Position numbers and translations under genes: made by a program. Below the pieces are notes generated by a model, which made no database searches, was not told the origin of the DNA, and worked only from the letters and a program-made list of their open reading frames with translations. A stretch of DNA of 59,857 nt, the filler included, from Sluysia triapertura (Eukaryota), in the NCBI GenBank assembly GCA_046118255.1. It is 4 parts of 4 records of this genome, joined end to end, with 100 filler letters (N's around TTAATTAATTAA, not from the genome) between each part and the next. Parts side by side here need not be neighbours in the genome. Positions count along the whole stretch, not along the records: positions 1 to 20,207 come from JBJNIA010033266.1; 3 more parts are not named here. One strand, written 5' to 3'. This document shows, one piece after another, positions 1 through 59,857 of the stretch (positions within the stretch are counted from its first letter, which is position 1; each line of letters starts with the position of its first letter).

Positions 1-31
1 CTATTATTATTATTATTAATATTATTATTAC

Positions 32-77
<46 letters not shown>
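1..77. repeat. (ATT)n microsatellite
   Basis: Near-perfect TTA/ATT trinucleotide run. Confidence 0.95.
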
Positions 78-254
78 TCTTCAAGGATGGAATTTGCAGA
101 TAACAAGAAAAAAAGTGTAGATAACTTACAAATATAAGGAATTATTTTATTCATCAAAGTATGCACTCATATTTTCGATACGTTGTTCATGCCGGTGGTA
201 TAAAACCCTGAATACCTAATAAATTGTTTCCATATTAAAATGGTGTCCAAATTG

Positions 255-640
255 CGAAAGACGTGTGGGACAAGTTTGGTGATGAATGGTCTAGCGTTGT
301 CATGCAAAATAGGCTGTTTCTTTAAAGTTTTGCATCATTTTATATGTTTCCCCTGTGAAATCACATTAAGCTTCTTTTGATAAATATTGAGGTTTGGAGT
401 GCGTTTTGGTGATGAACGTTTCCGATTGCCACATTGGATCCATTTCTCATCACAAGTGACACTTCCATTCAAACGTGGATCAGATGCGTGGCCAGACAGA
501 AACTTCAAGCAAGCTTCCAAGCACTTTTGTTTTTGCTTTTCATTCAATTCATGAGGAACATACTTATGTACCTATTCCACTTTGCTGATTTGAGATAAAT
601 GAGTTAATATTGTTTGTTTGCTGACACTAAACTTCAACGA
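255..640 (-). mobile_element. Degenerate mariner (DD34D) transposase remnant
   Basis: Minus-strand translation gives YVPHELNEKQKQKCLEAC (WVPHEL motif), VTCDEKWI (first catalytic D) and LHDNARP (second D), interrupted by stops and deletions. Confidence 0.9.
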
Positions 641-905
641 AGTGGGTCACACTCAACGGTAACATTTAGTTCGTTATTGTAGACCTTTGACTATGGTTAC
701 TGTTATGACTCATTTGTGAGGTCAACGTTACCTGTGTCACTGTAATACACAGAGCTAGAATTAGTAATTAAGGGTCCCGAATGTTGTAATTTAGTAATAC
801 TGTTACATTTCATTTTAGAGTATATGCCACAATAATCAAAAAACAAAAAGAATATTTTTGATTTTAGGTCGTATATCCGTAATTCTTTACATCGAAAATA
901 TAATA

Positions 906-991
906 TCGTCTTCCCCGAAAATAAGACAGGGCTTATATTAATTTTCACTCCAAAGTATGACACACTAGGGCTTATTTATCGAAAAACAAAG
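906..991. mobile_element. Short Tc2/pogo-like MITE
   Basis: Follows TA; starts CGTCTTCCCCGAAAATAAGAC and ends in an imperfect inverted copy GCTTATTTATCGAAAAACAAAG; resembles the CCGTGTTTCCCCGAAAATAAGAC-type TcMar ends as I recall them. Confidence 0.55.
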
Positions 992-1756
992 TTGCAAAGT
1001 AGATAGAATTATGAAATTTCTAAACGTACAAAAATCATGAAAACCGATCTACATTTACTAATGAATAACATGTTTTATGTTTATATATATATTCAAAAGT
1101 AACCATATGGTCATCCTCTGGAATGTCTTGCAAGTCATACCAAAGTTACTGCTGCAAAGGAGAAATGCTTTGATAATTGCTAATAAAATATGAAAATGAA
1201 TCACAATCAGAATAATCACAAACAGACAATAATCACTTCGACTGTAACAAAAGGCGATATAGCGACAAGTAAAAAAAGAGGTATTGTTATTGAAACATAT
1301 GTAAAGTAATCATTGATTTCTGGAAAAAGACACACAACTCACTTTGGTTATTGTTTAACACTTTTCGTAAGTTAATTTTTGTAAGATTTTCTTGCTTAAG
1401 CAAGGCTTAAAATATCGATATATTATCTTCACACTTTTGGTAGAAGCGTTGAGCTGCGAAAATGTTGACAAAAACATAAATAATTTAAAAAACATCGAAA
1501 ATTTCATCACGGTTAACAAAGATGTGGAATCATTATTCCATCATTTTAAGCTATTCCTGTATCGAATCTATCTAAAGAAACATTTTTAAATATGAACTAT
1601 GTATATCTTGGATATGAGTTGGCATAATAGAATAATAATTAATAATTTTTTTAAAATATTTATTTAATTCATATTCTGATGTTATTTTAGCAAAGGATTT
1701 GTGCTATTAAATCATATGCTAATATAAACAATATAAAATGCAACACTTGTCATTTA

Positions 1757-2211
1757 TAGTGGCGACTAAATTATTAGACTAAAAACATTTTTCACCGACA
1801 GTGTGCAACTATTAATCAAAAGTGCATAAATTCATGCCGTTTACCGGCAATGTTGGTAAATAATTACTTTATCCAAAAAATTTTGCTGAAAGTAAAATAA
1901 TAGATAAAAATACTGAGATTTTATACAGAAATTTTATTCAAGTAGAATGTGATAACACAATTTACTACAAATCAAATATGTTCAAAATGTTATCCAATAA
2001 TTTCCTGATCCATAAAGGCACAAGCCACGGATGAGCTTGGGCACAGATCTTGGATCTCGTCATCGTGATGCCACACTTTTATCAGGTTTCAAAAGTTGCG
2101 TCCTGGTGGTTGGATTCATGTCTGGTGAGTTTCTAAGCCAGGGTAGCAAATATTAAAAAAACCAAAGAAAAATATTTTTCCTGTTTTTGTCTAATAATTT
2201 AGCCAGCACTA
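1757..2211 (-). mobile_element. Internally deleted Tc1-like element
   Basis: TA-flanked TIRs TAGTGGCGACTAAATTATTAGAC and (reverse complement) TAGTGCTGGCTAAATTATTAGAC; internal minus-strand WLRNSPDMNP resembles the Tc1 WPxxSPDLNPIE motif; same TIR family as 15615. Confidence 0.8.
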
Positions 2212-2664
2212 TATTTTCAATATTTAAAATGGCGTCTGATTTAAATGGTAATTTAATATAAAAATGAACAACAGCTCTATCAATATTTTCATTCTCGCTT
2301 ATTCATAAATCTGACATAATTTAGCCAATAACAATAAGACCCTAATTCGTTTGGATTTGTTTCTAAATTCACTTATATTATATTTTCCAAAAATTTTTGT
2401 TAAATATACCTATACAATTGATAGTGTCGTCAATTTACAGTCTTCGCATGAACATTTATTACAGATAGAGAATGTTAGACTAATTTTATCGAGTTGTTAC
2501 TAAAAGTGGCAATAATTTAATAACTGTTATTGATTAATGAAATCTTGCTAATCAAATTGGAGAAAAATGATAAACTTTAATTAAATATTACAATTTTGGT
2601 TTGTTGATAAAATCATTTTTTGTGCAAAAATTATTTTAAAATATGTTGCAATGTAATAAAAATT

Positions 2665-2851
2665 AACAATTTTTCCACCATAAATTCGAAAAAACATGAA
2701 ATATCTAAGTTTTTTGGAAATTTCTGACCACCACACTAAGTAACACATGAAGCAAAACAGCCAGACCATAAATAAAAACCATCCGAACATACAGAAAATA
2801 TAGAATAATGTGCAACACCGATAAATAATTTCGTACAAGCTCAATCGAAAG
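2665..2851 (-). pseudogene. Possible decayed thrombospondin type-1-like exon
   Basis: Follows a tttcag acceptor; reads DGFYLWSGCFASCVT*CGG and, after a frameshift, YGGK, reminiscent of TSP1 (WxxWxxCSxTCGxG...YGGxxC). Confidence 0.3.
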
Positions 2852-4437
2852 TCTGAAAGAAAATAATATTTTATGGTTTTGCAAATGAAAGTGAATATTA
2901 AAATTGAAAGAATATAAAATCCATGTATTTATGTAATAATAATGATAATGTTGTAAATCAATTATTGTTATTCAAACAATTGATAATCAAGCAAGATTGA
3001 TCGATAATCTTGTAAAACTTAATACGAATATTAATTATTTTATGGATATTTTAAACAATTATAGTAAAATAATTTAATTAAAGAGAAAAATTTGCTGCTA
3101 AAGCAGATATACTTATTATTGGCCAAAAAATAACATTAGAGAAGTGATCATATAATGCACATACAAGTTACTTATAAATCTTGATAATATTATCGGAATT
3201 CCAAAATAATAATTAGTATAATTTTAGTTGATAAAGCAGGTAATAAATTGTATAATATCATAAACAAAATTATTTGTAGTTCTAAAATTGAATTAAATTT
3301 AATCTACTGGGGTTACGTGTGGTTACTTGCACTATATTTTATATATTAAAAGTTTGTTTTATAAATTTTATTCATTTATTGTTGTTAATTTGAAACTGAA
3401 ACATCAGAAACAAGTTAAATTCGGACTTTTAGAATAAAACTAATAAATAAATAAACATTAAATGCCGTTACTTAAGAATCATTAAATTAAAGTGATTTTA
3501 TCTGACGAATAATTTATTAAACAAATTCGAACAATATTAGCATGAATAATATTCGATGAAATATTAATTTACGAAGCAACGAATTTATTACCAAATTATC
3601 ATAAGAACAATAATAAAAATAATAATAATAACGGTAGTAACTATAAAATTGTTATTGCTACTATCGAGATCTTTCGTGATAAACAGTTCGTAAACAAATC
3701 ATAAATTCTTGAAATCTGATTTGCTAATAAACCATTATGACCTGTAACATATTGGTTCTATTTTATTAAACACAATGGTGCTATAGATTTTTTTAGTTAT
3801 AATTTCTTCTTTTGATGATGTTTTGCCTGATGAATTTTAAACCAGAATTAGTGTTTTAGTACTTGGAATTGTATCTGGAATTTTATCAAAATTTCTAGCC
3901 AGTTTTATCATAAGAATAAATAAGACAACTTTCATCACAAATTCTTTCTTTACCATTACCATTTATTGTCACTTTATCTTCAGAAATATAAATATTATTT
4001 GATCTTGTGGAATGAGAAAATAATTTAATATTGTCATGATTTAAACACTGATTTGTATTAGTTCTGTCATTATTTGAAGACTTTACATAATTCACTTTTA
4101 ACATACTGAACGTATTTAATTTTACTGTAATATATCATCATGATGAATACACATTTATTTTATAAACATAACCGAAATATAATAATTTTAATAATTTTGA
4201 ACAGTGTGAAACACTTCAAAGCAGATTGATAGATGCAAAGGTACTTTGAAGTGTTTGTATTACCAGGTAGTCTCGTTTCTAGTGGTGTGGTGATAACAAA
4301 CGAGGCATCTTTTTGCTAGTCAATTGTTACGCGAGCACTAATCACAGTTAGGTATTGGCGTAACGCAAGCGCACATTACTGCAAGAAAAACACCACGAGT
4401 AAGACTTGTCATCTGTAACTTTGGTTATTCATATCGA

Positions 4438-4475
4438 TGACGAGTCTCACTCGTCAAATGTACCCAAAGGGTTAA
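4438..4475 (+). mobile_element. piggyBac-like right terminus
   Basis: Subterminal palindrome TGACGAGT-ctc-ACTCGTCA followed by CAAAGGG|TTAA (GGG end plus TTAA target site). Confidence 0.6.
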
Positions 4476-4977
4476 ACACTAATTTTATTCCAGTTTAATG
4501 ATATTTTGATTGAGTTATTCCAAACTTTCGTTGTGGTAGTAGATAATAGGAACTACTCTTATGATAAAATCCACTCGAAATGGTACAATTTTTATAAAAA
4601 ACATGCCAAGTTTTTCAAAGCATTTCAAAGCTCTTTCGATAGAAAAAGAAATATAAAATCTTGAACATATTAATCCCAGTTATTGTTACGTACGACACAA
4701 AGAGTGGTTGGTATTATTTAATAAATAATCAAATTCATTATTTTGCAGGTTTACATTGAGGAACAATAAAAACAAAAAAAGACAATTACAAGAGTAATAA
4801 TAATAAAACAATGTTTTCGCCCTTATTTCAATTTTGTTATAATTATTAAATTTTATTAATCATTATTTCATTTATTGTTAATTTTTATTTAAATATTATA
4901 AAACTTAATTAATTACAAAATTGCGGAAACCCTGCAATAATGAAAGTATGTACGAAACTTTATAAAAATCAACATAC

Positions 4978-5226
4978 CATATGCGTCAAAAGTTGTGGAA
5001 GCGAAAAATTCAGGATCAATAACACAAGTAACATTAATTGAACCATTAATACCTCTCGTAGCACTGTACGGGATAAATATGCTATTGTAAGATAATCGTT
5101 CAAATGTTACGTTTGATGGGTTAAGATAAAAAAAGGCCTTTGCCTTTGGATAAACTGACAGTGTCTTGCAATAAGCGATCACGTCGCTAAATCCCACATA
5201 TTCTATTTCTACCCAAATACTGTGAG
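4978..5226 (-). CDS. Open phase-1/phase-1 exon encoding a divergent Ig-like domain
   Basis: gcag acceptor and gtatgt donor, 249 nt with no stop; VIAYCKTLSVYPKAKAFFYLN...INVTCVI (C..YP motif plus second Cys). Confidence 0.6.
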
Positions 5227-6344
5227 CTGCATAATAAATGAACATTATTTTATTTTAATTTATTAATTAATATAATTAATTAAGATAATATTGTTTGAAT
5301 ATTACAATATGCTAATTTTCTAAATTAAGAACAATTTTCTTAATCCTTTAAATACGCGTCACATCAGTAGCTTTCTAATGAATTTACTTGTTTTAATAGC
5401 CGAATAACGCTTATTGTCGCTGCATACATGTTGATTATTTATGTTAGCGCTTGGATATATCAGTCGTATACAGTACATGATAGGGTATTTTAGATTTGTT
5501 TGTATCACCACGTCTATTACGTACTTAGAATTATGGATAAATCATTTACTCGACTAATCGCTTCATCACTTTCATTCGGATTTCTATGTTTTTCGAAGTC
5601 AGTCGTTATCGTTATTTTTATACTATGGGTACAACATAGTATCAATGAGTTTACTAAACTATATAAAAGACGTAATTAAATTCCCAATAAGATTCGATCG
5701 ATTTAACACCAACCCACACACACAAAAAAAGTCTTTGTAGATCATGCTGCCACTTCAATCATAAGAGACAAGCAACGACCACTATCAGAAACATTGCAAT
5801 TTTTCTTGGTCGTAAACAGTATTATATTTTAAATTTCAAAGAATTCGCTTCGGCACTTTTTATTTGTTTTCAAATTGGTTTATCAGCTGAAAACCAAAAT
5901 AATCTTTCTCTAAAATATCACCTAAATCAGGAACATAAACGTTTGCCTGCTTTCTCCATTATCATTCGATATACATCAAAGGAACAATGACAATGTAATA
6001 TGTTTGAACATATAAACAATTATAGAACATAGTATTGTATTATACTATGATTATCGATTATATTGAAAATTTTTGTTGGAATTTTATGATTTTTATTTCA
6101 TTGGAATTTTATATATGTATTATTAAATGTAAGTATTTTAAATTTAATTTTGAATTTAATAAATTTAATATTTAATTATAAAATGAATTTAACTAACGAT
6201 AACCAGCTTTGTTTTCATAAATTAAAATATAATTGTGTCAAGGTTATTTTAATTTTAGTATGAAATAACAACGTTTCAGTAGATAATTTCATAATTCTTT
6301 CTACAACCTAATTGGAATTCGCCTTTTTCAAATTACGAAAATTT

Positions 6345-6940
6345 GGTTATCGTTAGTTTAATTTCATTAGGTTTCGCAACACTTTAGCCACTGAGTAAAA
6401 TTTACTTAAAATATCTCTAATTGAAATTATAGTTAAGTCAGTAAAATCTTGTTTTTTTTATTAACAAATAATGAAAATAAAATATTTATCCTTTATTGTA
6501 TTTTTCTTTAAACATGTTGTGTGTTTTATGTAATATATTTTCTTAATTTTAACATACAGTGAAATAACAAATATCTCCCACATAAAATATTTGATAACAT
6601 CTTTAATAATTGTTTTTGGGTTCGTTTTAAGAACCATAGTAAAATAACAAATTTTTAAAAAAAGGTTTCATTTAAAAAACCGAAGTAAAATCACATTTAA
6701 AATCTTTTTTCAATGTAACGGTTTCTTTTAATTTCGAAACCAGAGAAAAATCTAATCAAATTCTGTTTAAAGAGAGAATCTGTGTAAACTAATATACATT
6801 TAAAACAATTAGCCTATTTGATTTTTCCAGGTTCTATTTAATAAAGAACCTTAGCAATATACCATAATAAAGATAAATTTCACCTTAAAATCAAACCAAA
6901 AGGATTCTGGTTGTATTTACTAAAGAGCCACAGTAAAATA
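6345..6940 (+). repeat. Dispersed repeat, copy A, with stem-loop/AGTAAAAT array
   Basis: Aligns by eye to the reverse complement of about 35840-36245; six GGTT..AACC-type hairpins at 6619, 6664, 6720, 6760, 6829 and 6908, each followed after 2 nt by an AGTAAAAT-like octamer. Confidence 0.8.
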
Positions 6941-8337
6941 CATCGCACTTAATGTAATATAAATTTATTCTGTCAAAACTCTATAAACTTCATTTCTCAC
7001 AATAATAATCATTGATCGATTTTTTTAATGACTACATTTAACAAATCAGATATTTTTATTAATAACATGGTATCAAAACTTAGTATAAAACATCATAATT
7101 TTACTAAATTTTTTTCGGCATTAAGTTTCCTTTTTAATAATGCTTTTATGCAGCACACACAAAACTCATAAGGTTTGCTCCAATGAAAGATGAAGTGACA
7201 AAACAATTCTAAATAATGCATTAAATATCACACCAAATAAGGTCCTAGATTAAATTATTTATTTACGACTTAATAAAAAGTTATGATTATTATTTTTATT
7301 ATTATTGTGAAAAATGACGATGATTTTGCAAATACGTTATTGTATTGTATAATTTTAAGGTTCTATGAAATATGAAATGTTTAAGTCCGTGGATGAAACT
7401 GTTAGACATATTTAACATTTAAATTAATGGTCAAAATAAAGACGAATGTTATATCTATCTGACATTCATAAAATTTAATTCAAACACCTAATCTAATCCG
7501 TAGACAGTAAGAGTGTTCATAAAAATGGTATAAGTAGGCAGCGTTGAGTTTAAAAAATCGGTTTCCAGCACACTGCAGTTTTACAAATTCGTAAACTAAA
7601 GGTTAATGCATCGTTGAACTGGTTTAATGAATAACATTAAGTGGTAAAATGAGAAATGTATAACGATCTAGTTGATTACTGTTAAGAATTTTGTTCGATT
7701 GTGTCAGTGTGCTTTAGTAAAATTAGACGTTGTGAATTGAGCAATCACAAAAACAATTTTCGTAAATAAATTAAATGAACCAATCATTTTTTGTCACTGC
7801 AGATGCACATATTAATGTTATTTAATATGTTAATTGGTACACATTGAATAATTTATCAAGATAATTAAGTCTTAATATTGGTGAATTTCAGACAATTTTA
7901 CAATTACCATTCAAAAAGAAATCCATTTCGAAGATATTCAATTAAAAATGAAAAATATTGCTAAAAATAGGAAAAGTTTTAAAACATTTGTGAAAACAAG
8001 ACATGAAAAATAAAGTTGCCGTCACAATGATAATGATAATAATAACAATAGAGAATTGTTATTGGTTGACGAAATAGGATAATATTTAAACTCATTTCTA
8101 TGCAATGATAATTAGAGTAATTAATAACTAGGGAAAACTTATCATAACTTTAGTTTAATTGAACAGTATTTTGATTTGCTAAAAGAACTTAAAATTACGT
8201 TAAAATAAACAACTACTTAAACTCGATTTACTGAGACATGTACACGCCTAAAACCATAGTCTTAAGTAAACAGAGTTTTAGATTCGTTATGCGCCTGACG
8301 TAATAACACAAATATAAATAAATATTTGATCACTAAC

Positions 8338-8640
8338 GCAGAATCTTGAACACGGAATGCTCAGTTATAATTTCTGTAACATTTATCATTTCTTCTCCAA
8401 ATATTAAATCTATGATCATATACGAACATCGCACAGTCTCAGTAAAAGTATCAAACTCTGTTACGTATAAAGAACCGTTTTGCAATACGATACCTTTTAG
8501 ATGAGGATCAACTTCGTAAAACGTTGATCCACTGACTGCATCTTGATTAACCACTAAGTTGCACATTAATAAAAATTCACTTTGATTTGTGAAACGGTAA
8601 ATCCATTCAAACACTGGTACAGCATCGTAAAACGTGACAA
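8338..8640 (-). CDS. Open phase-1/phase-1 exon encoding an Ig-like domain
   Basis: ttcag acceptor and gttagt donor, 303 nt open; FLLMCNL...VLQNGSLYV...TVRCSY (NGSLxI-type E strand, two Cys). Confidence 0.65.
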
Positions 8641-9309
8641 CTGAACAATAAGTGATACTACTGTTAAGATATTCTGTAAGACTTCGCGAATAGTTTTATT
8701 ATTATTATTATTTTTATTATTAATTTTATAATATTTAATTCATTATTAAAATTGTTATCGTCATCCTCATTGATAAAAATATGAAATGGGTGCTTAATGC
8801 AGGTAAAAAAATTTATTATTATTATTATTATTATTAGTGAAACTATAATCATAAAAGTAACAAGAGTATGCTTTATTAATTTTAAAAACATAAAAAGACG
8901 GCACAGCATGTCTTAGTTCATATAGCACGATTGAATAAGGATAAATAGAGATTTCATTTATTACGTTAAATTTACTACCTGCATTGTCCAAGAACAAAAT
9001 TAAATGCCTTCTAACTTCAGTAAAAGCATTAAATAGCATTTAAAAAGTCACTTAAAACATTCCACCCATTATCGAATAACATTAAAAACACAAGTTCACA
9101 ATTCCTTAATGCTCATTTATTTAGATAACTTCAAAAATGTCAAGAAATATTAAAGAATATAAGGAAAGTTCGTGTTAAGTAATCTAAAGACTTTATGAAT
9201 TTATAACAATAATAATAATGAAAACATTGTTATTATTATTATTATTATCATTTTTATTTTTAATTATTTTCAACTTTTAATTTTAATTTTATCATATGAC
9301 CAGAAATTA

Positions 9310-9464
9310 CCACTATCAATGGTGACACTATTGGTTACTATGTATAAATTCCTGTCACCATTGATAGTGGCTTGTCTGTCAATCATGTCCCTCCAAACGG
9401 TATTACTGGTTGTCTAACCAGAGTGTACTTGATCATTATTTTTATCACTCTGGTTGAACAACCA
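9310..9464. ncRNA. Pair of long hairpins (candidate pre-miRNA-like or cis-structural elements)
   Basis: Perfect 18-bp inverted repeat 9310-9327/9353-9370 (25-nt loop) and 17/19 inverted repeat 9407-9425/9446-9464 (20-nt loop). Confidence 0.45.
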
Positions 9465-10039
9465 ATCAAGATGATTTCTTATTTATTGTGATGTGCGTAT
9501 TGGTGGTTGATGGTAATTTGATTTGTGCAAAGAGTATAGTCAGAAATGTTAACAAATTTAATTTACAAATTAAACGATACAAATAAAATTTTACTGGTTA
9601 TAAAATTCTACTGGTTATAACTAAAAGTTAACCTATAAGTTTCTTTTTCATAATTGAATATGAATGGTGATGAATGTAAATAAAATCCTCTTCTGCTAAA
9701 GTTGAAAAAACTGTATGATTTAAAAATTGAAAATTATGATGAGCTATTGGACGATTTTCAATGAATGTGGTTTAAAATTGATAAATTAAGTAATAGTGAT
9801 AGTCATGAACGCTAGCAACTTTTATACATTAGTAGTTCAAATAAAATCAATGATATTCTCATTTATTAGGTTTACTTACATGTCCATTATCATAGTTTCG
9901 ATGTCAATGCTTCAAAAGAATTTATTAATAAAAATCTGGAATAGGCTTTTACTTCTATAAATTACTATAAAAATATATTCAATGTTATGAAATGTGAAGT
10001 TAGTAATTTGAGAATTCTCATCACCAGTTTCACAATCAT

Positions 10040-10336
10040 ATGAGATTAAATACTGACAACTATATCAATATATTTTCTCAATATTATTCGATTTTAAAAG
10101 CGAAAAGATCAAATGAAAATTTAAAAGGCATACACTTTTATAAATTTATGATGACAATTTGTACAGAATTATTGGAAAACAATAAAGATAAATTTGAGAT
10201 GGTTCAAGGGATGTTGAGTTTCCGAGTGGAAGCAGGTGTGGAGCTCGCACCGATAATGCTTATGGCCGATATACGAGTTAAAGTGGATAATCTATCAAAC
10301 ACAAATATCATCAAATTGTTTATTCAAGATCAATGA
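10040..10336 (+). CDS. Unknown ORF, probably the frameshifted upstream part of the CCCH gene
   Basis: 98 aa open; its stop overlaps the next ATG (ATGA); degenerate coding-like sequence extends back to about 9660. Confidence 0.4.
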   Translation: MRLNTDNYINIFSQYYSILKAKRSNENLKGIHFYKFMMTICTELLENNKDKFEMVQGMLSFRVEAGVELAPIMLMADIRVKVDNLSNTNIIKLFIQDQ

Positions 10337-10917
10337 GTACAGGCCTAAATTTAATTTCAAATAAAGTTCTGCGGTTAAATATATCCCAGTTAAGTATTGA
10401 ATATAAAGAAAAATGTAAAGAAGATTCTAAAATACTTTCTGTTTATCATTGTACTGTTCCTTTTAAATGTCGTTATTTTTGCCATATATCCAAGAATGTA
10501 ATGTACCTTCCATCGGTTCCTGGCCATTCAATGTTTCATAAATATTTCAATAATGCATTAAGTTCAAGTCAACGTATTAGAACAGCACTTTGCCCATATA
10601 CTAGTGACATAAATGATAGATGCATAAAATTCGGAGTTAATTGCGTATACGCGCACGCTGTTAATCAGTTATCAAATCATAAATTCAATTATATGTCTAA
10701 CATAGATCATGTGGTTAGAATTACAAATCTACTCGAATGTATAGGAATATCAGCTTCAGAAATATTCGGCAACGTTGGATCTATGGCTAATCACACAGTA
10801 AATAAATTCTATATTTACACAAATCCTAATTTAATGAAAAGTACCACACAGAGAATTATCTACTTTAACATTCAAAAATTTAAATTTTATATGTCAAATA
10901 AAAATTTTAGTGTTTAA
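10333..10917 (+). CDS. CCCH zinc-finger protein (TTP/ZFP36-like lead-in), intronless, possibly partly decayed
   Basis: RIRTALC-x9-C-x6-C-x3-H (CPYTSDINDRCIKFGVNCVYAHAVNQL) resembles RYKTELC...CQFAHGxxEL; a second Cys/His cluster CKEDSKILSVYHCTVPFKCRYFCH lies upstream; 194 aa open. Confidence 0.65.
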   Translation: MSTGLNLISNKVLRLNISQLSIEYKEKCKEDSKILSVYHCTVPFKCRYFCHISKNVMYLPSVPGHSMFHKYFNNALSSSQRIRTALCPYTSDINDRCIKFGVNCVYAHAVNQLSNHKFNYMSNIDHVVRITNLLECIGISASEIFGNVGSMANHTVNKFYIYTNPNLMKSTTQRIIYFNIQKFKFYMSNKNFSV

Positions 10918-11199
10918 GCATTATTAGTTATTATTTTTAAACCTATAAAATCATTGCTGTTATTAGATTTTATAAAATTTAAATTACGTACAAGATTGTA
11001 AAGATTAAGATAATGTATTGTCGTAAAAACTTATTCTCATAAATTAAAGTTGATCTTTTTATTAAATCATTTTAAACCTCAACAATGTTCATTCTTGTGC
11101 GCACATTGCACACAATTAATTTCAGTTTGTCATATTTTGTACAGCACCAAATACTGCGCACAGAGACTTGCAAAAATTAGTTACAGCTATTTATAGTAA

Positions 11200-11710
11200 A
11201 ATCGAATTTATTTACAAAAAAGGAAGAAATCTTCATAAATGTTTTCTTTTGAGAACACTGCGACACACTTTCTGGCAAGTGTCCTCTGAATGCTTTTTTT
11301 TGTTTATTTTACGCTTTTAGCATAAAATGCGTTTTTTAGAAATCCACATAGTAAAAAATCAAGCAGCTTCAGATTCAGAAATCTGGCAAGCCATTCGATT
11401 GGTCCTCGGCGTCCAATCCAACGGCCAGGAAATGTTTCATCAGCCATTGTCAATCATGTTTGGTGTAGTGCACATGTGCTCCGTATTGTTGAAAATGGGG
11501 TAAATCTTTAACAATAGGAAACACTTTAGACTTCAGCATGTAACGTTCACCATTAACAGTCCCTTCAAATTTGGATACAAGATTGAACATTGTCGACTTA
11601 CTCGGTACAGATTTAAATTCACTGGATTTTAAAACTAATTTTTCTGTACTATTTTCGTAAATTCTAGCTTCCTTGGTCCTAGCTATATGATCTACCCTAA
11701 AAAGCAATTA
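11200..11710 (-). mobile_element. Deleted Tc1/mariner-superfamily transposase remnant (DUF4817-type N-terminus)
   Basis: PSKSTMFNLVSKFE, FQQYGAHVH (FQQDGAPxH) and FPGRWIGRRGPIEWLARFLNLKLLDFLLCGFLK (WPARSPDLTPLDFFLWGYLK). Confidence 0.85.
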
Positions 11711-12599
11711 GGGTCTGTATCCAGCTATTTTTTAATTCGCCATTTATTAAGACTATAATAATAATAATTATTATTATTACTATTATTATTATTTCAGTGA
11801 ACTCCTAATAATCACAAGCAAACACTGCCACAAATCAACACATCTTGCATAAGCAAGTTATTAAATAAACTACAACAGATCAAACCACTAGTCAATACAT
11901 ACAAAACATAAATACAGTCCTAATAATATCATGATTGTCCAAATCTGTTATATTATTATCGTTGTTGCAAGATTTTGACTACTGTTTTTCTTTATGATTG
12001 TATGAATGTGTCTATGTTATTGTATTTTTATCACTATTATTATTGTTATTACTTCCACTAATACTAAATATGGCTAAATACGATATTTCTGAAACAGAAA
12101 GAACTTTATTTTGTTTTAAATATTTCATTAATATCTCTTTCTAAATAACATAAAATAAGTCCTCAAATCGCTTAAAATATTTTTGAAGCATATAGAGAGA
12201 GAGAGATTTGTTTGAATTATGAATTATTAATATGAATTATTATTAATGATTGAATTGATATGAAAATAATAAATTAAATCTATTAAATTCTAATGTTATT
12301 TCAATGTGTAATATATTTGATATTTCTACATTTCTCATTTCCATTAACGTATTTTGAAGATGATTACCACATACTCGAAAATGGAGGTATCAATGTTACA
12401 TTAAATCATGTATATGTGAACACGAATGCAATTAATGGAGTAAGATGCGTTATATTTCGTTATAATGTATCTAGCTATTAAACTTATTAATATAAAGTTA
12501 TTTTTTCAATACTTTTTTTACTTAAATGTTTATATTAAACTCTGTTCATATTGAACAAGGTTGGCTGTATGTAGTAATTACAATACAAAAAAAGCTTAC

Positions 12600-12827
12600 T
12601 TTCTATATCTCGATCTATTGGAAGATACATATAAAGTATTCTACATTCTAAGTCCAATCTAAATTTTCCATACTTGTAGAGATCTTTTAGTAAACCGTTT
12701 TTGTATACAACATTTTTAGTAAGCACAATAACTCTTAACAAATTATTATAATACGCGTCAAGCAGAACTTCACAAATTAAGTGTAAATCATTCCCCAATA
12801 CTTCAAGAAAGAATTTCAGATCAGGTG
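12600..12827 (-). CDS. Open phase-1/phase-1 exon, divergent Ig-like domain
   Basis: caag acceptor and gtaagc donor, 228 nt; PDLKFFLEVLGNDLHLICE...LDLECRI. Confidence 0.5.
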
Positions 12828-14065
12828 CTTGAATTATAAAATTTAATTTAAATTCTTAATTCAGTTATAGTAAATTATAAAATTTTAGAGATTAAAATGA
12901 TTAAAATAAATAAATTTTTTATTCATTTTGTTCCAAATTTGAAATTTTTACTACTTGTTTACGAATTTAAATTTACGAATTTATATTAACTAAGTCCTTC
13001 AAAACTTGCTTTACAATATTTTGATATAATTCAATTGAAGTACCACGAGCAGTAGGCTCGCTTCTTTTGAATAAATTAATTTTATGCTGCATCTTTAAAT
13101 TTAGATACTATCTAATGATAGAGAGTAATGACTTCATGTTTTTTTAAAAGGAATTACATTAACTCAAATTTTACCTTTTTCATTTTTTTAGCGAAAAATT
13201 CAGAAATGCCATAAAATTGACAGTATTTATCGTACATGAATATTATGCATCAATAATATAAAATTGAAAACATAGATTAAATTAAATAGATAAATTATGT
13301 TGCAAGAGAATATTGATAAGCAAGATTATAATTCAAAATCATGACAGTAATTTACAAATGCTTACATTACGGAAGTCTTGAATATTTTTTTAGAAATAAT
13401 AAAGAAATTTGAAACCAAGATGAATATTTCATTGAGACAATAATAATCTATACAGAATCCACATTGATAATAAGCTAGATGATAGGTTGTATACCGTTTA
13501 TGTTTCAAAATATACAATCAGAATGTCAAATTACTGGAATATTATGAAATATTTAAGAAAAAGACAAAGTTGTTTCTGTTTCAGAAATATTATAGTGATA
13601 TTATAGTAATATTATAGTACTTACTTTGCAGTAGATATGAGCGCAATATAANNNNNNNNNNNNNNNNNNNNNNNNNNNNNNNNNNNNNNNNNNNNNNNNN
13701 NNNNNNNNNNNNNNNNNNNNNNNNNNNNNNNNNNNNNNNNNNNNNNNNNNNNNNNNNNNNNNNNNNNNNNNNNNNNNNNNNTTAAACATAATACTCATTT
13801 TTACTATTAACATTTTGTAAATAAATAATGTTCATTATAAACTCATTTATTTAATGATATAATGAAATAAATGTTGAAATCATTATTATTCATCTTAAAA
13901 TATTAATGCTTAAAAAATTACAAAGATTATAATGCCTTAGTATCAATTTAAAATGAGATTACATATAATTAATATAAATTTAAAATTTAATAACTTTTTC
14001 ACACAAAATTATACACTAAAATCGATAAATTGATTCATTGTAAATTGAAGTAAACGTCGGAAATA

Positions 14066-14720
14066 TTAGATTGGTGCATAAATTCGTGCGGTTTTATTTG
14101 TAGCAAAGAAAGCACACCAACTTCTTGTTTTAACTGATTTCAGTTATATTCATTCAGTTGAATTATATCTATTTAAATCATTTTAGACTAACTTTCACTT
14201 TCATTACCCTCATTTAAATGGAGTGTCAGGTAGATAAAAATGAACATTTTTGGTATCTACTCCTTTTCTATTTTAATCAACATTTAAACGCTGCACAAGC
14301 CAATAATTTTACAGCATGACAATGCTCGGTCTCATGTTGCCACAATGACAAAGTTGGCTTTTGAAGAGCGTGGCTGAGAATTCCTCCCAATACCCCGTAT
14401 TCGCTCGACTTGGCATAGCCCCAACAGATTTTCATCTTCTCCGCTCCATGTCGAACCATTTTTGTGGTCTCACATTTGAAAATGAAGAAACAATAACAAC
14501 GTGGATTGAAGAACTATTCGACCAAAAATCACCAAGTTTCTTCAAACGTAGGATTGACAAACAGCCAGAACGGTGGAAGGAAGTGATCGATTGTGGCGGA
14601 TAATATCTCACCGATTGAGACTGAGATATTTGTATTTTCTAATGATTTAATAAATTCATTTTTGCATGGTTTTCATTCTTGATCAATATGTATTGTTTTC
14701 ATAATTGTAAAAAACCACTA
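14066..14720 (+). mobile_element. Internally deleted mariner element
   Basis: TA followed by TIR TTAGATTGGTGCATAAATTCGTGCGGTTTT; MECQVDKNEHFWYLLLFYFNQ, LQHDNARSH, IAPTDFHLLRSMSNH, RWKEVIDCGG. Confidence 0.92.
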
Positions 14721-14948
14721 AAAAACGATAATCGATTATTTGTAATATCCTTTAGTTGTTATAGAATTGAATTTTAAAAGCTATTTCTTAAGAAAACTTA
14801 AGACGGAAACGTAATTTTGACGTATAAGTAATGCACAAAATAAGTAGTTAAATTTATTTGCTTTGATGTCACACAATTGCCAAAATTAAGAGAGAGATAA
14901 TTTAAAATTAGAGCAATAATTTTCATTTTAATAACAACTAACGTTTAC

Positions 14949-15212
14949 ACCATAAAGTTGTTATGCCGGAACTAAATTCTCGTAATCGACACTGAACACG
15001 GTAATAAGTGTTTTGGTGACATTTGGGATTACTATAAAATGCACGATTATTTGAAACCCTATCAAGTTCGTAATTAGTAGATGTGATTTCATATCCAAAC
15101 ATTAAAGCATTAATTTCAAAGTCAATAGGAAAATGTTGACAAAAAATTTTTATTGATTGTTCCATGTAAAATTCATTATTAGTTGGATATACTACAAATT
15201 TGACTTGAGTAT
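14949..15212 (-). CDS. Open phase-1/phase-1 exon, Ig-like domain
   Basis: ttccag acceptor and gtaaac donor, 264 nt; TQVKFVVYPTNNEFYMEQSIKIFC...YRVQCRL. Confidence 0.6.
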
Positions 15213-15307
15213 CTGGAAAATTTTGATGTTAATGTAAGAATACAATATTAATATGTATACCGTTATTTTGTAGTACTTAAATATTATTCCAGTACCCATA
15301 TGAATTG

Positions 15308-15308
<1 letters not shown>

Positions 15309-15378
<70 letters not shown>
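15309..15378. repeat. (AAT)n directly abutting (ATT)n: self-complementary microsatellite
   Basis: Read directly from the sequence. Confidence 0.9.
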
Positions 15379-15614
15379 GTGATGGCGACCTTGAATAAAT
15401 TTTGAAGTACAAAAATTCTTATTCACTTAATTAATTTAATTTAAAAGTATTAAATGAAATAATTTCAGATGAAAATAGTATTTTCAGAAGTCACACATTT
15501 GATAAAAGGTATTGAAAACGATTTTCTTTATCTTTAATCTAGGGAAAAATAAATTGTTAGCAGAGTTGGGTTAGAGTAAACAACTTTTTAAATAAAGTGG
15601 GCGTTCTGTAACTA

Positions 15615-16060
15615 CAGTGGTGGCCAAATTATTAGATTAAAACAAGAAAAATATGAAAAGTGGTCGTTTGTAAAGAAAACATCAGCGAGAAATGATAGAT
15701 ATTTGGTGAAACTTTCCACCAGCATGACTTTGCTGAAACAGTAAGAGACTAGCGGAATTCACGTTAGTCCAGAACAGTCAGGACAATGATTTGCCAGATA
15801 GACGACCCAGAAAAAAGCTTAGGTTGGCATGGTTTAAGGAAGACCAACATTTAACTGAGGATGACTGGAGTCAAGTGTGTTTTAGTGACGAGTCGTCCTT
15901 TCAAGTACTGAATGGCAAGACCACTTTTACAAAGAGACTTAATGAGGAGTTTGTTCATAGAAACTGTGAAACATCCAACTTTTGATTAATAGCTTCCTAG
16001 TATCCTTGAAAAATGTTAAATTTTATCAAAAAAATGGTTGCATTTATCTAATAATTTGTC
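15615..16060 (+). mobile_element. Deleted Tc1-like element
   Basis: TA followed by CAGTGGTGGCCAAATTATTAGA TIR; RKTSARNDRYLVK and RLAWFKEDQHLTEDDWSQVCFSDES (first D); partial right TIR TCTAATAATTTGTC near 16046. Confidence 0.88.
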
Positions 16061-16399
16061 TAATAGGCAAATCCTTACGCGCAGTTTACTTATTTCTTAT
16101 ATTTTTTGAGCACTTAATTATTATTTGCTGACTTTTTCTACTAAAAATTATAGTATAAAAATGATTAAAGAAGCTTTTGGATTTATTATTAATACTACAA
16201 TTCCGTCGTACTTTATCAATAATCCACAACAATTTAATCAAAAAACACAACTGTCGTGAATATTTATTATAAAATACAAAATTAATATACACAAAAGAAT
16301 ACCAAGAATTAGCAGAAAGCATAAAATAATAATAAAATATATTTTGAAATTAAAGCATTTTTTGAGCTTTTAATTCGTTATTTGTAATATTTTGGTTCC

Positions 16400-17194
16400 G
16401 ATTTTACTCCTCAATAAATCGGATAGTAAACAGTTTACAAACGAAATTTTAAGTATATTTTGAAATTTGCATTCAATGAGTGAAATCGTCTTGATAATAA
16501 AGGAAAACTTACTAATTTTTTAAAAATAATATCAATCTAAATCCGGCAAAATATGATTAAATTAAATTGTGAGTGTGAATATAAACAAGTCATCAACCAA
16601 TCAAAATCAGTGGAAATTTTATAATTTATAATTTATCTGTAATTGCTCATATTAATCCTTATCAGAAGATTAGTCAACCGGACATAATTAATTTAACTTA
16701 TCACACAGAGAGATGATGTGTATCTTTCCGGGATGAAATTAATGAGACAAGTTGACGTTCATTAAATTTTAAATAATACTAATGCGAGTTACGGTGCTTA
16801 TTTTTTAACTTCAATTCGAAAACCTTTACATTAGAATTGATTAAACGAATAACAGTTGGTTTTTTAAATGTGAAATTTTTATATTTTATTATGTTATCAT
16901 CACAGCCCTCTAAAATCATATAAAATGTTTTAAAATTATTTATAAATCTTTAAAATCACTTAAAAAATAAATACTATCCAAAAAAGAAAATTAACTTCTA
17001 AAAATAGAATAAAAACTTCTAGAAGGTTGTAGAACATTCTATCGATTCCTATTGGCTGATGAATAGTATATCAAAACCAGATTTTTTAAAGGTAATACTA
17101 ATTTTAATTAAGAAAGTTAGTATTATAAAATCAATGTAAAATCTATTTTTTAAAATAAAAAATTAAGTTTCCCCGATTTATTGAGGGTAAAATC
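16400..17194. mobile_element. About 800-bp non-autonomous element with long imperfect TIRs (foldback/MULE-like)
   Basis: GATTTTACTCCTCAATAAATCGG (16400) versus CCGATTTATTGAGGGTAAAATC (17173); inner inverted pair CATCAACCAATC (about 16591) and ATTGGCTGATG (about 17051); partial copies at about 29610-29730 and 43570. Confidence 0.65.
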
Positions 17195-20136
17195 CAAGTA
17201 ATATAATTTATTAACACATTTAAAGGCTATTACAGCTTTAATTATTTCTTCCACCACCATTACTCTTTATTTTAAATATCAATACTTGTGAAATTGTTAT
17301 TAGATTTTGTTTAATAAAGTTTTTGAATTTGTAGTCTTAGCTTTGTTAGGTACAAATCACAGGAACGCTCACTATAATACTCTTGCTTTAACCAGACCCT
17401 GCTCAAAAACATTTTTCCGTAGATAAAACCACAGCATTTTTGAGCTCAGTAATTATAATTGATTTTTAAGAGTACTTTTTATATAACAATATATTTATAG
17501 AGAATACATTTACTTACCAATACTAAAAATATACTAACATCTGGCTTTATAACATCGTTTTTCTTCATTTCTTCCGTCAGTACAAGATACACAAAATGCC
17601 GGATCACATATTGGCCCTACTGTCACATCATTGTCTAAAGACTTGTTATGTTTCTTTGGTAGATCATTAAAGTAAGGATTTTTACTACCACCACTACGAA
17701 GAATACAAAGTAATCTTATAGATATATTGCATAAATAATGAGCTGTATCCGGGAGAATGATTGAATGGGAAGGTGAATCTAAATATGAGTACAACCTATG
17801 TCAAAAGTGCACTTTCTGAAAACATTTACAATAGCATATTGTTCATACTCTTCGATTTACATATTTATAATTTTACTGTGAATCATATGAAATTTCTTAG
17901 ATATATTTAATGAAAAAATTTACTTTTATGTTCAATCGTAAACATAAACCAGGGCAACAATTAGAATAAGAGAACAAACAGTAGAATAAATGTAAATCAA
18001 TTAGATGCAACTGAGCAAACTGAAGGACTGTAGGAATGAATTTATATTAAAAATTTTAACAAAGCCATTTTTATGGTGATTATTTCTGAGAATATTATTA
18101 ATTCCCATATGGAATTAAATAATAATTTCCATTAATAGCTATATTATTGTTAATATCATTATTGTTAATAAAGTTTCTTAAGCTTTCAGTTTTAAAATGG
18201 ACCACACATAATTGAATTTTGATTATAATTCTTATTATGAGTATCATCTCCCAAATTTGGTCATATATTCGGATCTTGATTCGAAATATTGATGAATAAA
18301 CTTTAATGATGAATAAACTGTTTAACTTCACTCATTTTAGGATACACAGTAATCAATTAAGTAACATTTGTTTAATTTCTAGTTACCATAAATATTTTTG
18401 TAGAAATTTCATCAGCTGTAGCAGTAACATATTCCCTTTGACATCATCTGAACCATGTGGTTTTTTTTGTTATATCGTTTTTAATTTTCGTTAATCGAAC
18501 TTAAACAAATATGAAGCCATTTAATAAAATCAGAAGAAATAAACAACAATCTCAACATAAAGTTAATGAAAATTTAAAAATATACTTTATATTATATAAA
18601 TGAAATATTGAATAGAAAAATAAAGCAAACCATTTAAAATAAATTAAATGGAAAATAAAATTAATACTAACATAAATAAAAACTTTCTATCATTATAAAT
18701 AATATGGATATCATAAATCAATATTAAAATTATATTCTTTAATTTTTGTAAAATTAATTTTGCATATTTTTGAGATTTTTGGTGATTGAAATAAGTTTAT
18801 ACTTGGGATTATTATGTATGTATAATAATATCAAAATGAATATTTATAAAGAGTTTACTATGCTAAATTTAATAATATAATTTTGACAATATTAAAATAA
18901 ATCTGGATAATTTAGTTTATATAATGGCAATTTTTAAAAAATATCTCTTAAATCACTTCAGAATATAATGAATTTCATCGGCTTTCAAAATCAATTATTT
19001 GTTCATTTTTATGTTTATTGTTGATTAGACTATACCGTTAGATTTTACAAATTAATTTTATTCTAAATTACATCTCGAAAAATATGAAGAAATATATCTT
19101 AATCAAAATATGAAATCCAAAAAGTAATTCATCAAAATATTAACAAAAAATGAAAATTTTAAATTAATAAGATAAAAAACAAACTTACGGTGCCCTCTGA
19201 GTGGTTTTTCTAACACTTAACCAACCGCAAAATATTTTTGAGTAGGGTCCAGTTACAGTAAACACGTCTTATGTCGTGAAGAGGGTGTTTCTTAATTAGA
19301 GTCTTATTAAATGCTCACTTATAAAAATTGTTCTGCTTACATAATCTTTAATAAAAAATTAATTACCAATAAATTCACAAAGAATTATATTTAAAAAAGA
19401 ATTCAAATAATAAACTATACAATTAAATAACACTAAGAAAGATAGATTACTGGAACAAAAATCAAAATTGAATATTGCTAGTGTTTTTCTTTTACTTAGC
19501 AAATTGTAATTACCAATGAAGGTTCGCCTACGATACATCTAAGAAGACGTACCCGCATTTATAAACTCGAGGTTATATTTGGGAAAAGTTATTATTGTAA
19601 TACTTGCATCTTGGCCTTATGTTATACGACGGTATTTCTTATTTAAGAGATTTATCAATGCAGTAAATTCTCTGAGGGTTTCTTCGTTAATTAGTCTACA
19701 TAAGATGGTTTATATTCTATCTACCTAAACACCAATAAAAATTATACTTGTAAATAAGTATGTTGTAGGATCAATGCTATCTTTATTTTAAGGAATTTGA
19801 TTCTTTTTCAAGATGAGTCATTTCTCTCTAGATTTTATTTTATTTAGGCATCAATGAACTTTAAATAAATGTGAACTATCAGTAAATATGTTTTTTTTCT
19901 ATAAATTCTATTCATCCTTAATTAATTGTTAATTTTAGTAAACTTCTTTTATTTAATTGTCTGAATTTAATTAATATAGGTAAATTGAATATCTCTGTAA
20001 TTCCTTCGTATCCTCCGTAGACAATGTTTTATAAATAATCTCATTAATTAAATTAAATTAATTTATTACATCGTTTTACTGTTGTTTTATTTGAATTAGA
20101 ACGCTAAATGTTAGATTTCTTGACATTCTTATAATT

Positions 20137-20207
<71 letters not shown>

Positions 20208-20307
20208 NNNNNNNNNNNNNNNNNNNNNNNNNNNNNNNNNNNNNNNNNNNNTTAATTAATTAANNNNNNNNNNNNNNNNNNNNNNNNNNNNNNNNNNNNN
20301 NNNNNNN
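20208..20307. other. Artificial contig-join spacer
   Basis: 44 N + TTAATTAATTAA (stops in all six frames) + 44 N. Confidence 0.97.
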
Positions 20308-21292
20308 TTTATTTATTTTAAAAATTTCCGAACCCTTCACCATTTTTAAATGTAATTTAAAATCTTAATCTAAAATATTTTCCAAACTTTTAAAATAAAT
20401 TATTCTTAAGATTTTTAAATTCAATTATTATCATTAAGATTATAATGCTTTTACATTACTTTAAAATGAGATTCAATGGAATTAATATAAAATTAAAATT
20501 TAATAACAAATATTAACCAATATAAATTGCAACCAGATAAAACCATTATTTTAAAATAAGATTCTATAATGACAATATGAAATCAAATTTTGAGAACATA
20601 AAATCCAAGTAAAATTATTAATACATAAGTTAAAATTATATTAAACTGAGATTGAATAACATTAGTATGTAATTAAAAATTAACATTATCCTCAATCAAA
20701 ATTAACTTAAATTAAAGAATAGGCAGAGTAAGAGAATAATGTGATGTCAAATTTAAAAGCATCATAATTATCTTAAAATAAGAATGAATATTAATTATAT
20801 GTAATCAAAATTTAATAGTGTTGAATAGGATAAAATTTAATAACTGTAAAACTAATTGTATATTCAAGAGAAATACTATTTTTATGCATTGCTATTGATT
20901 TATCATATACTAACTAATATTACTCATTGTATCTGCTACCACTATTGTTGCTACTGCTATTTAATTATTGTGTATAATCTACCGTATATATCAATCGCTA
21001 TATTGAATTTATTATATACTACTAATAAAAATTAAATTATATAATAAAAATTTTCACAAAGAACAGTATAAATATCGCTGCAGTATAAACGTCGGAACCA
21101 CATGATCAAATTCAAGCTACCAACTATCAAAGGAGGTTTTAAATTCATCGTGGAGCGATATATTATTGTCAATTCATTAACATCAACGTTGACTTATTGA
21201 CTTATTAATGATACGACTCTGAAACATTTGTAGTACACGCCAATAGATGTAAGATGGCACCAAGTTAAGAAGTTAAAAAGTCATTATTAAAA

Positions 21293-21880
21293 GTGAAACC
21301 GAAAATAAAAGATCGCGACAAACCACCTTCAGTCCAATCGTCGGTTGACAAGCAAATATTAATGATGTTAAATGTTTCAACTGGTGTACGAACACACATT
21401 TTTCAAAATGTGCGTTTCAATGGTAGATGGATTCGAGCCGTTATTGATACAGGAGCCACTACATCCGTAATACACTATAATATTTTGACCACATGAATTT
21501 GGATCCGCAAAATGCAACAATTTATAACGTAGAACAAACACCAACACATGAACGATATAATGCATGGGCACTTAGACATATTGGATCAACGAGTAAATGT
21601 ATATATACACGTATGAGGAGATTCTCATTTTGATCTAATAATTGGTTTAGACATAATTGATAAATTGGACGATATAGTAATACGTAGTAAATATGGTTTT
21701 ATAAAATTTCCACAAGGAGCACAGATGATAATACCTCAGATTGTCATTCCGCACATCGGTGACGAAATTACCTTATACGAAACTCCAATTCATAATCTAC
21801 TGGCACAGTACTGCTACCTGATCGACTATCTGATATGTTATGGGACAACTCATCTATTATTTAATCATTGTCATCTGTAA
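21293..21880 (+). pseudogene. Retropepsin (retroviral-type aspartic protease) ORF with three in-frame stops
   Basis: Single frame: NGRWIRAVIDTGATTSVI (catalytic DTG at 21446)...GDSHFDLIIGLDIIDKL (ILGxD motif). Confidence 0.85.
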
Positions 21881-22432
21881 CGAGCGAATTTTCGGAATCA
21901 GGAATTGGCTCTTGACAAAGTAATGCTTACATTTACTAAGGCGAATAATCATAAGAAATCACGATGGACGACATTACCAATATTACTAGTTTTATTCCTA
22001 TCTCTAATTAATTTTGTTAAATCTATAGATATTGAATAAGTTGAGGAATATAGAAACTAATAAATAATAATGGAAAATAACAAAAAACATCAATCACTAA
22101 CATTTATAATTAGTATTGGGAAATAAAATTTAGTTCGAAGAAAATGTTTTTGCGACTTAAATTTGATATATATTGCATTTATCTAGAGCCGTTACTAGTT
22201 GGTAAACCGCACCATGTAGATAAGACTCCGCATAGTTTACAATACGCATTGGCATTGGACACAAAACGAAACACGAGGAAGGTGCAAAATATTACAAATA
22301 AATATGTGAATAATTGCACATCTGCATTCAAAAATAATAATAATCCATGAAACGATATATTGCCTAATGTTGTCACGTTAATATATAAACTAATTCCTAT
22401 TTCGGTAATTCTTATAGTAATATCCTCAATTT

Positions 22433-23160
22433 GTGATTGATTTTAGTAGAAAGATATGTGTATTCGCAGTTAACAAAAATCTGATACTATTAATGTTAAT
22501 TACCAGAGTACAGTGTAATACATACGATGTACAAATTTATAAAACCGAATATTTTGAATTTCGTAATTATGATACGGAAGTTAGAGTTAAAGTATTCAAA
22601 ATGACATTCAAGTTAGATTTATGTGTTTAAACCAGCTCGACTTAGCTTTAGTTCATAGAACGTACAGGAATATATTAATAATTGGTAAATCCCATTGTTC
22701 TATGTACTGATTTCTTGGCTAATGAAGAGCGACATATTATTGCTAGAATATTTGTTGCACCAGCAAAATTAGAACAATTGTATTTTCCATTAAAGGGAAC
22801 ACGGAAATATCTATCGTATCAGAAATGTTAAAAAATGATCCAGCTCTATTAATATTAGCAGCAATACTATTTATCATCACTTTATCAATAGTTATAGTAG
22901 TGAGTATTATGTTTGTTCAAACAGATGAAGATATTGGTGTTTACCTCCAAATAATGACGATAATCGGTATACCATAAATACATAGAAGTAATTATGAACT
23001 GCCACCATGATCTCCGTTAAGACCACCTCCTGTTTGTGAATATGCAACAGGCAACAATTCACCTTTAATGTACAGTGGTTGGCAAATGACAAGTTTACAG
23101 TGTGTCATGTTAGCATGGATGTGTATGACTTGTATAATTAATGTGCATACAAAATAAATA
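22433..23160 (+). pseudogene. Decayed intronless type-I membrane protein ORF
   Basis: Signal-like LILLMLITRVQC, an ectodomain, a frameshifted TM segment PALLILAAILFIITLSIVIVVSIMF, then a Tyr/Pro tail NYELPP*SPLRPPPVCEYA. Confidence 0.5.
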
Positions 23161-23553
23161 ATATTTAGACCATGGTCTACGCTTAAATCACTTCAGCGAA
23201 TTATATACGCAGAAATATTGTATTGTAGTTTTGTGATATTGATAATATCTCTATGAGTTGCTGTTTGACTAATACAAAATATTGGATAGCAGCTTGCGAT
23301 GGTCTTGTAGAAAATCAATTATTTAATATTGGTAGTGTTTTCTTAAACTTATTCACTGCAAATTATCTGAGAAGTCGCCTAATATATACGATTTACACCA
23401 CTAATTGGAGACGTACTATTAGGTTTTCTTAATTACATTTAACTTATGCCTTAGACTTATCTTTTATATTAATCGCTTGAAGTACTTAAATCAATTTATA
23501 TTGCAATTCTTTATTAGATATTGTTTAATTAAACTTTTATATTTTTATACTTA

Positions 23554-23825
23554 CGCAACCCGTATTAAGGTGTTGCTTTATCAAACAAATTTTAAATTAA
23601 TAAATAAGAAAGACACTTAAAATCCTTAATGTATATTAACACAACTAAAAGTCGAACGCTTACAAAAGTGACTTATAATAAAAATAAGATTTTAAATCAA
23701 CTACTCAATTGGCATTGTAGCTATCAAATATTTTAATAAGATTTTTCGCAACCCGTATTAAGGTGTTGCATTAAAAATAGGAATATTTTTAATGTATTTT
23801 GGGTTTCCTCTCTTAGAGTGAAACC
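23554..23825 (+). repeat. Two identical 23-nt hairpin units plus a GGTTTC/GAAACC hairpin
   Basis: CGCAACCCGTATTAAGGTGTTGC at 23554 and 23747; GGTTTC..GAAACC at 23802-23825. Confidence 0.85.
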
Positions 23826-23950
23826 ATAAAACTTATTAAAATAAAAATTACTTGTGGTACATGGAATTGAAAATATTAAACAAAATCTTCTGGAATTTTT
23901 TTTGTAATTGTTATGTTAAAAGCTTACCTATTTATATCTATTTAATCCAA

Positions 23951-24769
23951 TATGTCTTCCAATGAATTTAATTTGAAACGTTTAAACAAATTTAAATTTA
24001 TTAATTTGAAAAATAAATATTTAATAAAAAATTTGTATATTACATATTAGACATAAACATTTACATCGACAATATTACTTTAATTTTGGAAGTCGAATAC
24101 GAACCAAATCAAAATTCGAAAATTATATCAATACACAATTACAAAATTTGAAAAAAGCCTTATGTTTTTGATCAACTTTCGACGATTATCAAATTTCCGA
24201 TGCTATTTAAATAAAGAGAGTAATAATTTCGTTCGCATAACAAATCATTTAACAGAAAACACTATATTAATCGGTTACGAACTGGATACAGAAGATCATT
24301 ATGCACTAATACTCCTCAATGTTTCTTCATCTATCTTTTGTACCAGGACAACCTTACATTTATTGAGGTTTGGATTCTACGTTACAATGAAATTCACGAT
24401 ACACTGGGATTTTGGCCAGAATATAGAGTATGCGACTTAAGCGTACCAATTTTAGATAAATTGGATATTACTGCTACTTCAACACCAGTCATTACTACTA
24501 CTGCTACTTCAAATAAAGTAAATGTCACACATAATACTACGACTATAGGTTATTCTGTCAATATAGTTAAGAATTTAAGTGTACCGAATAAAAATCATTT
24601 ACAGGAAAATATAACAAATGACTTTATATTAAAACTTTATCATGTTATATTTAGTTACTACATTTTCACTTCGTTTCTTTTTCTTACAACAGCAGTACAT
24701 ACTATATTTCAGACTCATAAGTTCTACTTATTTATTAGGCATAGGAACCACTTGTTTATTAAAACTTAA
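23951..24769 (+). pseudogene. Frameshifted ORF for a membrane glycoprotein (Thr-rich stalk, C-terminal TM)
   Basis: Overlapping ORFs 24162-24440 and 24338-24769; TATSTPVITTTATS, sequons NVT/NTT/NLS/NIT, hydrophobic VIFSYYIFTSFLFLTTAV. Confidence 0.5.
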
Positions 24770-25779
24770 AAAATAAAGTATGAGTGATAATATCTTCTGT
24801 TCACTGACCATATGTGATGGATGTTAACTATCCATTTTTGGTCGCGAAGAGAGTGATGTTGGAACTCGTATTTTATAATTAGACTAATATTATTGTAGTA
24901 AACAATTTGTTCATTTATTCTAATATAATTAATTATTCATTTTTCTCACTTCTATAAACTTTCTGTGTATATAACATAATAAATTTTCTAAGTATTTATA
25001 TTAAGTATAATTATTAGCTTATTATTAGCTTATTTTTCTGTTCAGACAGACTTCGCCAACTTCGCTTCGTTTCACTGTACGGTCAATCTGTAGACGCTCT
25101 ATCCACAGATATTATGCTTTAACTATACCTTGTAGACAGATTTTATTTTAGTTGTCTTTATTTTTTGTTGGAAACATCCCCAACTCCTTTTCTTTCTTGC
25201 CCTATGAGCCGCACTACAATTAAGGAATTTGAAATTTACTACAAAAATATTTTTCACTGCTCATACGAATTTACCATTAAATATACTACACCAAGTTCTT
25301 CTATAATAACACAAAAACTCCACTATAGATATTTTCCAACCTGTTAATACAATAAAGGTTCATGTCTTATATAATGGATTTCGGCTGCCTAAATCTGATT
25401 ATCCACAGGGACGACAATTAAAAAAATTTTATAATAGACATTTATCTCAAGAAAGAAAAAATTATTGCTTCATAAAAAATTATTTAATTATAGTGCTATG
25501 ACACGTGAATAAAATTTTTGCTTCTTCTTTATTTTTTGTGTATTCTTTTTCCTTTTTAATTTCATTCTATTACCAGAATAACAGTTATCAAATCCCAATC
25601 AACAATACCAAATCCTCCAACGATTCATCCCAAAGCAAAACTAATTACCCAGATCAAATCTTTTTACATTTTACGTTTTACTATACAATTTTGTTCGACT
25701 CTCTAAACCTATTTTCTTTTCTGACTCCTTTTCAACTGATTGACAGTTGAAAAGTGAATTGACACAAAATATGAAGAAT

Positions 25780-26860
25780 CACCTCTTCCCACTAACCCTT
25801 GATTACCCATATGTGTATCTGCGTGGCTTATCCAACGCTCCCGATGAGTTCGACACCCTTTACATAGCGGTGATACGGGGTTGGTTAGAGTAACCCTTAC
25901 CGTCAACGACATTCCTCTTTTGTTGCAAATCGAGTGTCCCTTAACTCTTCATATTTCATCCCTGATTCGTTCCCCTCTTCTCTTGAAAAATTGTTTGCAA
26001 CAGATATTCCAAACTTTGTGCGTTGGAATAGTGGGACTTCTTTTACCAACGTTCCTATATTGTCCACTTTTGATTAGGACCGGATACTTTTCGTGGCATG
26101 TCACTGCCATCGATTTTAATAATGAACCGCAACTTGCGGGTATTGCTTTTACACTACTTAGCAAGCAATTTCATTCCGAGATACTTTCTGAGGGATACCC
26201 GATTGATTTCCTCTGAGGATTTTAAGAACGCTAAAGACATTGATAGCGTCAAATCCTATCTTTTTGGATTCTTTAAATGCCCGCTTTATTTTCCAAGCCT
26301 TAGATATCCATTTTGGCTGGATCATAAATCTTTCTATCCACAATCTCCTATCTTATACAACTACGGACGATTTCGCTAAGGCACGGCAAACGTTAAAAAT
26401 GTTGTATCCAGTTTGCCCCAATGTTGTATCCAGCTGTTGGCCACTGAAGAGCGGGATGCGACTTTTACTCCCCACTGTAAGAATCCAAGTATCCAACTAC
26501 CTTTTCTACTATTTCTTCTACTTTTCTTACTTCTCCCAAACCAGCAGACATCAACAATCCCGCATTTTCAGATATCATCATCCTCCCAGGAGTTCAATCG
26601 ACCTGCTCCAGTTCACCGAAAAAGAACTAGCACTTCTGCCTTACCACCAGTCACCGCTTCACGGTGTAAAACCAGCACGCCAGTATTATCATAATCACTC
26701 ACCACCTCATCGTACGACAATGACAATTGGTTTTGCTGTTCACCATCACGTCTCTTGCCTCCTCCATCCCGGCAACCGCGATCCGCATACGGTGCGTTTA
26801 CGGATTTCCCTTCCCCACCTGGACTTGATTTCGACGACGTGGCTTTGGATTTTTAAATTG
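25780..26860 (+). pseudogene. GC-richer, intronless, multiply frameshifted coding remnant of unknown family
   Basis: Abrupt compositional shift; chained overlapping ORFs at 25881, 26098, 26240 and 26413 ending in a Ser/Thr/Pro-rich tail. Confidence 0.45.
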
Positions 26861-27580
26861 CGATTTGCGGACAAATCTTCCCTTGGGAGAAAATATTTGT
26901 TGAGTTTATACTAACATTTTAATAACAATTTAATAATGATGATCGCATATTAAATTAATTTGATTTAATTTCATGATATTTCATCAATTTTTTATTATTG
27001 ATTTAATTTATGTAAATTATTGACTTTAATTAACTTTTGATACTTTATTTATGTTTATTATAAAAAATGTACATTATCAATATTAATTCAATTATAAATT
27101 CAATTAAAATAATAGTGGAAATAAAAAATAAAAATATTTATTAAAATGAAAACAATATTTGTTTAACTAAATCAATTTATAAAAATGGAAACCATAATAA
27201 ATAAAACTACTATATAAATAATCGATTTTTGGAATTTATTTTCAATATAATATACCAGAAAAGTTACTTTGAAATTAATCTGCAAGGAAATAATTAAAAC
27301 AAAAATTGTATCAATTGTAGATTTCTTGGAATCGCACATAATTACATGCAGAAGTAACTATGTTTTAAAGTTTACTCTAAAACCCTAATTTTAATATAAT
27401 AGGGTTCTTAAAATTCCTGCCTAAAATCATTTTATTGATTCTATACAGTAACTGACTAGGTTAAATTTTTCTATGGCTAAGCATTCGGCTTAAGTCCCTA
27501 AAATGTTTATTGTAACATTTTTTGATGTATATTTTATTGAATAAATTATAATAACTCTAAATTTTAAAATCATTCATCTT

Positions 27581-27704
27581 GGCCAAACCGTAAAAGGGCT
27601 GGTTCAACATTTAAAATATAAAACTTATTATCAGACTGTAAAAAGGCTGACTTAACGCATAAACTATTTCATACTTTGTTAGACTGTAAAAAGGCTGACT
27701 TAAA
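27581..27704 (+). repeat. Three hairpin-forming repeats with an exact 48-nt period
   Basis: AAACCGTAAAAGGGCTGGTTCAAC (27585), AGACTGTAAAAAGGCTGACTTAAC (27633), AGACTGTAAAAAGGCTGACTTAAA (27681). Confidence 0.85.
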
Positions 27705-30700
27705 TTATAAACTTACGCAATCATAACGTTAATTTTTATAGTGGTTAACAGTTTAGAATAAGGGCAGCATACATTCACTACACAAGCACATAAATTTATT
27801 TTTCGTTTGCAAATCTTATTAGAATGTCGTCACTCAGATATAAAACGTGTCTAATTAGTCGCACTAACCTTCAGAAAATTTATTTTGATAGTTAGGTTTC
27901 TTTTAAGTTAAAACCACAGTATTATGATGCCTTATTCTTATAATAATTGTCAGAATTAATTTTTTGGACAATATAAGAAAATGTTAAAAAATATAATTTT
28001 AAATGTGACAAATTTCAAGATAATTGTATTGTTATATACATTAAGATTCAAGTTGTGGAATAAATTTTATAAAGTTAAAATTGCAAGCTTAAACGAAATA
28101 AAGACCTATTTAAGACACAAGTTTTTTTAAACACAAAACTATATATAAAAAATACGTTTAACAAAGTTGATTATAACAAAAAGTGATTATAAATATTATT
28201 TTATATTATTTTACTCAAAGGTTTGCCGCTGAATTCTCTTTCTTGTCAATTAAATCAAATATAATTAAGCTTCAATTCAAAAACCTTATATACTATTTGT
28301 AGTTATAAATTCCAATAGTATTTCCATAATTCCATAAGAGTTATTTCAATATTAATGTCAATTATATAGTTGATATTTATTTTAGTAATTCCAATTTTAC
28401 TATACTATAAATTTCAATAGGAATATACACATTCTATAGTTATTCTATAACTTATTTTATTCAATAAATTATTCTACACTGAATTTAATTTAATATAATA
28501 CCTTATGTAATAATTTGGTTTGTAGTTTTTATTTTTTATTTCTTTTAAATTTTTTATTATAAAAATTAATAAAACAAATTATTTATATAATATAAAAACA
28601 GAATATGACATTATGGTGTATCAGTTTTGATGAAAACAGATGAAAAACTGATTATTGTGTGATTATTTCCTTTTTAATTAGTTTTACATCATTGATGTGT
28701 AATGGATTCAATTATATCAGTATTTATCAGTGTAGTATATATTCCATTTAAAAGCAGAATTATAAATTTATTATTAAATATTGGTTATGAAATTTTAATG
28801 TAAAGTATAAAATCAAAATTTGCTTATTTTTTTAAGGAAATCTAAATGTTAAACATATGTTTATTTAATCATTACTATTTAGACTTTTCTAAAATGGAAA
28901 TATACAAAATAATTTTAAAAAACAAATTTAGAAACTTAGAAATCTTATCATTTTGTGCGATTGTGAGATTAAGATACTACAATGACTTGCATACAGATCA
29001 TATTGCAGTTTGAAACCACATTTTATCTGTACAATATTAATTATACTCTTGCTTTTGTACATCATTCATTATTCTATGTTAAGTTACTACATTAATAATG
29101 ATAAATATATAGGCTTTTCTTTTGAATTTCATAAATGCATCACAGCTTTTATAAATATCAGAATATTTCACCAATATAATATTCAGAATCTTAAACTTTT
29201 GACCCAATACCATAGCGATGTAAAAGTTGCATTTCTATTTGGGAAAAATTGAATGTAACATGCATCTCTCAAGTTTTTCCACATCGTTTTAGCTTATATT
29301 ATAAACTCAAGTACTGATTGATATAGCTTGTTAATATAGCCTAAATTATTCTAAAATATTGCCGTATGTACTGACACCATCGCATAATATAACAATACTC
29401 ACATCAAAATTGATTTAGACTAGTAAAAGTATGACAAATTATTACATCACAAGACATTTCGGATGTTTACGAAATATTTTTTTAATAATGCAAATAGTAA
29501 ATTTAATGCGATACCAATTTTAATGATACATCGTATATAAGAAGTTTTAATTATGAAATTTTGAAGTTTAAGGGTTAATTTGAGGACGTTTGTGTTAGTT
29601 TGTCATTGCAACCCTCTAAAATCATTTAAAATTGATATTTTCCAAAACAAACTTATTTTCTAAAAAAGAAAACTGATTTCTAAAAATACAAAAAGAAGCT
29701 TTTAGAATTCTATTCGTTTTGGATTGGCTGTTGGCTCATATAAATAAATGCAATTGAATCACAAAGACGCCATTGTTATATTACAATAATTTTAGTTGTA
29801 ATTTTAGGCACAATAATATTCATCAAGTCAAAATCTTAGCCATATTGGTTTTTCTTAAAATAGGTTACAGCAACTATTTGGAATAGCCGATAATAATATC
29901 GTTCACTTTTGGCACCATTAACCGGAATTTGTCCTCGCTATATTTGGTAGATGTTTATTTAAATAATATTTATTGAAATTAATTATTAGTAGATATTAAA
30001 ATTTACTATTAATGAAATTTTTTTATAAATTATATATTTCAAACTAGAATTAATAAAAAAAGAAAGTAGTAAAAACGCACTAAAAGACATTTATTAAACA
30101 TGTAAGCTAAATCTATAATAATTGTTCTTAAATACGCATGTGATGTTAGTTTATTACATATGATTTTAATAAAATAATGATATATTTCTGAATATCTTGA
30201 AAATCCGACTTTATAAGAACTAAAACAACAATCGACTTATAGGACTACATAATCTTTATAAAATTATAAGCTTTCTGTATTTTAAGTATTCGACCTCACT
30301 TCACTATTTTGCATTTCAATTCTCGGATCACAGGCGAATTCTTAAATTATTCAAAATCAATTGTGATTGTAGGCTTTTTCCTAGGAAACCACATCGGCAG
30401 AAATTAATGCAAATAAAATATTAATAAATTTAAGTCTAAATATTTATTTTATGGTAAATGTTAGCACTGATAAACTTTATGACAATGATAGTCGAAAAAT
30501 GATGAAATAAAAGTTTAGAGAAGGTTTTAGATCTAAGAGCTATTATCTAATTTTAAATGTATTTTTTATCTGTTAAGAGTGATTGGGTATACTTATGTAC
30601 TCATTACAACTATTGTATAATATTATTTGTTATAAAATTTACTCTTTTATAATTATTGTAATTAAGTATTGTAAATTTTCATTTTTTCATTCAGCTTTAC

Positions 30701-30821
30701 AATCAAATGTCAATATGTTTAACGCTTATTTGCGAGGAAAAAATTATTCTTACAAATCAGCTACTTCTAATGTTCTTCCTGGACATATCATTCATATTGT
30801 AGATTTTTCTACCCTAAAGTA

Positions 30822-30830
30822 TATTATTAC

Positions 30831-30887
<57 letters not shown>

Positions 30888-30974
30888 TATTATTATTACT
30901 ATTAATTGTGATATTTATTTTACTTGTACTTCTGTGTATTTACGTATTTATTTGTTTAAAAATATTTATTTTAA

Positions 30975-31021
<47 letters not shown>

Positions 31022-31036
31022 GTTACTATTATTATT
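30822..31036. repeat. Two (ATT)n microsatellite tracts
   Basis: Read directly from the sequence. Confidence 0.9.
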
Positions 31037-31062
31037 AAATTATTCAGATAATTATACATTTT

Positions 31063-31162
31063 NNNNNNNNNNNNNNNNNNNNNNNNNNNNNNNNNNNNNN
31101 NNNNNNTTAATTAATTAANNNNNNNNNNNNNNNNNNNNNNNNNNNNNNNNNNNNNNNNNNNN
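31063..31162. other. Artificial contig-join spacer
   Basis: 44 N + TTAATTAATTAA + 44 N. Confidence 0.97.
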
Positions 31163-31279
31163 ATATTATACATTTTTTTATATTTATAAATTGTACTTAT
31201 GTTAAAAATAAAAAAATATTACGATATTATTTTTATTCTCTATGAAAATTTTTGTTGATACTTTCCCCTCCTTCAGAGT

Positions 31280-31316
31280 TGTCCCGCTTTGCCCATCTAA
31301 AAATCTGGTCACCTTA
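31280..31316. mobile_element. hAT-Tip100-like terminal remnant
   Basis: TGTCCCGC...AAATCTGGTCACCTTA matches the TAGGGTGACCAGAT-type TIR. Confidence 0.45.
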
Positions 31317-34300
31317 CCCAAATCTTGCATTCTTGATCTATCTTTTTGATCTAAATTTTTAGTTGGATATTTTCTTGAAGTTTATTTGTATATTTTGTTC
31401 TTAACCTTATAATATTACTTGAATTAAAAGCCAGCCTATGGCCTGACAAACTAATTTGTGTTAATATACGTTAATATAAAATTTGATTTTGACTTCTAAG
31501 TTTTTAAATTTTTATGCGTTATCTCTTTAATTTTATTTTATCAAATCGTTATTAAATTTAAACATGTCTGGGTACTATTTTATACTCTAAAAATTTTAGT
31601 TCTGTATCATTAATTCAAATCTCTTTATGAAATTTATAGTTATTCTGAACTTCAATTAATATTATCACTTTATATTGAACTTAACTGGAGGTGTGAATCA
31701 CTCTACTCGTCCTCGCTATTCAGGATAGAAGAGCTTTATAATCTATCAATAATAGTTATACGGTTATACGCTAATCAATCTTCTAAAATAGGTATTTAAG
31801 TTTCAATTTACTTATAATTTATGATTATTTAACTCAGAGTCTCCTACTGCAGTTTAATATCCTATGTTCAATGCAATTTCTTATACGCATATTTATTTAA
31901 TTTTAGAAAAACTAAACTAACTAATAAATAGGTTATTGAAATAAATAAACAAATTTTCAAATAACAAACTTTATAATATATAAAATTTCAATATTAATGT
32001 TAATAAACATAAAAAGTCAATGAAAGGAAAAACTTACAAATGTAATATTTGAATAAAATTGTCCGTGAAATTGTTAATAGAATGGTTCGTGACAAATTTG
32101 TTTCACTGCAATAACAAAGTTTTTTCCTAGTATTCTTCTTTTCTTTTTCCAAATGAATATAATTTTTTTGTGCGTATGTCCGTAATATTGTTAATATAAT
32201 AATTTCAATTTTTATTTGTAATATAATTTAATCGTTATAATTTCAATTTTTATACATAATTNNNNNNNNNNNNNNNNNNNNNNNNNNNNNNNNNNNNNNN
32301 NNNNNNNNNNNNNNNNNNNNNNNNNNNNNNNNNNNNNNNNNNNNNNNNNNNNNNNNNNNNNNNNNNNNNNNNNNNNNNNNNNNNNNNNNNNNNNNNNNNN
32401 NNNNNNNNNCTTTTATTTATAAAATATTAATCAATTAATAAATTAAACTAATAAATTATAATTAAATATTATGTTAAATATCACTTTTCTTCATGAAATT
32501 GAGTACAATACACCATTATTAAAATCTATGTTGATAGTTATCAATGAATGATTAAGCTTATCTTTTTCTTTATTAATAAATTTTCAAATATTCGATATTT
32601 TATTTAATTGATATTTACACTTTTTAACAATACAATTAATATTTTCTTTTGCGTTCATTTGTGAATCCATATAACAACCTATATTTTGTACTTTTTGTGT
32701 CTTTCTTCATTTCATTTATTTATTGTCGCTATTTTTATTACTGAAGATTATAAAATATTTCTATGTAAAAACTCCAAAAAAATTTTCAATTCATTTATAA
32801 ATAAATTATTTTAAAATTGTGTCATAGTTTACATTATTATTAATTTTTTAAATAAATAAAAATCAATTTCCAAAATGTTATCTTTTATGAGTAAATCTGA
32901 TTCTTTTTTCTCAAAACATAGCAAATTATATGAGCGATTTACTGTTGGAGAGTCTGTCATAATGAATACTTTTTCATTTAGTATATTAAATTTTTTCTTA
33001 TTTAATTCTTTTAAATTTAATAATAATTTAATTTTTGTTTAAAAATTTTCATTAACTTTGAATTAATTAATCAATAAAAAATAATAGATACAAATTTATC
33101 AAAAAAATTCAATTAACAAATGAAAAAATCGAAATTCGACATTGATCTGAATAAAAACTGAAATGTAACGAAAAAGAAACGATTTTATTGTCAATTGTTT
33201 TTTAATCTTCTTTGTCATTAAAATTGTTTTATTTAGTGTTTTAATAAATAACACAAAAAGTCAATCAAATTTTCTGTTTCGAGAAAATAAAATAACATTT
33301 CAAATATTTGATTTAAGTTATTCATTTTATTAAATTTATATTATTGATTAATTTATATTTGACAAATTTTTGAAAAATATTCATTTTATCTACTCATTTC
33401 AATAAGTAGATAATTTATTATTTTTATCTACTTTTAATTATCAGTAGATAAATTTTGTAAATTAATTTTTCATCTGTTTTCTTACGAAATTATTGTAAAA
33501 TAATTATTTTTTGTTTGTAAATAATATATTATTTATTTCACTAAACAATTCTTCTTCTAGAATCCTAAATCCATTTATAAATTGACAAGTACAATCATAT
33601 TCCATATTATAATTTATAGTTTGAAACTCAATTTAGTCAGCAGTTAAATAATATTATGGTTAATAAAAAATAAATATCTAGAAATAATTCTCAAGAATTA
33701 TCTGGCTGATATTTAAAAATAACTATTACTATTTCATAATATTAGTTTCTAATACTAATAATAATATTATAATTATTATTTTGCATTCACAAAAAATTTA
33801 TAATCACAAAATTATTTTGCATTTGGGTATACTACATGTAAACAAACTTTTATAAAAAATTGTTTTGGAAATTTTTCATTTTTACACGCAATTAATCTTA
33901 CTTAATATGTTATTTATGATTTTTGAACTCTATTTTTTATTTACATTATCTGTTTTAACTTTGTTTAGGGTTATTCATTTTTATTTAATTTTTACTTTTT
34001 TTGGTTTTATTTTATAGTTAAGTTACCTTATTGTCTTAGGGATAAGGGTATTATCATAAGGATAAATACTTTGNNNNNNNNNNNNNNNNNNNNNNNNNNN
34101 NNNNNNNNNNNNNNNNNNNNNNNNNNNNNNNNNNNNNNNNNNNNNNNNNNNNNNNNNNNNNNNNNNNNNNNNNNNNNNNNNNNNNNNNNNNNNNNNNNNN
34201 NNNNNTATAATTAAAATTTATTCATTTATGTATTTCAAAAATATAATTTAATATGATAATATAATAATTATTATTATTATTATTTTAATCATTTTATAAA

Positions 34301-35069
34301 AAGATTATTAAAAGCAAGTTCAATTTTTGTTGTCAGTTTCTGGACAAAAATCAATATTCGATTTTTAAACTGAGAAATATGCCCTAATACCCAATAAAAA
34401 ATTAAAACCACAGAAATCATTTAATTCTCTCTTTTATTTTTCACTTTTTTTCTATTTAAATGAAGTTGTTTTTAAAAAAATTATCCATCATATATTTGAT
34501 TTTTTCTCGTGTAAAAACTATGAATAATTTCTTTTTTTGAAAAAAATACTTCTCATCGTTTTATCGTTTAATTTCATTTTATTTATTTATTTATTTATTT
34601 TGTTTCTTGATTGTTGCCTTTTTTGGTTATTTGTTTGTCTTCAGAATTTAGAAAATGATAACAAAATTGGTCACTTTTGGTTTTTATTTTAATTTTACAA
34701 CCATTTTGTATTTTTGTTCACTTTTGAATCAAATTTGATTAAGTTTTATTTCATTTCTAGTCATTTCAGATTTATTTATTTACTCCATCAAAGAGAAATT
34801 ATTTATGTCATAGAAATTATTAAGTCCATATCTAGAAATGACATTCTAGAAATATGTATATCAATCTTCATATTTATTACTTTTTCTCCATAATTTTAAT
34901 GAAAATGTTTTGAATATCTCAGATGATTCGAAAAAAACTTCAATTTAATGTATAAATGAATACTTTTATGGCTTCCACTTTTCTTCTGTACTTTCGATTG
35001 AAAATTGATATTTTTTACTATGATTGTTATCATACACTCTACACTTATTATAATTATTATTATTGTTGT

Positions 35070-35512
35070 TGAGTTGGTACATAAATTCGTGGGTTTTTAT
35101 TTGTTGGTTTTAACTGATTTGATTTATATTCATTTTAGACTAACTTTCATTTTCATTACACTCATTAAAGTGATGTGTCAGGTATCTACTCCTTTTCTAT
35201 TTTATTCAACATTTAAACGCTGCAGAAATCATCAAAATGATTCGTTGCGTTTATTGAGAAAAGGCATTCAGTGAACGAGCAGCACAAAAGTGGTTTTCGA
35301 AATTTAACAGTGGAAATTTTGATTTAAACGATACAACTCGATCAGACCGACCTAGAGACTTTGATGAAAACTGTTTGAACAAATTGGTTCATGATGTTTT
35401 TTTCTAATGATTTAACAAATAGATTTTGTTTTTGGGAGTTTTTTGCATGGTCTTAATCAGTATTCATTTTTCATAATTGTAAAAAACGGCAAACTTTTAC
35501 AACAGCCTATTA
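35070..35512 (+). mobile_element. Deleted mariner, same family as 14066
   Basis: TIR TTGGTACATAAATTCGTGGGTTTT; YLLLFYFIQHLNAAE...SERAAQKWFSKFNSGNFDLNDTTRSDRP (HTH region); shares the TTCATAATTGTAAAAAAC right end. Confidence 0.9.
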
Positions 35513-35839
35513 TTATTATCCTCATTATTATACGTGGAGAATAAAGCTTAAGACAAATATTGGTGAGTTCACCAACGTATTGGGCTTACTAACTGAATGG
35601 CCAACCTTTGGATTTTTTGACTTAAAAGTGGAAGTTAAAAAGGTTATTCCAAGACTAATCAATTTAATGTTCTATTTAATAATCAACAATAAAGTTAAAC
35701 TGATTCAAAAGGCTATTAATTTAATGCTTTTCTCAAAATATTTAATAATTTAACAATAATAATAAATTAACAATTAATATTTTTTGGGGACAAATAATTT
35801 TAGTATTGATTTTAAAAGATTTTAAAAATATAATAATAA

Positions 35840-36245
35840 GGATTTTTCTCTGGTTTGAATATACAAACCTTTCAATTATTTATTGATTTTACTTAGGTTC
35901 AGTATAAATGAACCTTTGACGAAGTTTATGGAATTTTACTTAGGTTCTCTCAGGAACCTGATCAATTATTTTTAAAAAATGAATACACAAAATTGAAAAT
36001 TTTATTAGTACAATTTAATTCAGATAAAAATTATATTACAATGGGACAATAATCTATACAATAAAAATAATATATAATTTAGAAAAGATTATTAATTTAA
36101 TAATCTTAATAGAAATTTTAATTAGGATTTTCCTCAGCTATCTATAAATGATAGCTTTAATGATTAACAATTAGAATTTGAGTTAATTTTACAAAGGCAA
36201 CTTCTAAATGTTGCAAAAAACTTATAAGTAAAAACTAACGGTAAC
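35840..36245 (-). repeat. Dispersed repeat, copy B, with stem-loop/AGTAAAAT array
   Basis: Minus strand: GCAAC/GTTGC, AGCTATC/GATAGCT, GGTTC/GAACC-ta-AGTAAAAT twice, GGTTTG/CAAACC-ag-AGAAAAATC; collinear with 6345-6752. Confidence 0.8.
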
Positions 36246-36760
36246 AATAAACAAATCGAATATGATTTCTTATGCTTGAATAGCTGAAAGCGTTATCTCG
36301 TGGTAACATTAAACTGACAATCGAAGATCGAAGATAATCTCTTGTACTTGAGTAGCTGAAGGCGTTATCTCAGGTTTAAATAAAGAATTGGAAATGGTAT
36401 CTCACGAAAATTAACTAACTGTTTTGCAAGTTATGTGAATGTCAAAGAAAAGTCAAGCTATTTATACTTATTTTCTGTAGGTCAAGATACGCTTATTAAA
36501 ACAAAGTAATTTTAATAACAATAATTTTAATAATAATATTAATAATTTTAGTAATAATTTAAATAAGAAAATATTTAATAATAATTTTAATAACAATTAA
36601 TTTTAATAAGAATTTTAATAATATAATAATATTAACAAATAATAAAATTAAATATAATATTAAAAATAATAAAACAAACCTGGAAGATGATTTGAAAGCA
36701 TTAATTGAAAGTATTAAAACATTAATATTAAATAACAAAAGTTTAATTTTAAAATATTTA

Positions 36761-36871
36761 ATTAATACTAAATGATGTTTATATTTATATGATTATTAAT
36801 ACTAAATGATGTTTATATTTATGTGATTAGATGAATGAGATGACTAATTTTAACTAGACTAATTTTAACTA
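36761..36871. repeat. Short tandem duplications (2 x 34 nt; 2 x 15 nt)
   Basis: ATTAATACTAAATGATGTTTATATTTATRTGATT twice; GACTAATTTTAACTA twice. Confidence 0.85.
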
Positions 36872-37360
36872 ATTTTACAATTAAATGAGGAAGAGGCCAA
36901 AAATTATCAATAACTGATGGAACATTGCCTTTTAAGATTCGAAAGCTGAATAGAAAACGATTATACCAAAATCTTTAATAACACAATTCTGTGAGAACTA
37001 AATTTTTAATAATCTAACTGCGTAAATTTAAGTTATTTATTGTTTTGTGCTTTATTTTATTATCATTTATTTTTATTCTAATTATCATTTATTTTATCTT
37101 AATTTTCATATTAATTATTATAAATATTTTGCTATCGAATTATTAATTATTATTTTTATAAAGATAAAGATAAATTAATAAAAAATGTTAAAAGAATTAA
37201 AATAAAATAAAAAAATTAATAAATAAATTATATTTTAAATATTTATTTAAAAATTTTTTAAAAGAATTAATTTAAAATAAATTAAATTAAAAAATTATTG
37301 TTTAAATGATCTGTTTCGTTAAATTCATTTAAATGCGTTTTTTATTCAAAAAGAAAAACA

Positions 37361-37412
37361 AATGTGGCGGCTAAAATTTAATATATTAGTACTGAGTTTT
37401 AGCAGCCATATT
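37361..37412 (+). ncRNA. Pre-miRNA-like hairpin candidate
   Basis: AATGTGGCGGCTAAAATTTAATA / TACTGAGTTTTAGCAGCCATATT, about 21 of 23 positions paired, three G-U pairs that form only on the + strand. Confidence 0.4.
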
Positions 37413-37968
37413 AACACTAAATTTTAATCATCATATGATAAATCAAAGTAAAACTTTTTTTAAGTTTATTGTTCTGGGAGAATTTAAAATTTACTTAAAA
37501 TCAAATTGTTTATCTTAGACCTTAAAAGCTAAGTTAACTTGAATATAAAATCACTCCGCTAAAAAATTTAAGCGGTACAATCATTATTATTATTATTATT
37601 ATACTTAGTATTTTGTTCTTTGTTGTTTTCTAAGCAATTGTATAATCTTTGTTTTTAGTAAAAATTTATTACATAATTCTTACATTGTGCTATGTTAACA
37701 TTTAAATTTAATTCATATTTTGCTAGACTGGCTTAAAATACTAGTATACATTTAAATGATTAAAGTTATTGTTCTGTATAAATTGTGCATTCAATAGATG
37801 TCCCAGCTCACCAATTTATTAAGTATCTAAGCTATTACGTGACTAAATTTAAAATCCCAATAGGACGCCTTCTTCTTAGATTTAAGTCTTGCTTATTTAG
37901 CGAATTCACCTCCAGAATCATTTTGTAAGTGTAAGTTTAAGCTTTTATCGATAAAACACTTGCAATTA

Positions 37969-38460
37969 GGGGGACACCTGTCAACAAGTAAAATATTATC
38001 TAGAGTTAAAAATAATATTATTGGGATAATATGGAGAAGACATTCAAAAGTGTTGAAAAATTGTACTACTTGTAGAAGAAAAATACAGGAATTAAAACAA
38101 AAGTACCACTAAAACCAATGTCTATACCATTTTCACCAATGAAATTTACTGCAATGGATATAATGGGACCATTGCCAGAAACTTTAAATGGAAATAAATA
38201 TATAATATTAGTTGCTGATTATTTAACGAAATGGCCTGATACCAAATAAGAAAGCCGAAACTGTAGCGCAAATTCTAGCAGAAAAAATAATATACAGATA
38301 CGGAACTCCAAGAAAACCACTAACAGATCAAGGAACTAACTTTACTAGTGACGTAACAAAATCGGTTACAAAAATATTCAACATTTTAAAGATATTTACG
38401 TGACCATATCATCCTCAAACAGATGAATTAGTGGAACGATTTAATAGAACATTAATAAAT
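37969..38460 (+). mobile_element. Ty3/gypsy integrase fragment (HHCC zinc region plus rve core), frameshifted
   Basis: GGHLS, YYWDNM, CTTC, TAMDIMGPLPETLNGNKYIILVADYLTKWP, RYGTPRKPLTDQGTNFTS, PYHPQTDELVERFNRTL. Confidence 0.95.
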
Positions 38461-39468
38461 AGTTCAATTACAAATGTAGATTAATTATAGTACATTAATA
38501 AATGTAACCCTATTATTTTAAGTGAATAATGCTAAATTGTTAAAAAATGAAACTAAATTTATTTATGATCATTCATTTTCGTAATTTTGTAAGGAAAACT
38601 AATTTTATGCAATTTATTTATATAAAACATTATTACTGGTTGAGCTAAATCTTATCTTCTAATATCTTTTATTGCATGTGAGATAAACATGTTTAGTAAT
38701 TATATTGCTGTGAAATAAGAAATTAGAGCTGTGACAAAAATGATCCATATTCTATCTCACCGTCACTGCATTCTATAATCTTATCAAGTACAACATTTAC
38801 AATTTTCAAAATGTCCTTAGATGTCCATAAATAAATCAAATTATAGGTCTTTAAATTCTAATATAATTTTCAAGAAATCAATTTAATTCGCACATTATGG
38901 TGCGTGTACATGTTTTGTGTTACACACCCAAACAGGACTTAACTAAAGAACTTTTGCGGTGAAGGAAACCGAAAATTAGAATATATAGAGAAGTAAGTTG
39001 ACAAAAACATATCATGTGTTTAAGCTTTTAAGAATATAAACACAATGCTTTTATGTCAGGAGACTTAAAATATTTTGTCATATATTTAAAGAATAAAATT
39101 TTTATATTTATTACTTTAGTTTCAAATTTAAAAACCACTAGAAAGAAATATGTTCATTCTTGAATAGGCGAAGTCTGAACATTGATAAATAAAGTTTAAT
39201 TAACTCTATTTATTATTGTAACATTAAATTGAAAAATTAAGCAACTCTTACCCACAATTTTAATATATTACAAACACGACGTTTTATTATTTAATGTGTC
39301 ATAATTTGTGCCCAACATAAATCAAAATGCACAGAAAATGATTCGTGTTTATCAAAATCAAAAGATTAAATATAAAACAACTTTGCCAATTACAATAAAG
39401 TTAATCCAAACTTTAGAAGACCAGGAATGTTAATTATTGTTATATCATCTGCAAATTTATTATAATAG

Positions 39469-39869
39469 GAAATTTATTATAATTCCTATTATGGTTGATA
39501 ATTTATCATTTTTGAAAGAAATTTTGGTACCACATTTGCTCAACCAGCAAACCTTTTTGTTATTTCGTCAGACTTTTGTCATTGGGGAAACAGGTTTCGT
39601 TTTACTTACTATGATGAAAAATTCGCTGAGATATGGAAGTAGATTGAAAATCTCGATAAAATGGTAGTGGAAGGTGTTGAAACATTAAATCCGGAAAATT
39701 TCTCTAGCTACTATCAACTTCATCATCCTTTTAGTGTATTGTTGAATACACTTAATGCATTAATGAGTGGTATTGCATGAACCAAACGAATTCCAATGTA
39801 TCAATTAAAACTAGCTCGATGTGCCAAATCCGAACATTGTAAATCATTAATTATGCTTCGATCTTTTAA
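39469..39869 (+). pseudogene. MEMO1: MEMO1 pseudogene (C-terminal half)
   Basis: FIIIPIMV...[53 protein letters not shown] matches MEMO1 [21 protein letters not shown]...HPIGVLLN; two stops, frameshifts, and deletion of the NTICG motif. Confidence 0.92.
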
Positions 39870-42140
39870 TTGAATTGAAATAAAAGTTATGTTAAAAGAA
39901 TGTTTTGGTTTTAATACTCTTAAATCTTAATAATACGTAATAAAAAGTTGTATGTACGATGTTATATAGAATTTAAATAAATTCTTCTAATTAAAAAAGA
40001 TTTTTGTCTTAAAAAGATAAAATTTTAAAATTGATATCAAAGCATTAAATTATTTATGATATTAATAATATAAAAAAATGCAACTAAATAAAAAATCCTG
40101 AGGTGCCAGATGAGTAACTTAAATTTCTAATATCAAAAAATAGAAGCTTTATTTATGGATTTCGAAATTGAAATAGCTAATATAGTTCTAAGAATATCTC
40201 GATTTATACTGAGTTTATCAGAATAAGTGGAGAAGTTTGGGATTTGATAAATGCTTACAGATGATTTTTCAATTTTTAATAACACAAACTTAACAAATTA
40301 GAGTTGCAGTCAATTCAAAATGTTTTAAAATGAGTCAGACCTTTATCTATTTGGTACATAGCTGTGAATTACAAGAAGTATTATTGTGTCCTTAAGAGTT
40401 ATTCAATTGGAAACATATGTGATAACCTAATTTCGTTCGATTTTATACGATTTTTGTGACAAAATCTGGAGATTGAAAATTTAGTTTATAAGATTATGTA
40501 AATGAATATGGTTGTACTGCATCAGATAAAGGATGGAAAATTTCATTCCAGAAGTAATCGATGAGTAAAATAATGTGAACAAAAGTGATAACCAGAGCAT
40601 CAAAGCTGATTGTACCAAAATAATAAAAAATATTGCAAAATAATGAAAATTTCGAAAGTCAGTTTTCGTCTTGAGTTTGTACTAGATGTTAAGGAACAGT
40701 TTCACAAAAAACTTAGCACACATTTGGTATTTTGAGGTCCCTCGCTGATGCCATGAAAAATGAAATTAAGATTATACTTAAATTTAGAAGATAAGTTTAC
40801 CTATTAAGAGAAAACTAAATAAAATGAAAAAGAGAATTTGCAATTTAAGGTATTAAATGCCATGATGACTCCATTTGAAACCAACGATGAAGGTGGTTAC
40901 TGTCTGCCTTATATAATTTACAGTAAAGTAGCGTTTTTATCATTCGGTGATCGTAGATAAATCTAATTCACATTTTTCTGTTCGACTATTTTATTTAACA
41001 ATTGAAGTAGGGAATAAACGGTTAAACTTTTAGCAATGAATTTTACCTGTTATAAGCATTTTTTGAATACTTATATATTTTTAATTTTTTAAAATTATTT
41101 TCAACATGGTGTTATATTTACATTTATATTACGTTTATTGCTGCTATCCAATGTACTTCGTATTTTGATCATTTGTAAGTAAAGAAATTTAAAATAAAAT
41201 TTATCACTTAAACTTCTACCATCATAGACATGATAGGAGCTGACCGCCACAATAAAAAGGCCAATCATAAACTGGCTCAACTAATAGAATTATCTGTGGA
41301 ATTTAAAGTAAAACGTTAATATATTGTGATAATTCAAAAAATTTAATATATCCTAGTAATCACTATATTGTAATACAATAAAGCAAATAATGTTTTATAA
41401 CATTATTATTGTTCATTATTATTAACGATTTTTCTTTTATAACTTTTATTATCATTACTTATAATTATAATTTATACAATTAACTCGCTAATATTACTGC
41501 CATTAAAATTTTATACTATATTTAATTATTATAAATAATAATACAAAAGTAATAATTATTATAATTTAAAACAAAGCGTTTGTTAATTAACTATATAAAA
41601 ATTATTTGCATCACTTAACAAAAATTTAATAAATTTATATAACAGTGTTTATTTTGAATATTTCGTTACAACAAATTTTTAAATTCGGACTCTAAATTAT
41701 GTTAAATAAATTTTCGTTGCTAAAAATCTGATAATTTCAAGAGAAATTAATTTAATTATTATTTAGAATACTTTTTTATCAAAATATAAAACAATACATT
41801 TATAATCATAATTAATATATAATAAAATATAATTGGGCAGTTTAATTTGATAAAAGGTGTGGTCTTTTTAAAATAATTAAAATAAAAATAGTGTGGAATA
41901 TAGTATATTATAAGAAAATAGATTTATTGCTGCTGAAATGTGAAATTAAATGAATTATTTTACGAGCTTCATTCAAGTCTTAAGGAAGGAGAAAGTCAGA
42001 CTAATAATATTTAAAAACAATGAAAAATAATGTTTTCTTATAAATACTAAAATAGAAAATATATTGTTTTTTAAGTTTTATAATTTTTGGTTTGTGATAC
42101 TTATAAAATATTGTTTCATTTTAATGAAATATTTAAAATA

Positions 42141-42316
42141 CACCTATCTTTACTTTAACATGTTTTATTCACGTTTTCGCTTTTACACGGTTCAAAAAAA
42201 TTGAAAATTTAATATTGAAAATTTGTTCCTTTTGATTATAGACAATTTATTTTCAAATTTAATTTTAAATTTTTTTTGAATCGCGTAAAAAAGTCTTTTA
42301 AAACGAGGGAAAGATG
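42141..42316. mobile_element. Palindromic TA-flanked MITE
   Basis: TTTTACACGGTTCAAAAAAATTGAAAATT pairs with AATTTTAAATTTTTTTTGAATCGCGTAAAA; whole element folds back; TA at both ends. Confidence 0.65.
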
Positions 42317-44899
42317 TATTTACAAAAGTAAGTTTCCATGTACCGAGTCAAAGTACAGTACTTTGTTCTTAATGTAAGGTAAAACAACATCCATGTTTTA
42401 TTTTAAGGAGATATTAAAATTGTTTAAAATTATCCTAGTTATTATGAAATTAAATAACGAATATTTAAATCATACAGTTAGTAAAATTTAATAAAAGTTG
42501 TTTGTGATTATTGAAATTTAATATTCAATTCTCAACACAACATTCTTTTATATTTATTAATCAAAACTTGAGCTATTTCACAGTTTTATTTTAGCAAATA
42601 TCACATGACTCTATTCGAATTATCAACAATTAAATTATTAGCAATAAAAATCATTCTTAATTAATTTAACTCCTTAATTATCAAAATTATTCGTAAACTT
42701 TTATCTAGTTCCTATAATACCAATTAAATCATATTGCGTCTTTTAAATAATTTAAATTATATCATTAACATCTTTAAATTCAAAATTAGATTTAACCTGA
42801 ATTATATTTTCTTTGTCACAATAATAACAATTTATCAACTATCACAATAAATTTAAATTAACACAATGAATAACAATTTTCACGATTGTAAATCATAAAT
42901 CAAGTAACAGTTAATTAACAATTACCTTTATTGAGCATTAATAAGAAAAATTACACAATTAAGAAATTTAATCAAGGGTGACCGAACTAAAACTGTAGTA
43001 TCCCAAAAATTCAATGAAAAATGCAATGTAAAACGAAGTAGTAACATACTATTATCCTCAATAATATAACTCGAATCTAAACATAAATCTGAACAATAAT
43101 GCAATTTGGTTATGAAATTAACACAACATACGGCAAAATAAAATTGAGTAGTAAATGGACTATAAATTGACAACGTTAATGTGAAGTTTAATGTTTAATT
43201 CTTTAATAATTATTCTTGTTTTTTTGCAACCGTTAGAAGGTCTTATGCTTTAAAGCTTAATCTACAATTTCAAATAATCCAATCCACAACTTTATCTCAA
43301 ATCTGCTTCAATCCTTATATTTGTAAACTTAACTAAAATCACTTCGATTATAATTTAAAGAGTTTATCGAGGTTTATCAAATACTTCACTAGTGAAATTA
43401 GTAATAAAAAAACAAAAATTCAAAATTCTATTAAATATTGTAGAAATTCGATCATAATATAGAGAAAGACTAAAGTAATGATATAAATATACAATGAAAA
43501 AAGTTGATATTGCGCATTTAAAATCTTTTCACTTCTTTAATTTTAAATATTGTAATTTTAAATATAGATTGTTTTCCTCATTAAATCGGGGTAGGGAAAT
43601 AAATTAAATAAGCGCTTAAGTAAGATTTTAATATTTCGATACATAGGATCGAAACCGTCTTATAAAAAATAACGTACTAAAGAATTAATGGAAATTGAAA
43701 CTTAACACCAAACGATCGCTAAATTTTTACTAACTAGGAATTAAAATCGAATAGCGTCAAATTAAATTATTGACTATAAACCACAATATGGCGTCAATAA
43801 AAATGGTAATGTGAGCTCAATGGTGCATAATAAATTATCTGATAAATTAAATTGTGAAGTGAAGTTAGAGATGAAAATTGAGAGAAAATTTTAGAATTTT
43901 CGATTTCTTTTTTAGTAAGTAGTATTTTCTTTTTTCGAAAATTATTTGTTTTTTGGATAATAATTTTCTTTTATTATTTTACATGATTTCTGCTATGATA
44001 TTTGCTAATTTTAGAGGGTCATGATGACAACCTAACAGAAGCTGAAAAATTAAAATAAAGTAATATGATGAACTGCAATGGTAAAATAAGCATATAAAAT
44101 ACATGATTTAAAACAAAATAATGAGAAATATGAAGAAATAATTCTTTACAAGGTTTTAATTATTAAAATGTTAAAGTATATTTGTTAATTAACGTAATTA
44201 AAATTATTTTAATTAGATAAGTCAATAAAAATGTGTGCTCATGATACAGTGATATTGTATTTAGTATATAATATTGAGTTTTATTAGTATTTTTAATGAT
44301 GAAGTATTGCGAAGTACATCAACGTACATAACCAAAAAAAGCTATTTTAATTAATTTTTATAATTAAAGTTAAATATATTCCGATATCTAAGTATTAATA
44401 AAGTATATATCAAATTGATGCTTATAAAGATACTAATTCAAATATGTTATTGAACTTGAAGTGTAACGAACGGTTGAGGCACAACGTATCATGTAAAGGA
44501 CTCCTATGAGAAATAAATTTATCTTAATTTTATCTTTAAATTAACTTGACAAATTACGTTCTTAATATAATAACAACATAATAACGATTTTAAATTTTAA
44601 TTAGATGATAAGGGGATTATTTACCATAAATCCCATTATCTTTAGATAATTAAAATTATTGTTATAATCGATGGTTATTTAATTTCATAAATCTCGAGTT
44701 TAAATTTGTGTAATATTTATTAATTACGTTAGTGAAATTATTTATTTTTACTTTGGTAGTAAACATACTAATTATGAATATTTCGTAATTACTCTTTAAA
44801 TAAATTTTTATTTTTTTATTATCATGGTAGATATAAAAATCAACGCAAAAAAACTTTATTTAAGTGTGAATTTAAATTTTTACCAAAGTTTATTGTGTT

Positions 44900-45800
44900 C
44901 TAAATATAGCTTGCCATCTGTTTTATTTGTTTCCTAAATATTTGAAAATAAGATAAATAAAGGAATTGAAAAATCATAGTGTTATAAAGTAAAAAAGCGT
45001 TAATTACTTTAATATTACGATCGTTATTGTGATGAATTGGATTTGAAGTCAATTCACTTATCAAATTGTGAATTATATTAAGGTGACCGAATGAATTTGA
45101 ACCCAAGCCAAAATTGATTTTTAATTCGGCAACATTATGTGCGTACATAGGTTACTTTTCATATCTGGAATATATAAGGGCAAATAACGGTTTTAAAATA
45201 AAAAAGAATGTTCGTTATTTAGTAGAACAACTTTATATGTTTGAAGTTTCATTATTCTTGTGGATGGTGTTGACAACTTGACTATATTGTTCGTTCTAAC
45301 ACTATCGATGTCTACTATAAATTCGTATATCCTTCTAATATCTTTATGATGAAGACAGAAATGTCCAGATTGTTGTCAGTTACTGATGATTAATAAACGA
45401 AATTTTTGATTAACAACATTTGGTGCAAATACATTTGTTCAGAAGCACGGAGTTTTTTGATTTAACATTAAAGATACTAAAACTATTATGCGAATTAGTA
45501 CTTCTTTCGATAAAATATGTTATTCCTTTTTCTTTAACAATCTCATAGAGAGGATGAACCTCTTGCTTTTTCTTGCACGTACGTATTCCTTGTATGGCAA
45601 ACGCAAACATTAATTCTTTATCCTTTAGATGATTATTGACGTGAATTAAATGTGAATCATAAGTTGTAGTATCTCGATTTAATCTAATGTCTAAATAGGA
45701 AAAATCTAAATAGTTTAATTATTGATACATGATATTCAGATAATCATTTATTTTAATAGGCAACGTTCGTTGACCACAATTACCCTATATCATAAAATTA
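44900..45800 (-). pseudogene. Decayed paralogue of the 10.0-10.9 kb CCCH gene
   Basis: YFKTVICPY (45200-45174), frameshift, MYAHNVAEL (45148) versus RIRTALCPY...VYAHAVNQL; GHFCLHHK versus GHSMFHK; similar position downstream of the homologous hairpin. Confidence 0.6.
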
Positions 45801-46064
45801 TTTTTTATAAGTCATGCAATTGCCATTTTTGATCATAATTCAACATCGAGTGGCTGCATTGTATTCGTTCAAAAATTGTTCATATTGTTCAAATTGTAAA
45901 ATTGTTCATATTTTTGTTAGACTGTAATAATTGCTTTTTCATTTGCATTACCTTGTCCAGCAAAATTTAGTAATAATAATATTGTGGCTACCTCTCCATG
46001 TAAACCATATAAGAAAATTTATTATTTTTTACCAATTATTGCTGATATTTGCTCTATATCTGAG

Positions 46065-46258
46065 TGGCTGCCCAATGAAAACGCTTATAGTTGATGTTGT
46101 AAATAGTCTTAATTGGGCAGTCATCCAAACACTGTAAAACACACAATAACGGCATTAGAAATAAGTAAAATTAAAATGAGTAAGCCACTATCAATGATGA
46201 CAAGAATTCATACATAGAAACCAATAGTGTCGCCATTGTGATAGTGGTAATTACTGGT
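46065..46258 (-). ncRNA. Second copy of the hairpin pair
   Basis: 46182-46258 is the reverse complement homologue of 9299-9373; second hairpin TGGCTGCCCAAT (46065) / ATTGGGCAGTCA (46112). Confidence 0.5.
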
Positions 46259-47916
46259 TAATATAATTATTAAAGTACCAGACTAATGAAAAATAAAAAT
46301 GGTTATAATTATAATAATAGAAATACTGTTATTATTATTATTATTTTTATCTTCTCAACATATTTTAAAGTTCTTAATTTAGTTGGCGTTCCTTTTTATT
46401 TCTTTATTTTAAATTGGTTATATAATGTGATCTTACTATTTGAATTTTTTTGATAAGTTTTAAATGTATATTTGGTGGTTCTGAATAAGATAAAGTTTGG
46501 ATGTTAAAAACTATGAATAAAAATGTTTTGCGATATGAAAAATGATTTTTGTTAATCTGAAAGAGATAAATTATAGCAAGGGTTTATATACATTCTGAAA
46601 GTAGTTGTGATATGTTGACAAATGTACTTATGATCGTGCTGTTATGTAATTATGAATAAACTGTTTTAAAATTAATTTTTGTAGATCCTTGATGATTTTT
46701 GGTATTAGATGAAAATTGATGTTACGAAATTTATGTCTACAATGTTTAAGGTTGTCATGGATTATGAATGGTTGTAAATTATTGAGTTGGCCACCACAAA
46801 AATGATAATGAAGTTGAACATGAACGGAAATTGCTGTCGAAATTCAATCAGTAAAATTCGTCGGCTTATTACCGACTAAAAGAGTGCAGGGAGCATTAAT
46901 TTCTGCTTGTTCAATTTCTTATTTTTAATTTCCAAAATCATCATAAAACTGTCACACAAACAATTACATTTTTGCAAAAAATTAGAAGTAAAAACGACAG
47001 AGACAAGAGTTAGAATCAATATAACAAAACATTCTAGCTGTTGATACATTGCTTCAGTTAATCAGTTGATAACGGTGAAATTGCAATCGGCTAAAATAAA
47101 CCATTTTTATAAAATAGGAATAAGAGTTAGTAACCTATTTATTATTGATTGTATTTTGTATTAATACGTGCGCCCAAATTTATCTTGGGTAACTTGTGTC
47201 ACTCCTGGTTGTGATTTGTTATTAAAGAATAATTTGTATTGTTATTGTTATAAAGAATATATGTTGTAATCTTGTGATAATATAAAAAATTATATCGAGA
47301 TTTTGAATTTATTTAATTATTTAGTTTTAATTGATAATTTAAAAAAGCACTAAAGACACTATAATGGCCGTTGAGCGTTATTTCTATTAATATTAATTAA
47401 ATTGTAAAAATTCAAAAGGATACTGTGCAGATTTTGTGTAAAAATCCATAAGTTAATTTCATAAACTGGTAAAACTTTTTCGTCAATTTTAAAATTTTTA
47501 TCAATAACTCTAACTTGAAAAATTTTAAACATTTTTTAAATAAATATAAGTGACATATGCAAAACAATCTTTAAAAATTAAAACTTATCTTCAAAACGCA
47601 AAAATCATATACATAAATCATATACACAAATTATACATTTTTCCCTCAAGACGAACAAATTATATACATAAATTGCAAATATAAATTATAAATTTTCTGA
47701 TATACATTATTTTGACCAACTTGTAACAAAAATGGTAGCTTAAAGAGGTTTTACAAAGAGTCCGTTCAACGTTTTTTAAATATAATTTTGTCAGTTTCTG
47801 AGCAGAAACCACGGCGAGGAACTGCATGGATTATGACATTTAATATAAATCACAAGCTGCCTGCTTGGTTTAGATGATCAAAGACACTATGCTGCCAAAG
47901 TGATTTATTCAGTGTT

Positions 47917-48090
47917 TCAATCTCTTCCAACTGTGTGGGTCTCTTTGGGCCTGTCGATGCGATACACAAACTGTGCAGGCATGAAGTAGCCCAGGTACTC
48001 CACGCTGTCAGGGGTGGTGTCTATGTAGTAGTGGCCTCCTTCTCCGTGGTGGCTGAAGCAGTGGGTGTGCTCCATGCGCAGGTCCAGGCC
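47917..48090 (-). CDS. C11orf54: Terminal exon of ester hydrolase C11orf54 (PTD012/DUF1907), vertebrate/teleost-like; probable foreign DNA
   Basis: cag|GLDLRMEHTHCFSHHGEGGHYYIDTTPDSVEYLGYFMPAQFVYRIDRPKETHTVGRD* with AATAAA just downstream; GC3-rich codons unlike the host innexin. Confidence 0.93.
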   Translation of the reverse strand, partial: GLDLRMEHTHCFSHHGEGGHYYIDTTPDSVEYLGYFMPAQFVYRIDRPKETHTVGRD

Positions 48091-48294
48091 CTGAGCATGT
48101 TACAAAGCAGCCTGCTTTTATTTCAAAAGTATGACAAACTGATAATAAAGCCAATTAGACCAAGATGTCACCTTCGCTAACCTCTACATAGGAATCTTAG
48201 CTCTGCTAACCCTAAACTGCTTAACAGATCCAAAAAAAAAAAAAAGGTGGAAACTAACATTCACCGCTATAACAAAATTCCTTCTTCACCAGAT

Positions 48295-48394
48295 NNNNNN
48301 NNNNNNNNNNNNNNNNNNNNNNNNNNNNNNNNNNNNNNTTAATTAATTAANNNNNNNNNNNNNNNNNNNNNNNNNNNNNNNNNNNNNNNNNNNN
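48295..48394. other. Artificial contig-join spacer
   Basis: 44 N + TTAATTAATTAA + 44 N. Confidence 0.97.
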
Positions 48395-49093
48395 GTGAAA
48401 CGCTGGCACAGTGAATCAAACCATATTTGCGAAATATTTATATTTAACATAGTAAAAATAAATGTATTAAGATTTTCTTATCATTATTTGTGCGATTATT
48501 ATATTAATAATACAATTCGATTGAAAAGTATTTACAATTTTATTAGAATCACTATTATAGAATATTTTAAATACGATAGACAATTTTATAATAATACATT
48601 TTACAATAAAATGAGTTATAATTTTAAATCTTATAAGATAAAAATATCCTTAAAGGATCGTGAAGGAATCCGTAGATACAATATCTTAGTTTATAAAATA
48701 TCAATACATATAATCGATAAAAGCGAATGCAACCTTTTTAAATCTTCGATTAACCACTACTGTCTTACTTTTCCCAATTCAACGTCCTCAAGGCTATCTT
48801 GTATTCCACATATAGACTTGCAATTCAGTTGGATATCCTTAAGATATCAACACTTACTACCTTGTTACCGATTAATTATTGTTTATGTCACACGTAAGTG
48901 TCATTCATTCTCTGACCTCCAAAATAATTTATACAACTTCAACCGTCTAGCCTTACATAATAACTCATTAAAAAATCGGTCTCTGACAAATCAACCTCTA
49001 AATGGATTCATCTATTCTAATGGCAAGACTATATATCTATTAGAGGACCTATTCTTTTACTTATCAAAATGTGTTTTAGATTGGTTACAATGA
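48395..49093 (+). CDS. Unknown ORF (232 codons open from the contig edge; first ATG at 48611)
   Basis: Long open frame in very AT-rich DNA; KISLKDREGIRRYNILVY resembles TLSTEDTKELQRYSIYLY at 19974-20027 (minus). Confidence 0.5.
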   Translation: MKRWHSESNHICEIFIFNIVKINVLRFSYHYLCDYYINNTIRLKSIYNFIRITIIEYFKYDRQFYNNTFYNKMSYNFKSYKIKISLKDREGIRRYNILVYKISIHIIDKSECNLFKSSINHYCLTFPNSTSSRLSCIPHIDLQFSWISLRYQHLLPCYRLIIVYVTRKCHSFSDLQNNLYNFNRLALHNNSLKNRSLTNQPLNGFIYSNGKTIYLLEDLFFYLSKCVLDWLQ

Positions 49094-49939
49094 TCTAATA
49101 ATTCTAGGTTTCAAATCTTTTCTAATTTTACTAATTAACATTAATTTTCCACAATAACAAATATTATTAGCAATTTTTATTCACTAACGATTAGATACAA
49201 AATTGTAATTACAATAAACACGAATAATATTATAGAATCGCGTCACATGAAATCAAATATAATATGCACTATAGAAATAAATAAAAAATAAGAAGTCTTT
49301 TATATAATAAAATATATTAAAATTAAGTAAATGTTTAACTCTCATCATATTGGGTTCAAATATTCTAAAAATGACTTTAAGTCTAGTTTAAGTTTTAGTT
49401 TCGAATATAATAGAACTAACTAATTTTAACTAATTTAAATTGAATTAATAAAATTCAAAATACCCAATACCCGTATGTGGTGTCCAGTCATCCATAAATT
49501 CACATCACATTCACCTACTTATATTTCATCAACATCATGACCTCAACATATTTTTATGCATACTATAATACCTACAATAAAATTATTAATATATACATAA
49601 ACTATAACGATTAATTATACTAGTACCATGGTTAGTTCGTTGAAATTTCCTCTCCCATTCACAATGACATCGCTCTGAACAACATTTTCAAAGAACGAAG
49701 GCAATTGAAGATGATTTTATAACTATGAAAAGAAATAATAAAACCGGAACAAAAAATAAGTCCAATGTTAGTCACGTGTCGTCGGAAAAACAAAAGAAAC
49801 GGTTATAAGTTATTGCAGATGAAGTTACCTTATACCATGGAGGAGCTTAACAATTGGATTAGTGTAATCAGAAAAGTTTCAAGAAATTAAATTAACAATA
49901 GGTCTTGATACTTAATGAATATATTAAACTTATAAATTA

Positions 49940-50140
49940 ATGAAATCTACGCAAGGTGTTGGTGCTGAAAATGTTTTTACAATCAAAGAAGTTAGAGAAC
50001 ATAATCTACCTGAATCAAGTTAGGTAGTTATTCATGCTGCTATAAAGTTTCTTGATGAATACTCTGTTGGTCAAGAGGTCTTATTTGAAAAATCTGGAAA
50101 TTATCCTACGGAAGCATTTAAAGACATTATTGTTATTTGA
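49940..50140 (+). pseudogene. CYB5: Cytochrome b5 heme-binding domain pseudogene
   Basis: VFTIKEVREHNLPESS*VVIH..KFLDEYSVGQEVLFEKSGNYPTEAFKDI versus [46 protein letters not shown]; W changed to stop and HPGG to YSVG. Confidence 0.85.
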
Positions 50141-52479
50141 AGTAACTATGGTTATTGTGTTTGAAACGGAAAGCTAAATATTCAGCATCTAAATGCCAAT
50201 TCTACGTCACAAGCATGATGACAAAGTCTCAATATTGTATAAAATTAAAAAAATATTGTCAATACTCCAGATAATCAGAAGCTTAAATAACAAAAGAATA
50301 AAATTAAAATAATAATAATAACGATATAATAATAATAATAATAAAAATAAATTAACCTTAAATAACCCAAATGAAAAATAATAATGAATAATAAAAAATG
50401 AATAATTCACCTTATTTCTTCTGGTTACCAATTTTTAAAAACAAATGATTATTATTTAACATTATTATACATTCACTAAATCGTGGTAGAAAAAGTATTA
50501 ATGGGTTTATAAAATTTTTGTACCTTACTGTAGTGTACACCTCGTTGTTATTTAACACACCCATTAATAAAAATAAATATAAGCAATTATAAACATAATC
50601 TCATTTATAATCATTTCATCCATTTCATAACTTCATCACATACTTCAACTTACAAAGTTCACATAACATTAATATATAAAATCATAGTAATCGATAAGTT
50701 TTATTATTTACAAATTAATCATAGATGTTCGTGTTGATATTGCCTCCATCGTCCACTTTAGTAGCACCCCTGCAATTCCAACTTTCCAAATAATTTATTA
50801 TGTAGATGTATGTATTTTAAAGATGTTAAAGGAGAGTTTTTCAGCGAACATGTTACATCAAAAGATTGAATCCTAGTATTTGTTTATCGAATTTTACAGT
50901 GATATGCTATTTTATTGGTTGTAATAGCAATACATTTTAAATTTTGTTTTAATATTACATTTTTTGATAAAATTTTAAAGGAAATTGTTAAAAATTTTTA
51001 AATTTAACGAAGAAGATAGATCTGTGAATCAAACTAGGTCTTACCTTCAAAAATATATTTTGATCGATATTGTCATTAAAACTTCTGATTCATTTATTCA
51101 AGTTCACTAATTAGTATTAAGTTACAGAAGTATATGTTTTCAAAGAGTTTTTGAACAAAGAGTTTTGGTGCAAATAAATAAAATTATCTCATGCAATGCA
51201 GATACAAAAGCTGCACAGTGTGATATATTTTGTCTTTATAAAGGTTTTCATAGAACCACAGAAGATGTTAAATTTAAATCTGCACAATGACAGAAAGATA
51301 TGTGAACAAATTACGGAAGGAGATGCCAAATTTTACTGTGAGGTGTTGAGATATACCGAATTTGTTCGAGTCATGTCGACAACTTGCGGCACGGACTGCT
51401 GCAATTCGATTTCGAACTTTCGATTTCTATTAATTTTGTGTAATAACTTTCTTGATCTTCGTAAATTTTATTTGTATTCAATCTTTACTAAATGTTTGCT
51501 GAATTTTCAAATTATTATAATTAGTGAAAAATTCACTGTCGTTTTATCAAATATGTTTTTAGTGAATACAAATTTGCGTTAAAAGAAAACGTTTTTGGGA
51601 TTACATTCATGTAATATCTGATATTAATATTTTTTCTGAACATTCTAGCCAGGTCATAATCGACCATTCTAAATTTAAATGTCTTCTTGGTTTTATTATA
51701 ATTTATACATTTCGTAACAATGGTTTTAAAATGTTGGTTAATATGATGAATGATTCAGCAAACTCGTACGGCTATATAATTTTAACAAGTTTAGCAATAG
51801 TAAAACCAGTCTATGCTATTCCTACGGTTCACGATAAAGTTTATAATGATTAAGATTTTCACTGCAGATTTTATAGATTTTAAATTTTGTTGTATTTTCT
51901 AATGTAGTGTTACTCTTAAAGCATCTAAGCCACGTGGTTTATATAGCTACTGTCCGACCATCTGTTTGGACATTTTGTTTTCGGCTGGAACGTACTGTGT
52001 TGATGAATTTCAAGATGTCGCTCTTGTTAAGAACTTTGTTGGTTTAGTTCGATTAAGAAATTCTCCAAGGTTATTGACTAGTTTCAGTTATTTTTATATT
52101 GATGTTGTTACTGGTTTAATACATGACTTTTATACTTTTAATATTTTTTTGTGCATTCATAATTACTGTTTTAAAGTTTTCAATAAAGTTTTTGCAAATT
52201 ATAGTTTTTTTGAAATGATTTTTACACTAAATAATACAATCCAGGACTGATACTCTCTCTAAATTAAAGATTTATATATTTTTAATTTAATTAATAAGAA
52301 AAATAACCGCCAAACGGCCATTATACTTACTTTATAAGAAACATATTTTATGTTTTGAAGATTTGACAGAACATTTTCTTGTAAGAGTGCAAGAGAACTT
52401 TAAAAGTCGAAATACACACTTCGTGATGGAGTCATCCTTGACTTTCCAATTAATACAATTAATAAAGAAAATAGAAGAC

Positions 52480-52830
52480 TACAATCACAAGAGATAATTT
52501 GATGCAATTCATAGGTGGATGATTTTTTCTTGGCTTAATGAAAGCTAAAAATGCGCAGTACGGCATGCATAATCTTTGATAGAAAATAAACTAGAATAGA
52601 AACTACGAATTAGCACCGGTAAAAATAAGTTTTGAAAATCTTATAAAGTACGGCAGGAGAAATGACACACCAAGCGATCATTAAACTACTGATGAACGAT
52701 TAATTTCAAAATGCAAATTCCAAGCAAGCCCGGTGGATATGGAATCACAAAATGCATACTTTTCAATAAAAAATTCTCTGTCGGGAAAGAAAATAGTAGA
52801 CCAGAATTAAATCACAAAGAAAAGGTTCAG
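52480..52830 (+). mobile_element. piggyBac transposase remnant
   Basis: QFIGG*FFLGLMK, LAPVKISFENLIK...TPSDH*TTDERLI (TIDE motif), IPSKPGGYGI (IPSKPxKYGIK). Confidence 0.8.
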
Positions 52831-53800
52831 ACAACATTGTGCAAGTCTTTGTGCAAGATATGACGAAATGTTACTACAGAAAATTCCGTCATTACCTTAT
52901 TCGTGAATATTGTAAGGAAAAATAAAGTTTCTTGCCACTGAATTCCAAAGTTCAATAATAGCTACCGGAAAAGTTCTATTTTTATTTCAAGCGAAATAAA
53001 TTCCCCTTCCAAAAGAACAATTAAACATCGATGAAAGTAATATAAAATCAGAAAACAATGTAAATAGGCAAGAAGATGACACTCTGAATACAATAATAAG
53101 ATTTTTTCAGCTAAAAAACAAGATAATATGTTCGACATAATTTCTTACAATGTTTATTTACCGGGTGTTGTGGCCGATTTTATACAATTTTATATAATTA
53201 TTTATTTTAAGTATAGAAGTAAAATTTTCACCTAAGGTCAAGCTGCTCGACAAAACTATTATTTTAGGGTTTATGAAGGTTTCTCTTATGATTGTAATTT
53301 GTTTGTTGAAATATTTAATGCATGAATGTGGTGAAGTGTTTGAAGTAAAATGTGGAAGTTTATTATGCGATAGATGGTTGAGATATTAGTTGATTTGTTG
53401 GTGTATATAAGTTAGTGAGGTGTTGTGATTGTCAAATGTTGTTTTATGATGTTTATAGTGATGTAATTGTAAAATAAAAGTATGACTGTTGAGAAAATTG
53501 TATTTTAATGAACTTAGATTTATAATTGTTAGGTTTAAATTTAAGTTATTAATGTTGACCACTACACATGTTTTTGTTATTCAGTAAATTCAAATAAATT
53601 TTCAAATAAAAATTTTCAATTGAAGTTTCAAAGCTTTCAAATTTCTTTTTTCATAAAAAAACCTTCACTTTCCGGTAGATTTTTAAGCGTCTAAAATTCT
53701 AGACAACTGATTTCGTATTACAACTTCCAGATAATTTTTTCTCAAATAAACAACCTCTACATATAGGTAACATTTAAATCTCCAATATTCTTCCTGAAAG

Positions 53801-53972
53801 AATACACCATTCGTCGTTGGAGCCTTGAGCTCGAGATCCAGAAAATGACAAGCTTCTCAATGCACTTGGCTTCCACAAGACCGAAATCAAGACCCTGAAA
53901 CGACAGTGTGTACGACTAGCTGTGGCGTCCTCGAATAACGCATACCGCGACCATATCATACAAGGTCCTTAA
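53801..53972 (+). mobile_element. 3' end of an RLE-type non-LTR retrotransposon (NeSL/Utopia/R2-like), 5'-truncated
   Basis: PFVVGALSS, frameshift, DPENDKLLNALGF...KRQCVRLAVASSNNAYRDHIIQG* matches the VGALGxWDPxN...SxxIYxEH endonuclease C-terminus. Confidence 0.72.
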
Positions 53973-54879
53973 ATAGAAGAAAGAAGAAACTAAAACTATT
54001 ATATTAATACATGTTTTTAATCGTCCAATCCCGCTCAGTCCATTTTATGAAGTAAAACACTTTACTCGATCTATTTTTCATGAATCACTTCTTACATTAA
54101 AATAACAATTGTTATTAATATTGACATTAAAATGATTAATTTAACTTTAGATTTTGCAATTTAGTTAATTTTCAATTCATCATGGAGAATTTTCTAATGG
54201 AGAATGTTTAAGGTTCTCATTCCTAAACAAACTATTTCCACCTCATTTTCGGAACTCCTCTTTCATAGCAGTCATTTCACTTCAACATTCTAAACTTGAA
54301 AAATGCAACATTTTTTAATTAAAAATTAATTAAAATTCGACTATGCTCAATATAAAGGCTTTTCTCGCATGAACTCGGTCGAACCTTATTTTCATACAAA
54401 TACATACACAATTATAATTTTAACGTAGCATTCATCATTCAAAATTTATTCACATAAATGTAATTTTTCTTAATTCTGTTAATTCTATTAATTTGTTCTA
54501 ATTAATTATTTTGTGCTAAGTTTAAAGGTTTTATTATGGTTATAAAGTTGTTAAGTACTACTTAAGTTACTCAAGATGCTCTAGATGTTTCACCTTCACG
54601 ACTTTGATTCATTTTTCTACTTTTTTATTTTATCATTAAATGTATCAAATTTATCATTAATATTATTAACCATGATTTTAATTCTTGAGCATTTTAAAGG
54701 TTCCAAACATTTTACAAAGTTATTCGAAGGTCTCAAACGTCTTCAAAGGTTCCAAAAGATCAACAAGGTCTCAAGTTATCCCAAGGTTCAGAATTTCTAG
54801 GAATCTTCATACTTCGAGACATCTTTCTGAAACTTACATAAGTCTTCATAATACCCTACAATGGTGTTTGGAACTTCAA

Positions 54880-54928
54880 TGTGACCGGAAATCGAACCGG
54901 GCCCTCTACCCACTGAGCTATCACCCCC
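54880..54928 (-). pseudogene. tRNA-derived remnant (pseudo-tRNA or SINE head) lacking the anticodon arm
   Basis: GGGGGTGATAGCTCAGTGGGTAGAG (A box/D arm) joined directly to GGCCCGGTTCGATTTCCGG (B box/T arm). Confidence 0.7.
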
Positions 54929-55790
54929 ATCTAACAATTTTGTTTTATTATAGTCAATTTCACTATCCTTAGGCCTTTATCCCAGCATATCCTTCGGTTT
55001 CCAAATGATTATAAAGACTTTATTGTTCATTATTCTTGCTGTAGCAATATTTATTTATACTTATATTATTATATATCAGATATTTTATATCACTTTTTTT
55101 CATATTTTTTAAATTCTCTAACCTTTTAACCTATTTTTTATACACTAGCTGAACAATAAAGACAGCAATTAAGATTACGAGTAACAATAACATAGTTCTT
55201 ATTAAGCATAATGATATAATTAAGCGCCCTCATGTCATGTTAATATCAAATATAAAGTTTAAAATACTAAAATGAAAAACTAAAATCATTATTACATTCG
55301 CTGTAATTCTCATCATCATCATAAGTAATTTAGTGTTGGGTTTTAATTTATATTTATAGTTATGTTTATACAATTTAAATGTGTTTATTTATGTATTTTT
55401 ATTTTTATTAAATATTTATTATTATTATACTAAATAAATTGTTAAGTAAATATTTAAATAAAAAATAATTTCAAAATAATAAATGGAATTGAAATTAATT
55501 TAAAATAAAGAAAATTTAATTAAAGTAATACAATTAAAATTAATAAATTTTAATAATAAAGAAAATTTAAGAAATTAAAAGAAAATTAATAATAAAGAAA
55601 TTAATAAATTAATTAAATCGTTTATTCGCAATTATACACTTAATCTATGTTACACTTTATTTTCTACAAAAATCTCAAAGACACAAATGTTTATTAATGA
55701 AAATATAAAATATAATGCTTACAATATATATAATTTTTAAATAAAAAATATATCAATTATAATTAATAAATAACTGCAATAAGGATTTTA

Positions 55791-55827
55791 GGGTCAAGTT
55801 TGACCCAGGAGTAATTCTTGGGTTGAA
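55791..55827 (+). mobile_element. piggyBac-like right terminus
   Basis: Palindrome GGGTCAAGTTTGACCC, then GGG-TTGA (degenerate TTAA). Confidence 0.5.
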
Positions 55828-57312
55828 AAGTTATGTGATTTTAAGTAATATTTTAAGGTAATTGATTTATGCTAAACACCTATTATGAATAAGCTTACTT
55901 ATCCATATATATAATTATGTCTTCTGATTTCCCAAAAATGGATTTTTGAACGATCTTCTTTTCGACGTTGAATATGTATAAATAATGATTCCGACTAGTT
56001 TCTTCGCCGCTCGTTTTTTTTGAGAATTATCTAATTATTCCGAGTTAATTATTGTGCGTAAATGCTTACTTGTTAACTCCTTTTATAAGTAAGCTTATTC
56101 AAGTGACTTTTGACCGATAATTAAATGATTAATTCTTTTAATCCAAATATTTATTGTAAAAATTTTTAGTTAATTACAGAATTTTAAATATTTATGTTTC
56201 AAAGTTTATAATTTATTTTCCCTTAATTATGATAAAGTTTTCATTACAAAGGTTAAAATTAATTACTAAAGTTAAAATTTTAATATGTACAAAATTTTAG
56301 TATTTACAATTTCATATACAACTAATATTTATAATACTTACAATTATTATCCTAAATGTCAAATTTATGGGTTGTTTATAATAAAGCACGTTAATAAATT
56401 TTTTAATACAGATGGAAGATTTAAATAAGATTCTACACCGTGTCATAGTAAAGATTAGAACTTACACTTGGATAGTATATCTTGAAAATATGGTTAAAGT
56501 CGAATTACATATAAATTAAATTAGAACTATAAAATCAGTAACAATTATTAGAATAAAATCATTTAAAATTTATTTTCAAAAGGAGACAGAAAATTTTTAG
56601 TGATGAATATTATTACTATTAATACAATTATTGTTATCAGTATTATATATTTTAAATTTTATTAATTGTAAATCCATGTACTTTTCAGTTTAAAATTGCA
56701 AAAAATTATAAAAAAATTAATTCAGAATCAAAAATAATTAATTAATGGAAAATAATAATACAAGAAATTGATCCAATTAAAAAATAGAAAAAACAATTTT
56801 CAATTCTCATAACTTTAATTTATAATTCACGAATTTTGTCGTTGTTAGATACCCTCTGGGGCAAAGAAAATTGTTTCAATTGTTCGTAAGTTTTCATTAT
56901 ATAAGTTTGTCACTTTATTTAAAGTAAGATGTACAATAGAAGGTATTGATATATTGTACTATCTATTCATACAAATGTTCAAACATGCCACATTTAGTCC
57001 ATATACTTTTAATTATTCATGATAAGCATATACATAAATAATTAACATTTGAAATACGACAAAATGTTGAATATTTTTCGTTTAACATGAACTTAACTTC
57101 GAATCACGAAAATTAACTGTGCGTATGTTCTAAGCACGTTTGTGTATTTACTTCATAGCTGATATTGCTTCATAAATTAATATTAAATTCAAAAAATTTA
57201 ATATTGTTATTTTTACAAGAGAATTAAGATTAAGATTTTAGTAATGCAAAAATTTTAAAAACGCATATTAATTTATATACTGTTCTTCAATTGAATATTA
57301 ATATAATTTCGG

Positions 57313-57587
57313 TTACATAATAAATTAAATTAATTTCTCTATTTTCAAATTAACATCTTCATATCACCAAGATTTATTTTAATATTTTATTTCTTTGTAA
57401 GTGGTTATGAATTAATATAATATTTGAAAATACTAAATTAAAATTATATTAAATTTTAAAAATGTTTATTATTTTTATTTATTCAGTGTTTTTTAATTGA
57501 ATGTGATATAATAATTTTGCTTACATAATATATTAAATTAATTTATCTCTAATTTCAAATTAGCATCTTTATATTACGATTTATTTA
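57313..57587. repeat. About 65-nt imperfect direct repeat, spacing about 208 nt, downstream of innexin
   Basis: TTACATAATAWATTAAATTAATTT..CTCTAWTTTCAAATTARCATCTT at about 57313 and 57521. Confidence 0.7.
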
Positions 57588-57770
57588 AATACAATATAAC
57601 ATAATAACAAAAATAGCATAATCTTTGAAAATTCTAAATGAAAATTGCACTGCAAGTTTACATTAACTTGCTGCTTTCAAAAATATCAGTACAAATATAT
57701 TAAATGTTTATACATTATAAAACAATAAATAAAAAAATTCCATAAAAATGAAAAATCAATTTAAAGATTT

Positions 57771-59082
57771 TTAAAGAAATGTTGTCATATCCTTTGCTTT
57801 CTCAATTGAATCAACAAGAGAAGTAGTATCTTTTGGTACCAAGTTAATCGATTTAGGTTCCAAAGTTTTTGTATAAGTTTGCCATAAGTGTTGTACAATA
57901 TCTGATGTAATTAAATTACCGCAATTCATAGACATCATTTTTAATATAAAAAGTCCGTCATGTCTTAAATAAGATTTTATAAATGAATTTACAACGTGGT
58001 TATTTTTGACATAAATATCTGTGGTTTTGAGCATTTTTTTAATAAAACTTGTACAATTAAACTGAAATGTCATTCTAATGAACCACATAAGTAAACTAAG
58101 AATGGTAATAGATAAAACAAGCAATATCCAAATCCATATAAACATATAAATTTTCTCATTTAACATATTCATAGGCAATGCACAATGAGCTACGTATTCA
58201 TTATTCGATCCGGATAAACGAATATGATTAACTTTACAAATGCTACTTCGTGGAAATATACGAGTTTTATCCCAAGTTTGTCCATGAATCAAAGCATCAA
58301 TTATTGAAAATACAACATTAAAGACATTCCCTTCTTGAATTTGTAAAAAGTAGTACATAAAAAATAATTGACCAATGCAGTTAATGACGTATAAAATTTT
58401 GATGAAGATATATCCACCAATTAGCCATGTACCTAAACGCCGACTCATCATAAAATATGAAGTTATTTTGAATAGTCTTTTTCTGAAAAGTGCCCATTTA
58501 TTATTTCTCATATCTCGATGAAAATAAAATGCTTTGTCTAGAATTTCAGAAATTGTTTTAGCTTTTTTTCGACGACCTTCAGAGCCTTCAAGAGAAGCTT
58601 TTGTTGCTTGTTGAAAAACATCTTCTAGATCAATTCCTAATTTGCTATAACAAATGCTTTGCCAGAGAATTCGTGGAAGATAAAACAACAAACACTGTAT
58701 CCCCAAAATAAAAGGTATCCATTGATAATAATCTATAATTATTAAAATGTTAATTTTATATTTTACTTATTTTATATTGATTATAAGCCCGTTCCCATTC
58801 AGAGTCGTCAAATGGCATTTTTTCATTTTTTAAAATTGCCACTGTTCCATCAATCCAACAAATATTTGTCAGGTAACTAGCAAAATTAGTACCTGATGGA
58901 TGTACTGGTGTATAACATGCTATAGGTTTGAATACATATGTTTTGAGAGTAACTATAGTTCCAGATATTAAAAAAATTAGAACTGTTCCCAGAAAATTAA
59001 GTTTATCAGCCCTATCTTCCAAACCATAATAATTTGTTATTTTGAATTTATTTGATAAATCTAAAAATTCTTTTGCTATCAT
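57771..59082 (-). CDS. inx: Innexin (gap-junction protein), two exons: 59082-58767 and 58732-57771, 425 aa
   Basis: Splicing the 34-nt GT-AG intron 58733-58766 restores the signature NYYQWIPFILGIQCLLFYLPRILW; also PIACY, ICW, FPRSSIC and HCALPMNMLNEKIYMFIWIW; four TM segments. Confidence 0.98.
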
Positions 59083-59857
59083 ATCTTAAAAGTGTATGAT
59101 GTCGAAATATTGTGTAATAGAATTATTAAAACAATTCAAATGTTTTGTAAAACCCAAAATTAACAAATATCACTTATATAATGATGTAATATAATAATTA
59201 CGTTATTTTACATGTAATTTATTTCACTTATTACATTTATATTTTAAACATTATATTGCACAATTATTAAACATAAATGAAATACTTAAGCATTTACTAT
59301 GGAAATTGAAAATATTATATTGAATTCATACATTACGTTGTAATACTAAGATAAGCTTACATAATTGCTTCATATGCGTTCCATTCAAGGATCTTTAATT
59401 TTAAAAATTAATTATTAAGTAAATTTTTCGTGTGAAACGATTCTCAACGAAAAATATATTTAACTTTCTATTTTATGTTATTGTATTGAGAGATAAGAAT
59501 ATGCTTCATATTTTTGCAGTGAAAAATACAATATTGAAGATTTTAACGTATTAGTGTTTTGATGAAAATGCATTACTTTAAATTGTAATGTAAATTATAT
59601 TTTATTTTTTTTGGCATAAATATACTTATGTTGCAACAAAATATTTGTTTTACTTTGATAGATGTTTATTTTACCGAAGATATTTAACTTAAAAATTCGG
59701 TACGTACCTTTTATAGGGATTGTAAAGGTGTACAAAATTTTTGTTTTTTGTATTTTATGTTTTTAATTTTTAAGTTTTTGGTAATTTTAAAAAATATTAT
59801 AAAAATTATTAAAATTTACATATTTTAAAATATTATTAATTTAATTATATTAAAATT

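What the first reader, a model, noticed from the sequence alone, without database searches (positions are those of the whole stretch)
6345..6940. Array of covarying stem-loops, each followed at fixed distance by AGTAAAAT, conserved at several loci
Seen: six hairpins of pattern GGTTY-(AT-rich loop)-RRACC-NN-AGTAAAAT separated by unrelated spacers. The collinear copy at 35840-36245 (minus) keeps the stems and tail motif while loops and spacers have diverged, and shows compensatory changes (GGTTT/AAACC versus GGTTC/GAACC; GGTTTC/GAAACC versus GGTTTG/CAAACC). Related units occur at 23802 and 27895, and the GCAAC/GTTGC unit at 36197 recurs at 23554 and 23747. Inference: structure under selection in a mobile or viral element, such as protein-binding RNA arrays (packaging, IRES-like or processing signals) or DNA origin/enhancer arrays analogous to baculovirus hr regions. 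I do not recognise this as a described element.
Basis: partly seen in the sequence, partly recalled or inferred. Interest (0 to 1): 0.8.

Follow-up and report, generated by a model that had tools for sequence, protein, structure and literature searches.

The report
Short palindrome array, probably transposon-derived
A real cluster of about five small palindromic units, each followed by an AGTAAAAT-like tail, lies in AT-rich, transposon-littered animal DNA; it looks most like the arrays of protein-binding repeats carried near the ends of mobile elements, so it is probably ordinary rather than a new RNA or viral element.

Summary
The cluster is real and not chance, but smaller than described. 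Four perfect hairpin-capable units lie at 6619, 6664, 6720 and 6829, and one imperfect unit at 6909. The "unit" at 6370 has the tail but no stem. Five exact AGTAAAAT lie on one strand within 546 bp; the whole window holds 14 against 4.15 expected. Whole units, loops included, are about 72% alike. The spacers (16-80 nt) do not align.

No Rfam family matches, and there is no viral context: the window is low-coding eukaryotic DNA with mariner/Tc1 remnants. A second, weaker cluster of the same core plus tail lies on the opposite strand at 9400-9633.

The only arrays of this module found elsewhere are in contigs of a probable plant genome. There they are the subterminal repeats of a CACTA transposon and the arrays between pol and the 3' LTR of LTR retroelements.

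Best reading (about 45%): a decayed mobile-element array of composite DNA-binding sites. No terminal inverted repeats, target duplication or element protein were found, so membership in a family is unproven.

Evidence for an RNA structure is thin: stems of 5-7 bp, one or two covarying positions. The claims about other loci could not be checked.

The parts
6619..6645 (+). Unit U1: 5-bp palindrome GGTTC/GAACC, 7-nt loop, 2-nt spacer, exact tail AGTAAAAT
   Evidence: folds as predicted
6664..6691 (+). Unit U2: GGTTT/AAACC, 8-nt loop, 2-nt spacer, exact tail
6720..6751 (+). Unit U3: 6-bp palindrome GGTTTC/GAAACC, 10-nt loop, 2-nt spacer, tail with one mismatch (AGAAAAAT)
6760..6789 (+). Possible decayed unit: ATTCT/AGAAT palindrome, 2-nt spacer, tail-like GTGTAAAC (weak)
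   Evidence: read; direct-repeat family D3
6829..6860 (+). Unit U4: 6-7-bp palindrome (A)GGTTCT/AGAACC(T), 9-nt loop, tail with two mismatches (AGCAATAT)
   Evidence: (z -3.6)
6909..6939 (+). Unit U5: imperfect palindrome GGTTGT/AGAGCC (one T.G, one mismatch), exact tail; 79% identical to U4 over 33 nt
   Evidence: (D2); predicted fold does not use this stem
6370..6401 (+).
6440..6447 (+). Exact tail AGTAAAAT without a GGTT-type palindrome; a related AGTGAAAT lies at 6558-6565
6186..6363 (.). 178-bp segment bounded by 25-nt inverted arms (88% complementary); the right arm holds the GGTT at 6345
   Evidence: (I2)
9400..9633 (-). Second, weaker cluster in the opposite orientation: GGTTA/TAACC + AGTAGAAT (9633-9605), AACC + AGTAAAAT (9599-9588), GGTTG/CAACC + ag + AGTGATAA (9463-9442), GGTT/AACC + AGTAATAC (9419-9400)
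   Evidence: not recovered by an HMM of the left units

Best explanation
The array is a decayed non-coding part of a mobile element. Most likely it is the subterminal-repeat region of a non-autonomous cut-and-paste DNA transposon. Each unit of about 30 bp would be a composite DNA-binding site made of an inverted pair of the core GGTT/AACC plus an AGTAAAAT-like tail at a fixed 2-nt distance. An element-encoded DNA-binding protein would occupy many such sites, as TNPA does in CACTA elements and the BED domain does in hAT elements.

On this reading the "hairpins" are palindromic double-stranded sites, not folded RNA. Copies that keep the sites stay recognisable while spacers drift, which gives conserved units between unrelated spacers.

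Shown: the cluster, the unit anatomy, the same-strand orientation, the second cluster on the opposite strand, and the existence of the same module in transposon ends elsewhere. Inferred: that a protein binds the units, that the two clusters are the two ends of one element of about 3.4 kb, and that the element is multi-copy.
For: Unit cluster far above chance.

The 4-mers GGTT and AACC occur 15 times in 6190-6945 and 11 times in 9301-9900. The simulated maximum per 600 bp has mean 8 and largest 12 in 300 runs.

AACC, then 0-2 nt, then AGTR occurs 9 times against 2.0 expected. Two are on + in the left array and four on - at 9404-9616. This is the mirror arrangement expected for two element ends.

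Whole units, loops included, are conserved at 72%, while spacers of 16-80 nt are not. That fits discrete binding sites.

The neighbourhood is full of transposon remnants.

A two-unit pattern scan of metagenome contigs gave about 40 of 120 hits from one sample series, probably one plant genome. There the module forms arrays that start about 170-200 bp inside a terminal CACTACAAGAAAA and read inward. Examples are L120 (terminus 979, units 1194-1317) and L075 (termini 522 and 2355, unit arrays at both ends). That 13-mer is the reported En/Spm terminal inverted repeat (PMC7210773).

[quoted passage not shown] Hermes BED domains bind short subterminal repeats that form a quasi-palindrome (PMC10368747).

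The stricter pattern occurs only 4 times in 596 Gb of prokaryote genomes, so the plant arrays are not background.
Against: No terminal inverted repeat and no target-site duplication were found around either cluster.

No transposase or other element protein lies between or beside the clusters. The only sizeable ORF inside, at 8336-8695 on the minus strand, has just four weak, heterogeneous hits among 1.84 billion representatives.

The right cluster is supported only at the level of the motif; an HMM of the left units does not find it.

The window shares no other sequence with the plant contigs. An HMM of plant units that my pattern did not select has its best window hit on U1, but only at E 0.27. 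The plant arrays are therefore an analogy, not shown relatives.

The fifth stem pair takes four different Watson-Crick types. A plain half-site model does not predict this.

Copy number in the source genome could not be tested.
Confidence: 0.45

Rival explanations
1. RNA-level module. The + strand is transcribed, as part of a mobile-element transcript or a host non-coding RNA. Each small hairpin plus AGUAAAAU is a binding or processing site for an RNA-binding protein, or a weak 5' splice-site-like signal.
For: All five left units lie on one strand. Stem pairs 5 and 6 change on both sides: CG, TA, AT and GC at pair 5; CG and TA at pair 6. The two departures in U5 and at 6370 are A-to-G changes that give T.G, which is tolerated as G.U in + strand RNA only. 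In the plant LTR retroelements the related arrays lie on the sense strand between pol and the 3' LTR.
Against: The stems are 5-7 bp and marginally stable. The whole array folds no better than shuffles on + (z -1.5) and better on - (z -3.4). No Rfam family matches. The units are related duplicates, so the independent compensatory events number three or four at most. A cluster on the opposite strand also exists. There are no expression data.
Confidence: 0.2
2. Internal array of a retroelement. The array would be a remnant of the variable tandem-repeat region that some LTR retroelements carry between pol and the 3' LTR, now orphaned by decay.
For: In L142 and L150 arrays carrying hairpin, 2 nt and AGTRAAAT sit just downstream of the integrase-coding part. 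L142 has long terminal repeats at 6053-6352 and 14120-14419 and its array at 12264-13088. Such 3' UTR arrays are described for Tat/Ogre elements (PMC7004042).
Against: The window has no long direct repeats and no gag/pol similarity. The spacing is irregular at 37-118 nt, and Tandem Repeats Finder reports no array there. The comparators are from a probable plant.
Confidence: 0.12
3. Host cis-regulatory or chromatin element: a cluster of transcription-factor, insulator or origin sites. This is the "hr-like" reading, without a virus.
For: Clustered, oriented, conserved 30-bp units between free spacers are what homotypic binding-site clusters look like.
Against: No recognisable gene lies nearby. 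No conservation data are available.
Confidence: 0.1
4. Neutral relic. An old local tandem duplication of a unit that happened to contain a palindrome, with no function.
For: U1/U2 and U4/U5 are plainly duplicates, 78-79% identical over 32-33 nt.
Against: Neutral decay would erode units and spacers alike. Here the units stay 72% identical while spacers differ in length and sequence. The 2-nt distance between stem and tail is kept in all five units.
Confidence: 0.1
5. Cluster of small RNA genes: C/D snoRNAs in a host gene, spliced-leader RNA genes, or piRNA-type units.
For: Weak Rfam match to snoMe28S-Cm3227 at 6859-6916, with a good match to the guide-like 3' half. The tail contains GT followed by A-rich sequence, as a 5' splice site would.
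Against: The score is 26.6 against a gathering score of 43, with E 0.29, and neither the C nor the D box is intact. Nothing else reaches threshold. Units 46 nt apart leave no room for complete genes. No tRNA genes are present.
Confidence: 0.03

Closest known systems
Subterminal repeats of CACTA (En/Spm) transposons
   Same: Several hundred bp of closely spaced short repeats in direct and inverted orientation, reading inward from each end and bound by an element-encoded protein (PMC8978399, PMC2613891). In the probable plant contigs the repeats have the same build as here: GGTTY, a loop, RAACC, 2 nt, then an AGTAAAAT-like tail followed by A/C-rich bases.
   Different: The window has no CACTA-type or other terminal inverted repeat, no 3-bp duplication and no transposase. 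The plant arrays are regular tandem repeats of 28 or 61 nt, whereas the window's spacing is irregular. The host is of animal type.
hAT subterminal repeats (Hermes, an insect element)
   Same: Very short motifs repeated in both orientations near both ends, some forming quasi-palindromes, and read by a zinc-finger BED domain. More sequence than the terminal repeat itself is needed (PMC10368747).
   Different: The motif differs. Neither the 8-bp duplication nor the terminal repeat was found here.
Tandem arrays in the 3' untranslated region of Tat/Ogre-type LTR retroelements
   Same: Short arrays of variable monomers downstream of pol, carried around the genome by the element (PMC7004042). The comparators L142, L150 and L184 carry the hairpin-plus-tail module there.
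   Different: No LTR or pol remnant in the window; the array is not a regular tandem repeat.
   Same: Repeated imperfect palindromes at several places of one genome (from general knowledge; not tested with sequences).
   Different: The window is not a viral genome. The palindromes here have 5-7-bp arms. No viral comparator was fetched, as the brief forbids it.

Membership tests
DNA-transposon subterminal repeat array (CACTA / hAT type) | Many copies of a short motif in direct and inverted orientation within a few hundred bp | tested here: met
DNA-transposon subterminal repeat array (CACTA / hAT type) | Arrays at both ends in mirror orientation | tested here: inconclusive
   A second cluster lies on the minus strand at 9400-9633, but it is similar only at the level of the motif
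DNA-transposon subterminal repeat array (CACTA / hAT type) | Terminal inverted repeats at the tips | tested here: not met
   The best local alignment of the two flanks equals the shuffled mean; there is no convincing 14-mer pair; no matching CACTA-type tips
DNA-transposon subterminal repeat array (CACTA / hAT type) | Target-site duplication | tested here: not met
DNA-transposon subterminal repeat array (CACTA / hAT type) | Transposase gene or remnant (autonomous copies) | tested here: not met
   a non-autonomous copy would lack it
DNA-transposon subterminal repeat array (CACTA / hAT type) | Dispersed copies in the genome | not testable with these tools
LTR-retroelement 3' UTR tandem array | Lies between pol and a 3' LTR | tested here: not met
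LTR-retroelement 3' UTR tandem array | Head-to-tail monomers of constant length | tested here: not met
   tail-to-tail distances are 37-118 nt
Rfam structured RNA families | Covariance-model score at or above the gathering score | tested here: not met
   0 matches in the window
C/D box snoRNA (snoMe28S-Cm3227) | Gathering score reached; intact C and D boxes | tested here: not met
   26.6 bits against 43; boxes degenerate
Baculovirus-type hr region | Sits in a densely coding large DNA virus genome | tested here: not met
   12 ORFs of 80 aa or more in 20 kb, with mariner/Tc1 remnants
Baculovirus-type hr region | Sequence likeness to known hr palindromes | not tested
Spliced-leader RNA gene cluster | Complete gene of about 100 nt with donor site and Sm site per unit | tested here: not met
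   Units lie 46-79 nt apart; no Rfam match

The most novel reading that the evidence does not exclude
The hairpin-plus-AGTAAAAT module could be one conserved cis-element. It would be read as DNA or as RNA by a widely conserved host or element factor, and shared by mobile elements of different classes and kingdoms. The candidates are the CACTA ends and LTR-retroelement arrays of a plant and this array in an animal-type genome. The compensatory changes at stem pair 5 would then reflect a real structural requirement.
Probability: 0.06. Interest if true: 0.7.

Novelty: new member of a known kind. Interest (0 to 1): 0.3.

Why it matters
If the reading is right, the finding is a routine repeat annotation: an unclassified, probably dead mobile-element fragment. 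Its units give a convenient signature for finding the whole family and its still-unknown autonomous partner in the source genome.

It also shows that "covarying stem-loops" in AT-rich DNA can simply be palindromic binding sites.

The one point worth a second look is that the same small module appears in two transposon classes of a probable plant and in this animal-type window.

Tried and rejected
- **Rfam:** nothing at gathering thresholds over the window. At relaxed thresholds over 5800-7600 only a sub-threshold snoRNA match appeared. No tRNA genes.
- **Viral origin:** the pattern scan of viral contigs gave 68 single matches with no arrays. Those loci were not inspected further.
- **CRISPR:** the tandem hits in L111 and L138 turned out to be a bacterial Cas12a CRISPR array whose repeat happens to contain the tail. 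This is a chance match.
- **Identifying the source genome:** the exact-ORF look-up failed. The word search with the 194-aa ORF found nothing. A mariner fragment found one 77%-identical metagenome ORF on a 639-bp contig. The organism stays unknown beyond an AT-rich eukaryote with animal-type mariner remnants (the type is judged from memory).
- **Host gene next to the array:** ORF 8336-8695 on the minus strand has a weak PTB-domain hit and looks exon-like. The exhaustive search gave only four weak, unrelated hits, and the best one's contig is unrelated.
- **Termini:** searches for terminal repeats, target duplications, LTRs and gag/pol were all negative.
- **Covariance model of the units:** MAFFT put the gaps at the 5' ends instead of in the loops, so no model was built. 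A hand-gapped HMM built in a script found only its own five units.
- **Literature search by motif string:** it returned only primers.
- **Spliced-leader, piRNA-promoter, Helitron-end, HUH-nuclease-site and core-promoter readings:** considered from memory and dropped. They do not fit the spacing, the lack of the required partner signals, or the opposite-strand cluster.

The CACTA terminal 12-mer used in scripts was read from L120 and is confirmed by PMC7210773.
- One search printed a very long, useless table.
- For the tblastn I wrote the separate ORF translations of L142 and L150, as they stand and unjoined, to a scratch file.
- Tandem Repeats Finder printed consensus units for retroelement arrays. 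I use actual copies, not those lines.

Full report
**What the window is.** The 20.2-kb piece is 26% G+C and has only 12 ORFs of 80 aa or more. It has no tRNA genes and no Rfam match at gathering thresholds. Stop-to-stop frames show fragments of mariner-like transposases at 170-571 (minus strand), 11453-11707 (minus) and 14349-14600 (plus), and a Tc1-like fragment at 15737-15982 (plus). These identifications are from memory of such proteins; Pfam did not score the short pieces. An N run at 13652-13781 was left alone. This is low-coding eukaryotic DNA, probably animal, and not a virus genome.

**Checking the observation.** AGTAAAAT occurs 14 times against 4.15 expected. Five of them lie on the + strand between 6394 and 6939. 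A search for GGTT-initiated perfect hairpins finds six on the + strand in the whole window, four of them at 6619-6850. A looser descriptor (any stem of 5 bp or more, 0-3 nt, tail with up to 2 mismatches) has a background of about 10 per window on both strands. It again gives four consecutive + strand hits within 215 bp.

The units are U1 6619-6645, U2 6664-6691, U3 6720-6751, U4 6829-6860 and the imperfect U5 6909-6939. All have exactly 2 nt between stem and tail. The segment at 6370-6401 has the tail but no stem. The GGTT at 6345 belongs to a 25-nt inverted repeat with 6186-6210.

U1/U2 and U4/U5 are 78-79% identical over 32-33 nt, and whole units are 72% identical by column. The intervening 16-80 nt do not align. 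So the cluster is real and non-random, but it is five units rather than six, and the loops are conserved as well as the stems.

**Is it an RNA structure?** Stem pairs 1-4 (GGTT/AACC) never vary and so say nothing. Pair 5 is CG, TA, TA, CG in U1-U4, and AT and GC in two units of the second cluster. Pair 6 is CG in U3 and TA in U4. This is compensatory variation, but it comes from few, related units, and units were partly found by requiring 5 bp.

The hairpins are marginal, at -2 to -4.7 kcal/mol as DNA, and only U4 beats its shuffles. The array as RNA folds at z -1.5 on + and z -3.4 on -. A relaxed Rfam scan gives only a sub-threshold C/D snoRNA match at 6859-6916 whose boxes are not intact. 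The evidence for a selected RNA fold is therefore thin.

**A second cluster.** GGTT/AACC 4-mers are concentrated in two places: 15 in 6190-6945 and 11 in 9301-9900. The simulated maximum per 600 bp has mean 8 and largest 12. AACC, then 0-2 nt, then AGTR occurs 9 times against 2.0 expected, with two on + in the left array and four on - at 9404-9616. Read on the minus strand, 9633-9400 holds four units of palindrome plus tail with 0-2 nt spacers.

The two clusters thus face each other about 2.5 kb apart, as the two ends of a cut-and-paste element would. This support is only at the level of the motif: an HMM of the five left units recovers only those units. I found no terminal inverted repeats, target duplications, LTRs, gag/pol similarity or transposase-like ORFs. 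The one exon-like ORF inside, 8336-8695 on the minus strand, has no convincing relatives.

**Relatives elsewhere.** The single-unit pattern gave 68 single matches in viral contigs. About 40 of them come from one JGI sample series, Ga0123340-42. The rest are single chance matches, apart from a Cas12a CRISPR array. A stricter pattern occurs only four times in 596 Gb of prokaryote genomes.

The Ga012334x contigs are eukaryotic and probably from a plant. They carry single-ORF histone-fold (NF-Y type) and GT92 genes, and many Ty1/copia-type and Ty3/gypsy-type domains. The plant assignment is an inference. They share no other sequence with the window. They contain three array families built on the same module.

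- **Family B** starts about 170-200 bp inside a terminal CACTACAAGAAAA and reads inward. L075 holds a complete 1.85-kb element with termini at 522 and 2355. Its left end carries a 28-nt tandem unit, and its right end a 61-nt unit. That terminus is the published En/Spm terminal inverted repeat (PMC7210773), so these arrays are CACTA subterminal repeats.
- **Families A and C** have units of 49/61 nt and 148 nt. They lie just downstream of the integrase-coding part of LTR retroelements, on the sense strand. L142 has LTRs at 6053-6352 and 14120-14419. This is the position of the variable 3' UTR arrays described for Tat/Ogre elements (PMC7004042). In both copies RT, RNase H and integrase hits fall in separate ORFs, so the copies are probably defective. 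I did not count the breaks.

**How far the comparison carries.** In the plant arrays the commonest tails are AGCAAAAT, AACAAAAT or AGTGAAAT rather than AGTAAAAT. My pattern, applied to a very large collection with high-copy arrays, picked the variants that match. An HMM of the plant 28-nt units, which the pattern did not select, puts its best window hit on U1, but at E 0.27. I therefore treat the plant arrays as a demonstrated example of what such arrays are, not as shown relatives.

**Conclusion.** The most economical reading is a mobile-element-borne array of composite binding sites, most like transposon subterminal repeats. These are known to consist of short direct and inverted repeats bound by TNPA-type or BED-domain proteins (PMC2613891, PMC8978399, PMC10368747). 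I give it about 45%. An RNA-level module gets about 20%. A retroelement internal array, a host regulatory cluster and a neutral relic get about 10% each. Small-RNA genes get a few per cent.

The finding is real but probably ordinary. What remains unexplained is the four-way compensatory variation at stem pair 5, and the recurrence of the module in two transposon classes of a probable plant and in this window.

The source genome is not in any collection I could search, so copy number, boundaries and covariation across copies are untested.

Noticed in passing
window 6859-6916 (+): Sub-threshold Rfam match to the C/D snoRNA family snoMe28S-Cm3227 (26.6 bits against 43, E 0.29). The guide-like 3' half matches almost base for base, but the C and D boxes are not intact. 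It may be a decayed snoRNA copy or chance.
   Followed up: partly
window 6186-6363: A 178-bp segment bounded by 25-nt inverted arms that are 88% complementary. No further copy exists in the window.
   Followed up: partly
window 170-571 (-), 11453-11707 (-), 14349-14600 (+), 15737-15982 (+): Fragments of mariner-like and Tc1-like transposase genes. Only pieces remain, split over frames. The breaks were not counted.
   Followed up: no
window 10007-10914 (+): Two adjoining ORFs (109 and 208 codons, stop to stop) in different frames. The second has a sub-threshold UNK-like CCCH zinc finger (E 2.6e-5). The word search found no relatives.
   Followed up: partly
window 2-77 and 20131-20207: About 25 copies each of (TAT)n and (ATA)n at the two ends of the piece, mirror images of each other. 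A perfect (ATA)n(ATT)n junction lies at 15308-15378.
   Followed up: no
window 8336-8695 (-): Exon-like ORF with AG and GT borders at about 8640 and 8497 and a weak PTB/PID_2 hit (E 4.6e-4). It has only four weak, heterogeneous hits in 1.84 billion representative proteins.
   Followed up: yes
L138 2287-2521 and L111 (JAEEGG / JAEEGI contigs): A bacterial Cas12a gene with its CRISPR array. The repeat happens to contain AAACC-AT-AGTAAAAT, so it matched my pattern by chance.
   Followed up: yes
L075 522-2366; L120 979 onward; L142 1-1033: A CACTA-type non-autonomous element of a probable plant genome. Both of its subterminal regions are tandem arrays (28-nt and 61-nt units) built from GGTTT/AAACC palindromes plus a GTAAAAT-like tail.
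   Followed up: partly
L142 12264-13088; L150 1312-1652; L184 174-937: LTR retroelements of the same genome carry arrays with the same hairpin-plus-tail module between pol and the 3' LTR, on the sense strand. The monomer length differs between elements (61 against 148 nt). Why two element classes share the module is unexplained.
   Followed up: partly

What the first reader, a model, noticed from the sequence alone, without database searches (positions are those of the whole stretch)
9299..10917. Cassette of two hairpins plus a CCCH zinc-finger gene, present in two divergent copies
Seen: hairpin A (perfect 18-bp stem) is strongly conserved at 46182-46258 (minus), while the downstream proteins are barely alignable (TALCPY/YAHAVNQL versus KTVICPY/YAHNVAEL). 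Both copies have a second hairpin B at the same relative position but with unrelated sequence. Established: TTP-type CCCH fingers bind RNA. Inference: a mobile or selfish unit pairing an RNA-binding protein with small-RNA precursors or cis-structures, for example a miRNA cluster host locus, a toxin/antidote-like element or viral cargo. Non-coding conservation exceeding coding conservation is the unusual signal.
Basis: partly seen in the sequence, partly recalled or inferred. Interest (0 to 1): 0.78.

Follow-up and report, generated by a model that had tools for sequence, protein, structure and literature searches.

The report
Multicopy hairpin and zinc-finger gene element
In an AT-rich animal genome, probably a fish-parasitic flatworm, a roughly 2-kb unit is scattered in many decayed copies; it pairs an almost unchanged stem-loop with a fast-changing gene that seems to join an RNA-tailing-like domain to an RNA-binding zinc finger, and it fits no described mobile-element family that was tested.

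Summary
Hairpin A (perfect 18-bp stem, 25-nt loop, 9310-9370) recurs at 46182-46258(-), 69 of 78 letters identical. Both copies carry a tristetraprolin/Unkempt-like finger relic 1.1-1.3 kb downstream, a motif pair found nowhere else in the window. Three corrections follow. First, the unit is a dispersed repeat: all bins from 8880 to 11165 show about 20-70 times single-copy depth, hairpin and ORF alike, and the two copies sit on separately joined scaffolds. Second, the gene is about 420 codons from 9660, not 194; 4 of its 5 early stops fall where most laid depth shows another letter. Third, its N-terminal part weakly resembles FAM46/TENT5 poly(A) polymerases (Pfam E 0.0068, copy B only). Whole-ORF homology of the two copies is weak (26 of 1000). 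No TIR, LTR, tail, Rfam family or outside relative was found. Best reading (0.5): a decayed, non-autonomous mobile unit whose stem-loop is a cis signal and whose cargo is an RNA-targeted tailing-like protein. A miRNA role is untested and less favoured, because the loop is about as conserved as the arms.

The parts
8875..9185 (+). Left arm of copy A; approximate left end of the repeat
   Evidence: Depth rises from 30-95 (7864-8879) to 1064 (8880-9133); weak colinear match to 46676-46365, 4 of 400
9186..9298 (+). AT-rich tract shared by both copies
   Evidence: 79/103 identical, z 4.5, 0 of 400
9299..9309 (.). Conserved 11-mer flanking hairpin A (reads as an AG acceptor-like site on +, as a CTRR-like end on -)
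   Evidence: 2 matches in the window, both beside hairpin A; 0.17 expected (pattern drawn from the two copies)
9310..9370 (.). Hairpin A, copy A: 18-bp perfect stem, 25-nt loop; most widely shared part of the family
   Evidence: z -5.2; point depth 6313, 80 contigs at 9352
9407..9465 (.). Hairpin B of copy A
   Evidence: z -4.9; point depth 495 at 9473
9455..9510 (+). Possible counterpart of copy B's second hairpin, overlapping the 3' arm of hairpin B
   Evidence: 10 of 12 pairs, 3 double changes; weak alone, z 0.5
9660..10917 (+). Broken intronless gene of about 420 codons in three frame pieces (9660-10037 with 5 stops, 10040-10336, 10333-10917)
   Evidence: Frames; 4 of 8 listed majority-difference sites in 9660-10037 fall in stops, P 1.5e-4; multicopy depth throughout
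9843..10370 (+). Region colinear with the FAM46/TENT5-like part of copy B (inferred; no Pfam hit in A itself)
   Evidence: 7 of 8 hand-picked landmarks on one diagonal, +34 to +47 nt; banded test 26 of 1000; no PF07984 hit
10579..10671 (+). Single CCCH finger (C-x9-C-x6-C-x3-H) with TTP/Unkempt-like lead-in and tail
   Evidence: PF25427 E 3.5e-6; best PDB matches tristetraprolin 1m9o E 0.082 and Unkempt 5elh E 0.099
46259..46676 (-). Left arm and AT-rich tract of copy B
46182..46258 (-). Hairpin A, copy B (decayed stem)
   Evidence: z -3.3; 69/78 identical to A
46061..46128 (-). Second hairpin of copy B
   Evidence: z -4.2, -5.0
45599..45826 (-). FAM46/TENT5-like N-terminal nucleotidyltransferase relic of copy B
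   Evidence: PF07984 E 0.0068 and E 0.015, residues 4-74 on profile 10-79; below the cut-off of 27 bits
45196..45408 (-). Middle piece of copy B gene, other frame; holds the third FAM46-like landmark at 45336
   Evidence: Three-motif chain unique in window, 0 in 28.2 Mb simulated (motif letters recalled and chosen after seeing B); no Pfam hit
44900..45194 (-). Finger relic (two frames, two cysteines lost) and C-terminal piece of copy B
   Evidence: DNA block z 2.6, 3 of 400

Best explanation
An old family of dispersed, intronless units of about 2.1 kb, moved in trans by machinery they do not encode (non-autonomous mobile element, or the detached accessory module of a larger element). Shown: the unit is multicopy from end to end; both window copies are pseudogenes; hairpin A with its flanks is the part shared across diverged subfamilies; the gene ends in one CCCH finger. 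Inferred: hairpin A, loop included, is a sequence-specific cis signal (recognition, termination or packaging site) held constant by the partner that mobilises the units. The cargo gene is a captured, fast-evolving FAM46/TENT5-like nucleotidyltransferase domain whose usual helical domain is replaced by a TTP/Unkempt-like finger. The finger would aim the protein at U/A-rich RNA, most simply the element's own transcript or those of its partner, and tail or shield it, so helping the family survive host small-RNA control. My odds within this reading: FAM46 ancestry about 0.7, catalytic activity in intact copies about 0.35.
For: Depth 560-2100 in all 9 bins of 8880-11165 against 30-95 in the 4 bins of 7864-8879; of 5713 laid records 3940 are under 95% alike, so copies are old and many. 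Stops of copy A are private to it: 4 of 8 listed sites fall in stops, P 1.5e-4, 0 in the two other plus frames, so the family frame was open when it spread. Hairpin 69/78 identical while ORF DNA blocks are at background. Loop differs at 3 of 25 letters, arms at 2 of 36 plus a 2-nt insertion. Finger motif pair unique to the two copies, at most 0.00075 per 2 kb by chance. PF07984 match nearly ungapped at the start of the profile; spacing from the conserved Asn to the first acidic residue is 19 codons in B (read from the translation) against Asn72-Asp90 in FAM46C (PMC8286142). FAM46 has been listed in contexts with RNase H, integrase and ankyrin domains (PMC4857005, legend of Fig. S4), a hint of earlier capture by retroelements. 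The window holds other decayed host-like relics and many transposon pieces.
Against: No TIR, LTR or target-site duplication at either copy, no poly(A) tail, no transposase, RT or Rep in the unit, so the way it moves is not shown. The FAM46 hit is weak, in copy B only, 16.1 bits against a cut-off of 27; copy A's middle piece hits an unrelated family at E 0.015 instead, so hits of this size arise by chance. Two-sequence profiles found no FAM46 chain in the PDB. A-versus-B ORF similarity is not significant without a band (22, 19 and 52 of 60 null segments score as well) and falls to 160 of 1000 with a wide band. B lacks the hG[GS] motif and the third carboxylate. Depth comes from contigs of one run that may be the window's own source and is not a copy number.
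Confidence: 0.5

Rival explanations
1. A lineage-specific host multigene family under birth-and-death evolution (FAM46-like/CCCH germline RNA regulators) whose leader holds a miRNA pair or a regulatory stem-loop; the dispersed copies are duplicates or retrocopies of a few live genes.
For: Hairpins have pre-miRNA size and stability and get sub-threshold matches to miRNA models (mir-5365 E 0.0011, 28 bits against 70). A conserved AG after an AT-rich tract just before hairpin A could be a splice or trans-splice acceptor (inference). FAM46 genes duplicated and diverged in some nematode lineages (PMC4857005 section 14). Other decayed host-like genes lie in the window.
Against: Schistosoma species hold one FAM46 each. 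The loop is about as conserved as the arms and no pair is compensated, unlike conserved miRNAs (recalled). Depth is not higher at the 3' end and no tail is seen, against ordinary retrocopies. Both copies seen are dead.
Confidence: 0.22
2. Relics of an endogenous virus or of a giant Burro-like retroelement: an accessory gene with its conserved origin or small-RNA hairpin, integrated many times by related strains.
For: Intronless gene; Atlas look-alikes by features include Nucleocytoviricota clusters at 0.86, 0.80 and 0.79 (below 0.9, recognition below threshold). Planarian Burro elements carry many host-like accessory domains (PMC6431247). Retroviral-type protease and integrase relics lie elsewhere in the window.
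Against: No relative in viral contigs, metagenomes or 1.84 billion representatives. The left flank is single-copy and the right flank is another repeat; no capsid, polymerase or LTR is attached.
Confidence: 0.15
3. A non-autonomous Helitron-like unit read on the minus strand, with hairpin A plus the CTRR-like motif as terminator and the gene as captured cargo.
For: A CTRR-like 4-mer followed by T lies 6 nt after the stem in both copies. Helitrons use a terminal hairpin, bypass it and capture genes (PMC6431247). Depth falls about five- to tenfold left of the hairpin (6313 at 9352; 1320 at 9136; 636 at 8899). No TIR or TSD is expected for Helitrons (recalled).
Against: Homology between A and B runs on for 110-430 nt beyond the motif. 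The stem-loop is far larger than usual Helitron terminators (recalled). No RepHel was seen in the window.
Confidence: 0.08
4. Hairpin A is an independent short repeat, and the downstream relics of A and B are unrelated.
For: Unbanded ORF alignments are at background; the hairpin has the highest depth of the unit.
Against: The finger motif pair occurs only behind the two hairpins, same strand, similar distance; ORF depth reaches 58-71% of hairpin depth at two sites; landmarks are colinear.
Confidence: 0.05

Closest known systems
FAM46/TENT5 non-canonical poly(A) polymerases (PF07984; FAM46C)
   Same: Weak profile match of the N-terminal 70-80 residues of copy B; similar spacing of landmarks.
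   Different: Far below cut-off; catalytic motifs partly lost; no C-terminal helical domain seen, a CCCH finger instead (not among the contexts in the legend of Fig. S4 of PMC4857005; the figure itself is a picture and was not seen); multicopy and dispersed, where Schistosoma has one gene.
Tristetraprolin (ZFP36) and Unkempt CCCH fingers
   Same: Lead-in and tail of the finger align to 1m9o and 5elh; PF25427 E 3.5e-6.
   Different: One finger, spacing x9-x6-x3; not a tandem array; no RING or other Unkempt parts.
Cargo-carrying non-autonomous elements (Helitron, Pack-type) and Burro/GYPSM1 giant gypsy elements of planarians
   Same: Dispersed, many decayed copies, conserved non-coding part, host-like cargo.
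   Different: No TIR, LTR, TSD or enzyme gene; cargo appears to be a whole gene that diverged into subfamilies; no CCCH mention in the review passages searched.
Clustered animal or viral pre-miRNAs in a gene leader
   Same: Two 60-70-nt stable hairpins in tandem upstream of an ORF.
   Different: No Rfam family; loop conserved like the arms; no small-RNA evidence available.

Membership tests
FAM46/TENT5 | PF07984 score at or above 27 bits | tested here: not met
   16.1 and 14.9 bits in B; none in A; both copies are broken and were scanned in pieces
FAM46/TENT5 | hG[GS] motif (Gly73-Ser74 in FAM46C) | tested here: not met
   B has other residues after the aligned Asn; A has a Ser at a hand-aligned site only
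FAM46/TENT5 | [DE]h[DE]h pair on the second core strand | tested here: inconclusive
   B has two acidic residues two apart at about the expected distance, with a basic residue between; A keeps one acidic residue next to a stop
FAM46/TENT5 | Third carboxylate h[DE]h (Glu166) | tested here: inconclusive
   A candidate in A at 10238-10246; absent at the colinear site in B
FAM46/TENT5 | C-terminal five-helix PAP/OAS1 substrate-binding domain | tested here: not met
   No match; the C-terminal piece holds a CCCH finger
FAM46/TENT5 | NTase fold and tailing activity | not testable with these tools
   Models had mean pLDDT 29.6; fold search gave nothing at E<=0.001
TTP/ZFP36 tandem zinc-finger proteins | Two C-x8-C-x5-C-x3-H fingers in tandem (definition partly recalled; PF00642 name gives the spacing) | tested here: not met
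   One finger, x9-x6-x3; one matched stretch
Unkempt-type finger (PF25427) | Score at or above 31.1 bits | tested here: inconclusive
   27.3 bits, E 3.5e-6
Animal pre-miRNA | Stable 60-70-nt hairpin with long stem | tested here: met
Animal pre-miRNA | Member of a curated family | tested here: not met
   0 matches at gathering score; best sub-threshold 28 of 70 bits
Animal pre-miRNA | Arms conserved more than loop (recalled criterion) | tested here: not met
   Loop 22/25 identical; arms 34/36 plus a 2-nt insertion; two sequences only
Animal pre-miRNA | Discrete arm reads with 2-nt overhangs | not testable with these tools
   No RNA holder listed
MITE / TIR DNA transposon | Terminal inverted repeats and target-site duplication | tested here: not met
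   Only short AT-rich chance matches; ends are approximate
LTR retroelement or solo LTR | Long direct repeats; gag-pol | tested here: not met
   no such Pfam hit inside the unit
Helitron (non-autonomous) | 3' hairpin followed by CTRR at the element end | tested here: inconclusive
   Motif present in both copies, but homology runs beyond it
Helitron (non-autonomous) | Common 5' TC end, A-T insertion site, RepHel partner | not testable with these tools
   No genome held
Endogenous viral element | Homology to a viral gene or linkage to viral core genes | tested here: not met
   Atlas hits below 0.9

The most novel reading that the evidence does not exclude
Parasitic flatworms, which lack the Piwi pathway (PMC8191739), host an undescribed class of selfish element: a one-gene unit, defined by an ultraconserved 60-nt stem-loop, that encodes its own TENT5-derived poly(A) polymerase fused to a TTP-like finger and uses it to tail and stabilise its own RNA or to re-tune host AU-rich mRNAs, a mobile-element-borne RNA-tailing counter-defence.
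Probability: 0.22. Interest if true: 0.87.

Novelty: new variant of a known kind. Interest (0 to 1): 0.6.

Why it matters
TENT5 enzymes lack an RNA-binding domain, and how they pick their RNA was stated to be unknown (PMC7988573 passages). A natural fusion of a TENT5-like domain to a CCCH finger would be a built-in answer and a testable model. Its spread as a multicopy unit with one invariant stem-loop would point to an unrecognised kind of mobile element in parasitic flatworms and to RNA tailing as a tool of selfish DNA. If the FAM46 link fails, it is still an orphan multicopy gene-bearing repeat with a conserved cis structure, useful for annotation but of modest interest. Ten full-text searches listed no paper on such an element; the library lacks most subscription journals and Repbase.

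Tried and rejected
No whole genome is held, so genome-wide BLAST was not possible. No RNA holder listed. Protein searches with the 194-aa piece found nothing: 25 candidates; 419 candidates; 0 of 1.84 billion at E<=0.001; one weak phage match at E 0.09 over 48 residues was set aside. Hairpin patterns: 0 in metagenome contigs, 0 in viral contigs. AlphaFold models were unusable and the fold search was empty. PPR matches of copy B are summed low scores on repeats and were rejected; dynein light chain and aminotransferase matches likewise. A first, upstream CCCH finger in A was considered and dropped: no profile match, and one of its cysteine codons is a site where most laid depth differs. Ngaro/DIRS ORF1 with a CCCH finger was a recalled lead; PMC3783388 has no such term. 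A short hydrophobic peptide can be read through hairpin A, but the A/B differences are not synonymous-biased (read), so coding constraint was rejected. CRESS-type origin: no nonanucleotide of the usual form (recalled) in the loop. Bacterial promoter scan: at chance. Earlier findings: six look-ups, nothing. The innexin search did not name the taxon.
Full report
Setting. The window is AT-rich animal DNA (GC 0.16-0.40 per kb) with an innexin gene. A GC-rich DUF1907 exon at one scaffold end looks like vertebrate host DNA. Three artificial joints split the window into four scaffolds. Copy A (8875-10917, +) lies in the first and copy B (46676-44900, -) in the third, so their 37-kb spacing means nothing. 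No genome is held.

The hairpins. Hairpin A in copy A has a perfect 18-bp stem and a 25-nt loop (z -5.2, 0 of 200 shuffles) and was the most stable of the 100-nt windows scanned. Copy B is 69/78 identical over this block (z 17.6) and 79/103 over the AT-rich tract before it (z 4.5); a further 310 nt to the left match weakly (4 of 400 real segments). B's stem has a bulge, a mismatch and a G-U pair, with 0 of 22 pairs compensated, which looks like decay. The loop differs at 3 of 25 letters, so it is about as conserved as the arms. Each copy has a second strong hairpin. B's aligns not to A's hairpin B but to A 9455-9510, which shares one arm with it: 10 of 12 pairs hold in A and 11 of 12 in B, 3 with changes on both sides. 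That is a hint only (67 of 500 shuffles; the A segment alone has z 0.5). Rfam has no family for any of them.

It is a repeat. One public run holds the stretch (X1, contigs, possibly the window's own source). Laid at 80% likeness on 3800-11400, single-copy contigs have depth about 20-34 and the four bins of 7864-8879 read 30-95. All nine bins from 8880 to 11165 read 560-2100. Point depths are 6313 at 9352 (hairpin loop, 80 contigs), 495 at 9473, 3645 at 10083, 4468 at 10202, 1969 at 10616 (finger) and 912 at 10715; 9503 reads only 34. Summed contig depth is not a copy number, and AT-rich bins elsewhere reach 200-600, but tens to low hundreds of copies is the plain reading. Of 5713 laid records over the whole stretch, 3940 are under 95% alike. 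The hairpin is the most widely shared part, by about 1.4-fold over the best ORF site, so it is not mainly a free MITE. No TIR, direct repeat or target-site duplication was found at either copy and no poly(A) tail. On the minus strand the stem is followed after 6 nt by a CTRR-like motif in both copies, but homology runs on past it.

The gene. The 194-aa ORF is the end of a longer broken gene. A frame from the ATG at 9660 runs 126 codons with 5 stops, then shifts to 10040-10336 and again to 10333-10917. One search showed 40 of 706 difference sites. Eight of those shown lie in 9660-10037, and 4 of the 8 fall in stop codons (P 1.5e-4; 0 in the other two plus frames, 0, 2 and 0 in the minus frames). 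So most other copies do not share these stops, and the family gene was open, about 420 codons if the two shifts are also decay (inferred; B reads through the second junction). Copy A is a pseudogene, and so is B.

Are the two genes homologous? Frameshift-aware local alignment gives 43 against a background of 43.5 +/- 5.9 (n 54); three other settings are also at background (22, 19 and 52 of 60); BLASTP of pieces fails. In favour: the lead-in and tail motifs of a TTP-like finger occur as a pair only at 10579/10648 (+) and 45194/45145 (-), with at most 0.00075 pairs per 2 kb in 32 Mb of simulated DNA; the finger DNA block scores 3 of 400; 7 of 8 hand-picked landmarks lie on one diagonal; a test in a band set by the hairpin gives 26 of 1000, 48 of 1000 in a narrower and 160 of 1000 in a wider band. 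I accept distant homology, resting mainly on the finger.

What the protein is. The finger is single, C-x9-C-x6-C-x3-H, closest to the Unkempt-like model (E 3.5e-6, below cut-off), with tristetraprolin and Unkempt as best PDB matches. It is not a TTP-family tandem finger. Read with X at stops, the N-terminal part of B matches PF07984 (FAM46/TENT5) at E 0.0068, and at E 0.015 nearly ungapped on profile positions 10-79. A chain of three motifs with FAM46-like spacing occurs once in the window, in B, and never in 28.2 Mb simulated, but its letters were recalled and chosen after seeing B. Published FAM46C landmarks (Asn72, Gly73, Ser74, Asp90, Asp92, Glu166; PMC8286142, passages and section 25; PMC4857005, passages and sections 14 and 17) fit B's spacing for the first two sites, but B lacks the Gly-Ser pair and the third carboxylate. 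A has no PF07984 hit and its middle piece hits an unrelated family at E 0.015. As a rough control, 6 of 57 other X-read frames had a Pfam hit at E<=0.05; one looks spurious to me and five look like real relics; those frames were chosen near visible relics, so this is not a clean null. Two-sequence profiles found no FAM46 chain, and both structure models were unusable. I put FAM46 ancestry at about 0.7 and do not file it as a member. The legend of Fig. S4 of PMC4857005 lists RNase H, integrase and ankyrin contexts for FAM46 and no CCCH; the figure is a picture and one supplementary file was unreadable, so a listed CCCH context cannot be fully excluded. No outside relative of the 194-aa piece exists in the collections searched; the N-terminal pieces were not run against the large collections.

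How it most likely works. Shown: a dispersed, old, intronless unit; a stem-loop almost unchanged across subfamilies whose genes have diverged to near background; a once-open gene ending in a CCCH finger. Inferred: the stem-loop, loop included, is recognised by sequence by whatever moves the units, as with the ends or internal signals of non-autonomous elements; the gene is accessory cargo that brings a tailing-like domain to U/A-rich RNA through its finger and so protects the element's RNA. TENT5 enzymes lengthen poly(A) tails and stabilise mRNA, and lack an RNA-binding domain (PMC7988573, passages). Parasitic flatworms lack Piwi and appear to control transposons with other Argonautes (PMC8191739, passages). 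I give this 0.5. Rivals: host gene family with a leader miRNA pair or regulatory hairpin (0.22), virus or Burro-like relic (0.15; PMC6431247, passages; PMC13524379, passages, no mention of CCCH or accessory genes), Helitron-like unit (0.08), chance pairing (0.05).

Novelty and score. Cargo-bearing non-autonomous elements are a known kind; this architecture was not found in ten paper searches (listings and abstract starts only, except the papers named above and PMC3783388, term search only) or in six look-ups of earlier findings. I rate it a new variant of a known kind, interest 0.6. The bold case, a new class of selfish element that encodes its own RNA-targeted poly(A) polymerase, has about 0.22 probability and would deserve 0.87.

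Noticed in passing
window 20208-20307, 31063-31162, 48295-48394: Three identical 100-base joints (44 N, a 12-base six-frame stop linker, 44 N): the window is four joined scaffolds.
   Followed up: yes
window 47860-48290 (-): GC-rich stretch at a scaffold end with the last exon of a DUF1907 gene (E 4.3e-22); looks vertebrate, fish-like by recall: host DNA in a chimeric join, or transfer.
   Followed up: partly
window 57771-59082 (-): Innexin gene with one short intron (PF00876 E 2.7e-42); best relative 42% identical and unnamed; flatworm-like by recall.
   Followed up: partly
window 4096-4475: High-copy piggyBac-like miniature element (TTAACCC end at 4475; depth 3400-3900, other copies skip 4184-4419) with two strong internal hairpins (4395-4455, z -6.8).
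   Followed up: partly
window 39538-39717 (+), 49979-50131 (+), 51045-51160 (+), 8333-8695 (-): Intronless host-like relics: Memo (E 2.9e-8), cytochrome b5 (E 0.02), BTB (E 7.7e-4), PTB (E 4e-4; open frame, single-copy depth, may be a live exon). The genome seems rich in diverged gene copies.
   Followed up: partly
window 12083-13590: 1.5-kb element with 53-bp inverted ends (88.7%) around an orphan frame at 12535-12855 (-).
   Followed up: no
window 21269-24870 (+): Retroviral-type aspartic protease relic followed by a run of orphan frames, one with a hydrophobic stretch and one Thr-rich, with hairpins at 22637-22726 and 24780-24870 (z -7.3); virus-like or giant-retroelement-like array.
   Followed up: no
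window 37864-38480 (+): Decayed integrase core (rve E 8.4e-5).
   Followed up: no
window 37361-37413 and 55787-55846: Further isolated strong hairpins (z -6.0 and -4.4).
   Followed up: no
window about 4813-4900, 5400-5600, 7400-7574, 11166-11400: Other short high-copy repeats by depth; Tc1/mariner-like pieces at 335-571, 11450-11707, 14349-14603, 15737-15985 (by recall; no Pfam hit).
   Followed up: no

Follow-up and report, generated by a model that had tools for sequence, protein, structure and literature searches.

We have identified a cassette in DNA of Sluysia triapertura (GCA_046118255.1). Quite probably it is what decay has left of the 3' tail of a polyprotein from a giant Ty3/gypsy element of the GAG-ENV-POL (Burro-like) type, whose extra protease would release integrase from a predicted surface protein. 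The window, meaning the whole stretch of DNA analysed, comprises 59,857 nt including filler and joins four records, so that adjoining parts need not be genomic neighbours; all coordinates are positions along this joined stretch, and the cassette belongs to the part at 20,308-31,062 (record JBJNIA010193880.1). An integrase-end motif, a protease, their spacing and their shared frame are found in the window, and the same order is found in intact relatives. The locus is classed as a fragment derived from a Ty3/gypsy element and not as a complete member, because reverse transcriptase (RT) and RNase H are absent here yet stand in order in the relatives. RT is missing here since its place is further upstream, beyond the point at which this copy breaks off: the copy is dead, and everything upstream of about 21050 has been lost or separated.

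A preliminary description of this DNA had reported a stand-alone retropepsin. The retropepsin is real (Pfam gag-asp_proteas, E 2.3e-5; RVP, E 1.7e-4, above its cut-off) and lies at 21392..21700 on the plus strand, with the catalytic Asp of its DTG at codon 21446. It is broken, with stops in its frame at 21266, 21494, 21530, 21614, 21878 and 22037, and its middle is probably frameshifted. It does not stand alone, however, but occupies a post-integrase position: the end of an integrase C-terminal domain, carrying the motif H-x-N-R-C-K (21218..21262, plus strand; His codon 21236), lies in the same frame 70 codons ahead of the catalytic Asp. This integrase end scored 51.9 against 21.2±3.0 in controls (maximum 34.2; 0/339 as high) and, with a profile of 13 relatives, 51.4 against a maximum of 31.0 (0/222 controls as high); it was also the top hmmsearch match in the window (E 4e-4). 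Residues H, N, R, C and K are invariant in all six aligned rows, and the significant integrase signal spans 15 codons only. A putative decayed front of the domain at 21048..21217 (plus strand) is weak and non-significant alone, the best match of profile columns 3-24 falling at 21048-21119, near the expected site, with 24 of 339 controls scoring as high. Motif and protease are covered by a single tblastn segment against P0002 (2255-2335, E 9e-7), and the profile score rose from 34.6 to 54.8 bits once the integrase end was added to the protease. Taken alone, the protease scored 40.0, 38.9 and 34.6 bits against the relatives' PR1, PR2 and PR3 copies, which does not single out the post-integrase copy, and a protease tree gave the window row no firm placement.

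Further along the frame of motif and Asp, 175 codons past the Asp, is a signal-peptide-like hydrophobic segment (21971..22027, plus strand; KD 2.05). The distance from motif to Asp is 70 residues in the window versus 51-68 in the relatives, and that from Asp to hydrophobic segment is 175 versus 154-177 residues (four relatives). The window thus holds a clade-type integrase end, then a protease, then a hydrophobic segment at the relatives' spacing, a feature defined from the relatives themselves. Neither RT, RNase H nor other Pfam families were detected at E<=0.05 in six frames of 20900-25300, in agreement with the preliminary description as regards RT and RNase H, and no Pfam family at all was found in six frames of 14500-20200. 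Around the window protease, neither a ubiquitin-like nor a UBA domain was detected. The integrase core is absent from the cassette, where only the end of the C-terminal domain was detected; a separate integrase core fragment lies at 37966-38480, its core 59-69% identical to ten relatives, and on the sequence of this fragment the host genome is judged to contain the giant-element clade. That the protease is not followed by RT had been presented as a puzzle. The premise was wrong, since this is a post-integrase protease and the RT-RNase H-integrase block lies upstream of it in intact relatives.

P0002, the only protein with E<=0.001 among 1.84 billion representatives, is a polyprotein of Ty3/gypsy type that includes a fusion glycoprotein and three proteases, one of which lies behind integrase. 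A word-based search with the window protease against proteins of 141-450 aa matched 0 of 263 candidates. The H-x-N-R-C-K motif was found in 13 relatives, and in P0002-P0007 it occurs once per protein, after integrase only. Ahead of RT, intact relatives have two proteases, and in many cases integrase is followed by one or two more; the post-integrase protease is present in 7 of the 13 (two of the seven have two), a frequency that is biased because the relatives were retrieved with motif-plus-protease queries. Nine of the 13 end in a signal-like segment, ectodomain, stalk and membrane anchor. Since four or five of the six relatives with no post-integrase protease have the full membrane tail, that protease is not required for release. 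The order PR-RT-RH-IN is present in P0002-P0007 and L002, and a PF24664 fusion glycoprotein lies in frame between gag and pol in six relatives. In L002 the order is two CCHC knuckles, a ubiquitin-like domain (E 0.018), fusion glycoprotein, PR, RT, RNase H and IN. The preliminary description had held that intact copies with an ordinary gag-pol would speak against its reading; the relatives go half way towards this, being full gag-env-pol elements, but not ordinary ones.

Past the polyprotein, L002-L005 carry one or two further co-oriented ORFs, as the window does: exonuclease-like (E 1e-3; in L002 and L003), a RING finger, and one without an assigned family. The window's later ORFs are likely to be additional accessory genes of the element from which the cassette derives. 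The ectodomain of the relatives' tail gave 14 weak PDB matches, 11 of them to FN3 proteins (best E 0.009), an Atlas FN3 lead of 0.89, and a Foldseek best E of 0.33 on a model of pLDDT 49 with mostly FN3 proteins in the top rows, which weakly suggests that it is FN3-like.

Behind the protease, the co-oriented decayed ORFs of the preliminary description do exist as frames, all on the plus strand. Predicted membrane unit 1 (22030..22440) consists of a decayed ectodomain and an anchor (22369-22425) in two frames. Unit 2 (22454..23160), which has several breaks, comprises a signal-like segment (22454-22510), an ectodomain, a strong anchor (22846-22902) and a Pro/Tyr-containing tail. A 67-aa frame (23229..23432) has a C-x-x-L motif as in the relatives' FN3-like units, of which it may be a counterpart; it ranked 4 of 119,584 positions against their tail profile (17.5 versus a control maximum of 17.7; hhalign probability 3%). 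The last ORF (23952..24769), decayed and in two frames, is a predicted membrane glycoprotein with a Thr/Ser-rich stalk (46% of 28 stalk residues), four N-x-S/T sites between 24521 and 24608, and a hydrophobic segment (24644-24700) that is weak, with a KD peak of only 1.5. A single-sequence fold of 24084-24437 was uninformative (pLDDT 33.8), and an Atlas search with 24084-24377 gave no usable match. Across the window, hydrophobic 19-mers without a stop and with KD>=2.0 have a frequency of 1.48 per 1000 codons; about 5-6 would be expected in the three plus-strand frames of the cassette, and three are observed (21971, 22369, 22846). The anchor at 22846 (KD 3.34, background 0.06 per 1000) is the sole one to stand out, and the evidence for transmembrane segments is weaker than the preliminary description had it.

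Units 1 and 2 and the last ORF have no detectable mutual similarity. One pair, 23160-23440 with 23950-24770, reached a score of 56 where the best of 60 shuffles gave 54; as it is one of six pairs, we claim no kinship for it. The relatives' tail-unit profiles gave nothing significant against the window membrane frames, FN3 had no match in those frames, and no homologue of unit 1 was found; two matches were put down to chance, one of unit 1 to RAMP (E 0.004, well short of the cut-off) and one to UNC45. Pfam searches of the cassette brought up no family of fusogens, capsids or polymerases, and none of the MATH, BIR, BCL2 or ankyrin families. The window membrane ORFs, whose ectodomains of about 110 residues match no fusogen family in Pfam, are unlikely to be the element's fusogen, because PF24664 has its place between gag and pol in the relatives.

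Two repeat structures, neither assigned to a strand, accompany the cassette. Closely following an assembly gap is an AT-rich repeat of 90-bp period with four copies of a 55-nt core (20454..20820). A 70% copy at 13827-14044 runs on into different DNA, and contig joints indicate that the unit number varies among other copies; it is probably a repeat in its own right, standing in place of the element's upstream part or masking it. The hairpin cluster between the ORFs, noted in the preliminary description, is upheld (23554..23831): a 23-nt stem-loop is exactly duplicated at 23554 and 23747 (0 expected) and accompanied by two further stems, and the three adjacent stems at 23748-23831 give a z of -3.8, with 1 of 200 shuffles as good. 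Many joints to 23551/23744 indicate that the hairpin unit number differs among other copies. The cluster has no Rfam match (0 matches at E<=1 over 20308-27400), the sequence word taken from it does not occur in L001-L005 even with as many as five mismatches allowed, and no tRNA gene was found in the window.

At its far end the cassette abuts a 320-bp TG...CA LTR on the minus strand (24857..25176; AT skew -0.22 on the plus strand), which is probably the 3' LTR of another element that inserted in antisense orientation at the cassette end. A polypurine tract (PPT) of 20/22 purines (25177-25198) and a purine-rich decayed body of this neighbour follow on the minus strand to 26900, with no Pfam match over 25177..26900. 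The purine tract abutting TGTT that had been read as a PPT and LTR start is present at 24846-24862 (GAAGAGAGTGA followed directly by TGTTGG), but the LTR is probably antisense, and a plus-strand PPT is probably the wrong reading because 10-of-11 purine tracts are common, preceding 17 TGT sites in the window, while the minus-strand 20-of-22 tract at the opposite end of the LTR is the only such tract before TGTT. No plus-strand purine run of nine or more stands directly before TG in 21001-24900. The proposed check for paired LTRs came out negative, as there is one LTR only, with no second copy in the window, and the full Ty3/gypsy set of paired LTRs, PBS, PPT and target-site duplication is not present; a 62% AT-rich match at 26875-27095 was rejected as its partner on failing to align as an LTR.

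Copy data came from one sequencing run that contains the DNA. The window itself may derive from that run, and its summed depths cannot be read as copy numbers. Many diverged copies of the stretch exist in this run: 5817 contigs matched the region, 4556 of them at <95% identity, and summed depth over 20310-24812 was 345-30,903 (differing about 90-fold between bins) versus 18-24 for exactly matching contigs. It falls from 3639 to 203 at the LTR start and is 28-883 over 25177-26900. Contig joints connect the protease to the signal segment; at least one contig joins 22418 to 22507, from unit 1 to unit 2, at least three join 23324 to 24071 (with joints covering 23324-23330 to 24071-24106), and a further joint runs from 24207 to 24353. 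At least nine contigs begin matching at 21221, with upstream letters unlike the window. Among the contigs listed, none links the tail to RT or bridges 21050.

These copies bear on two alternatives, both improbable. The tail might be an RT-less non-autonomous derivative, placed behind the AT-rich repeat (20310-21050) and spread as a unit via an autonomous partner. The high summed depth found to either side of the junction bins would suit this, and an env-carrying non-autonomous derivative is described in rotifers in the available text of PMC5408684. Against it, the other copy of the upstream repeat leads into different DNA, the contigs matching from 21221 differ upstream as expected if other copies have different fronts, and neither paired LTRs nor a target-site duplication was found. 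Slightly less probable again is a patchwork in which a giant element contributed 21200-22030 alone, and the frames after it are repeats of other origin, pieces captured from the host or hydrophobic frames arising by chance in AT-rich DNA. Their want of homology to anything searched, hydrophobic segments at chance frequency and the uneven depth all point that way, but contig joints tie 22418 to 22507, 23324-23330 to 24071-24106, and 24207 to 24353, every frame is co-oriented on the A-rich plus strand, relatives share the tail type and the extra ORFs, and one anchor and the Thr/Ser stalk would hardly arise by chance.

An RT-less endogenous virus with a retropepsin and several envelope genes, the other possibility raised in the preliminary description, is very improbable and has been largely refuted. 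The lack of RT in or near the cassette and the several predicted membrane frames had spoken for it; the integrase-end motif in frame with the protease, the absence of fusogen, capsid and polymerase families, the fact that all relatives found are Ty3/gypsy elements, and a viral_contigs pattern search in which 0 of 20 matches was confirmed and no relative found all speak against it. The companion idea of a large retroelement remnant with membrane or accessory genes is supported, and places the locus near the giant planarian gypsy elements.

As a Ty3/gypsy tail, the cassette would derive from one very long polyprotein consisting of Gag, fusogen, proteases, RT, RNase H, integrase, protease and membrane tail. 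The protease copy at the junction would cut cytosolic integrase from a predicted cell-surface accessory protein, since cytosolic integrase cannot stay tied to a segment entering the ER, and release of the ectodomains would likely fall to signal peptidase. The chances are about even that the tail protein has a role at the surface of the cell or particle, either partnering the fusogen in attachment or mimicking a receptor. A broader reading is offered tentatively, and may well be wrong: a giant-retrotransposon clade with up to four retropepsins would use them as movable self-release modules that enable cargo behind integrase; a second, FN3-like surface glycoprotein would partner the gB-type fusogen, like herpesvirus receptor-binding proteins; and in this host the tail would have grown into a row of surface proteins at very many copies. 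The locus being dead, it is the layout that matters, namely the relatives' extra proteases and an in-frame type I membrane protein behind integrase, a candidate gB partner or host-receptor mimic. For annotation, an orphan protease with membrane ORFs can mark the rear of a giant element and not a new virus.

The ordinary Ty3/gypsy polyprotein is taken to have one protease, ahead of RT. The window shares the DTG retropepsin fold family with ordinary Ty3/gypsy pol and with DDI1, but its order is integrase end to protease and not protease to RT. Burro (GYPSM1), defined in Schmidtea by a length >30 kb and MATH, BIR, BCL2 and ankyrin cargo, is described in the available text of PMC6431247 as a single huge polyprotein in which gag, env and pol follow one another in frame, with CCHC knuckles, a ubiquitin-like domain and accessory ORFs as further features, and decaying Burro fragments with stops and frameshifts are described there from Dugesia japonica. 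The domain order of L002 matches this description, a likeness to Burro by description and not by sequence. In contrast, that text describes one protease before RT and mentions no post-integrase protease or membrane tail, and the window holds the tail only. Errantiviruses of GAG-ENV-POL type with an HSV/gB-type env, reported from Platyhelminthes, Nematoda and Bryozoa (PMC13524379, main text as available), share gene order and env type with the relatives, and the pattern [IV]YQE.D..R...EC, read by eye in the Schmidtea env rows available, occurs in all five env-bearing relatives (P0002, P0003, P0005, P0006, P0007). They differ in that the chromodomain is the only post-integrase domain discussed in that main text, where 'protease' appears once, in a figure legend, and 'fibronectin' nowhere. 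According to the same text, how errantiviruses with gB enter cells is not yet understood, since herpes gB needs partner glycoproteins (PMC13524379). Juno, Vesta and TelKA of bdelloid rotifers carry diverse ORF3s downstream of pol, among them ones for small TM proteins and for DEDDy exonucleases, according to the available text of PMC5408684; the exonuclease-like ORFs past the polyprotein in L002 and L003 are comparable, but ORF3 is separate, whereas the relatives' membrane tail is in frame with integrase and may have its own protease. Searches of the openly readable literature gave no record of a post-integrase protease in gypsy elements, and the layout may be recorded in Repbase or in subscription journals. 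The known kind to which the cassette is compared is the giant GAG-ENV-POL gypsy element, and the unusual part of the layout is the protease and membrane tail behind integrase.

The retropepsin at the head of the cassette (21100..25175, +) was confirmed by Pfam (gag-asp_proteas, E 2.3e-5; RVP, E 1.7e-4) in the frame starting at 20900, with its catalytic Asp codon at 21446 and breaks at stops 21494, 21530 and 21614. No RT or RNase H was found by Pfam in six frames of 20900-25300, as the preliminary description had held, nor in six frames of 14500-20200. Its reading of the protease as stand-alone is not tenable: an in-frame integrase-end motif precedes the Asp by 70 codons and aligns with the integrase end of a related polyprotein, P0002. 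This Ty3/gypsy polyprotein (2855 aa) was the single protein returned (E 8e-8) when the protease frame, with stops as X, was used in a full HMMER scan over 1.84 billion representatives. From front to back P0002 contains the fusion glycoprotein (PF24664), a pair of proteases, RT, RNase H and integrase; behind the integrase come one more protease and two hydrophobic segments. Its integrase end plus third protease align with window 21218-21490 in one tblastn segment (E 9e-7).

The window motif scored 51.9, versus 21.2 ± 3.0 (maximum 34.2) for 339 other window pieces and 22.1 ± 3.6 for 100 shuffles; with a profile of all 13 relatives it scored 51.4, versus a maximum of 31.0 among 222 pieces. The front of the integrase C-terminal domain alone was not significant, since 24/339 pieces scored equally high. 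Motif, Asp and first hydrophobic segment share one window frame, and the spacing was compared with that of the relatives: 70 codons from motif to Asp, versus 51-68 in six proteins, and 175 from Asp to hydrophobic segment, versus 154-177 in four. The window protease sequence alone is not assignable to one of the three copies (two pre-RT, one post-integrase), and a protease tree of 20 rows left it without a resolved position. Assignment to the post-integrase copy is therefore based on position.

Searches starting from the P0002-type tail yielded P0003-P0009, and five of 35 pattern matches were confirmed as metagenome loci (L001-L005). The integrase end has [VI]-H-x-N-R-C in all 13 relatives, and the H-A-N-R-C-K of the window is identical in L002, L004 and L005. 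A post-integrase protease occurs once in P0002, P0003, P0005, P0006 and P0007, twice in P0008 and L001, and is absent in six; relatives were fetched with a motif-plus-protease query, and 7/13 is therefore no frequency estimate. In nine relatives the integrase is followed in frame by a signal-like segment, then by an ectodomain, a Thr/Ser stalk, an anchor and a tail; the L001 contig ends after the signal-like segment, and no such tail was seen in P0005, P0008 or P0009. Three weak lines suggest that the ectodomain units are FN3-like: a sequence search of PDB (11/14 weak hits were FN3 proteins, best E 0.009), Atlas (0.89, a lead only) and Foldseek (best E 0.33, from a poor model). A C2H2-like finger lies between the two post-integrase proteases of P0008 and L001 (L001 3529-5727). 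In the tree, the first of these in P0008 clusters with the pre-RT protease that comes first in P0002/P0003 (support 99/98), which suggests that the whole protease-finger-protease block was duplicated. The L001 locus shows another tail severed from its RT. Directly before this tail, which begins within the integrase end, is a 606-aa ORF (1569-3386) that we take to resemble a hAT transposase.

The decayed ORFs of the preliminary description are present (+; about 22070-22440, 22433-23160 and 23951-24769), yet heavily broken, and its membrane segments stood only in part. Three stop-free windows with KD ≥ 2.0 were seen versus about 5-6 expected by chance in this AT-rich DNA (~75% AT), with no enrichment. 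Two features alone stand out: the 22846 anchor (KD 3.34) and, in the last ORF, a Thr/Ser stalk with four N-x-S/T sites. The later window frames found no match among the 13 relatives, and no likeness was detected when predicted membrane units 1, 2 and 4 were compared with each other. A C-x-x-L motif at 23283 ranked 4 of 119,584 positions, below three background sites (hhalign probability 3%). The hairpin cluster (23554..23831) held up (z -3.8, with an exact 23-nt duplicate), and no Rfam family matched.

Contigs from one public run, which may be the source of the stretch, were aligned to the region and show a repeated family: 4556 of 5817 contig records were <95% identical, and summed depth, which gives no copy number, was 345-30,903 over 20310-24812, where exact contigs gave 18-24; beyond 24813 it was 28-883. 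Joints from 21723 to 21912, 22418 to 22507, 23324 to 24071, 24207 to 24353 and 24747 to 24805, among those listed, link neighbouring parts, and such parts thus co-occur in other copies; none of the listed pieces spans the whole stretch.

The polypurine-tract reading of the purines before 24857 is probably not right: 10-of-11 purine tracts precede 17 TGT sites in the window. The TG...CA unit there (24857-25176) has no partner in the window. On the minus strand a 20-of-22 purine tract (25177-25198) abuts its TGTT, the sole such site in the window, and skew and depth of the unit fit an antisense element. That element (25199-26900, -) is decayed, purine-rich and 38% GC, ends in PPT and LTR, and gave no Pfam match. 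At 24830-24856, near the high-depth limit, CCA-TTTT-TGG followed by a purine-rich run resembles a plus-strand LTR end/primer-binding site. Upstream, a 90-bp-period repeat (20454-20820) is probably separate from the element, because a further copy (13827-14044) runs on into different DNA; the front of the element has either been lost or sits on the far side of the gap (20208-20307).

Elsewhere in the window, the clearest host gene is an innexin (57771-59085, -; Pfam E 5e-59). Base composition and the relatives found make a flatworm host likely. There are also a weak PTB-domain match (8336-8695, -) and an intronless frame of 208 aa (10291-10914, +) whose CCCH finger is Unkempt-like (E 3e-5). Fragments at about 14300-14560 and 15737-15985 (+) resemble, by motif, mariner and Tc1 transposases; their long X-read frames gave no Pfam hit.

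These data establish the order, frame, spacing and repetition of the tail parts. By established polyprotein biology, the integrase would have to be cut away from a tail that is bound to the membrane; the junction protease would do so in cis, and signal peptidase would free the ectodomains. The post-integrase protease is optional for tail release, because several relatives keep the tail without it, and the pre-RT proteases could serve in its place. The predicted tail protein would act as an accessory factor at the surface; it may assist the gB-type fusogen in attachment or else mimic a receptor.

A separate, broken integrase fragment (37966-38480, +; H2C2 region and core), not contiguous with the cassette, has a core 59-69% identical to ten relatives, which shows, as judged by similarity, that the host harbours their clade. 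Several accessory ORFs in a row are usual in this clade, since L002 (12085-13470), L003 (3712-5556), L004 (2055-3389, 3723-5873) and L005 (2684-6445) carry additional co-oriented ORFs behind the polyprotein, encoding exonuclease-like proteins, a RING finger that bears a Cys/His motif at the C-terminus, and proteins without assignment. Neither a post-integrase protease nor an in-frame FN3-like membrane tail was found in literature searches or in the accessible text of PMC6431247, PMC13524379, PMC5408684 and PMC11410931, though the Burro primary paper, Repbase, figures or supplements may record either. Giant gypsy elements of GAG-ENV-POL type are already described in the accessible parts of PMC6431247 and PMC13524379. 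In L002 the part before pol holds a pair of CCHC knuckles, a ubiquitin-like stretch and the fusogen, a layout that matches the Burro description (PMC6431247), and five env-bearing relatives share an env motif with Schmidtea errantivirus rows of PMC13524379. The window cassette is a dead fragment, and the layout that it and its relatives reveal, with a post-integrase protease and a membrane tail, is a variant of the known GAG-ENV-POL giant gypsy kind.
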